A DNA stretch of 48,133 bases from Craspedostauros australis (GCA_030167865.1 JALAGF010004004.1:1-48133); one strand, 5' to 3'; counted from the stretch's first letter, positions 1 through 48,133 are shown. Made by a program: numbers and translations. The notes: generated by a model not told the origin, from the letters alone.

Positions 1-2019
1 GCCTCGAGCGATGCATCGTGTTGGTTGTTGCTGTTGTCGAGCAGCATGTACTCCGATAGAATGCCGCGGACTTGGGTCTGCATGTTGCGGCGGGTTCGCT
101 GGTGGTAGACGACTCCAGCTGCACCCAGTGTGCCAATCAGAGCAATCACGGAGACGAAGAAAGTGGTGTGGGAGATCGGCTTTTGCGATGCGGGGATGGG
201 GTCAACGATCAGCACTCCGTCATCGTCGGCGTAGCCATACGCGTCTCCTCCCTTCGGGTTTCCTCCACCGTCTCCATCTACTTCATTGATGCATTGCTCT
301 ACATTCGTGCGGTAACGACAATAAATGCAAACACGAGGGAGTGATTCGGCGGTGAATCGTGAGCAGATGTCCCCGAGGATCTCCTCCGCGATGAATCTTC
401 CTTGGAACATCCTCTTGTTGACATACAACGATGGTATGGCAACGAGGCTCTTCCTTTCGGCAAGCTCCATCTCGGCTTGGAGAATTGTATTTTCGATGTT
501 TGCATCAAGTCCACCAGAATGGGACATGCATTCGTCGATGGCTCTCCCGTCAACACCAGCGATTTCCATAGCGCCGGTGATGCAGTCATCATCCTTGAAG
601 GATTCCCCGGTGCACGTTGTGGTGAATTCATTGACATACTTCCACCATCGGAAGCCATTGTCAACGCTTCCATAGTTCCTCCAGATACAAAGCCGACGGA
701 GAGTCTCAGCCATAATGCTGGCGCCCTGAATGACCCCATTCTCATAGTAGTAGTATGCCTCCAGGGAGCAGTATCGACCATGGTTTGTGCACATGGTACT
801 GCATTCGGGATCGCTGTCGGAGGCGCGGTCGCATAAGAACTTGGTCCCACTAGTCACCGACATGTGCGGGGTAAAGGTTGCGGACTCACCCAACGCATTG
901 ACAAGGCTGCCGAGTAAAGGTTCGGGAGGCACATTGCCCATGCCGCCAAGGGTTGGAATTGTCCAGAACTCAACGTCCACATGGTCATGAACGTCCGGTG
1001 CGGACCACGACATCTTGGCTCGGACGGGGAAATCCTCAGTGAGAAGGCGCTTCCACTGATCGGCGTCTTCCTTCAGCATCATGAAAGACGGGATCCCAAC
1101 GTCCCCACCGGAACCATCATCCCCCATGTCTGGCTCGTGTGCTTCGCACCCGACATCATCTGAGAAGCAGCTGCTTCCTGAGGAGCACTGGCAGATGTTG
1201 TCGGCGATCAGCACGGCACTGGCACCTGAATACTGGGCATTCCGCACCTTCCTCACGAAGGAACAGCCACCCCGGTCAACCATGAGGATGAAAGAGGTTC
1301 TGGTAGGAAGTGATCCATGTCCATCATCGTCTGGGCTTGGCCAAATACGTGCGTCACGATTGATGCTGCGATCGCACATGGGATCATCAGTGTAGTACAC
1401 GGGCTGCTCCATGGATCCGATGGTTGGGGTCCAGCCGAATTGGGCATCCGTGTGGTTGTATCCACCTGACATCCTCAAGTTTTCGGGATACTATGCAACG
1501 ATTGGCGTGTCGACATGCATGTTGAAAATAGTAATAAGACGAAGAGGATGAGGATGATATGGCGTTGTTGCATGATATAGTACGATGTGCTCATATGGAT
1601 TAGGGTCGCACTGAGGATACGTACGCACAAGTACTCCAGGTAGAGCCAGATGATGCCGCCCCTGCCCTGCTCTGGCGTAACCGCACATGGCATACGAGCT
1701 GCATAGTCGTACGGGTAGGGCAATAGGCACCCTACCCATGGAGTGCAGAGCTGCGCATTCATCCATGCGGTGACATATGCAGACACGAGCTCCAGACACT
1801 GGAGATGCTATCAAGATGCGCGGCAAGGCATCGTCCCAGTACAAGTACAAGCACATCACATCCGTGCACTCTTCGAGAGTAGAGCACGATGTTCGATGGT
1901 GCACTCACCGTGGCTTGCAACCGGCTTTCTGCATTCACGTTGAGGTTGACGTTGGTCGCGCAGTGCAGCGTGCTGACCGCAAGGCCGAACGCGAGCTTTC
2001 CAAATCCATTGAAGCGCAT
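1..2019 (-). CDS. Vacuolar sorting receptor (VSR/BP-80-like) with PA domain. Two exons: 2019-1909 and 1490-<1; the stop codon lies beyond the window start.
   Basis: Translated by hand; exon 2 is absent from the ORF track. Exon 1 is MRFNGFGKLAFGLAVSTLHCA...ESRLQAT (signal-peptide-like). Phase-0 intron 1908-1491 (GTGAGT...GCATAG). Exon 2 has the PA domain FILMVDRGGCSFVRKVRNAQYSGASAVLIADN and GDDGSGGDVGIPSF, then VSR motifs CTNHGRYC, RRLCIW and WWKYV, one TM helix (FFVSVIALIGTLGAAGVVY) and the tail VRGILSEYMLLD. Confidence 0.9.
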
Positions 2020-3491
2020 GTTGGTACTGCCTGCTTTGCTCTGCTCTGCTCTACTTTGCTCGAATCGGATCGACTCGGATCGACTCGGATCGAAGATGTG
2101 TGTCCTGTTGCTTGGGGGATTGTGATCCTTCTCTTGCTCTTGATTGTGAAATGCGGGAGGAATGGAGATGTGTCAGTGTTGGATCCACAGCACAATTGTT
2201 CTTTCGTGCTGTTCCGGTCACTTTGGTTGGATTCCTTTGTGTGCTGCTGAGTGGCAAACACGAACCAGAAACAGGGCGAATTGTGTCCCGTCTGGATCGT
2301 GGATATGCACTCCCATAGGCACGATGGAGCTAGAGAATTAGGTGGCCAGAGGAAAATCAGATCGGAGCATCTACCTACTTTCTCGTCGCTCTGCTCAAAA
2401 ACAATGACCATCTTTGAATTCGTTGCAGAGAGGATCGGCCTCAGGTGAAGGTAGCGTGGGATCATCAACAACAGCAACAGCAACAGCAATGTCAACCCCA
2501 ATAATGCCGCGCACGTCATCACAAGATCCAATCCTCTCATCTGATATCCACCAACCCAAGCCTCCCCCTGTGGAGGGAGCGAGAGTGCTGCTAGTGTGCG
2601 TAATCATTGATACCGTTGTTCACGAAGATTCTCTCTTGGACAAGCCAGGAGGGGGCAACAGTCGTGGCTGGTGCTTTGTTTCAATGAGTCCATATGTCGA
2701 TAAGAGTACAGTACAATCACAATGCCTCTACAATTATTATCTACAAGTGGAGCGATCTGATGACTAACAAGCGAATCGACGGTGTCAACGCGGCTAAGTC
2801 TGTCCACTCTGGTGCATCAGATTGCGTCGAATCGGCCGCCCATCACTGGGGAATGTACTGATACCATACGAGCACAAGTGTTGAGCACGCCGACTTCTAA
2901 ATGTTGGTCCACAGGCCGGTGCCTCGCATGATGGAATACCATATGTCCAGATAAACGCCATGCTTGGCGGTCGTTCCGTGTGGTGTGTGTGTGTGCTTGT
3001 TTTGCTGACAGGTGTCACTTGCCAGTCACCGACGGTGCTCAAGTCGGTTGTAGGTTATCGCCGCGAGCCCTCCAGATCAAGCGAAACTTCGCTTCTAACC
3101 TTGAGTGTCAGAGAATCCGTGGGAGGCCTGAGAACGAGTGCATTGGCGTCGTTGGGCATCGTTGTTGATGGGTATAGTTGATGAGTGTGATTCATTGATC
3201 CATGGTGGAGTGGACTGTCGGTGCCTGCGTCCGGCTGATGCTCCTTGGTTTTGGAGAACAGTTGTGTGCATATAATGGTTACGTAGAATAGAATATTCAA
3301 GCATGGTATTGTACATGTGTGTTGTTGCATAGTATTGTATTGTATCTGCTGTGAAAAAAGAAGAAAAAGGCAGGCCCTGCAGACCATCAGAGTGTCATGC
3401 TGTAACTGCTGCATACAGCAGCATGGTACAATACACACTCGCGTGGTACTGCAGAGCATCGTGGAGCAGAGCAGTGCGGAGAACAACGCGA

Positions 3492-3944
3492 TCAATCACC
3501 AATCAACTCCAACTCTCGCGTCAGCACCAGCATGATGATCTCCTCATCGCTGAGATCCTTGCCTGCGAAGGTGGATGCGCTATCCTCCAGGATGCTCGTG
3601 GTGGATCCTTCATCGAGATCCTTGAGGAGCAACGATCGGGTGCTGCTGTTGTTGGGTGATTTGTGGCTGCCGAATTTCAACGTCTGTCGGATTCGTTCCG
3701 GAGACAGCATCCACGGCTTTCGCGATTGTGGAGACTTGGGTGCGCCGTGGTTTGAATGATGATGGTGCCTCTTCTTCAGAGGGTTCGGCAAGCGGATGTG
3801 GTGGTTTGTGGAGTTGTTGGAGGAAACGCCAGCTGATGAATGGGCTGCTGCTGTGCCTGCGACCGTCCCTGCCCCTCGTCGCTCCGGACCTCGCAGCTCG
3901 ATGAACTCGACGGGCGGAGAGTGTCTGCGGTGTTTGTGTGGCAT
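3492..3944 (-). CDS. Small hypothetical protein (about 150 aa, MPHKHRRHS...RELELIGD)
   Basis: ATG at 3944 follows a CAA-rich leader typical of other 5' UTRs in this window. The composition looks protein-like, but no family was recognised. Confidence 0.45.
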   Translation of the reverse strand: MPHKHRRHSPPVEFIELRGPERRGAGTVAGTAAAHSSAGVSSNNSTNHHIRLPNPLKKRHHHHSNHGAPKSPQSRKPWMLSPERIRQTLKFGSHKSPNNSSTRSLLLKDLDEGSTTSILEDSASTFAGKDLSDEEIIMLVLTRELELIGD

Positions 3945-4060
3945 GGTGGCGTTGTGTGTCTTGTTGTTGTTGTTGTTATTGTCGTTACTGTCGTTACTGT
4001 CGTTTCTGTTGTTGTTGTGGATGACTTTGAGATTGTGAGCACACGAAGTCTTGAGTGCTG

Positions 4061-4144
4061 TGATACCTTGGGTGATACCTTGAGTAATACCTTGAGTAAT
4101 ACCTTGAGTAATACCTTGAGTAATACCTTGAGTAATACCTTGAG
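4061..4144. repeat. Tandem repeat, 7 copies of a 12-bp unit (consensus TAATACCTTGAG)
   Basis: Five perfect copies at 4085-4144 plus two variant copies (TGATACCTTGGG, TGATACCTTGAG) at 4061-4084. Confidence 0.95.
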
Positions 4145-5459
4145 TGATGCTTTGTGAGGTTTGTTTGGATGTTGCTCCATTCACAGATTGTGTTGGAGTC
4201 GACCTGTTGCAGGTTTGTGAGAGCACTTCATCACATGCATGCTTGTATGCTTGCATACTCGCACACCCACACACTCACGTTCACACACATGTCAGCACAA
4301 GGCGAAGGTGCCAGTGACTGCAGAACCGATTTCTTCGGGAGGTCACCATTGGTGCGTAACTCCATGTCAGTCCTGTTTTTGGCGTGCTTTTCCCATTCTT
4401 CTGTCAACGAGGGCGCAGCCACACTTCCAGTGCGTTGTTTGGCAGTTCGTTACTTCGTCAGTTCGCTCGTTCGTTCTCTGTTCCTGGTTGCTTGGCCGCC
4501 ATTTTGTTTTTGCGCGACACTGTTTCGCCAAGAGATCGGAGAGGCGCTCACTACAAGACTCATCAAACGGCCACCAGTTACATGTGTGTCGTATTGTGTC
4601 AGTTCGTTAAGCACCAGCCCTTCCTTTCGAGCGAGGCGGTCACAACATTGAGAACTGGAACAATCCATTTTTTTGTTTGAGTCCCTCTTGCGCACAACTC
4701 CCCATCCTCTCTGCATTTCGCCAGACGTGAAAACACAAGGCAACATCAAGTCACACGCACTCCTCCACAAAACCAACTCACGCGTAACAGGGCAGACACA
4801 AGTAAGCGCATCACACACAAGATGTCCCTCGATTACTCACACTCAGTCGTGTGGCGACTCTCGAAACCGAATCCTCCAATTCGTGCGTACGACCATGAAC
4901 ACAACTCCAGGAACATGATCCCCTGCCAGGAACGCAAAGACCTCAGAGAACACCATGGTCGCCTTTTGTGGAGGCGTCGCAGTCCATAGGTGTTCCAACA
5001 ATCCGGCCCCGATCCTTCCTTCCATGCTTCGCCCGAGAGTGTCGCTCGCTGCAAAAATGATGCGTTCGCCATTACACCCAAGGAGATTGGGCTGCGATGT
5101 TGTGTGGGTGTGGTGTGGATGTTCCGAGGATCTCATCTCGCTGCGATAGATCGTACTACACGAAACAAGATGATGGATCGTCGACTCTCCCTTTCTCAAC
5201 TGGTGGCACTGGTAGATTTTGACTCATACTGATGCCGAAGTTGGAGTTGGCGTTCCTGTTGACGTTCATATTCCTAATTGTACCATCTACTCGAAGTCCT
5301 AACACGCGTTCCTCCCATACTCCATGCGCGCCACGCTCTCAATGTCGTCAACGCTGTTGTCTGAAGCATCGTATCGCACTAATACATCCGATCATAGTAC
5401 AATACTGCGCTCTATTGGTGTTACTGGAGTGAATCACATGCATGTGTTTGAAGCAGTTC

Positions 5460-8444
5460 CTACCGCTGTTGTTGCCCCTGTCCTTGTTCCTGCTGCTCCA
5501 GTGACCGAAGATACTCCTCGTAGGAGACGACTCCCACTTCGGAGGACGGCACGATTCGAACAAAGTACCGCTTCGCCTTGGCCGAGAGCACTCCCATCCA
5601 GGCATCGTACGCGCTGTAGTCTCGCTGCGATAGCGGGGACCAATCGCCCTCGTAATCGTATCCGATTTCCTCGGCGATCTCGTCTTCCAGATCCGAGCTG
5701 TCGCCCCTCTTTTCGCTGTCGACCGCGCGGACCTCCTGATCTGTATGCTCGACTTCGCCGCCAAACACGCCCTTGACCGCGTTGCCCTCGTCCACGACAT
5801 TCTCGACTCGTTCTATTTCATCGTCGTCGTTGATTTCAACGTCTGCTGCCTTGCCGTCCGCGTTGCCTTGTTCAGATGCCCTTTCAGGGTCGTCGCCAGC
5901 TGCGCCCGCCTCGTCATCGCCCTCGTCATTCTCGCTGCCATCCGCGACATCGCGTCCTTGGTCTGCCTTTGTCGTTGTCTCGGCTTCTGTCTCCAGCAAT
6001 CGCCGTTGATTGCTGCTGACCCGCTTGTACCACGAGTAATGCTTGCCGCTGCTGCCTTCGCGAACGGTCTTGACACCGTCACCGACCCACCATGGATCGA
6101 TGCCCAGAGACTGCTTCATCATCACGCGGCTGAACATGTCGTGGAGGCCGAGGATGAATTCCAGAGCGGATCGATCGGAATCCACCTTCCACTGCACCAC
6201 TTCTCCGAACACGTCGCAGCGGAACAAGCGGCTGTCATCGGATTGCAACGTGTGCACGAGCCAGCGAGAATCCAGGAGGTCCATGAAGTTGCCATCGCCA
6301 AACAGTTGGTCTTTCACCGCAATCCTGATCATGCGATAGGCGGCATTCTGCACTGCCGACGAGACGGAAGGCAGGACCTGATCTGTCCTGGGTTCTTCCA
6401 ACACGTCGTCATCGCCGTCGCCGTCGGTGGATGCGAACAGGCTGTTGTTTGGCTCCCCTTTCCCGATGAGCATCGCCGTCGCGCCTTCCATCCCCTCCTT
6501 GTAAGGCTGCGTCGAGGCTTCATCCAAAAGCTTGGAGATGCTCTCGACCAGAAGGTTGGGCTCGATGAAGATGGCCCGCGTTGTCTTGGGCCCAAAGAAA
6601 AGGCCAGGCGACAGCTTGGGCAGCAACCGCAACATGTCTTTCGTCCGATTGTCCTCGACGGATGGGATGGCCAAAGGCACCAGTATCCACTGGCCGTGGT
6701 ATAGCACATGATTGCCTCCGCTCCAGAGAGATTGGAGGATGCTGCGTTGGCGCAGTGACTTGACCAGCGCGCTCGATTCCGAAACGAATGCCAGATTGCA
6801 CTTCCCCGTGACGAAGGATTTGGTCCCATCGCGTAGCTTGACATGGGTTGACGGGAGGGACTCCAACGACTCGTCAAAGTCGACAGTGTATAGGACAGTC
6901 TTGCAGTTCTTCGTCAGTGTTTGGGTCCAGCCGACGATGGGGTCGTAGAATGACGGTGTGCATTGTCCTTCGTGAGAGCATTCCGACGAGCATGGGAACA
7001 CCGGTATTCCGTTGAGGCAATCCTCGTCGAACGGACGGCAGCTCACGATCCCGTTCTTCGCAATGAGGGTACTCTTTTCATCCACCTGGCCGATGCGGCC
7101 ACCGTAGGGGAAGGCGCGATCGTAGTGCCATGCCAGCATCTGGACGATGCCCTGCTTGAGCTCTGTTTGGGGCTTGTATCCCAGATATGCGTTGGCACGC
7201 TCGATTGAGCCCACGGCAACATTTCTTGGCTTGGCAGATGATGACGATGTGTCGTCACCAGGGTGCTTGGGATTTCCCTCTTCGTCCTTCGGTGGGAAGT
7301 ACTCCTGCATGATGGATGCGATGTCGCGCAACGATGATCCTGACCCGCTGGCCACGTTGAAGATGACTGGGTGAGGTTTGTCCTTGACATTGCCATCACT
7401 GGTTGAAGTTCGCGGGCGGTACTGCATCGCTGCCATGATCGCGTTGACTGCATCATCGATGTAGACGTAGTCGGAGATGCTGTCGATGTCCTGCATTCCG
7501 AGGGTCCCTTCCACGCCATCCAGGAGGTTGGAATCGCCGCTGACGGCTCGTTCCGCCATTTCGAAGAGCGGCGTTCCCGGGACGCTCCATGGACCGTAGA
7601 CAGAGAAGAATCTCAATCCCACCCCGTACAATCCATACAAGTCATGATAGAGCTTGCACAGCATCTCATCCATGAGCTTCGACGTGCCTCGGAACGACCG
7701 CGGAGTCGAGATGGTCAGCGTTTCTACCAAAGGTTGATGCGCTGCCTGGTCCGTCGTGGCGTGGGGGTAGACATCGGAGGAGCTGGCGAAGACGAAGTGG
7801 GGCATCGGATGGTCCGGATCCTCGCGTTGCAGCTTCGCCATTTGCTCCAGCAGCGCCTCCATCATGCCGGCCTTGGGGTTGTCCTTCTCGCGTGACACGA
7901 TCTGCTGCAAGGGCGACTGAGGATGCGCCGATGGGTCCGCCAGATGCACGATGTGAGTGATGTCCGGATGCTCGCGAAAGATGTGATCCAGGACGGGCAC
8001 TTCTCCCAAATCGAAGTAATCCGGAATCGACGGGCGCACATCGACTCGCCAGAACTGGCCCACGCTCCCCAGCGTCTGCAGCACCGAGAAGGTGCGCTGT
8101 CTCTGGAATTCCAGCAACGCCAGCTCCTCCTCCGACTGCGGCTTGGGGTTCATGCGATCGACGCAGATGATCCTGCGCGGCTGGTACGTGCGATGCAAGG
8201 CCAGGGCCAACGAACTCCCGATGAAGCCTGCCGCGCCTGTGATCAGCACGACGCTGTCCTGCGTCAGGAAGTCTCGGGGCAGCTCCTGCTCTGCATCGCG
8301 CGTCGCATGTCCCTGCTCGTTGGCAGCCGCACTGGAAGTCCCGAGAGCTGGCAGCAGCAGCAAGAAGGCCAGCAGCATGGACACAATGGACGGTCTTGCA
8401 TCAGATCGTTGGACGGTGTGCGCAGCTATTCTGGAGATCTGCAT
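5460..8444 (-). CDS. Secretory-pathway fusion protein: UDP-glucuronate 4-epimerase-like extended SDR domain (degenerate active site) plus DUF616/TOD1/MUCI70-like domain, with an acidic insert near the C-terminus
   Basis: 994-aa ORF with N-terminal hydrophobic segment MLLAFLLLLPALG. SDR motifs: VLITGAAGFIG, HLA, FASSSDVY, LRFFSVYGPW, DYVYIDD, IFNVASG. C-terminal half: VLYTVDF, CNLAFV, WILV, LPKLSPGLFF...AIFIEP, FRCDVFGEV, DRSAL, which resemble DUF616 motifs. Confidence 0.8.
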   Translation of the reverse strand: MQISRIAAHTVQRSDARPSIVSMLLAFLLLLPALGTSSAAANEQGHATRDAEQELPRDFLTQDSVVLITGAAGFIGSSLALALHRTYQPRRIICVDRMNPKPQSEEELALLEFQRQRTFSVLQTLGSVGQFWRVDVRPSIPDYFDLGEVPVLDHIFREHPDITHIVHLADPSAHPQSPLQQIVSREKDNPKAGMMEALLEQMAKLQREDPDHPMPHFVFASSSDVYPHATTDQAAHQPLVETLTISTPRSFRGTSKLMDEMLCKLYHDLYGLYGVGLRFFSVYGPWSVPGTPLFEMAERAVSGDSNLLDGVEGTLGMQDIDSISDYVYIDDAVNAIMAAMQYRPRTSTSDGNVKDKPHPVIFNVASGSGSSLRDIASIMQEYFPPKDEEGNPKHPGDDTSSSSAKPRNVAVGSIERANAYLGYKPQTELKQGIVQMLAWHYDRAFPYGGRIGQVDEKSTLIAKNGIVSCRPFDEDCLNGIPVFPCSSECSHEGQCTPSFYDPIVGWTQTLTKNCKTVLYTVDFDESLESLPSTHVKLRDGTKSFVTGKCNLAFVSESSALVKSLRQRSILQSLWSGGNHVLYHGQWILVPLAIPSVEDNRTKDMLRLLPKLSPGLFFGPKTTRAIFIEPNLLVESISKLLDEASTQPYKEGMEGATAMLIGKGEPNNSLFASTDGDGDDDVLEEPRTDQVLPSVSSAVQNAAYRMIRIAVKDQLFGDGNFMDLLDSRWLVHTLQSDDSRLFRCDVFGEVVQWKVDSDRSALEFILGLHDMFSRVMMKQSLGIDPWWVGDGVKTVREGSSGKHYSWYKRVSSNQRRLLETEAETTTKADQGRDVADGSENDEGDDEAGAAGDDPERASEQGNADGKAADVEINDDDEIERVENVVDEGNAVKGVFGGEVEHTDQEVRAVDSEKRGDSSDLEDEIAEEIGYDYEGDWSPLSQRDYSAYDAWMGVLSAKAKRYFVRIVPSSEVGVVSYEEYLRSLEQQEQGQGQQQR

Positions 8445-8978
8445 CGTTCCGTTTCTCTGTTGTTGCTTGTGCTCTGGCTTGTGCTATGGCTTGTGCTCTG
8501 ACTTCTGATGTTGCTTCCCTCCTCTTCTGTCCACGATGTATTGTGTATCCGTGTGTGTACTGATATGGCACGGATACTTGTAGAATAGTATGGTGCAATG
8601 ATGCCAGAGGAGAGACAAGAGATGATTGCCTTTCCGTCTTCGTTCGCTGTGGAATTTTTGAATACTTTGCTTTGGTTTGCTTCCGTGTTCGCACTGGTCG
8701 GAACCGCGCATGTCATTGTTCTCTTCATGGTTGCTCCGTGATGTTGTCTCGTGTTGTGTCTTGCGGGAATGGCGCACGATACGACTACAATCGTGGTCGG
8801 AATCCGCACACGCTCGGACCCACGCCCATCTCTCTCTGTCTCGTAGGTACCAACAGTCTTTGGAGTTGGGATCCCCCTGGACATCCATTGCATTGTTTCA
8901 TCATGCAAATAGAATGGCATATCATATCATATCCTATTGTATTATATTGTATTATATTCCTCTGACACGAAAAATCTG

Positions 8979-11900
8979 CTACCAATTCTTGAGAACCGCA
9001 TCATCCACTGTTTCGCGGATGAGCTTCCACTTGACGTCGAAGTTCCCGGGCACGCCGCTCTTTTGCATGCCACCGATCAACTCGGCCATGGAATGCACGC
9101 GGCGTGACAACAAATCGTGCTCCAGCTTCGTCTTCAGGTCCCACAGCGCGTTGCAGATCTTTGGCCATCGGGAGATGGTCACCCCGTCCGAAATCAGGCT
9201 GCTGCACAGGAACAGGGCCTTGGCCACGTCCTTTCGCAATATCTCCTCCTGCTCGGTCATTGTCGATGCGTCTTCAGTGTCGTTGTGGAATCTGCGGATC
9301 CACAACAAGGAGAGCATCTCGCGCACGCGGTCTCGCTTCATGGGTGTCTTGGGGAAGAATCCGTGTGATCGATTCGTGTACACCTCCACGTCTTCTCCGG
9401 AATCGTTGGCGGATCGGATCAGGGCGAGGATGCGCCGTTCTTCGCTGGGGTCGAGCTCCAACAGCATCTCGTGCAAGGCTCTGGACCCTGACAGCAGGAC
9501 GTCCCGCCCGTTCTCCGTCATGTCCAGATTCTCGTCCATCAGGATGAGCATCTTGCACTCGGGGTCTTCGTTGAGGAGTCGTTTCACCGTGCCGCCGAAA
9601 CCACGGATTTCCTGTGAAGTTTTGCCCAGCAGGAGGCAGTGGTCCTTCGGAACGCCTGCATTTTCGAAGAGCTTGCCCAGCAGCTTGCGTTGGATCAGGG
9701 AGTCGTCGACAGCTATGGCCCACGTGCCCTCCGGCACAGTGAAGTTGCTTGGCTTGCCCCACGGCCGCAGGGTATCGTCCAGCTCCGTGAACTCTTTGCT
9801 CGGGCATCGGAAAGTGAATGTCGTGTGATCGGAGGAAAAGGAGATCGAGCACTCCCCCTTCAACGTCTTCGCACATTTGTTCATGATCCATGCGCCATCC
9901 CCAGACGAAACGATCGGCTTTCCCATCTGCAGCTCGGCATGCAGCCTTCTCCCCTGTTTGAAGACCCCCTCGGTCGCCTCTGGACCCATTGACACGAGCT
10001 CGTCGTGGCTGGGACCTGGCAGATTGCTCACCTGCAGCAAGAATTCCTGCGTTTCTCTGTCGAAGCTCACGCTCGTCGTCACGAGGCCGCCCTCCTGGCC
10101 GTACTTGCAGGCATTCGACACGGCGTTCCTGTGGATGTATTTCAGCAGCTGGGAGTCCAGAAGAAAGAAGCTGTTCTCATCAGAATTGTTCACGACCTTG
10201 AATCTGTTCGATGAGCCCCCATCGATGACCGATGTCTCGAGCGTGTGCATGACGTTGAGGCGCTCCAGCTTGGGACGGTACACGCCATGAATGACATCAC
10301 GCGCCATGGCCTCGGCCATGACTGTGTCGAGGATCTCATGCAACACCCAATCCATTTCATCGATTCTCTTGTTGAAGAGCCCAAATGGAGGTTTGGACAA
10401 CGAGGACTCCGTCGTTGACGTGCCGTCGACTTCTGGCAGTTTTAGGTTCGCCCCGGATTCGCTCAGCCGTGCTTGGTTCAGGCTGCTTTTGAGACAGTCA
10501 CACAGCTCGATGCCTGCCAGCAATCCGTTCTTTACCTCGTGCCTCGTGAAGCGGTTCACGGCCTGGGCGTCCTTCTGGCGCGCCTGCGATTCCATGACAG
10601 CCCTTTGTTCCGCTTCGCCGAGTAGGTACCTGTGCGTTGGCGCCATTGCGAATTCGTTCAAATGCCGAAGATTACGAGAGAGGTGCACACGCATGCAATA
10701 TGAGCAACGAGGAGGGCACGCGAGGCAAAATTCCAAGTTTGGAGTGAGCGAATGGGCGAGTGGGTGAATGGATGGATGAACGAATGAGTTCATCGCTGGC
10801 TTTCTGCAAGCACGCACGTATCGGAACACGCACGAGCGGATGTCTGCCAAGCATACAGTTATTAATACGAAAAGAAGCAGGGTTGCAACACCAGCAGGTA
10901 CTCACTGTTCCGTGTTGTCCCGAACAATGCCAATGACCGCATCCTCAGTATCCTGAGTGATCTTGATCTCGCATTTCGCCATCCTACGTGAGTACGTGAT
11001 GACATCGTGCAGGACTGTCGGAGAGCCACTCTTCCACTGCCATGTGGCGTTAATGATCTCCATGGCCTCCACCACGAGGTGTTCCTTGAGGTCCACCTTG
11101 ACCGTGTCCTTGATGCCGTGCTCGTCGAAAGGGACGGCCATGCTGACGAAGTACGCCTTCATGGCGACGAGTGTCTTGGCCGGTCGCATTGGCTTGTCCT
11201 CCCCTATCGTTGATTCGTCGTTCCTGCCTGGCTTCAGCTGCTGCTGCTCCTCCTGTTCTTGTTGGGAGAGCACGGTCGTTTCGATCACCAGTGCGGAGCG
11301 GGCCTTGGTTTCAGAGAATCCAATGAGGTTGAGGAATGTCGGCGAGATCATGGTGGACACCTGGTTCGGTCCGCTGGCAACCGAGATGACGATGCTGTCA
11401 GATGATGACTCCCAAAGGACGTGGAGCATATGCCGCAGCTCCTGCAGACGCCGACGGACCTGGCCGCCAGCATCGAAGACCGCGTTGTGGACTGTGTCGA
11501 TGATCTTCATGTAGACTATCTTGGCGGCAAGGTCGAAGAGGGTGTCGGAAATCATGGCGAGGCCATCAACTCGCCATGGATGGCCCGGTTCCGCCACGAG
11601 GTGAATGACCATATTGACGAAGTAAACGACGACAAGGAAGGTCCAAAAGAATCCGCAGAAGAAAACGAGGCGGAAGGAGAAGATAAGTCGGTCCTCGATC
11701 TCGTTGCTGCGGGCGTTTTGGTTCTGCGAAGCGCGGAAGCGCTGCAATCGTCTCCATCGGAACCAAATGCGCGGGAAGATGAGAAAGTACGTGACGCATG
11801 AAATGGTCATGACGACGACCCAGCTGAACAAATCGGGGCACATCGGAAGGAAGAGTCCGCAGATGGCCGAAGTGAACTGGAGGAAGGCGCTCGTGTACTG

Positions 11901-13388
11901 CCCGCGACGTTGGCGGGGATCCGCGGAGAGATCGACCGTTTCGGAGAGTAGCGTCATGAAGCCCGCCAACGGCCCCCACTCGCACCATCTGGTGAGGTAG
12001 ACCCTCGAGTTGGTCACCCTATCGAACATGACCACTGTGGGACCGAAGGCCATGATGCCGTTGGTGCACATGGCGATGGTCTGAACTGTGATGGCCGCGA
12101 CCAGGATCCCCGAAACCTGCTTCATCGGCATCCCGACGAAATACGGAATGACGGTGAGCAGAATGGCAATGAAGAGCGAGCAGAAGGCGAACATGACCGC
12201 GCTCTGCTCCTTGCCTTCGAGGTAGACGATGCTTTCCGGGGCAGCCGTGCTGTACACCGTCACCAACAGGATCAACCAGAGACATACAGTAGCCATGGCG
12301 ACCTTGATCACCAGGTCCGAAACCGCATCTGGCGGCAGCAGGTCGTTGCTCACTTCTTCACTGTCTTCACCGCTGCTCATTTGCCGCGATTGCTTCTGCT
12401 TCTGCTTCTGTTGGTGCTCGTTCTTATGCTTTCCTTGGACTTTAACAGATTGTCCCACCAAGGCGTCGGTGTCCTTGTCGGTGACCGTGTCAGCATCAGT
12501 GTCTGCATCAGTGTTGGTACCATCGCGAGCGCCCTTGCCAGCATCAGCATCAGAACCCATTGTCGTGGCGATATTCGCGCCACTGTCTCCCATTCCCTTT
12601 TCTGGTGATTGCGTTGCGCCTGATCGCGTTGTGCCGGATGTATCTTTTGTATCTCTTTCACCTCCTGAGGCTGCCGTCGAGCTCTGCGGGTCGCTGGATA
12701 AGGACGCAAACAGCTTCCCCATGGTGGTAGCAGCAACAGCAGTTGCTCCTGGGAGTAGTTCTATTGGCCTTGGATCGGTCGTGCTGCTGTTGGTTGTGTC
12801 GATCACATGGACGCTGGCGTCAGCTTCAGATTTGAAATCTCTGTCCTCTTCTGCGGACGAATTGTGTGCCTTGGGAGAGTTGGGGATTCGCACTGCGCGA
12901 GTATCGATAGTACTGGTACTGGCAGTGGCGCCGTACACCCTTCCTGTCGGCTGTGGTGGCGGGCTTTCTTGCTCGCCGTTTCGTGTTTCTGTCTGCCCTG
13001 TTGCTTCTGGTTGTCTTTTCGATTCTGTCCGTGTCTGGCCATCGTCGGTCATCACCTCATTTTTGTTGAAGCTGTGCGCACCTTCATCTGAGAGTTCATC
13101 TTCGTCGGTGCTGATCTCAGTGGACGAGACTGATGACGATGCGGACTTGAGCTGCTGCTCATGTTGCTTCTGCGATTGCGTTTGCTCATGTGTGCCATAC
13201 TGACCTTCGGCGTGCGTCTTGTTGGGATGGGCCTGTGCTGGCTTTCGTGTTGCATCTCCCGAGTCCCCAACATCGTTGGCATCGTCGCACAACGCTGTGG
13301 TCATGGGCATTCGCACGTGTCCGGTTTCCGTGCCATCCCTTTTTTCATCAGCACGAACGCCAGAGTTGCTGGCTTTGCTTCGCGTCAT
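8979..13388 (-). CDS. Rhodopsin-histidine kinase hybrid (disordered N-terminus, 8-TM type-1 rhodopsin-like domain, PAS-like segment, HisKA/HATPase, receiver, HPt-like tail). Two exons: 13388-10906 and 10629-8979; about 1,377 aa.
   Basis: ORFs 10902-13610 and 8979-10850 join in frame across the phase-2 intron 10905-10630 (GTGAGT...GCACAG), giving IVRDNTEQYLLGEAEQ. Rhodopsin helix C is RWCEW and helix G is DLAAK. Kinase: H-box RHEVKNGL, N-box RNAVSNACKYG. Receiver: VDDS...MDENL...RSAN...PK. Confidence 0.88.
10630..10905 (-). other. Spliceosomal intron (276 nt) of the rhodopsin-histidine kinase gene
   Basis: Minus-strand GTGAGT donor and GCACAG acceptor. Removing it restores one frame across the PAS-to-kinase junction. 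Confidence 0.8.
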
Positions 13389-14939
13389 CTTGCATGTATC
13401 GGTGGGCTGAGTCTGTTGTCGTTGTCGTTGTCTCTGCCGTTGCTTTGTTTTTATGTTGATGGTGTTGCGGAGTTCCCGGTGTTGTACTGGTATCGACTGG
13501 TGAACAGCGCACACACTCTGGCTCATGTGTGTTGTGTTTGAGAGGCGTATTCGTTCGTTTTCGCAAGTGCGCACGAGTCCAGGACTCTCTCTGGAGAGAG
13601 TCGAACACAACAGTACTCTGGAGAAACTGATTCGGCGCCAGTCGCTGCGTATCAGGAGCCGCCACCTACGTGTCTCGCACGCGATAAATCATTGTTCCGT
13701 CGAAATGGACCGAGCGATGTGAGCGACGCGTACGAGATACAGCACTTTTTCTGTCTCTGCGAAACCAACATCGTCGCCTTCCAAGCGTAATTGCCTTCTA
13801 TTTCCACCGCGCGGCATCGCCTTTCGCTCAACTCTTAAACGACGTTGGAAAGGGAGAGCCCGTATTCCATGCGCTCTGCCTCTGTTGAAGCTTGTCGAGA
13901 CACAAAGACCCCGGCGGATAAGTGCAGCAGCACTAAATTCTTCATGACGTCGCCATTGATTAAATACAAACCGCGATCTGGAAACGAAATCGAACAGCAA
14001 AACGAACCTCCGCTGGAAGGTCGTTTATGCACAACTGGCTCGGAAAGAAAGAAGCGCACAGTGTTGCGTTCTTCCGGCTGACACTATTCGCGAGGAATGG
14101 GTGCCAAGAACTTCATTGGTGAAGAACGAAGCCCCATGTTCTGCGCAGCAATAAAAACACACTTTCAGCGCTCTCCGAGTGGATTCGGCGTATCTCTGAT
14201 TCTCCCCTGATGTCCACAAGAGTACTTAACGGGAGATTCTCCGGCGATCAAACTTCTGTGGGACATCGCCACTATGATACTATACAGAATGTACTCCATC
14301 AGTACTATCGACACGATATCTTCTTGACGAATCAACTCATGCACAAAGACACATGACCACACTCTGCAGGAGCAGGTTGAGATGTGATGCGATGCTGCTT
14401 GATGCAAGATGGAGAGTGCGGCAATCATCTCGATCCGCTCTGCTCTATTCTTCAATGCAACGATCACTCGTCCAACAGCAATGTGAGTATGGTATAGAAC
14501 AAAACAAAAGAGAATCACGCAAGACAACTTGAGAAGATGTTTCAACTTCGTTCATGTGTGCTGGTCTTTGGTCTCTCGGTGCATTTGTGAATCACTCAAG
14601 GAAGTCTTATATATGATATGTGCATGGCGTTCCAGCAGCGGAACTATCTCGCGCAAGCGCAGACGTTCGTTCCGTTGAGGAACATCAGCGTGCTTGCGAT
14701 TTTGCACGTCCTCACTCCCTTCTGCACAAGAAACGCCTTCGCTGTTACTCGCTTGTACGCACCGCATCAGTACGATGATACACGATGGAGTAGGGCGGGT
14801 CAGGCGTTTTCATGTGGTCCCTCATCTGACGAAGCGAGGGATGGCACAGGCGTTGTTGCTTTCGTTGTCAGTGCGCTGCCACGAGCATGCATGTTGAGCA
14901 TGTTGTGCTCTGCTCTACTCTACTCTACTCTACTCTACC

Positions 14940-15368
14940 CTACTCTTCTTCTTCGTCCTCCTCAGTGTACGAAATTTTGAGGAAGATCTTGGCCTTGCGC
15001 GAGAACCATCCGCCGTCCTTCTTGTGATCGATGATCTTCGACACTTCCGTCCCTTCCTCGGAAAGGTCAAGGTCGTCCAGCTTGATGTCGCAGCCACCGA
15101 TGTCGTCATCCAACCCGATATCATCATCCCACACCTTGACGTGCAGGATCATGTTGTTCATCGTCGGGACCTTCTTGAAGGTGAAGGTCTCGCCGTACTC
15201 TGGGTTGAGATCATTCGTCTTCTTGCTCGACTGCTGCGTCTCCAGGGTCTTGTCGTAGATCCAGCCATCCTGCTCGAGATCGAAGATGACGTACGGATCG
15301 GACTTGCCCAGAAAGTCGGCGTCGCGGAGGTTGGTGATTTTGTCGAGGAATACGGTCAGCACTCCCAT
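14940..15368 (-). CDS. Single C2-domain Ca2+/phospholipid-binding protein (142 aa)
   Basis: MGVLTVFLDKITNLRDADFLGKSDPYV...DLNPEYGETFTF...LHVKVWDDDIGLDDDIG. The canonical C2 Ca2+-ligand aspartates are present. The upstream part of the track ORF (to 15695) is probably UTR. Confidence 0.92.
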   Translation of the reverse strand: MGVLTVFLDKITNLRDADFLGKSDPYVIFDLEQDGWIYDKTLETQQSSKKTNDLNPEYGETFTFKKVPTMNNMILHVKVWDDDIGLDDDIGGCDIKLDDLDLSEEGTEVSKIIDHKKDGGWFSRKAKIFLKISYTEEDEEEE

Positions 15369-16216
15369 CTTGCCCTGTGTCTCTTTGTCGTATTTTAAGT
15401 AATATTTAGAATAGTATAGAATGAGGGAATATGTAGGGAGGAGGTTCAGGACTGGTCGTTTGCAAAGTAGTTGTGGCCGTCTTTGGAGTGATGGTTGTGA
15501 TGGTGGCCTCTCGTCCCTTGCCTCGATGTGATGATCTTGTGCCTCCGTCGCGTTCTTCTTCAAACGAAACCAAGCGAAAGGATTCGACAACGCATCCTTC
15601 TCCCTGTGGAGAAGTTGGATACGAACACCCAGGACTTGATTGTCTCGCAGTCGTGAAGCGATTAGCACGATTGGATGATTTTGACACGACTCCACATTTC
15701 GAAGTCCGAGCCGTTACTTGAAAGATAACGGAAGTTGCGCGTGCCGGTTGGCAGATCCACAACGAGATTTTCGTGTGATGGGCTCTGTGTGGCAACTGAT
15801 GCAGGGGTCGCAATGCAACGGACACGAAACGCATCTCGTCTGAGTTGTCTCCGAGATTTCTCATCCGTCTCCTTCCCATCTGCCTTGCCTCTTATTCTAC
15901 TTGTTTGCTGTGTGCCTGCCAGCCTTCGTATCGATGTCGACAACAGTGCAGAGCAGGTTGCGAGCCCTCTGCATCCAGGTTGCTGATGCTGTCGTCTGAC
16001 ATGATAGGAGTATCCTCAAAATCACTCACTCGCTCACTCACTCAATCCTCAACAACTGCCATCCAATGAAGCTGAAGCCAGAGCGAAGAGAAACAACGCA
16101 GAAGCCACCCATCAATCGATCAGCACATCAACACTTCAACGCATCAACAGATCAGTTGTTGGAGCAGCGAAACGACGGGGGTATTGAAAGAAGATACTCG
16201 TGAAGACGAGAGGATC

Positions 16217-18952
16217 ATGCAAGCCACCTACACGGCAATGAAATCACGACGGATCCACCGAGAGAGGACCAAGCACTCTAAAGGACTGCCATTGTCGTCG
16301 TCGTCGTCGTCGGTATCATCAACATCGTTCACTGCAAGATGGTTCTTCTCGTTGGTCATTATGGCCGTCATCCGAATGTCCATGACGACGTACTGGTTGA
16401 TGCTGGAAGAGCATATTCCTGATTCCGCTGGTCTCCATCACGACCACGATGTGCACTTACATCAGCAGCTTCAATCAGATGACAGAACCAATGGCAATAA
16501 CAGGAGGAAGCTGTTGTCGACGCCACCACGCAGGCCTCAACCACAACAAGCTCCAGTGGCGGCATATCCGCACGAGTACCCGTACGCACACGACCAACCG
16601 GAACTTCGTGAGACGAAGACGGATGTGCAACCGAAAGACATTCAGATATCAAGATCCGTCATCCACCTTCAGAATGCCACGACAGCAGTATCACCGTTTC
16701 GTCGCAACGCGCGGGTACTCATCACGAACGTGTTGGAAGATCCATTGGGGATCGAACTGGTGTCTGTATTGATCGATCGACACGGCGTCACCAATGTCTT
16801 CGGCGTCACTGATCACTGCGTCCGGCTGGGAGCGCCCACGAGATTGGCATACCTGCATCAACATCATCCGTCCTTCCGGTTGTTCCCAGCTAAGTCTCCC
16901 ATGACTGTGCACGAATGGCGGTCAATTCTTGACAGCACCAGACCAACACACATTATACATCTTGACGGCATGCAGAATTCGATCACTGCAACACACGACG
17001 ACCATGATCTGATCTTCCCCCACCGGGCCAGCTTGGACTTTTTAGACGTGATGGCGAAGGCAATTCTGCAGCTGCGAACACAGCGAAAGAACAAGCGTCC
17101 GAGCGTGAAGATTCTTCACGTCACGACTGAAGATGGGAACGTTCCGTTATTCAACCGGACGGCGCAGCTCTACCTTCCTTCCCTGCATTCCATGCTTCGG
17201 TCGGTGTATCGTTTGAATGTCATGCAACTGCTATTGCCACAGGTGATCGGTCCATTTTCTGGAGCTAACGATATTATTGCAGATACACTATTACTGAGAG
17301 GAGATGGTGCACCAACAGCTTCGTCCCACAAGGACCCGATGCAGCTGATATCAGTGCGAAATGCTACAGATGAGATTCTGCAGTTTCATTCCGCCAATGT
17401 TGGCTTGGTGCAGTCTCGACGACGGGCATCAATGGTGCGAACGTCAGCGGGTGGATCGGAGCTCACGGTTGCGGTTCCTAGACAATCCAATATCGTTTCA
17501 CAGCAGGAGTTATCGGTTGCCTGGCAAGATGCAGCAACATACGCTAACGTTGATCCTCCACGGCACTTCGATGTGCTTTCCAGCATCATCGTACAGCATG
17601 AAGAGCAAGGCAATGCATTTGCAAGGGCCGGCAACACAAATGGGCTCAATGATCCATCGCGCAACACTAGCACAACCTCCATTCTGGACCATGCCATTCG
17701 AGACGTCAAACAACGACTGCATTCGGGCGAAGTTCAGGGCACTCCGTTGACGTGGAGGCGACGCCATGGCTTGTTTCCGTGCGCATCAGAATGCTCCGCA
17801 TCGTACCAATGTCACACGGACACTGTGTTCGACCAACGTGTCATGGAGACCAGTCGCAACAGCACGCAGGACTGTCGCTTCGTTCTGTACATCAGCGACT
17901 TCTCGCATGATCTCGACAGCCTTCCGGTCATGTCGAACGGCACTCGGCAGGTGCCGATGCCACACAATGCAGTCTGCCAGATCGCATATGTGAACGAAGA
18001 CAGCCCATTGTTCCAGTCGCTGATAGGTGAACGTGATGGCGTTGACAGCGATCCAGCCATGCACAATGGGTGGACCGTGATATCTGTTTCGTCCAATGCG
18101 CCAACTGCACCCACCGACGCATCTAATGCGCCGCACGGCATGTCGGAAGCTGATCTGCTCCTGCCGAAGATCTCACCTGGCACTCTGTTCGCAGCACGTG
18201 TTGAGAAGGCCATGTACTTCGAGCCATCGTTGTACGACGCATTCCCCTCGTTGCCTGTCATATACTACCTGATGGCCAAACGACTCGATGCACCTGCAAA
18301 GGAAGCCAAATGGATTCGTCCATCACCCACGGTCAGCAAGGAAGCAGCGACGAGACGCCATCAGAATGGTCGCGTATGGCAAGATGCCGCTCCACAACGC
18401 CACGTGATGCTGTTCGTCCACACGCATCGAGAGTTCGCATCGCATCCGTTGCACGCACCCGGCAAGTTCGATCGCATGGCCAAGTACGTGCTGCAACAAC
18501 GTGGCATGGAGGATCAAGTGGCTGCGCTGTGGCCACGACGACAGCTCGAGTACTACCATGAGCTGTGGGAACTCTCGGATCGCACTATGAGATTTGGATT
18601 GCTGGATACCTCGTTGCTGATTCATAATCTTCGCTCGAGCCGCAGCCGGCAGCTGCGTTGCGAATGGTATGAAGAGCACATCGCGTGGCGGGGCAACGGC
18701 CGAAGTCATGATGAGGACGGTTCTTCCTTTCATGGTTTCGAAGATCTGAGCCTGTCCATGATCCGGGCCAAATGGAGGTTGGAGGGACGGCTGGTGCCCC
18801 AGTATGACGATTGGGGAGACTTGTTTGCCACAACATCGAAGACGAAGAACCATGAACCGACGACGGCGGAGAAGCAGGGCTTCCTCCGATCGCACGCTGC
18901 GCCGAAGGGACGCAAGGAGTTTGGTGGTGGTTGGACCATTCGGGAGGAATAG
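16217..18952 (+). CDS. Type II membrane protein: highly degenerate SDR/epimerase-like region plus DUF616-like domain; paralogue of 5460-8444
   Basis: N-terminal anchor WFFSLVIMAVIRMSMTTYWLML and RVLITN without the GxxGxxG motif. Shares ordered blocks with 5460-8444: FPCASEC/FPCSSEC, CRFVLY/CKTVLY, LDSLP/LESLP, CQIAYV/CNLAFV, LPKISPG/LPKLSPG, YFEP/FIEP, LLDTS/LLDSR, LRCEW/FRCDV. The start codon could be 16217 or 16238. Confidence 0.78.
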   Translation: MQATYTAMKSRRIHRERTKHSKGLPLSSSSSSVSSTSFTARWFFSLVIMAVIRMSMTTYWLMLEEHIPDSAGLHHDHDVHLHQQLQSDDRTNGNNRRKLLSTPPRRPQPQQAPVAAYPHEYPYAHDQPELRETKTDVQPKDIQISRSVIHLQNATTAVSPFRRNARVLITNVLEDPLGIELVSVLIDRHGVTNVFGVTDHCVRLGAPTRLAYLHQHHPSFRLFPAKSPMTVHEWRSILDSTRPTHIIHLDGMQNSITATHDDHDLIFPHRASLDFLDVMAKAILQLRTQRKNKRPSVKILHVTTEDGNVPLFNRTAQLYLPSLHSMLRSVYRLNVMQLLLPQVIGPFSGANDIIADTLLLRGDGAPTASSHKDPMQLISVRNATDEILQFHSANVGLVQSRRRASMVRTSAGGSELTVAVPRQSNIVSQQELSVAWQDAATYANVDPPRHFDVLSSIIVQHEEQGNAFARAGNTNGLNDPSRNTSTTSILDHAIRDVKQRLHSGEVQGTPLTWRRRHGLFPCASECSASYQCHTDTVFDQRVMETSRNSTQDCRFVLYISDFSHDLDSLPVMSNGTRQVPMPHNAVCQIAYVNEDSPLFQSLIGERDGVDSDPAMHNGWTVISVSSNAPTAPTDASNAPHGMSEADLLLPKISPGTLFAARVEKAMYFEPSLYDAFPSLPVIYYLMAKRLDAPAKEAKWIRPSPTVSKEAATRRHQNGRVWQDAAPQRHVMLFVHTHREFASHPLHAPGKFDRMAKYVLQQRGMEDQVAALWPRRQLEYYHELWELSDRTMRFGLLDTSLLIHNLRSSRSRQLRCEWYEEHIAWRGNGRSHDEDGSSFHGFEDLSLSMIRAKWRLEGRLVPQYDDWGDLFATTSKTKNHEPTTAEKQGFLRSHAAPKGRKEFGGGWTIREE

Positions 18953-19556
18953 CTCGTGCAATAGAATGCGAGTGCGCATTCGTTTGTACGAGTGGCACAA
19001 TTCTGATAATGTTAACGCCACGCGGCAGACGAAGGTCGAGCAATGCACAGAGCACTGTGGATGGACTTCCCTCTCTCGCAGCTCGTGCATAGTATTGTAT
19101 GCTAGAATATAATAGAGCAGATGAATGTGACACTCTGTATAGGTAGAGTAATGCATTGCACTCGTAGAGTGTGGCGGAAACGCGCTACCCACGTTTGGTC
19201 GAATGTTGTTGGTACGAGAGTACCATATCTTGACTTGTTCATGTAGAGTTTCCAAAGGTACTTGCAAAACTGCATTTTCATTCCGTTCTGTGGACAGACT
19301 GACGAACTTTGGTCTGCGTGAGGTGAGTCAAACAACGACGCTGCTTGTCATGTCGTATCAAGTCACGTCACGTGAGGTCACGTGCAAACAAGGAACAAGC
19401 GACGAAACCAACAACGACAACCGCTGCGAGAGTGGGATTGCCTTCGCTGTTTGTTTCAAACACCACAATGCCATTGGCCAACGACGAACCATTCCTTCAA
19501 GAGACGACCAACAGCAACAAGCATATAACAGAAACAAGAACGAACCAACCGCAACC

Positions 19557-21119
19557 ATGTCCGCAAGTCCATCGACCGAGACGATGCCAGAAGCACCATG
19601 CATGAATACGCCAAGTGTGCCATGTCTGGAGTCGCCATCCTCCGGCAGAAACACGACGGCATTGACTGATGCAGCCACGCCCCCGTCCTCATATCGCGAC
19701 AATGCCTCTCACATCCTGCAGCGGTACATCGACACGTCCGCATCGGAAGAGGTCCGCAACGAGCAGATCGTGCAGATCGTCTCCACCATCTGCCCCTTTC
19801 TGCTGTCGGATGATCGCAATGACGGAGGCATGGTTCACGACTCCACCGCACAGCAGCCTCTCGAAGTCAAGCCTTTGCACGGGGGCCTTTCGAACGAGAT
19901 CTTCGTGGTCAAGAGCGCAACAGCTGATCAGAGCGTCCTGGTCCGCATTCATCCAGATGTGGACATTAACGGCGTCGGCACGCTTCCGCAAGACGGCCGC
20001 ACGCAGAGCAAAGCAGGTCAGCATGACGTGGATCTGGTGCTGACCAGCGACGATTCGAGCAGCGACGAGTCTCGCAGCGAGGATTCCTCCGTTTCCTCCC
20101 AGTCCGATCAATTGCTCACGCAACGGGAGATCGAGAACGAGCTGGTGGCGTGGTTGAGCCAGATGGGACAGGCCCCCATCTTCTACGGTCGCTTTCTCAA
20201 TGGTCGCATTGAAGAATTCTATGACAACATGCGGCCGTTGAGCTGCAACGAGATGGCCAAGCACGGCGCACAGATCGGTTCTCTCATGTCCAAGTTCCAC
20301 GGACTGTCTGTGCCTGCCTCCATTCTGCCAAAACCTGCATCTTCACCGACGTCAACATCATCATTGTCGCCAGACTTGGACCTTGGGCACATTGCTCAAT
20401 CCATCGATTCATGGTTCACGTCGCTGATCAAGGACATGGACAAGGGAGATGATCTGGACCTGCACAACTGCCTCATGACGATGCATGGGGAGTGGGCATG
20501 GCTCAAGATCGAGCTCTTCTCCTCGCCTTCGCAGCACCGGCAGCCACAACAAGATGGCACCACTGGCAGTGACAATGATTGCGTTAATAACATGCGACAG
20601 TTCCTGAAGGAATCAGTCCTGACGCACATGGATTGCCAACCGCTCAACCTCTTGCAGTCGCAAACGGAGACAGAGATGGAGGCATCAAATGCCATCCGGC
20701 TTATCGACTTTGAGTACTCCGGTTGGAATCCGCGTGCTGCCGATATCGCCAACACCTTCTGCGAGCATTGCAACATGACCGATCTTTGCCCCGACTATGG
20801 CGAGGAATATCCCACGGCGGATCAGCAAGATGCCTTTCTGCGCGCCTATTTGGAACAATGTCCGGATCAGATGAAATTGCTGGATGCATCCGACGAGCGA
20901 GATGCACTGGAGGCTATGCGACACGAGGTCGGGAAGCACACGCTGCTGTCGCACATGCACTGGGCAGTTTGGTCCATCGACCGGATCGTCCGCGTGAATG
21001 GCGATGGATGCAACCTGGAATGGGATTACCGCAAATATGTTACGGTGCGCATGGAGGGCTACGAAACGATGAAGTCCTGGTTCTTCGATGAGGCGGCGCG
21101 AATTCCGAATTCGACCTGA
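19557..21119 (+). CDS. Choline/ethanolamine kinase
   Basis: LHGGLSNEIF, VLVRI, GRFLNGRIEEF, Brenner motif HMDCQPLNLL and choline-kinase motif LIDFEYSGWNPRAADIANTFCE. Start placed at MSASPS (19557). Confidence 0.92.
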   Translation: MSASPSTETMPEAPCMNTPSVPCLESPSSGRNTTALTDAATPPSSYRDNASHILQRYIDTSASEEVRNEQIVQIVSTICPFLLSDDRNDGGMVHDSTAQQPLEVKPLHGGLSNEIFVVKSATADQSVLVRIHPDVDINGVGTLPQDGRTQSKAGQHDVDLVLTSDDSSSDESRSEDSSVSSQSDQLLTQREIENELVAWLSQMGQAPIFYGRFLNGRIEEFYDNMRPLSCNEMAKHGAQIGSLMSKFHGLSVPASILPKPASSPTSTSSLSPDLDLGHIAQSIDSWFTSLIKDMDKGDDLDLHNCLMTMHGEWAWLKIELFSSPSQHRQPQQDGTTGSDNDCVNNMRQFLKESVLTHMDCQPLNLLQSQTETEMEASNAIRLIDFEYSGWNPRAADIANTFCEHCNMTDLCPDYGEEYPTADQQDAFLRAYLEQCPDQMKLLDASDERDALEAMRHEVGKHTLLSHMHWAVWSIDRIVRVNGDGCNLEWDYRKYVTVRMEGYETMKSWFFDEAARIPNST

Positions 21120-21699
21120 TTCCGCCAGGACAGCTCCTGACGCTCGGAACTTTGCGGCCAAGACCATGATGATGATGATGATGATAGAGGCCATACGGTA
21201 CGATACGATAATCTGCAAGTAACTGCCCGTCGAGACGAACTCGTGTATCTTCCATTGCCCTACTTCCGTTTACTTTCTCGATACTTGTCCTTCGATTCGC
21301 ATTGGCGGTGGTTGTATCTTTGTATTCAAGAACAGTGTGCGACAGAAGACAAGAGTTGTTGTCAACACGAAGGTGAGTATGTATGTATGACAGGCATGTT
21401 GCCTTGCTCACAGAATGGGTATCTATGATATGCGAAAGTGATACGGATACTGATGTTCCTAGTGTTACTTGCATAATATGGTACATTGCACTTTAGATGC
21501 ACGTATGGTACACACGACCGCCTGTACTCAAGGCAGGTGGGATGCGGAGCTCGATGTGATCTCCGCACGTTCAGCCACCCATGCTCCAAAGACTCTCGTG
21601 AAAGCATGTTTCGTTCGTTCGTTCGTTGTTCTATTCATTTGTTGGTTTGTGCTGCTGTTTCTGCTACTACTGCTAATGCTTCTGTTCGAGTGCTGTTGC

Positions 21700-23034
21700 T
21701 TAGGCGCTGGTGCGATTCCATGCCTGCGGCTGGTTCTTGGTGGTGGTGGCCATGACGCCGAGGGTTGGAACACCATCCGTTGATGTCGATTTGATGGGCG
21801 CCATGTCCGTCTTGTTGGAGACCCAATTTCTCCACGTATCCCGGAGCGAGGTGTTGAGCACGCCGCCCATGCTGTATCCCGGCGCAATCCGGGCGATTCG
21901 AGCAGAGACGACGGGTGCGAAGTTCTTGGCCAAGGCTGCGCCGCGATCCCTCATCGCGGAGGCGAAGGGCTTGTGATCCAGATTGCGGTTGTAGAGATCG
22001 AGGCCGATGAAGTGGAGCGGTCCAGCGAGGACCTGGGTGACGATGGGAATGGATACCTGGGTCATCTTCTTGACGTCTTCGTTGCTGGATGGATCGGAGA
22101 TGGCGTTGGCAACGAGGTCAGGCAGGACGAAGGCGGAGCCGATGACCGAAAAGTCGCGGACCAGCCACAGGGCGTAGGTGGTGCGCGGGATGGCGTTCTT
22201 GGCCGCCGAGGCAGAGCCGAACATCTTGGCGTAGGCGCGGTCCTTGGTGATGGAGGTGGCCGTGTTGGTCAGGGCGGTGCCGAGGAGGACGCTGTAGGGG
22301 CCGGCGAAGATGGAGAGCAGCGCGTTGCCGAACTGCGTGGTGGGTTCGTAGGTGCGTCTGCGCACCAGTCGCTTCGTGGTGGTGGTCTGCGTCCTAGTGA
22401 CCTTGGTGAAGTCGTGCTCGCCGATGGTCTTGAGGGAGTTGGCGGCGCTGTAGGTCGAGGTGTAGACCAGCCACATGTAGAAGAAGGTGGGGCTTCTCAA
22501 GTAGGCCACTGGTTGGCGCATCATGGCCTTGATGCTGGCGATTCCGGACTGCACCATGGTCTTGGTGCCTGCGGACTTCTCCACAATGGCCTTGTCCACG
22601 ATCGTGAGGAATGGAGCCACGCACAAGGCAACGGAGGCGCCGGTCAGGACATCGCCGACGATCTTGTGGCGCAGTTCCACGTTGGCGATGGCGATCGGGG
22701 CACTGCCGTTGGTGGAGCTGCTGTTGTCGCCGCCGGTGCGATACCTCATGGTATCAGCAGAATTGGCGGCGGCTGTGGCTGCGGCTGCGGCGGCCACGGA
22801 TGACTGCGTGGGATGGCCGCTGATGATGTGCGCCGCTGTGGCCATCACGGTCGGGCGATTCGTCTGGTCGGAGCCTGCAGTCATGGTGGATTGTGTGTTG
22901 TGGGGGTCTGAATTTGTGAGGAGGGAGTGTTGGTGTGAAGCACGGCCATTCGTCTGTGTGGCTGGAGACATTGCAATTGCAGCCACGGCAGGAGTGTTCT
23001 GATGAGAATCTGTTGATGGGCCTTTTACTGTCAT
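21700..23034 (-). CDS. Multi-pass membrane protein, possibly a divergent mitochondrial-carrier-like family member
   Basis: Strong coding bias and several hydrophobic helices. Px[x]xx[DE][KR]-type segments (APFLTIVDK, PLHFIGLD) and a C-terminal ARIARIAPGYSMGG that recalls carrier helix 6. The family assignment is tentative. Confidence 0.65.
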   Translation of the reverse strand: MTVKGPSTDSHQNTPAVAAIAMSPATQTNGRASHQHSLLTNSDPHNTQSTMTAGSDQTNRPTVMATAAHIISGHPTQSSVAAAAAATAAANSADTMRYRTGGDNSSSTNGSAPIAIANVELRHKIVGDVLTGASVALCVAPFLTIVDKAIVEKSAGTKTMVQSGIASIKAMMRQPVAYLRSPTFFYMWLVYTSTYSAANSLKTIGEHDFTKVTRTQTTTTKRLVRRRTYEPTTQFGNALLSIFAGPYSVLLGTALTNTATSITKDRAYAKMFGSASAAKNAIPRTTYALWLVRDFSVIGSAFVLPDLVANAISDPSSNEDVKKMTQVSIPIVTQVLAGPLHFIGLDLYNRNLDHKPFASAMRDRGAALAKNFAPVVSARIARIAPGYSMGGVLNTSLRDTWRNWVSNKTDMAPIKSTSTDGVPTLGVMATTTKNQPQAWNRTSA

Positions 23035-25417
23035 TTTTTGTTCCTTTTTCCTCTTCAGCGCTTTTCTCCGTGTTGCACTTTCGTTCGTTCGCCTCTTGCT
23101 CGAGTTTTTGGCCTTTCTGCTACAAGTGTTCTTTAGTTGTTCGGGTGCGTTTTGTGATGTTTGCGTGGTTCGATTGGATTGTGAGCAAGAAAACAAGCGA
23201 CGTGCAACGAAGCAATGGCGCAACGGCGCAGTGATGCAGATTCTATGGTCAGAGTGGTCGCTTGTTTCATGGAGGTGTCGTGATGATCCTCGTCGGCACT
23301 GTCACAATGTGCGAGTGGTGTGATTGATGCCATCCCAAGTGATTCGATGCTTCCCCACCTGTTCCAAGGAAGTGATTGCCCTGATTGCCCCTGATGTCCA
23401 GCGTCGCCGTTCGTGCTGTTGCTGGTGGAGTCGAGGGCGAATGTGAAGGTAATCGTGGGACGGGTACGGATGTGGCTGAGTTGGTTCACCGCGTGTCCCT
23501 TGGCAAGAACCCTTCCTCCCGCGTTTCGCCCAGAAATGCCACAAAATGTGATGGCGATTGTACCCCTCACGCACGCAAAATGTGCGTGTTTGCAATCATG
23601 TGGGACTGTCGTGCCGGAGTGCGAAAAAGTCGGGAAGCGGAGTTTCCTGTCGGACTGCCTGTCTCCTTGTCTGTGTGAGCGTTGCGCGGCGCGATGACGA
23701 GAATTAATTCCACGTTTCTTCGCATTTTCGCATCGTCGAGAATCATCGCCTTTGGTGTTTGCGACGAATGGTTCCGTGGTGGTGGTGAGCGATCGTGGAC
23801 CTATCAGAATTCGAACACGAACGGCTTCGCGGAGATTCCTCGAACGTGTTCCAATCGCTCTCAAACCCATCCGTCATCAGGCCACGTTGCGAACTTCCAG
23901 CACAGAAAACGCCTTTTAATGTCGCACCGCGTCAAAGAACCAACCAATTTCCGCATTTGCATCAGCCGGCCAAGAACGTGTGCCAACTTCCAGCAAAACA
24001 CGTGAAGGTCGGGAGCACAATGTGACGCGTTGCTCGTTCTGCGCGCCTGTGACGCCGAACAGATTTTGCACTTGAGGAGTTCGTGTTGGTAGTCCGTACG
24101 TATGGACGCACACGAGTGTGGCTGAGGAATTCTCAACTGTGTTAGTGGCGGTAGTCGTGGTGGTGTCTGAGAGCAATTCCTCGACCCTGTTCTATTTCGC
24201 GCTTTGCGCCGAGTCGAATCTAAATGTAATCATACAACGTCGATGCTCGACTCCTGCTTTACGAGCTACGTATTTCATAATAGGTCGTACTCGAGCACAG
24301 AGTAAATCTTCGTCTCGCTCATTTCTCCCGTCTATTACTGCATGCTGCTCTCCACACTCTACGGGACTGCTCATCCGCAACAGTGAGCCAATGGACGTGG
24401 GTGGACGACATTGTCGACCGAGCAAGATCCGTGACGGCGCGAGAGATGATGATGGTTTGGGTGTTTCTGTGTTGCTCCACGTCCCCTGGCTTTGGACCAA
24501 CCACACCAACTCAACATCATCGAGATTCTTCCGAACCCGTCGAAGTCGCGCTGTCGACAAAAACCAAAGCAGGTGATGGGATTCCCTCCCTCCTTCAGAT
24601 TTGAGACGAGTGGCACATCTTTCCACTCTTGTGCGCCGCCTTGGTCATGGTCGATGCCGCGGACCCTTGGAGGTGTCGCTTGGATCATCTTGCAAACACG
24701 AAAACTATCGAGATTGCTTGCGTGTCTGTGATCTGCGTGTCTCCATCCCCGCGCGTGTTGCTGGCATATCTGTGCAGCGGACTCTAGCTTGCATAGTATA
24801 GCCTCTGTAAATCTTCTTGTGGATTTCGGGAAGGGCGAAAAAAGGCGATGGAACAGAGGCGATGCATTCGCCATCGCGTCATGACATGTCACAGGTTGCG
24901 TCACATCGTGTCGCATCACGTCACATCACATCACATCACATCACATCAACATGTTGTGGTTGCTGTCAGCCACCCACAAGAGGACGATGGGCCAACACCC
25001 GCGCAAGCCAAAATACCAAGGCCAGAGCATCACCATCAACATGAAAGACAGCATACAATTACTCTTGTGAGCAACAACATCAACATCAGACATCAACATC
25101 ACACGTTGAGGATGCGGATCAAGAGAGGGGCGTGACGATCGAAGGTTGACACCAAACACGATCCAGGAAACAATCATCATTGGTGTCGGCGCTGGCATCT
25201 ATGCTGGCATCAAGAGAAAGAGAAAGAGGGAAGGATCAACATCAAATCAACGTCACACCCTTCAACAGGAGAACAAAAACATCAACATCAACATCAATCT
25301 CGACAGCAACCTCAATCGTTGGCATCATTGACAGCGTTGGCATCACCACTGACAACGACGACGACGACGACAACGATTCATCAACGATTCATCAACGATT
25401 CATCAACGTACCATACG

Positions 25418-26398
25418 ATGGCATCAAACAAGAGCGAAGACAACTTCTGCTTCCTCCAGGTTTCGGTCGCTGGACGAGACCCACAGACGATCACAATCCA
25501 GCTCTTTCCCAACACGTGCCCGCAGACATGCCGCAACTTCACCACCCTTTGCGACACACCCGAAGATACAGTCACCACCAAATCATCACCGCAGCCAACC
25601 TACCGAGGATGTTTGGTCCACCGTGTCATTCCCAACTTCATGGTCCAGACGGGCGACTTTGAACGCTTCGACGGCACCGGCGGCTACTCGCCAGTTGCCA
25701 CAGGCGGGGTCTTCAAGGATGAATCCTTCCGGCGGTTGCACAACCAGGCCGGCGTTGTCAGCATGGCCAATTCGGGCAAGCACACCAACAAGAGCCAGTT
25801 CTTCATCACTCTGCAGGCAACGCCGCATCTGAATGGCAAGCATGTGGTGTTCGGTCAAGTGGTGGATGGGATGGATGCTGTCCATCAAATGGCCAAGGTG
25901 GAACGTGAGGGTGACCGTCCGACCATGATGCAGCGAATCATCATCACCGATTGCGGTATTGGCAAGAAGCCAACGAAAGGCAACAAGATAGAGGATGAAG
26001 ACAGCGATGAAGGCATTCGCAAGTCTTCCTCCAAAAGGAAAAACAAAGATAAGAAGGACAGGAAGCAGAAGAAGAAAAAGAAGAGCAGCAGTAGCAAGAA
26101 CGAGAAAAAGAAACGCAAGCGAAGATCGCGTGATGAGTCTAATAGCGACGACGATGACAACAAGGATGACGGCAGTGACAGTGAATCAAGCAGCAGCGAC
26201 GATGAAGGCAGCAGGAAACGAAAAGGGCGCAAGCACCATCGCAAACTGCCATCCGATGATTCCGACTCAGATTCTTTGAGCTCAAGGGATCGGAGGAGAG
26301 ACAGAAAAAAGCGAAAGTCCGGCAGCCATGACGAACGCAAGTCATCGAAACATCGGCATCGTAGCAAAAGTCGCAGCAGCAGAAGAGATCGGCACTGA
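25418..26398 (+). CDS. Cyclophilin-type peptidyl-prolyl isomerase with a Lys/Asp/Arg-Ser-rich tail (PPIG/nuclear RS-cyclophilin-like)
   Basis: CPQTCRNFTTLC, HRVIPNFMVQTGD, GTGG, FKDE, SMANSGKHTNKSQFFIT, PHLNGKHVVFGQV. His occupies the CypA W121 position. The C-terminus is basic and RS-rich. Confidence 0.93.
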   Translation: MASNKSEDNFCFLQVSVAGRDPQTITIQLFPNTCPQTCRNFTTLCDTPEDTVTTKSSPQPTYRGCLVHRVIPNFMVQTGDFERFDGTGGYSPVATGGVFKDESFRRLHNQAGVVSMANSGKHTNKSQFFITLQATPHLNGKHVVFGQVVDGMDAVHQMAKVEREGDRPTMMQRIIITDCGIGKKPTKGNKIEDEDSDEGIRKSSSKRKNKDKKDRKQKKKKKSSSSKNEKKKRKRRSRDESNSDDDDNKDDGSDSESSSSDDEGSRKRKGRKHHRKLPSDDSDSDSLSSRDRRRDRKKRKSGSHDERKSSKHRHRSKSRSSRRDRH

Positions 26399-27022
26399 GT
26401 GTGTTTTCCAAAGCGCTGTGAAGACGAGGAGAGGAAGGCAAAGCAGACTCGAGTGGAGCGTTCCAACCTGAATCAGCGAGAAAATCGATCTCTTGTTCGG
26501 AGCTTCGCAATCCCGTCGCATACAGAGCAGTACCATTCTGTATGTCTCATGTAGTAAGGCATTAGATATCTCCTATAGCGTTTGGTGATTCACTGGCTGG
26601 ATCCTCAAGCTGACCACTCCACTCCTAGCTCGTACCATGTGAGTACTCGTAGTCGTACGTTGGAGAGACAGATGACCACTCGGGTTCATGGCTCCACAGA
26701 TTCCAGAAATTATAAGTATACCATACATTAAGGATATCATGAAAACCGGATACTATGACATGGTATTTGATAGTACACCAAGATCGGCAACAACACGAAC
26801 AGCAACAAAAACGTCGTAGCAAATGCCAACAACAACAACAACAACAACAAGAGAAAGTACTGTCAGATCAGAACAACACGCAACACCAAACCAAATCAAA
26901 CCAGGGGAGACGATCGGCAAGAACAACAGCACCCATCACCTCCGTCGGTTCCCAGACGTATCTTCCTCTCTGTCTATCTCTCCACCCTTCTTTCTATCTG
27001 CAGCTCCGATAGCAGAATTACA

Positions 27023-27895
27023 ATGGTATTCCAGCTTGCCATCCAGCGCGCCGTTTCGAAGAGCGTCCAGCGCACGGCGTTGCGCGCATTCAGCGCGGCC
27101 CCAGCCTCGGACGACGCGGCACCTTCCGTCTTCGACAAGCTGATCTCCCTCACCATCGTCGACCCAAGCGGAGCCCGGCGGAAAATCCCGGGCCTGGTTG
27201 GTACGTGCGATCTATGTCATGCCGGACGATGTCATGCGATGAGATGCATGGGATGGCGTCCAGTTACCCTCTCGTTCCTTCAGTTCCTGGCGCTGACGCT
27301 GGTGCTGATGCTGATACTGTTGTTCATGTTTTCTTCGTGTGCTGTTTGCGACTGCTTCTGTGCCCGTGTACGAACACGGGTAGACTCGAAACCAATCCGT
27401 CACAAACATTTCTACTCTCTATCAAAGCCCATCTCACGACCCACGAATATCCGTAATCACGGATATGCCGCTAATTTGATGTTGTCCCATTGTATTGCAT
27501 TGTATTGTATTCCACTCAATCCTATTCTACTCTACACATACTATACTCGATCTCATCCAACAGGTACATCTCTGTACGAAGCTTGCGAAACGAACGAGGT
27601 TGAGCTGGGACCGGCCGGAACCTGCGGCGTCTCCGAGGTCGTCCGCAGCGACGAATGGACGGAGCCAGTGTTCGGCGACGGACCAACATCGGGATTCGAC
27701 CACGTCGTCCTGAGCGGAGCGGGTGTCGACACTGCGGCACCAATGACAAGATCGGAGGAGCGCATGATCGAGCATTACTGGGACTTCGACGAGATCTTCC
27801 CAGAGAGCCGTCTGGCAACGGAGATCAAGTTGACTGGCGCGATGGATGGCATGATCGTCTACGTCCCACCACGAATTGACGACACCAATCCTTAA
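27023..27895 (+). CDS. Mitochondrial ferredoxin-fold protein lacking the 2Fe-2S Cys ligands (probable complex I ferredoxin-bridge subunit, C1-FDX/NDUFX-like). Exons 27023-27200 and 27564-27895; 169 aa.
   Basis: Mitochondrial presequence ending ALRAF-S. Adrenodoxin-like segments LTIVDPSGARRKIPGLVG, TSLYEA and SRLATEIKLTGAMDGMIVYVP. Phase-1 intron 27201-27563 (GTACGT...CAACAG). Confidence 0.8.
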   Translation: MVFQLAIQRAVSKSVQRTALRAFSAAPASDDAAPSVFDKLISLTIVDPSGARRKIPGLVGTCDLCHAGRCHAMRCMGWRPVTLSFLQFLALTLVLMLILLFMFSSCAVCDCFCARVRTRVDSKPIRHKHFYSLSKPISRPTNIRNHGYAANLMLSHCIALYCIPLNPILLYTYYTRSHPTGTSLYEACETNEVELGPAGTCGVSEVVRSDEWTEPVFGDGPTSGFDHVVLSGAGVDTAAPMTRSEERMIEHYWDFDEIFPESRLATEIKLTGAMDGMIVYVPPRIDDTNP

Positions 27896-28713
27896 GATGA
27901 AGTAGTATACTCATTCACTTTAGAGCGTATTGCTCGATTCTACTCCTGGCCACTTTATCAGCAACGACACCCCTGGCAAGCAGAACGAATATAGGAGACC
28001 CGTCTACCCATGCACTATAGCAGACAGAGCACAGGACCTCTTAGTGACTCTGGGTTGCGATTTAGTCACACGCGTATACACGACTGTTGTGAACGAACTA
28101 GTTCTGCACAATGGTCAGCCCTAACATGGATAGCTTTCAACCCGTTCCCCAAACATGAAGACAATTCGTTCGTCCTTCATCACAGTCACGATGCAGGCAA
28201 TCCAATGGGCGCATCATGTTCAACGCTCTCACAGATCACGTTTCCAACGGTAGGAGCGGCTGCGATTTGCCAAAATTCTGATGGCGAAGAATGTACGTAC
28301 TCTCTCTCTCATAGCGTACTCTCTACGCTCACCACTCATAGTCTACGTATCGCGACGTGCGAAAAGTTTAGCAATATAATTGGGCGGACTTGTTTGGTTG
28401 TCGAGTCGACAAAGTTGACACCAAAATTGTTGGGTGGACTGATCACGAGTGTCTTTTGCCACCAACAACACAAGACGAAAACTGTGTGGAAATCGGAACC
28501 CAACGCAAAATCACGAATCATCAATCGAAAGATCGTCGCGGTGCCCACCATCAAACGCTCTCCCACCACAACCCCTCAACTGCACCCACAAAGCTATCTC
28601 TCCCTCCATGAGTATTGGTGGAGAGTATTATAGTTCACTATCAGTACCCTGCTAGCCGTATTCGTGCAATTGCCTGATCAATCCGTTCGGTACGACCGAG
28701 ACAAGCAACGACC

Positions 28714-30724
28714 ATGAAGATCTCCAAGCACCAAGCTCTGCTGGCGCTGCTGATCGGCAGCATTGCCGCCACCGCCGATGCTGCCAAATCCCCGCGACCT
28801 TTCACCCTCGATGCTGCGATTCCGAAGGCTGCATCCAAAAAGTCCGCGGCATCGGCTTCCACCACTGCTGCAGCAGCCGCATCTGCAGAACCATCCAAGG
28901 GCAAGGGCAAGAAGGCCATCCGACCATCCATCGGGACAAGAGCCAAGACCAACACTCGTCAGGAGTCGGAAAGTCGAGACGCCAATCCATTGGAGCTCGT
29001 CGCCGCCGCCATTTCGACGCGTCGCGTGGAACTTGGTGTTTGCGTCGGACTCTGGTATGCTGCGTGGCTCGTTCGCAATGGTACGTTCCGGTGATTTTGG
29101 AATGTACATATGTGCATATGTGTGTGCGCATTTGAGTTTGGATTTCTGTGGCAATGCAATGCAACAGGCTCATCACAGTCCTCACATATTTCAGTTCTAT
29201 TCCACTCTATTCAACCTATCATACATATTTGCTGCAAAACAAATGACGATGACGATGATCGCCCGCGATACAATGACACCGACACTGACAGCACGTGCCA
29301 GACGAGCCATCGCAGGACTGGAGAATCCGCCCGGTGTCAACGTCCGCTCCTTGGATGGATCAGATGCTGCCATGGTCAGTGATATGGATGTTGACGTGGA
29401 CATCCATGTCGACGCCGATAACCTTGGCGATGTGGACATCGACATTGACCTCAGTGACATCATGAACATTGATGTCCCTTTGCCCGAGTTTGATGAAAGG
29501 CTGAGTGCCTCCATGGGACAACCACCTGTCTACTCCCAGCGGCCTGAACAGGTCGTCGTGGAGGCCTGCGATCCCTACATGGAGGTCCCCACCAGCGAGC
29601 AGCCGAACGTCCAGGTCGAGATGATGGATTCGGACCTCAACTCGTTCATGGACGGCAATATGATGCGCGGTGGTCAATCGTCCAATACCGCGCTGGAGGA
29701 ACGCCTCAAAGTCGGATTTTACTTCTTCGTCTGGTACGCGCTCAACGTCATGTACAACATCGTCAACAAGAAGGTCCTGCAGAAGCTCCCAGCTCCGTTG
29801 ATGGTCGGAACGGTGCAGTTGGGAATCGGCGCCGTGTACGTCGGCCTCATGTGGCTCCTTCGCCTGCGCCCGACCCCCCAGCTCACAGCCGAGGGCAAGT
29901 CCAAGATCACCCAGGTCGGTCTCTACCACTCCCTCGGACAGCTGGCGTCCACCATGAGCCTGGGTGCGGGGCCGGTGTCATTCACTCACATCGTCAAGGC
30001 TCTGGAACCATTCTTCAGTGCCATCGTTTCTGGATTCTACTTCTCCAAGTGGATGCGACCGCAGGTCTACTCCACGCTGATCCCCGTCGTGGGCGGCGTG
30101 GGATACGCCTGCCTCAAGGAACGCCACTTTTCGTGGCTGGCATTCAGCGCTGCCATGTTCAGCAACGTCGCCTTCGCCCTGCGCGCGGTCGTCTCCAAGA
30201 TCGCCATGCAATCCGGACGTGCCGCCGGAACTGACCTGACACCGCCCAACATGTTCGGCGTCGTCACATGGGCTGCCTTCCTCCTGTCCCTCCCTTTGGC
30301 GATCATCGCCGAAGGTGGTGGCATCATGAAGCTGCTGACTGCGGCGCTCGACAAGGTCGACAACAAGCGCAACTTCCTCGTCTCCATCCTCATTTCGGGC
30401 TTGCTCCATTATCTCAACAACGAAGTTATGTACCTGGCCTTGGGCAGCGTCCACCCCGTGACACTGGCCGTCGGCAACACCATGAAGCGTGTCTTCATCA
30501 TGGTGGCATCCATCATCGTCTTCCAAAACCCAATCTCCGTGCAGGCAGGTATCGGATCAGCTGTCGGAATCTCCGGTGTTCTGCTGTACAGTCTCACGAA
30601 GCAGCACTACGAAGCAGTGGAGGCCAAGGAGAAGGAAGAGGCAGCCGTGGCCGCCAACAAGATCTTCCGACCATTGCCGAAGCTCGGCAAGAACAGATTC
30701 TTGGGTGCCAAGAAGAACAGGTAG
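28714..30724 (+). CDS. Triose-phosphate/phosphate translocator family protein with signal peptide (plastid-envelope type). Exons 28714-29080 and 29316-30724; about 591 aa.
   Basis: Signal peptide MKISKHQALLALLIGSIAATADA. Intron 29081-29315 (GTACGT...CTGAC...TCGCAG; an alternative in-frame acceptor ends at 29291). TPT motifs WYALNVMYNIVNK, VSFTHIVKALEPFF, YLNNEV and VGNTMKRV. Confidence 0.9.
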
Positions 30725-31241
30725 ATTATGTGGGCAGAACGGCTACGATTGGATCTTCATCACTCTGCGATCCTCGCAATCTCCCTGGAGAGTTTAATAT
30801 ACTCTAATAGATTTTGCAGTGCCCATTCGGAAATATTTGTTCAGCACAGTGCAACACACAAGAGAGGGTGAACGAATGTGTGGAATAAAGCTACTCGTAT
30901 GCAATGAGAGCGTCTGCAAGTACCCGGGATAATGATGTACAGGTAACTGATCCACGCATACTAATAGTACGACTGTGCTTGCCTCCCACCACTCGGATAC
31001 ACCCGACAAAGCATGCCGTTTCGCTTTGTCATTTGACAAATCGCGTGCATTTCGATGTCTTGTCCTAGTTTATATCACAGGCCTAGCCCGTACATCTTGT
31101 TTGATCCCGTCTCTGACACATTTGTACCATACCATGTCATACTGCTTCATTGCCAGAGAGCACAATGATCAAGAGCACACAGTATACATGCAGAGAGTAT
31201 GGACGAGTATCGATATTCGCACGATTACGATTACAGCCTAC

Positions 31242-33221
31242 TCAGTAATCATCTAATCCGTACGGGTCAAAATCATCCAAATTCTCATCTTCAAATCGTG
31301 CGAACATGGAACTGCTCGAGGCTGTCACGGGTCGGCTGCCAACCATAATGTCATCATCATCGTCGTCGTCGTCATCATCACCACCACCGGGGTTCAGGTT
31401 CGTCATCATGCGGGCGTTGCTCGATGGATCTTCGTCACCGTAAAGCAGATCAAACAAGTCTCGTCGTTCCTCGCGTAATCGATCCACGCTGCCATCGGGC
31501 TCCTTTTTCTTCTTCTTTTTCTTGGCCGCAGCCTTCTTCCGAGGTCTGGATTTTTTGGCGGCGACCACCAATTCGGGGGATGCGCCGGCGCCATTTACTT
31601 CAATCTCCGTCGGTGCTGCTGGTTTGGCCTTGCGAGCCGTTTTCTTCTTGCGCACCCTCTTTCGTTTGTTGGCGGCAGCACCGTTCGGTGACACCGACGT
31701 CGCTCCTGCTGCGCGCTGGGCCACCTCCATCGGCGTGATAGCATTGACGAGGGTGATGACCTTCTTCTTTTTCTTTTTCATCTTCTTCATCTTCTTCCTT
31801 TTTTTCTTGGCAACACTGCGCTTCTTTCGTGGCACCTTTGGTCGCATGAGGCCGAGACGCCTCTGTTCCTCTTGGTGCTTCGAGATGGCATCCAGGGTCT
31901 TTTGTCGGTAATCCTTGTCCTGCCACTTGGCCTTCATGGCGTTGGAGATCTTCTGACGATGCGCAGCTGAAGTTCCTCCACTTGGAGCCCGCGCCGACAT
32001 CTTCTCCATCATCTTGGCGCGGAATTCCGGGTCCTCCCATTTCTTCTTGAGGGTGTTCGATATCTTCTTGCGAATCTCAGGGGTGGTGTTCGACACTACC
32101 GTTTTGTTCTGCATCAACTCTCGGTATTCGGTATCGGTCTTCCATTTGTTGCGCAGCGCTTCCGCTATTTTCTGCTTGGTCTCGGCGGTGTGCGTGAAAC
32201 CGCGGCGGATCTTGCTTGGGTCGACCGGTTTGCGCTTGATCTCCCCGTTGGCGTGCTTTTCCTTGAGGATTTTGGAAATCTTTTGCTTCGTCTCCTCCGT
32301 GGGTCGGTACCCACCCTTGGCGGTCCGTCTGGCACGGCGTTCGGCATCCTTTCGCCTTCGATCCTCCTTCTTTTTGATCTCGTACTCCTCCTCCGTGAGG
32401 CCCAGATCCTCGAGCTTCTTGAGGAATCGTTCGCGGTTGCGCGCACGCACGCCCGCGGCAATCCTTGCCTTCGTCTCTTCGCTGCGGCCCTTTCCCTTGT
32501 TCCACGGGACCTTGCCTTTGTTGGCCGCGCTGATTTTGGCCCTGCTGGCGTTGGTGTGGGAGAAACCCCCGTTTTCCGTCGGACGTGGAATGTCTTCAAT
32601 GTCCGGAATGTTGGATGGCGCAATCTGATCCATGATGCCGCCATCGAGAGATTGGCGTTTCGCCGCCACGTCGGAAGTGTCCGCGGTGTCATGTTTGCCG
32701 TTGATGGAGCTACCGTTGATGGAGCTACCATTCATGGAGCCACCATTGACGGAATCACCGCTGGTGGCCTCGGTTCCTCCCTGCTCCATTTGCGGTGAAT
32801 CCAGATAGGTGGTGTCCAAGCCCGCGCTGTCGAACAGCCTGGTCTGATACGCCGATCTGTATGCAGCGAAAGACGACGACGGCGACAACGGCGACAACGA
32901 TGATGCTGATATTGGCGCTACTGCCGAAGCAGAGGAGGGAGTTCCTATCCGTTGGAAGGCCCAGCACTGGATGTTGCTGGCGCTGTCCCTTCTGCAGAAG
33001 TAGGTGCCTCCATTGCCCCGCAGTTTCGGCTTCCACAACGAAAGCGCCCTTCCGCTGTTGAGGGAGAATGTGGAGACCAAGGGAACGGTGCAAAGCAGGA
33101 GCAGCAGCGAAGTGGTGGCATCCGGCAGGCGTCGTTTCTGGCGCCTCTCACGACGGCAATTGCGCCGAACCGGTTCTGTGGATTCCGAGGAAGACATCGC
33201 GCCCAATTGACTTTGCCTCAT
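31242..33221 (-). CDS. NUMOD3-repeat basic protein, probably plastid-targeted
   Basis: Hydrophobic LLLLLCTVPLVST-F (ASAFAP-like cleavage) followed by a Ser-rich transit-like region. NUMOD3-type repeats: HTNASRAKISAANKGKVPWNKG, RSEETKARIA, PTEETKQKIS, HTAETKQKIA, TPEIRKKIS, SAAHRQKIS. Confidence 0.8.
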   Translation of the reverse strand: MRQSQLGAMSSSESTEPVRRNCRRERRQKRRLPDATTSLLLLLCTVPLVSTFSLNSGRALSLWKPKLRGNGGTYFCRRDSASNIQCWAFQRIGTPSSASAVAPISASSLSPLSPSSSFAAYRSAYQTRLFDSAGLDTTYLDSPQMEQGGTEATSGDSVNGGSMNGSSINGSSINGKHDTADTSDVAAKRQSLDGGIMDQIAPSNIPDIEDIPRPTENGGFSHTNASRAKISAANKGKVPWNKGKGRSEETKARIAAGVRARNRERFLKKLEDLGLTEEEYEIKKKEDRRRKDAERRARRTAKGGYRPTEETKQKISKILKEKHANGEIKRKPVDPSKIRRGFTHTAETKQKIAEALRNKWKTDTEYRELMQNKTVVSNTTPEIRKKISNTLKKKWEDPEFRAKMMEKMSARAPSGGTSAAHRQKISNAMKAKWQDKDYRQKTLDAISKHQEEQRRLGLMRPKVPRKKRSVAKKKRKKMKKMKKKKKKVITLVNAITPMEVAQRAAGATSVSPNGAAANKRKRVRKKKTARKAKPAAPTEIEVNGAGASPELVVAAKKSRPRKKAAAKKKKKKKEPDGSVDRLREERRDLFDLLYGDEDPSSNARMMTNLNPGGGDDDDDDDDDDIMVGSRPVTASSSSMFARFEDENLDDFDPYGLDDY

Positions 33222-34451
33222 GGTGGAGTGGCAATAGGAGGCTGCGTGGCTGCTCCAATCGGTGCTTCGGTCTGTGCTCGATTTGATGTTGGCAGTGGAA
33301 TCGTGATTGTATTGGTATTCAGGATGGGAAAGTCGATGGCCGCGATGCGATGCTGTGGTGATGGTCTGCCTTGTCTATCCTTGCCTTTCCTTGCCTTTCC
33401 TTGCCTGGCTCCACGTGTTCTTTGATTGCCGGAGAGGGTTCCTTCTTGCTTGGTTTCTTGCTGTCTTGGCTGCTTGCTGTCTGGCTTCTTTTGTTCCTTG
33501 TTTCTTTCGCAGCTCGGTTGATTGGCTCGCACCACCGCAGCGCACTCACTGCCAACTGATCGGGACTTCGATTGAGTCGGAGAGGTGGAGCTCTATCGTC
33601 CAAGAACGATGACAGCGACGATGACAACGGCAATGAGAATAATGAAGCAAGGTCCCGGCACAGAAACCAGAGTAATGGTGGATCGCGTTGCCTGGCGTCG
33701 TCTTCTTTCGTGGCCACACCTTCTTGGTCTGATTTGGGATGAATCAGATCGTCTGTCTCTCTGTCTCCATTTTTGCGCGCGAGGGGCACACCAAAACTTG
33801 ATGGCATCTGCTCCTCCACGCAAGGTGGGTACGGGCACCTCTCGCATTACTCCGTGTTGTTCTGGGCCTTTGATGGGTTCTGAGGCTCGTTGTCTTGCCC
33901 TCACTGTTTTCGTCCGAAGAATTTCGGATGGTGAGCGTGTGACGCAGTTTGATTCGTTTGTTTCATTAGCACACGCACCAAATCATGAATAGGGCGATGG
34001 CGGCAGCGACTTTGGGTCGGACTATTCGGAAGTGGAGGCATCTTGTTTCGCGAAGTTCGTGTTCCACAAAAATAGCAAAAGGCGAACGCAACGATCGACA
34101 ACACGGGAAGGAAACACGAACGAGGCGCCACGAACAAATTCCACAAAACCATGGCGAGACACGGAGATGTGATGGCGGCATGGTGGAGCTGTTCTGATGG
34201 CTATCGTACATGTACTATGCACCATGCTCCATGGGAGCAGAAAGAAAAGGAACTCACAAGAACGACAACAACAAACAAGGAAACGAGAGAGAGACGCCCA
34301 CACGCCCGACAAAGCAATTGCGAGAGCGGGAGAGATAGCGATCTAAGGACAAGCGGCAAAGTGAAAATTTGATCCAAAGGAGGAGCGGCTGGCTGCGGGT
34401 GGGCGTCGTCGTAGGAGATCACTGCGTCTCGCAGGAATAAGAACGCAAACG

Positions 34452-35767
34452 ATGGTAGACGCTGCAGCCAGCAGCGACAACAAGGACAGCAACGGCGGCT
34501 CGGAAGCCGTCAAGGAGAACAAACCGCGGGACTACAATCCAAGATGGCGGGGCTACCTGTGCATGGCGCTCAGCAGCCTCATTAACTTCGCCTCCATCTC
34601 CAATGTGCAGGCTGAAGAAGCGAGTGGTCTGGGTATCGCCAGCATGATATTTGGGATCTTCACCTTCTTCCTCACCCTCACGGTCCTCACTCTCGATCGG
34701 AGCCAGTGGTTCGTGGACAAGTTCAGCTTCAACAAGGCCTGGGATGGCAAACTCGAAGGCTACACCCTCCTGTTCAACACGATTTGGTGGGTGGTGGGGT
34801 AAGTCCTCCTTGCTGTGATCGTGCGTTCCCTCGTTCAAATTCATGCTTTTCGCACACTCTGCACCTGTACATTATGACATCACGGCGGAGTGCGTGCTCG
34901 TTCGAAGGGAGTGCGGTATCTCGCTGTTGACTCAACTATCCATTGCCTCCCATCCAACAACGTAAACCACGGAATGCGAAATACGGACTGCGCAACAGAG
35001 TTGGGTACACAACGCAAGTCAACGGAATCGCGTACCGAGCATTCAACATATACTTCTCTTCGTGGCTTTGCCTCATTGGAGCAGTGTACACGCTCAATAG
35101 ATGGTCGGAAGACATGGACGTTCTCTCGATTTCGGAACTGACGGGGCTTTCAGCGACTCTCAAGACGTGGTACACGCTCTTTCTCGCCAGCCTCGTCGTC
35201 TTGGGCACCGCCTGCGACCTGCATCGGTATCTGGATTCGCACAACAGGAACGACGCGTCCTTCGGAGTTGCCATCGGCGTCATCTCCACCATCACCGCGG
35301 CATTTTGGATCTTCGTGCATTACGACTTCTTCCCGCAGGTGGAGGAAGGCGGTTGGCTGGAGCTTTCGACCAGCTTCTTCCTCATCCTGCTTTGGGTCGT
35401 CTCCGTCGCCATCATGACGCAGGACGAGGGCATCGCTGCCACAGTCACAGGAACGCAGCTTGGCCAAGTGCGCAGCAACTTGTTCAGTGAGAACAATTGC
35501 ACGGTGTACGTGGTTGCGTTCATCGACAACAAGGATCAGTCTGTAGAGATCATCGACTGCGACCTGTTCCCTCGTCAAATCCCCGGCTCCAACCTGTACT
35601 TTGCGGCCTGGATATGCTTTCTTGCGTCTGTCAACATCACGTTCCGGTGGAAGGCGGCGCAGGCAATCCAATTTGCGCATGCGCAGCAAAAGAGAGCGCA
35701 GGACAGGGTCAATCAGATAGAAGCGAACAGCGACGACGAAGCTGATGACGTGCTCGACGATGTCTGA
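34452..35767 (+). CDS. Multi-pass membrane protein with an internally duplicated 4-TM (MARVEL-like) unit. Exons 34452-34798 and 34999-35767; 371 aa.
   Basis: Phase-2 intron 34799-34998 (GTAAGT...CAACAG) joins WWVVG to VGYTTQ. About 8 TM helices. Repeated motifs AFNIYFSSW/GSNLYFAAW and KLEG/WLEL. Confidence 0.8.
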
Positions 35768-36412
35768 GGCAGCAGCAGCATTAGTACTTAGTGTGCTATC
35801 TGAACTCTCGTGTGCCATGCGCCTTCGGAGCATTCACCACTCTAGTTCTCTCCGAGTGCTCAAGTGCGCCCCTGAAATGTCAGCTCCAACTAACCGAATG
35901 GAAAGTAACTGACTGATGTGATCGATAGTAAAATTCATGTTAATATAAACGTGGCAATCCTGTTCAATGCACACGTGTGCAATTCATTGGTCTTCGCGCA
36001 TTTCTTTCCTTCCTTCATTCGTTCTGTCGTCCTCTCTTTCTCCATCCCAATAGCATGCTTCCACCAATCTCCACTATCGTATGTAGCTATCATCATGGTC
36101 GCCATCGCCCTTGCGTTCGTTGCCGTGCTTGCAGTCGATATTGTCGCCAATAGCATCGGTGAGGCCAGCAGCACCCGCAACACCAGAAGAAGTAGCAGTA
36201 ACAGTAACAGTAGCAGTAGCAGCGACAACCACGACGGCGATACCACCATCGTCGTCATCCTGTACAACACAGCGGATCGCCAAATCTGCGATCCATCACC
36301 CTTGCGCAACACGAATCGACCGTACCTCGTTCCGGACAAGGCTGCGATGTGTTTCCGATCCGTGCTGCACAATGCCGGTTTGATTCCGCCATCCACGCGG
36401 TCATCAAGGCAT

Positions 36413-38765
36413 TTAGTTGTACTTCTTGAGCGATTGGAGGAGATCGGCACTGACCTCCTCCTTTGGAAGGACGCGTCCACCAGTTGGCTTTCCGTCGACG
36501 ACTCCCAATCCATTGGTGGCGGCGGCAGCATCAGCAGCTGGAGCAGCAGCTGGGGCGGGGGCGGCAACCTTCTCTGCAGCAGCCTTCTCATCTGCGGCCT
36601 TGTCGGCAGCTACCTTCTCTGCAGCAGCCTTCTCATCTGCGGCCTTGTCGGCAGCAGCCTTTTCATCAGCGGCCTTCTTCTCGGCAGCAGCCTTATCAGC
36701 AGCCTTCTCCTCAGCAGCAGCCTTCTCTTCAGCGGCGGCCTTCTTTGCGGCAATCTTCTCTTCCTCTGCCTTGACGCGTGCGGCCTCCTTCTCGGCCTTG
36801 ACCTTTTCAGCCTCGGCCTTGTCAGCGGCCTTCTGCTCCTCAGCCGCCTTCTTCTCGGCTGCTCGGGCCTTCTCTTCCGCGGCATCAGCCTCGGCCTTTG
36901 CCTTAGCTTCAGCAGCCTTTGCCTTCTTCTCGTCCTCAGCGGCGGCCTTAGCCTTGGCTTCTGCCTCGGCCTTTGCCTTCTCGTCCTTGGCCTTGGCCGC
37001 CTCCTTCTCTGCCTTGACTCTCTCGGCAGTGGCCTTGGCTTCGGCTTCAGCGGCCTTGGTCTCCTTGTCGGCGGCTTCCTTGGCGGCCTCATCGGCCTTC
37101 TTGGCAGCCACGGCATCCGTCTTGGCTTCGGCGGCGGTCTTGGTGGCCTTCTTCTCGGCCTGCTTGACCTCAGCGGAGAGGTCGAGGTCGTATCCGCTGG
37201 TGTCCTTGAACTTCTTGACAGCCTTCTTCTCGACGACCTTGGTCACGGATGGTGCGGCAGTCTGGGTGGTCTTGGTGGCGGCCTTCTTGGCTGGGGCGGC
37301 CTTCTGGACGGCTGGCTTGGCGGATGGGGCTGGTGCCTCGATGTTGGAGAATGGAGACGAGACGATGAGTGCCACGGAAGCAAGGGCACCTCCCAAAAAT
37401 CCCTGTTGTATGTATGGATGCGTGTATGGATGTATGCAGGTGCGGGTGTTGTCATGTTCGTTGATGTGTGGGTGTAAGTGCGAGAGAATGGCGTTGTTGT
37501 TTGATGGGTCAGACGAGGACATGCCACACGAGCAGAGTAGTGACGTATCATAGTATCGTGCATTATGCATGACGTGGATAGATATCGGCGGTGATTTGGG
37601 ATGAATGAATGTTGGTAAGATGCAGAGGAATAAATGAGCAGATGAGGAAGCGATGTGTGTGAGAAAGCGCTCCTGCTTTGTGCATGAAAGAGAAGGACTG
37701 CGTATCTGCACACTCGCTCTGGATTCTGCAGTGTGGCCTTCGGAGCATCATCGTGTGATATGTGCATGTTGTAGGGTGGAAGAGATATTGCGAGATCCGC
37801 ATTTCATGTTGCATGCATCCTTGTGCTGCTCGTGTTCAATCCATTGTGACAACGTTCATCACTGATTATGACGGATCGAGGTTGCCGTTCGCATCGCTCA
37901 AATGATTCGTTTCAATCAACATCAAGTAGAGTATGGTCCAGCAGAGTACAAAAGTCACTGGTCGCAGAGTACGGCGTGACAAGAAGAGCAGGAACAGGCA
38001 TGCTCGCAGTGACATTGACAAGGACAATGGGGGAGAACGTACACCTGCGGTGAGGAGGCCGCCTCCATCAACCTCCGAATCTCTGATCTTCTTCTGCTTG
38101 GCAGCCTCGGCGATGGCGATCTCCTCCTGAATCTTCTCACGTCGGGCCTTCGTGTTGGCGAGAAGTCCACGTCCGGCAGTGAGGGCAACGATTGGAGCGG
38201 CGATCAGCGGCGCGGCTCCGAGGGCAATTCCGGCTGGGACGGCAGCGGCATCCTTCTGCACTGGGACGTCCTTCTTTGGCTCCTCCTTCTTTGGTTCACG
38301 GGCTGGCTTCTTCGCGACGACCCTCTTCTCCTTTGGAGCTGGCTTTGGCGCTGGGGCGGCCTTGGCCTTTGGCTCAGCTGGCACATCGAGGTCGTAGGCT
38401 CCCTTCTTTCCGGAGGACTTCTTCTTCGATGGCGCTGGGGCTGGAGTTGGCTCAGGGGTTGGCTCTGGAACAGGGGCCGGAGCTGGGGTTGGTTCTGGGA
38501 CCGGCTCTGGCACAGGCTCTGGCTTCGGCGCCTTTCTTCCCTTGCGCTCCTTCTTTGGCTCCGCCTCCTTGGAGCTTCCGAAGAATCCCTTCTTCTCCTC
38601 CTCCACTGGCTGTGGGGCGAAGAGCTTCTCCTCCAGCGAGCTGAACTCGTTGGTCTTGGCCTGCAGGGCGGCGACCTTGTGGCCCACGAAGGCCCTTGGG
38701 CTTGGCGCGAATGCGGACGCGAACGGAGCGATGGCAGCGATGACGGCAACTTGGGAGAACTTCAT
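36413..38765 (-). CDS. Plastid-targeted protein with Pro/Glu/Lys-rich linker, two hydrophobic helices and a long Ala/Lys/Glu coiled coil. Exons 38765-38043 and 37402-36413; about 570 aa.
   Basis: Exact bipartite presequence MKFSQVAVIAAIAPFASA-FAP. Phase-0 intron 38042-37403 (GTACGT...CAACAG) fuses GLLTAG to GFLGGALASVALIV, forming one hydrophobic helix. KAAAEK-type repeats in exon 2. Confidence 0.8.
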
Positions 38766-39661
38766 TGTGTTGGTTTGTTGTGGTGTGCTGTGATGCGCTG
38801 TGATGCAGTGTGATGTGGTTGCCTGGTTGGGGTCTGTTGGAGGGTTGCTTGAGAGCTGTTGTGGCTGGGGACGAGTTCAGATGCGAATTCGAGAACGATT
38901 GCAATGAGATGCGATGGTGCAGATGCAGATGCAGATGCAGCTGAGTGCAATCTACTAGTCGTATTCCACAGCTACGACTACAGCAAAGGCAGTTGGATGG
39001 TGATGCGTGACCTGTAAGATCCTTCCGGACGCTGCTCTTCCTTCGTGCGTCTGTCTCTCTCCTCTTGACCGATTCCTGTTGATGGCACGCAACAATAGCC
39101 AACCGAACCCTTCTTCCGTCACTTTGGGTTGGGCCATGCGCAAGTGCGTGGGATCCAGACCGTCGCCATCGAGACTGACGACACCGCCAACCGCCGATAC
39201 AGTCACGGCGTTCACTCACGCGGTAAAACGCCGCGTAGGTGGTAGTTGAGCGTATCTTTGGCTCAACCAGATCCAGTATGTCCGTCATCCGGTGGTACCT
39301 TATCTAGGATATTGAGAGTACTTGTGTTGTAGTTTCTGATCATTTCGAAATGTAAGATAATGGTTAATTCACCGGGTGATCCCCATATGTCCTTCATGGA
39401 AAACGACAGAAACTCGTGCAAACGTGACACGAAGTGACACGCAAACACGTGACAAACACATCAACAAGTATCCGCACGCGAAAATCTGGGCACAGAACAA
39501 CCCATCACAGAACACAACACGCAACACAACACGCAACACAACACGCAACACAGCACAACACAGCACAACCCATTGCGAATACAGACTCTGTGGATACCCA
39601 CACACAACAAGACACCACACGATACGATACGACACCACACGACATAGAACAGAGTTGGACC

Positions 39662-41101
39662 ATGTCTGCAACGCGCAAGGAGAGAAGGGGCAGCGGGAGG
39701 AAGTCGATATCGAGCCGAACGGAGGCAGATCGCAGCGAGGTTCTCGTCGACGATCATGCGGACGGAGAGGAGAACGATGTCGTGGCTCCGCTCTGCACAT
39801 GCGGACATGGCAATCATGGCAATCATGGCCAGACGAAGAAATCGGGAGCGGCGCGCAATGGACGTGGGCACGCGGGGTCCAACCATCCGCCCGCTTCATC
39901 GCGCGCGGGACCATCGTGGCTGGAGTCTTCCTTCGTGCATCTTCTCGCACCGCCCAGCCACATGAAGCCTGGCTCATCGTCCACCTTCTCCAACTTTGAC
40001 GTGCAGACGCATCCGTGTCACGGGTATCTGGAATCGCACCAGCACCTGTCGCGGTTGCTTTCCGCGGCGACGGATCCCAATTCCACCGTGTCACTCTGCA
40101 ACGAATGCATCGATCGGGTCGTGGCGGCGCTGGAAGCGGACACGGAACGCTTGTTCACGGAGACGGCGGCGTATCAGGAGGCTGCCAAGGTCTCCAAGCA
40201 ACGCGCGAGGACCTTGGACACGCTCACGAGCGGATTCGCCGACCAACCGTCAATCAACGAGCACAAGCGGGACGAGGAGGATGGCACGCACTACGCGCAG
40301 AATACATCGCAGCAGAACACGCGCGATGCGTACGTCAGCGAGATACTCATGCTGAGGAACGAAGTCGAGGCGAGGGAGGCGGAGCTTGCCAACCTCGATC
40401 AGGTACACGGCGAGCAGCTGCGGATCAAGGAGCAGATCGATCTCATGGAGGAGCAGATGGGAGAAGATCTCAACGTGCTGGAGTGGCGATCCCAGACCTT
40501 CGATTCCTCCCTGCAGCTGCTCACGGAGGAGTGCTCGCGGATGAATGAGGAAATCGACCAGCTCGCCCACGTCAACCTCCCGCAAGCACTCTTCGACCTG
40601 CAGGTGGACGACCGCGGCCTGCGGTACCCCCTCATCAACAAGCTGCGCCTTGGTTTCTTGCCCAAGGGCGATCTCAGTTCGAAGGAGATACAGGTGGCGT
40701 GGTCCTTGGCCACGCAGCTGCTGCTCTTCGTGGGGACACTCCTCGATTTCAAATCAAAGGCATGGAAGCTCGTGCCTCTCACGGATTGCGCCAAGCTCAT
40801 TTACAAGAAGGAGATCTACAATCTGGTTCCCGGCAACTGCAGAGGATTGCTGGCCTTCAACGCCCTGCTCGATCAGGTCGTGCGGCATGCCAAGACGAAG
40901 GCCACGTCGATGCCGCCACCTCCCTTCCAGACGTCACCCACCTCCATCGGGTCCATCAACCTCACTACGCTCAGCCAAGCCGACAACGCCACCTGGTCCA
41001 AGGTCATCCATTGCATGACATCCAATCTCTCATGGTTGTCGCAATGTTCAGCTGAGCTCACGGCGCAATTCCTCGGCACCGTCGTCAAGTGCGTCCGATG
41101 A
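39662..41101 (+). CDS. ATG6: Beclin-1/ATG6/VPS30 homologue
   Basis: LCNECIDR, long coiled coil, then BARA/ECD motifs INKLRLG, EIQVAWS.ATQLL and WSKVIHCMTSNLSWL (compare INxxRLG, EINAAWG, WTKALKxxLTNLKW). Confidence 0.85.
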   Translation: MSATRKERRGSGRKSISSRTEADRSEVLVDDHADGEENDVVAPLCTCGHGNHGNHGQTKKSGAARNGRGHAGSNHPPASSRAGPSWLESSFVHLLAPPSHMKPGSSSTFSNFDVQTHPCHGYLESHQHLSRLLSAATDPNSTVSLCNECIDRVVAALEADTERLFTETAAYQEAAKVSKQRARTLDTLTSGFADQPSINEHKRDEEDGTHYAQNTSQQNTRDAYVSEILMLRNEVEAREAELANLDQVHGEQLRIKEQIDLMEEQMGEDLNVLEWRSQTFDSSLQLLTEECSRMNEEIDQLAHVNLPQALFDLQVDDRGLRYPLINKLRLGFLPKGDLSSKEIQVAWSLATQLLLFVGTLLDFKSKAWKLVPLTDCAKLIYKKEIYNLVPGNCRGLLAFNALLDQVVRHAKTKATSMPPPPFQTSPTSIGSINLTTLSQADNATWSKVIHCMTSNLSWLSQCSAELTAQFLGTVVKCVR

Positions 41102-41402
41102 TGCGTACATGTACCATACGGTACTCGCAATGACAATGGCACTGGCAACAGCGATGTCGGTGCCAAGATGCGGCATACCAGTAGCAATCGAGAAGGCGTC
41201 ATTTCGAGTGTGTCGCTGTTGATACTCGTCGAACGCATACTTGAGACGATAGACAATCAACCAGAATCTATTGCACTAAACTGTGCAAAGAAATGAAGAC
41301 TATTACACGTCGATCGTACTGTACCGACTACTCCACGAGTACGTATGAAGATGTGTGCTGCGCCGCCAATTCTTATGTGCACACACAAGCGCACCTTCTC
41401 TG

Positions 41403-42161
41403 TTATGATGACATTAGTCTGGATACCTTTTGCAAACTCAGCGCGTCGTGATACTGCTGGAACCGATATCCATCCTTGGCTCGTTGCCAGTCATCCCGCA
41501 GCCTATTGGCCATCGAGAGCAGGCACAATGCCTGCCATTCTTGCAAATCCGCCTCCAACTCTTCGTCCTCCGCGCCTGAAGCGTCACTGTCCTCGTTTGC
41601 GCTGTTCACATGGGTGTTACTGTTGCTCTTGGTGTTGCTGTTGATCGTATCATCCCGCCGACGGTTGGTCATATTTGCTGCATCCCAATCCAACCTCCAT
41701 CGCTGCGAACACGACGGGCGATCGACGACGTGCGGATGCGACCTCTTGCGCTTGTTGGCAACCAGGATGCAGGGATCATCGTCCGCGGGATGATCCCGCA
41801 CGCACGCCAACGGCGTGTTGGCGTAAATGTGCTGAATCCAGGAACCGTCGTGGGGTAGGAATCGGCATCCGCGTTGAATGGTCGGACGCAGCGATCTGCG
41901 AGCTCGTTTGCGGGGGAACCCGTGAAGCGTGGCCGTCGCACGGTCCTCGGAATCGGCAATGTAGCCGTCGGCGATGGCTTCGCTGGTCGGAGGATGTTGC
42001 GCGGCATCATCCGGCGAATCGCGTCCTGATGGCAGAGCGGGGTGCACGGTGGTGGATGGGGCGGAGCAACATTCACGTTGGTGCATCTGCTTCGTTGTGT
42101 GGTCACTGTGGCTTGTGACACCATCTCGCATCTTCATCGGGGCATCCATGATGATTCTCAT
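41403..42161 (-). CDS. Hypothetical protein (252 aa)
   Basis: ATG-started ORF after a CAG/CAA-rich leader, with an acidic helical C-terminus (EDEELEADLQEWQALCLL). No family recognised. Confidence 0.4.
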   Translation of the reverse strand: MRIIMDAPMKMRDGVTSHSDHTTKQMHQRECCSAPSTTVHPALPSGRDSPDDAAQHPPTSEAIADGYIADSEDRATATLHGFPRKRARRSLRPTIQRGCRFLPHDGSWIQHIYANTPLACVRDHPADDDPCILVANKRKRSHPHVVDRPSCSQRWRLDWDAANMTNRRRDDTINSNTKSNSNTHVNSANEDSDASGAEDEELEADLQEWQALCLLSMANRLRDDWQRAKDGYRFQQYHDALSLQKVSRLMSS

Positions 42162-43091
42162 TGTGGAAGACTAGTTGCCGAGGGTGTTGATGCTGACGAT
42201 GCTGACGATGCTGCTGTTGGTGATGCTGTTGGTGTTGCTGCGGCTGATGATTGTGATTGTGCTGTTGCTGCTTTGTGAGGAAAGACTCATGGGTGCTCCG
42301 ACCCCCTTCACCCATCACACGCCGCACGACGTTGCATGGTGCCAAGAGCGAAGAGTCAAGGGACCCGGCGAGCCGAAGACTACTCCACCGACGAACAGCT
42401 TCAAGACAAGTGTGGAACACATCAAGCGTTCCACACATCACACACCATGCACACGCACGAGAAAAGAAGAGAGGAATGGGTGGATGGAAGAATGATAGAA
42501 GAACAGGAACATCACAACGCAACCCGCTGTCTTGGGCAAAGGGAACTCGATGGGGTGGAACGAAGGTGAAGAAAGCGTTCGAACGGAGGTCCGCATAATG
42601 TGAGCAACGTGTGCGTTTGAAATGACAGAATCGAGGTTAATCAATGCGCACACGTACGATTGTCGCACCGAGGTTCTTTTCCGAACTACGACATGGCACA
42701 GTGCCTGAAAAGAACATCTGAAAGCGCCCAAAATCGACCCAATCGATTCAATCCGCCCTTGTTGGCAGTCGTGTGCAAAGTTGTGTTGTGGCGCACCTTT
42801 GCGAAAATTTCCCAACGCTCGTGACCTGACTGAGCCCTGTTCGCACCTTCGAGGCAACCACGAAACAAGAAAATGTGCTGTTTCCGGTTCCGAGAAAGCC
42901 AAAAATGGAGAAAATGGTCAGCCGCGCAGCTACGTGCGCGCGAAGAGGCGGATGCGGCGAAGGATAATGTGAGAGGATGTTCAGGTGGCGGTTGGGGGCG
43001 AGAGTGTGAGTAGATGGGGGGATGGGCCCGAAACGGCCTTCGGAAGCACCTCCGCTGGAGAAAGTGCCTTCGAAGGCACACAAAAATCACT

Positions 43092-46000
43092 ATGGACAGT
43101 GCCGATAGCAACGATAGTGGCGTCCATGTGGAAGTCCCCGTGGAAGTTACGCAAGAGCCAGAGCCCGCAAGGGAAACAGAGCCTGAAGTGGAGGCAGAGC
43201 CAGAACCAGAGTCCGCACCTGTAGACGACTGGGGAACCATGGAGGCTTCTGTCCCGCACCAAGAAACTGAATTGTCGCGGAGCGTTCAAAACCCTGCGAT
43301 CATGATGACCTCCAGCTCGGATTCGGAGGAGAGCCGACACAGAGACGCAGCGTTCCCAACGCACAATGACTACCATGATGACAGTAACGACGGCGATAGA
43401 GGAGGTACCATTGTGGAGAACTACCATGAGAACAGCCCCAGCAATAGCAACAGTAGTGGCGACATCAATGGCGATAGCGGTAGCAATGGTCCCAGCGATA
43501 GAAGCGGCCACAGACTGAACACTGCGGACATGGTCAATATCAACGTCGATGACATCGAGTACGCATCGTCCGCGTCCCCCACTTCGCCGCATTCGGATGG
43601 TGATTGGCATGACGTTGCAGCGGACCGAGATGCCGATCATCTGCATGAACCAGCTCCCCAGAACTCACCCCCTGTCCAGAACAGAAACGTGGACACGCAG
43701 TCAGAACTCGAGCAGAGCTCTCCGCTCGTTGCAACACCTGGGGATGTGCTGCCATGGTGGGAAGTCAAGGAGGCTGGAGGTCAACCTCCACCTGTCGGAG
43801 AGCGTCAGGAAGAAGAAGACGACGACGACGCGGAGGAAGAAGCCAGGGACCTCATCGATCACACCGAGCATCGGCAGTACGATTCCTACGGGGACAATGA
43901 CTTCTCTGACGAATCCAACGATTCTTACGACAACCTTTCCTTCTTCGATTCCTTCAACAACGATGGCTTTGGACATCCCTTGGAGACGATAATGGAGATA
44001 GACGATGACACGCGGTCTAACTCAGACGAAAGCTACGGCTCGGATGCTGTCAAACCTTGGTGGGAATCGAAAAGCGCAGAGTCCGGCAGCAGCGATGATG
44101 ACTCGGACCTGTACCAGTCTCACTACGAGGACCATTCCTACCAATACAGCGACGAAGATGGCGAATTTGAAGGAGCCTTCCTGGAACCCATCGAAGAAGT
44201 CGACGAGGACGACATCTCCTCCTCCGAGGACCGCGTCTCCTCCTCATCGGAGGAGAGTCCGCTTCCTTCTGAAGGAGGAGAATCGGGCTTGGAACCCAGC
44301 GAGAGTGCTGGGAACGAAACTGCAGATGCCGATTCGTCATACCCACCAGCGCCACGATCGGCTGGAACCGCTTCGTCAGACGGATCTTATTCATCCAACG
44401 GGTACGACGAATCCAGCGGTGCGTTTCCAACCGAATCACGGGATCGAGACACCGAACGCAGCATTAGTGAGGGGACTGAACGATCTGACTCGGACCTCTC
44501 CCCCGAAACGTACGAACATGAGGGTGTGAGTTATGGAAGCGATGAAGGGACCCGTAGCGACGATGATTACTTCCGAGAGACGAGTAGCAACGAGTCGCCG
44601 TACAACAGCCAACGGAGTTATGCGTCCGAAGACTCGGAGAGCGCAGTTGTCGTATCACCGCCAGGCTCGGATGACGAGTCAAATGATTACGGTGTGAAAT
44701 CTCTGGACAGTGCGGACTCGAGTAAGGCATCCACGGTGGAAGGAGACGACGACTCGGATCAAATGGGTGTGAAGTCTTTGGGGACGGCCAGCCAGAGCGA
44801 GCATCAAGGCAGCCAATCGGAAAAGTCGCCATCAAGGTCATCGAGCTCGTCGAGTTCATACCGGCCGATGGACTTTGATTCTGAAATGAGCGACATTGAA
44901 GGCGATGATCACGCCTACAACAATCCGTACGGGTACAACTCATCTTCGAGTGAAGACGAGGTCGCCAAGCCAGCGCGCTTTCCGTGGGAGATGCAAGATG
45001 AGTCCGAGGCAAATGATGGTGATGACCTCAGCAAAGCCACCAGCCAGCCAAATGACAACGATGTGACGGCACCATCCCTTCAAATGCCAGATGAACAGAA
45101 GGAAGAAATCCATGAAGTGTCTGGGCAGTCAACTCCAGTGTCATCTCAAGATGCTGACAGCAACGAAGAACGTTCTGATCCTCAATCGGAAGAGCGGCAC
45201 GATCCAGGCGATGCAGATGCAGGGGAAGCCAACAAAGAAATTGGCATGCGCCAAGAAGCTGCGGAACCCGACCAACAAGCTGCACCTTCTTTGGTATCAC
45301 GTGCACAGAGCAGCTCGGACAGCTCAGCTGCCAGCCACAAGTCTGAGAAGCGCGGTAGCTCCGACAGCGAACACAGCTCTGTAGATGGTGCCTCAAACAC
45401 GAAGCGGTCATCCAAACCGTCTATTTTTGTGTTCACGTCGTCCTCAGGATCAGCGTCTGCTTCTGCCTCTGTTTCTGGGTCAGTGTCCGAATCATCACCT
45501 GCCTCAAGATCTTCCAGATCGTCTCACCCATCCAGATCATCAGCTCAATCCAGGCCATCCGCTCAATCTAGATCATCGGCATCATCCAGACCATCCAACT
45601 CTTCCAGATCCTCCAAGTCTTCCAAATCATCTGCCCAATCCAGATCTTCCAACTCATCAACACAAGGAAATCTGCCACAGCCTGCTGTCCTCCCAACCTG
45701 GGATGCCACACCTGCCGTCGGTGACGCTGACACGGCTGCTGATGCTCCTGGATCATCAGGTCTGTTGGGATCCGACTCTGAGATCAGCATACCGACCTTT
45801 GATGATGTGCCATGGGATGCTGGAGTGCCCAGTATCGCAGCATTTGATGACACTTCGTTGGTGAAGGATCGAGGAGTGCTGGCTGCATCTGCATCTGCAT
45901 CGACGCCCGTGTCTTCGCCTGCAGCTGCACCGGCGTCGGTGTCGGTGTCAGCATCGACATCATCGAAGGGATCTCGAGGATCGAATGTGAGTCGCAGTAG

Positions 46001-48133
46001 CGCTAAGACTGGCAACAGCAACAGCAGCGGCAGCGGTGAGAGCGGGAAGTCTGCAGAAAGATCAAGCGTGAAGTCTGACGGAGACAGGAGTAAACCAAGC
46101 AGCCAAGTATCCAGCAGAGCTTCATCCAATGGATCATCGAGGGGATCATCGAAGGGATCATCCAACGCATCCCGGCCTCCATCATGGTCAGCGCTATCAC
46201 CAGCGCCATCAGAATCGCAGGTTTCCGCATCTGCACCCATGTCCGTGCCGACTGCTCTCTCCGATCCCTCAGCTTCATCAAGATCATCTGGATCAAGGGT
46301 CAGTGGTGATACTAGCCATTCACAACCAGACATCATCACATCAGCAAGTGGCGAAGCCTTCCATGGTGGTAGCCTCGCAGGAAGTGCGAGCAGAAGTCAA
46401 AGCAAAAGCAAGAGCAATAGCGACAGCTCCAAGTCAAGATCTGGGTCAAGATCGGGATCGGGCGCAACCAGTGCAAACTCCGCTCATCAACTTCCCATCT
46501 CAGACATCATGGTTCCGTCACCACAGACAGAGCAGCAAGTTCCTGTTGATAGTGATCATGACAGTGACTACGGCAGCAGATCCAGATCTAGTCGATCTGT
46601 GTCTACACGTCAATCACATGGAAGCTCGATGATGGGTGGCAGTCAGTCACAGAGATCGCAACCATCACAGTCATCGCGACAGTCTGAGACATCTCAGCAC
46701 TCGAACCAATCTCAAGCATCTCGTACGGCACCAAGTCACAACAGCAACGGCAGCAAGACCAGCAACGTGAGTCAGATCAGTAGAGATGGAATCCAACATC
46801 GATCGTCGCGCAATGATACTCCGAATGAAGATGGATCGTTATCATTCGCCAGTGCTCGCGGGTCGTTTGGATCAAGTTTCAACAGCCTTGGTGGCGACGA
46901 TAGGACTGGTGCGAGTGGGAGTCAGGTCAGTGGTAGCGATCGTAGCAGAGGTGATGGATTTGATCTTGATGCTTCTGCCAGCAGTCGTTCTACCGCCACT
47001 GGTTCTCACTCGCGATCCAGACACTCACAGTCACACACACGGTCAGAATCAGAATCAGGGTCTGAACTAGCTTTTGGATCAGATCCACAACTGCACCGGC
47101 GACTGGATCCACCTACATCCCCATATGAGGCGAATCCACCACGAGATGCTGCATCTCCAGTTGGAGACAACAGCAGCATGACACGGGCACCATCGATGGT
47201 AGGAAGCCGAGTTGATCCGCATAGTTACTATCATACAGATGACGCGAGAAACGGGAGCCAAAGCAGCCAGATGTCAATCCCTGCTCCGGTCACCGATATT
47301 CCCGGTCCTGAGCAGAACTTTGATGAAAGTCAGCGATCAGAGAGCCATGACAGCGAAGTGCCCCAGTCTCCCACGCACTCCAATGCATCTGGTACATCCA
47401 GAAGGTCTGGCAGATCGACCGGATCTAGCACATTGAGCTCAAGATCGCGATCATCTTTCTCATCAACGTCGGCATCAGCATCAGCACGGCGATCGTCACA
47501 AGGGAGCTTCAGCAACACATCGGCATCCGCATCGACATCCGTATCTTCAGGATCAAGTCGATCAGACATGCCATCAAACTCAGAGAGATCGGGACACTCA
47601 GAAGAATCAGGTGGATCCCGATCCCACTCTCGGTCTCAGTCTGAAGCCCAGTCTCAGTCTGAAGCCCAGTCTCAGGCTGACGTTCAGTCTCAATCACCGA
47701 CACAAGACTCAGTACGATCGTATTCCAACAAGACAGACCGACCTCCAACCGGATCTGTGGCGTCAGCAGCGTCAGTCGGACCAGGCTCTGTCTCTGGGTC
47801 ATCGAGATCATCTGTCCAATCCAAGTCATCTCATTCATCTCAATCATCCAGATCGTTCACTCAATCCAGGTCGTCAGCTCAATCTGGATCATCGGCATCA
47901 TCCAGACCATCCAACTCTTCCAGATCCTCCAAGTCTTCCAAATCATCTGCCCAATCCAGATCTTCCAACTCATCAACACAAGGAAATCTGCCACAGCCTG
48001 CTGTCCTCCCAACCTGGGATGCCACACCTGCCGTCGGTGACGCTGACATGGCTGCTGATGCTCCTGGATCATCCGGTCTGTTGGGATCCGACTCCGAGAT
48101 CAGCATACCGACTTTCGATGATGTGCCATGGGA
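43092..48133 (+). CDS. Very large Asp/Glu/Ser-rich, predicted disordered protein (>1,680 codons, 3' truncated by the window)
   Basis: Starts MDSADSNDSG at 43092 (in-frame ATG also at 43014, directly after a TAG). The frame was open wherever I translated it, including the last bases, and the track lists no stop-terminated ORF in this frame. Differences between the internal duplicates fall mostly at third codon positions of this frame. Confidence 0.8.
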   Translation, partial: MDSADSNDSGVHVEVPVEVTQEPEPARETEPEVEAEPEPESAPVDDWGTMEASVPHQETELSRSVQNPAIMMTSSSDSEESRHRDAAFPTHNDYHDDSNDGDRGGTIVENYHENSPSNSNSSGDINGDSGSNGPSDRSGHRLNTADMVNINVDDIEYASSASPTSPHSDGDWHDVAADRDADHLHEPAPQNSPPVQNRNVDTQSELEQSSPLVATPGDVLPWWEVKEAGGQPPPVGERQEEEDDDDAEEEARDLIDHTEHRQYDSYGDNDFSDESNDSYDNLSFFDSFNNDGFGHPLETIMEIDDDTRSNSDESYGSDAVKPWWESKSAESGSSDDDSDLYQSHYEDHSYQYSDEDGEFEGAFLEPIEEVDEDDISSSEDRVSSSSEESPLPSEGGESGLEPSESAGNETADADSSYPPAPRSAGTASSDGSYSSNGYDESSGAFPTESRDRDTERSISEGTERSDSDLSPETYEHEGVSYGSDEGTRSDDDYFRETSSNESPYNSQRSYASEDSESAVVVSPPGSDDESNDYGVKSLDSADSSKASTVEGDDDSDQMGVKSLGTASQSEHQGSQSEKSPSRSSSSSSSYRPMDFDSEMSDIEGDDHAYNNPYGYNSSSSEDEVAKPARFPWEMQDESEANDGDDLSKATSQPNDNDVTAPSLQMPDEQKEEIHEVSGQSTPVSSQDADSNEERSDPQSEERHDPGDADAGEANKEIGMRQEAAEPDQQAAPSLVSRAQSSSDSSAASHKSEKRGSSDSEHSSVDGASNTKRSSKPSIFVFTSSSGSASASASVSGSVSESSPASRSSRSSHPSRSSAQSRPSAQSRSSASSRPSNSSRSSKSSKSSAQSRSSNSSTQGNLPQPAVLPTWDATPAVGDADTAADAPGSSGLLGSDSEISIPTFDDVPWDAGVPSIAAFDDTSLVKDRGVLAASASASTPVSSPAAAPASVSVSASTSSKGSRGSNVSRSSAKTGNSNSSGSGESGKSAERSSVKSDGDRSKPSSQVSSRASSNGSSRGSSKGSSNASRPPSWSALSPAPSESQVSASAPMSVPTALSDPSASSRSSGSRVSGDTSHSQPDIITSASGEAFHGGSLAGSASRSQSKSKSNSDSSKSRSGSRSGSGATSANSAHQLPISDIMVPSPQTEQQVPVDSDHDSDYGSRSRSSRSVSTRQSHGSSMMGGSQSQRSQPSQSSRQSETSQHSNQSQASRTAPSHNSNGSKTSNVSQISRDGIQHRSSRNDTPNEDGSLSFASARGSFGSSFNSLGGDDRTGASGSQVSGSDRSRGDGFDLDASASSRSTATGSHSRSRHSQSHTRSESESGSELAFGSDPQLHRRLDPPTSPYEANPPRDAASPVGDNSSMTRAPSMVGSRVDPHSYYHTDDARNGSQSSQMSIPAPVTDIPGPEQNFDESQRSESHDSEVPQSPTHSNASGTSRRSGRSTGSSTLSSRSRSSFSSTSASASARRSSQGSFSNTSASASTSVSSGSSRSDMPSNSERSGHSEESGGSRSHSRSQSEAQSQSEAQSQADVQSQSPTQDSVRSYSNKTDRPPTGSVASAASVGPGSVSGSSRSSVQSKSSHSSQSSRSFTQSRSSAQSGSSASSRPSNSSRSSKSSKSSAQSRSSNSSTQGNLPQPAVLPTWDATPAVGDADMAADAPGSSGLLGSDSEISIPTFDDVPW
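45545..45817 (+). repeat. Copy 1 of a near-identical intragenic duplication of at least 273 bp
   Basis: Matches 47861-48133 at an offset of 2,316 nt (a multiple of 3), with about 9 mismatches by eye. Confidence 0.92.
47861..48133 (+). repeat. Copy 2 of the intragenic duplication (runs off the window)
   Basis: Near-identical to 45545-45817 up to the last base of the window. Confidence 0.92.

Follow-up and report, generated by a model that had tools for sequence, protein, structure and literature searches.

A candidate single-chain photoreceptor of the enzymerhodopsin type in the diatom Craspedostauros australis, with a predicted eight-helix rhodopsin, a PAS-like domain and a hybrid histidine kinase

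Histidine-kinase rhodopsins (HKRs) and 2c-Cyclops of green algae, examples of which include COP5-COP12 and Cr2c-Cyclop1 of Chlamydomonas, Vc2c-Cyclop1 and the Ostreococcus protein Ot-HKR, are among the closest known systems to the protein described here. Other rhodopsins with an attached output module include Rh-PDE of Salpingoeca rosetta, which carries a phosphodiesterase, and the bestrhodopsins (rhodopsin-rhodopsin-bestrophin), which come from marine algae and have an ion channel as the output. In the unorthodox hybrid histidine kinases of the ArcB/BvgS type, a kinase, a receiver and an HPt module reside on one chain. According to the available part of PMC6284317, the green-algal HKR/2c-Cyclops comprise an 8-TM type-Ib rhodopsin, a DHp/CA kinase and a receiver in one chain that ends in a cyclase, in agreement with the background given in an earlier note on this locus. 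For diatoms, the accessible portions of several reviews (PMC12558739, PMC13436692, PMC10627834, PMC12557545) present phytochromes, cryptochromes and aureochromes as photoreceptors and, among rhodopsins, discuss proton pumps.

In this work, we analyzed a gene on the minus strand of a 48,133-nucleotide stretch of DNA from Craspedostauros australis (GCA_030167865.1 JALAGF010004004.1:1-48133; hereafter, the window). The coding region (8979..13388) runs from an ATG at 13388-13386 to a stop codon at 8981-8979 and encodes 1,377 aa once spliced; all features described below lie on the same strand. The gene product is probably a sensory photoreceptor that belongs to the enzymerhodopsin type and consists of a single chain, most likely a light sensor that combines a retinal-binding membrane domain with a two-component kinase. 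The protein shares with the green-algal HKR/2c-Cyclops the 8-TM rhodopsin, the kinase and the receiver, and both its termini are likewise predicted to be cytosolic. It differs from them by a PAS-like domain of ~170 aa between helix G and the kinase, and the distance from the helix G lysine to the H-box histidine is 235 residues (K623-H858) as opposed to 54 in Cr2c-Cyclop1 (K298 and H352 in the available text of PMC6284317). Unlike the 2c-Cyclops, it has no cyclase, and the chain ends in an HPt-like four-helix bundle; furthermore, its rhodopsin core is too divergent to be recognized by the Pfam model PF01036, and it belongs to a diatom rather than a chlorophyte, which sets it apart from the descriptions of chlorophyte HKRs. 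No HKR structures were present among the PDB matches. We regard the protein as an architecturally new form of histidine-kinase rhodopsin, a kind of photoreceptor that has been found in green algae and for which there is apparently no description in diatoms so far.

The family to which this protein belongs was revealed by an exhaustive search of representative sequences, which yielded 344 representative clusters at 50% identity; a word-indexed protein search returned 1 relative, and 5 with a profile. The TM-PAS-DHp-CA-REC-HPt order is complete in 58 of 203 relatives, most of the others appearing to be C-terminally truncated, and no cyclase families were detected with Pfam in this protein or in 50 relatives. 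The earlier note had proposed a rhodopsin, a PAS-like domain, a histidine kinase and a receiver on one chain without a cyclase, and this proposal is borne out by collinear full-length homologues, two confident AF2 models, Foldseek searches and profile matches to 8-TM rhodopsins. The probable diatom origin that it suggested also agrees with the five relatives for which the organism is named, all of which are raphid pennate diatoms (Bacillariophyceae) and all annotated as hypothetical. A second paralogue was not detected by tblastn within the window. The note was aware of no characterized diatom example, and our literature search likewise found no description of the diatom rhodopsin-kinase family. 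PF01036, the model on which the surveys consulted rely and which is named in the methods section of 10.64898/2026.09.29.755320, does not detect this family.

The signaling part of the protein starts with a DHp helical hairpin (residues 829-943; 10284..10628), in which the H-box RFTRHEVKNG contains the predicted phospho-acceptor His858 (10539-10541). This is followed by a CA (HATPase_c-like) domain (9789..10271) with the N-box Asn1000 (10113-10115), the G1-equivalent Asn1030 (10023-10025) and the G2 box SSGDGAWI, and by a receiver domain (9288..9731) with D1136, D1137, the predicted phospho-acceptor D1193 (9534-9536), S1234 and K1255. The AF2 model of the kinase-receiver part (pLDDT 86.2) gave 249 Foldseek matches at E<=1e-3, with ShkA, a hybrid kinase (6.9e-11), and HK853 at the top; the REC-containing ShkA aligned over 454 columns, and strands and helices alternate in the receiver (303-447, model numbering). 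By sequence, this part is much harder to recognize: a single-sequence search matched YycG at 1.9e-4, Pfam HATPase_c matched this protein at E=1.3e-4, which is below the cut-off, and 21 of the 50 relatives scanned, 18 of them below the cut-off, and neither HisKA nor Response_reg of Pfam matched this protein or any of the 50 relatives. The motif residues are nevertheless strongly conserved, including the H-box (H858 in 42 of 43 sequences and E859 in all 43), the N-box Asn (44/44), the G2 glycines (44/44 and 43/44) and, in the receiver, the acidic pair (43/44 and 44/44), D1193 (42/44), S1234 (44/44) and K1255 (44/44); the F-box Phe is conserved along with the other kinase motifs. Both sequence and models are consistent with a class I histidine kinase, with its H-box His-Glu, N-box Asn, G2 glycines and fold, and with a receiver that has the acidic pair, Asp, Ser/Thr and Lys on a (beta-alpha)5 fold.

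In the ATP lid, the profile alignment to YycG shows Asn at the position of the G1 Asp in 43 of 44 members (N-x-P-G versus D-x-G-x-G), whereas the single-sequence alignment places the non-conserved D1037 at this position, so that the G1 assignment is uncertain. Several GHKL ATPases no longer bind nucleotide once the G1 Asp is changed to Asn, and ATP-dependent autophosphorylation is therefore not assured. The H-box, the N-box and the receiver DD, Asp and Lys claimed in the earlier note hold, as supported by the motif counts and by the Foldseek matches to ShkA and HK853, and the picture of the kinase has to be qualified by a non-canonical G1 box.

The domain list of that note was also accurate in its order through the receiver and overlooked a four-helix HPt-like module of ~90 residues at the C-terminus (8988..9254), for which AF2 predicts helices at 459-480, 488-504, 509-520 and 530-547 (model numbering). 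HPt domains are four-helix bundles in which the His of an HxxKG motif is exposed to solvent. Relatives of our protein carry the signature LHxLKGD (His in 27 of 34 and Gly in 33 of 34), whereas in this protein W, T and K occupy the positions of the His, Gly and Asp, the His being replaced by W1324 (9141-9143). Hence, the module appears to be HPt-like in the family and degenerate in this member, although Pfam Hpt did not match this protein or 50 relatives, and a search with the profile of one of our two family alignments (A2) retrieved no HPt chain from the PDB at E<=10. Most family members thus resemble the ArcB/BvgS type in that a kinase, a receiver and an HPt-like module follow one another and in having the LHxLKGD signature; they differ in the rhodopsin input and in the HPt-like module being missed by Pfam and PDB sequence searches, and in this protein also in the change of His to Trp.

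These deviations raise an alternative that we regard as unlikely, namely, that the protein is a photoreceptor in which the kinase module functions as a phosphatase, a scaffold or a kinase for another nucleotide, and the output is produced by binding through the receiver or the pseudo-HPt, with no phosphorelay. It would account for the Asn at G1 in nearly all members, for the HATPase_c scores below the cut-off in this protein and in most matching relatives, and for the loss of the HPt His, Gly and Asp signature in this paralogue; it fits poorly with the joint conservation of the H-box His-Glu, the N-box Asn, the F-box Phe, the G2 glycines, the Asp, Ser and Lys of the receiver and, in most relatives, the HPt His, a pattern to be expected if selection maintains a functional phosphorelay.

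Upstream of the signaling part, the protein contains a low-complexity region (residues 1-352; 12333..13388), delineated by composition, the length of which is not conserved: among relatives, the TM match begins anywhere from residue 1 to about 740. It is followed by the predicted 8-TM rhodopsin domain (residues 353-638; 11475..12332), identified by AF2, Foldseek and profile matches, with helices TM0 (353-381), A (392-417), B (427-448), C (465-484), D (491-516), E (520-553), F (559-598) and G (610-638) and a beta hairpin between B and C (451-464). In the AF2 model of this part (pLDDT 92.1, pTM 0.84), helix G is prolonged by a cytoplasmic helix (residues 640-661; 11406..11471). The hydropathy scan and AF2 together place eight helices between about 12332 and 11475, in line with the eight hydrophobic helices of the earlier note; the modeling that it had suggested as a check produced an eight-helix rhodopsin, for which Foldseek against the PDB returned 50 matches at E<=1e-3, all those listed being microbial rhodopsins with a TM-score on target of 0.54-0.73. 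The seven-helix A-G bundle of the bacteriorhodopsin fold was thereby recovered. The extra TM0 anticipated for an enzymerhodopsin is also present in the model, helix 353-381 being aligned by profile with TM0 of Rh-PDE, conserved Trp included, and the distribution of loop charges agrees, by the positive-inside rule, with both termini being inside (N-in, C-in), so that the N-terminus is predicted to be cytosolic.

Rh-PDE (PDB 7cj3, 7d7q) is the best structural match (7cj3_A, 5.7e-5, TM-score of 0.66 on target) and resembles our protein in its eight TM helices and in a cytoplasmic helix emerging from helix G; the family profile also matches it significantly, at 9.1e-4 with the alignment A1 and 1.6e-6 with A2, TM0 and the pair RYAEW/RWCEW included. 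It differs in having a phosphodiesterase rather than a two-component kinase as the output, and the identity is only 14-16%. The best profile match in the PDB is bestrhodopsin 7pl9 (6.9e-6 with A1 and 1.3e-9 with A2), both rhodopsin repeats of which align, including RYMEW of helix C and DxxxK of helix G, and which has a channel where our protein has a kinase; cruxrhodopsin-3 was matched at 0.016. Pfam Bac_rhodopsin (PF01036), in contrast, did not match this protein at E<=1 and, among 50 relatives, gave a single weak match that was below the cut-off (E 0.0029), and a single-sequence phmmer search of exon 1 against the PDB found no rhodopsin, only a chance low-complexity match (E 7.2). Because the profile matches to PDB rhodopsins are significant, the failure of PF01036 reflects the sensitivity of the model and does not exclude membership.

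The two motifs reported in the earlier note, RWCEW in helix C (R467, W468, C469, E470, W471; 11976..11990) and DLAAK in helix G (residues 619-623; 11520..11534), are both present. The predicted Schiff-base lysine K623 is invariant in 140 of 140 aligned relatives, in which R467 is kept in 137, E470 in 130 and W471 in 127; an acidic residue occupies the second counterion position, D619, four residues ahead of the lysine, in 137 of 140, and W582 of helix F is kept in 147 of 148. In the 72-sequence alignment A1, with a mean column identity of 15%, the lysine is among only four invariant columns. The aligned counterparts of RWCEW are RYAEW in Rh-PDE and RYMEW in bestrhodopsin, and DLAAK aligns with MDVVMK of the latter within a weak stretch of the alignment. 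The sequence therefore has the helix C Arg, counterion and Trp of type-1 rhodopsins, R82, D85 and W86 in BR numbering, as well as a mid-helix G Lys four residues after an acidic residue, and we infer that K623 binds retinal and that the protein is controlled by light. Other positions deviate: the T/C-x-P pattern that BR, ChR and Rh-PDE have in helix C is missing, the Pro of this helix being two residues past the Trp, and helix F lacks the Tyr-Pro that follows the conserved Trp in BR.

Could the domain retain a rhodopsin fold, carry no chromophore and signal to the kinase in response to a lipid, a small molecule, the state of the membrane or voltage? Opsin-fold proteins without retinal exist, since the Lys is absent in two of 13 uncharacterized rhodopsin-fold clusters of a 2026 survey (PMC13739731, in the part available), and both the Pfam failure and the partly dissimilar retinal-pocket pattern of helices C and F would agree with such a sensor. 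We nonetheless hold it to be quite improbable, given that all 140 relatives have the lysine halfway along helix G, where a conserved Asp/Glu precedes it by four residues, and that helix C keeps its Arg, Glu and Trp, and helix F its Trp, in 91-99% of sequences; such a pattern is hard to explain without a Schiff-base chromophore.

Between the helix G extension and the kinase, AF2 predicts an alpha/beta domain (residues 665-824; 10917..11396) with more strands than a minimal PAS. In PAS domains, helices flank an antiparallel sheet of five strands, and the connection to the signaling helix is made by a D-I/V-T-E motif; here, almost all of the 27 sequences aligned have D-x-T/S-E at the end of the domain, D-x-T-E preceding the kinase helix in this protein. 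Matches to PAS clusters by Atlas features reach 0.95, on only 118-145 shared features. Pfam PAS matched neither this protein nor 50 relatives, and no PAS was found among the Foldseek matches listed, all of which were to the rhodopsin part. A PAS-like assignment is plausible from the model.

All of these domains are assigned to one protein on the basis of the gene structure. Exon 1 (10906..13388) encodes residues 1-827 and two bases of codon 828, and exon 2 (8979..10629) supplies the last base of this codon, residues 829-1377 and the stop. They are separated by a 276-nt intron (10630..10905) that begins with the donor GTGAGT, from 10905, and ends with the acceptor ...CACAG, to 10630. The underlying ORFs (10902..13688 and 8979..10901) share a common frame and are separated by one TGA (10904-10902), which corresponds to bases 2-4 of the intron. 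The scripted spliced translation contains a single terminal stop, full-length relatives match both halves contiguously, and the alignment spans the junction without gaps in 26 of 26 homologues. Comparison of the sequences thus confirms the two ORFs joined by a canonical intron into ~1,377 aa, as the earlier note had it, and all coordinates given there proved correct when re-derived from the sequence and translations, the codons of K623 (11520-11522), H858 and D1193 arithmetically. The same gap-free alignment led us to reject a mainly intron-retaining product as well as a pair of separate genes. That the genomic stop separating the ORFs is real, leaving two genes or a pseudogene with an 828-aa rhodopsin-PAS protein and a separate or dead kinase ORF, is extremely unlikely, as the stop sits within a consensus donor (G|TGA|GT), excision of exactly 276 nt restores gap-free collinearity with homologues, some of which come from transcriptome assemblies (MMETSP entries), and the only start codon close to the conserved H-box region of exon 2 lies within the intron.

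The gene structure, the modeled fold, the domain order and the conserved catalytic residues, well established by sequence comparison and modeling, lead us to propose that the photoreceptor would operate as follows. A type Ib eight-helix rhodopsin with a cytosolic N-terminus would bind retinal via K623 of helix G, with E470 and D619 as counterions. Light would isomerize the retinal, helices F and G would move, and the movement would be transmitted by the cytoplasmic extension of helix G (640-661) to the PAS-like domain and, from its conserved D-x-T-E junction, to the coiled-coil DHp of the class-I-like histidine kinase. Autophosphorylation of H858 and phosphotransfer to D1193 of the attached receiver would be altered as a result, light acting as either an on or an off signal toward a presumed downstream partner. 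In most family members, the phosphoryl group could then pass to the His of the C-terminal HPt-like bundle, so that a single chain would hold a complete His-Asp-His relay. The paralogue studied here has a Trp for the HPt His; its relay would therefore stop at the receiver or go through an HPt protein encoded separately, and its tail probably serves as a pseudo-HPt for docking or regulation. The 2c-Cyclops of green algae, described in the available part of PMC6284317 as 8-TM rhodopsin-HK-RR proteins with light-controlled phosphotransfer, provide a mechanistic precedent.

The combination of a rhodopsin, a PAS-like module and a full phosphorelay would constitute a new template for engineered light-controlled two-component signaling. 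Diatoms account for much of the photosynthesis in the ocean, and a family of sensory enzymerhodopsins would give them a new input channel. All named members of the family come from motile raphid pennate diatoms, for which no photomovement photoreceptor is known to us. A broader reading, which we put forward as a rather doubtful possibility, is that this protein is the founding example of a large unrecognized sensory rhodopsin family of raphid pennate diatoms, with a complete light-gated His-Asp-His relay in one chain, a PAS-like coupler and an Asn nucleotide pocket, that could be the missing photoreceptor for the photophobic and phototactic gliding of benthic diatoms, with dead-HPt paralogues such as this one as modulators.

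Two long open frames in the window, 10902..13688(-) and 8979..10901(-), hold the first and second halves of the gene; they share one reading frame and are split by a single TGA (10904-10902), which occupies the second to fourth bases of the consensus donor GTGAGT, whose first base is 10905. The intron (10630-10905, minus strand, GTGAGT...CACAG) comprises 276 nt, and its removal leaves the frame unchanged. From the ATG of the earlier note's gene model (13388-13386, minus strand), in-silico splicing of the window sequence yields a product of 1,377 aa, with residues 1-827 encoded in exon 1, a Gln codon split by the intron and 549 residues in exon 2. Whether this is one spliced chain is decided by the homologues, which align across the junction: in local alignments, 26 of the 26 relatives spanning the region are gap-free there, and in full-length relatives the last residues of exon 1 and the first of exon 2 match adjacent positions. 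Some of the relatives come from transcriptome assemblies (MMETSP entries). The earlier proposal of two frames joined through a canonical 276-nt intron into a protein of about 1,377 aa is thus borne out. The length of the intron is divisible by three, and its sole in-frame stop is the one within the donor site; intron retention would place this stop one codon past exon 1 and yield a rhodopsin-PAS protein without the kinase, which could represent a minor, possibly regulated isoform. Translation may alternatively start at an in-frame ATG at 13526-13524, 46 codons upstream in the same open frame. The two ATGs are separated by a degenerate short repeat of the CAA/CGA type, where the frame reads QRQRQRQRQQ.

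The eight-helix rhodopsin region proposed in the earlier note did not come through the Pfam check, with no Bac_rhodopsin match at E<=1 in the protein, whereas the check by AlphaFold and Foldseek returned a rhodopsin fold. A phmmer search of PDB sequences found nothing real for the membrane domain. Residues 340-827, searched exhaustively with HMMER against 1.84 billion cluster representatives, gave 344 relatives at E<=1e-3, among which 257 reach E<=1e-10 and 110 reach E<=1e-30, the closest representative being only 45% identical. Bac_rhodopsin was touched by one of the 50 relatives scanned with Pfam (P0044, E 0.0029, 17.5 bits vs a cut-off of 24.6). When the PDB was searched with a profile of the 72-sequence family alignment, the matches included bestrhodopsin (7pl9, 6.9e-6) and the rhodopsin phosphodiesterase of Salpingoeca (Rh-PDE, 9.1e-4 and 1.4e-3); with a profile of 44 aligned full-length members, the respective values were 1.3e-9 for bestrhodopsin and 1.6e-6 and 2.5e-6 for the Rh-PDE chains, followed by cruxrhodopsin-3 (0.016) and weaker haloarchaeal and sensory rhodopsins. 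The AlphaFold2 model of residues 345-827, built with the 72-sequence alignment (pLDDT 92.1, pTM 0.84), contains eight long helices, a B-C loop folded into a beta hairpin, as also found in bacteriorhodopsin, a helix extending from helix G and an alpha/beta domain. Foldseek against the PDB gave 50 matches at E<=1e-3; all those listed are microbial rhodopsins, the best among them being Rh-PDE 7cj3_A (5.7e-5), with listed TM-scores of 0.54-0.73 on target length. An ESM Atlas feature search led independently to Bac_rhodopsin clusters at 0.89, 0.88 and 0.86, which serves as a lead only. As judged from the profiles and the model, the membrane domain is a rhodopsin.

The motifs on which the rhodopsin proposal had been based, RWCEW in helix C and DLAAK with its Lys in helix G, contain residues that are conserved across the family. 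In local alignments of the stored relatives, K623 is kept in 140/140, position 619 is Asp in 94/140 and Glu in 43/140, and helix C retains R467 (137/140), W468 (132/140), E470 (130/140) and W471 (127/140); W523 and W582 are found in 140/146 and 147/148, respectively. In the 72-sequence alignment, where mean column identity is 15%, four columns never vary, and the helix-G Lys is one of them; in the AlphaFold2 model it is residue 14 of the 29 in helix G. The presence of two acidic counterion positions points to a protonated Schiff base, and the domain would be expected to bind retinal. The extra N-terminal helix pairs with TM0 of Rh-PDE, and RWCEW pairs with RYAEW of Rh-PDE and RYMEW of bestrhodopsin, so that all three proteins have Glu at the first counterion position; the DxxxK of helix G pairs with that of bestrhodopsin within a weak stretch of the alignment. 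In contrast, the helix C proline lies two residues after the Trp in the diatom protein and five in characterised rhodopsins, and helix F reads W-T-x-L-V, unlike the W-x-x-Y-P of bacteriorhodopsin.

The alpha/beta domain of the model (residues 665-824, encoded on the minus strand) ends in D-x-T/S-E, directly followed by the long helix of the kinase. Nearly all of the 27 aligned sequences share this ending, and it corresponds to the motif known from the PAS-to-kinase junction of other proteins. Atlas features of residues 655-827 led to PAS clusters at 0.95. Because the shared-feature counts were only 118-145 and Pfam gave no PAS match either in the protein or in 50 scanned relatives, the domain is labeled "PAS-like" as a provisional assignment.

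The histidine kinase with H-box and N-box and the receiver with its DD, Asp and Lys, both named in the earlier note, are supported by a predicted structure and by conservation. The AlphaFold2 model of exon 2, built with the alignment of 44 full-length members (pLDDT 86.2), shows DHp as a hairpin of two helices, then a CA domain of alpha/beta type, a receiver with a (beta-alpha)5 fold and, at the C-terminus, four helices, and Foldseek matched it to 249 structures at E<=1e-3, headed by the hybrid kinase ShkA (6.9e-11, 454 columns) and then HK853. In the same alignment, the H-box His is present in 42/43 members, the Glu next to it in 43/43, the N-box Asn in 44/44, the F-box Phe in 43/44 and the G2 glycines in 44/44 and 43/44; the receiver retains the DD pair (43/44 and 44/44), the acceptor Asp (42/44), the Ser (44/44) and the Lys (44/44). 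Two features, one in the CA domain and one in the tail, are additional to those of the earlier note. The G1 Asp of YycG pairs in the profile alignment with Asn1030 (10023-10025), an Asn in 43/44 members, which have N-x-P-G vs D-x-G-x-G; a single-sequence alignment with YycG places a different, non-conserved Asp at this position. The G1 Asn may mean altered or different nucleotide use, or weak ATP binding and a weak kinase. In the C-terminal four-helix module (8988-9254), relatives carry L-H-x-L-K-G-D, an HPt pattern, on the second helix, with the His in 27/34, the Gly in 33/34 and the Asp in 32/35; 7/34 have Q, R, F or L instead of the His. No sequence library matched this module as an HPt (Pfam, including 50 relatives; PDB search with the full-length profile). 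At the signature His, Gly and Asp, the protein studied here has W (Trp1324, 9141-9143), T and K, and it is the sole aligned sequence with W or T there; on this sequence evidence, the HPt of this paralogue is degenerate.

From the motif counts and the tail signature, the family is best described as having the predicted order rhodopsin, PAS-like, histidine kinase, receiver, HPt-like. The complete order is present in 58 of the 203 stored proteins, and most of the others look C-terminally truncated. As the earlier note had it, there is no cyclase: Pfam found no such domain in the protein or in 50 relatives. The diatom setting likewise fits what was found: an organism name could be attached to five of the 30 representative clusters looked up, and all five, Nitzschia inconspicua (three accessions), Fistulifera solaris, Entomoneis sp. 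CCMP467, Entomoneis paludosa and Cylindrotheca fusiformis, are raphid pennates (Bacillariophyceae/Bacillariophycidae). With the closest relative at only 45% identity, the species of the window is not one of these. The named relatives are annotated as "hypothetical protein", "Histidine kinase domain-containing protein" or "signal transduction histidine kinase". The locus tags of two Nitzschia inconspicua members, P0011 and P0159, differ by four (IV203_032359 vs IV203_032363), and there is a third, identical copy at a separate locus, a pattern suggesting that the family has duplicated locally. No second copy was found in the window, where the neighboring frames are of eukaryotic type, with matches to vacuolar sorting receptor, choline kinase, cyclophilin, the triose-phosphate transporter family and Beclin. 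Unexpectedly among these nuclear housekeeping genes, a 710-aa frame at 31242-33374(-) matches NUMOD3 (E 1.2e-19), a DNA-binding motif found in proteins of the homing-endonuclease type. Four long frames are blank in Pfam at E<=0.001: 43014-48131(+) (1,706 aa, open-ended), 16076-18952(+) (958 aa), 21700-23301(-) (533 aa) and 35909-37477(+) (522 aa).

The green-algal histidine kinase rhodopsins (HKRs), or cyclase opsins of the two-component kind (2c-Cyclops), are 8-TM rhodopsins followed by a histidine kinase, a response regulator and usually a cyclase, with phosphotransfer inhibited by light (PMC6284317; bioRxiv 10.1101/2020.04.15.042127). Compared by these descriptions, the diatom protein differs from HKRs in two architectural features: its Lys and His are 235 residues apart, with an inserted domain, whereas Cr2c-Cyclop1 goes from the Schiff-base Lys298 to the phospho-His352 (PMC6284317), and it ends in an HPt-like module instead of the usual cyclase. 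By analogy, its mechanism should be like that of an HKR. Full-text literature searches, whose coverage leaves out subscription-journal reviews, retrieved no paper describing a diatom rhodopsin-kinase. In their accessible parts, two reviews of algal photoreceptors present HKRs as algal or green-algal, none as diatom (PMC12558739, PMC13436692), a survey of marine protist photoreceptors reports that rhodopsin-histidine kinase transcripts were not detected (PMC8017926), and a survey of eukaryotic histidine kinases that included F. solaris demanded Pfam matches to HisKA, HATPase_c or REC (PMC6324907), which the rhodopsin-kinase family largely fails to give. A sequence-network study of November 2026 lists 17 uncharacterised rhodopsin clusters, and its section 10 describes no kinase-fused diatom cluster (PMC13739731, in part).

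The observation in the earlier note is confirmed and its interpretation, a light-regulated hybrid kinase of a different architecture, is supported; retinal binding, the light regulation and its sign, the use of nucleotides and the partner downstream are what we infer. On the evidence of sequences and models, the protein represents a variant of the histidine-kinase rhodopsin idea that is new in its architecture and in its lineage, and it belongs to a large family overlooked by standard domain annotation.
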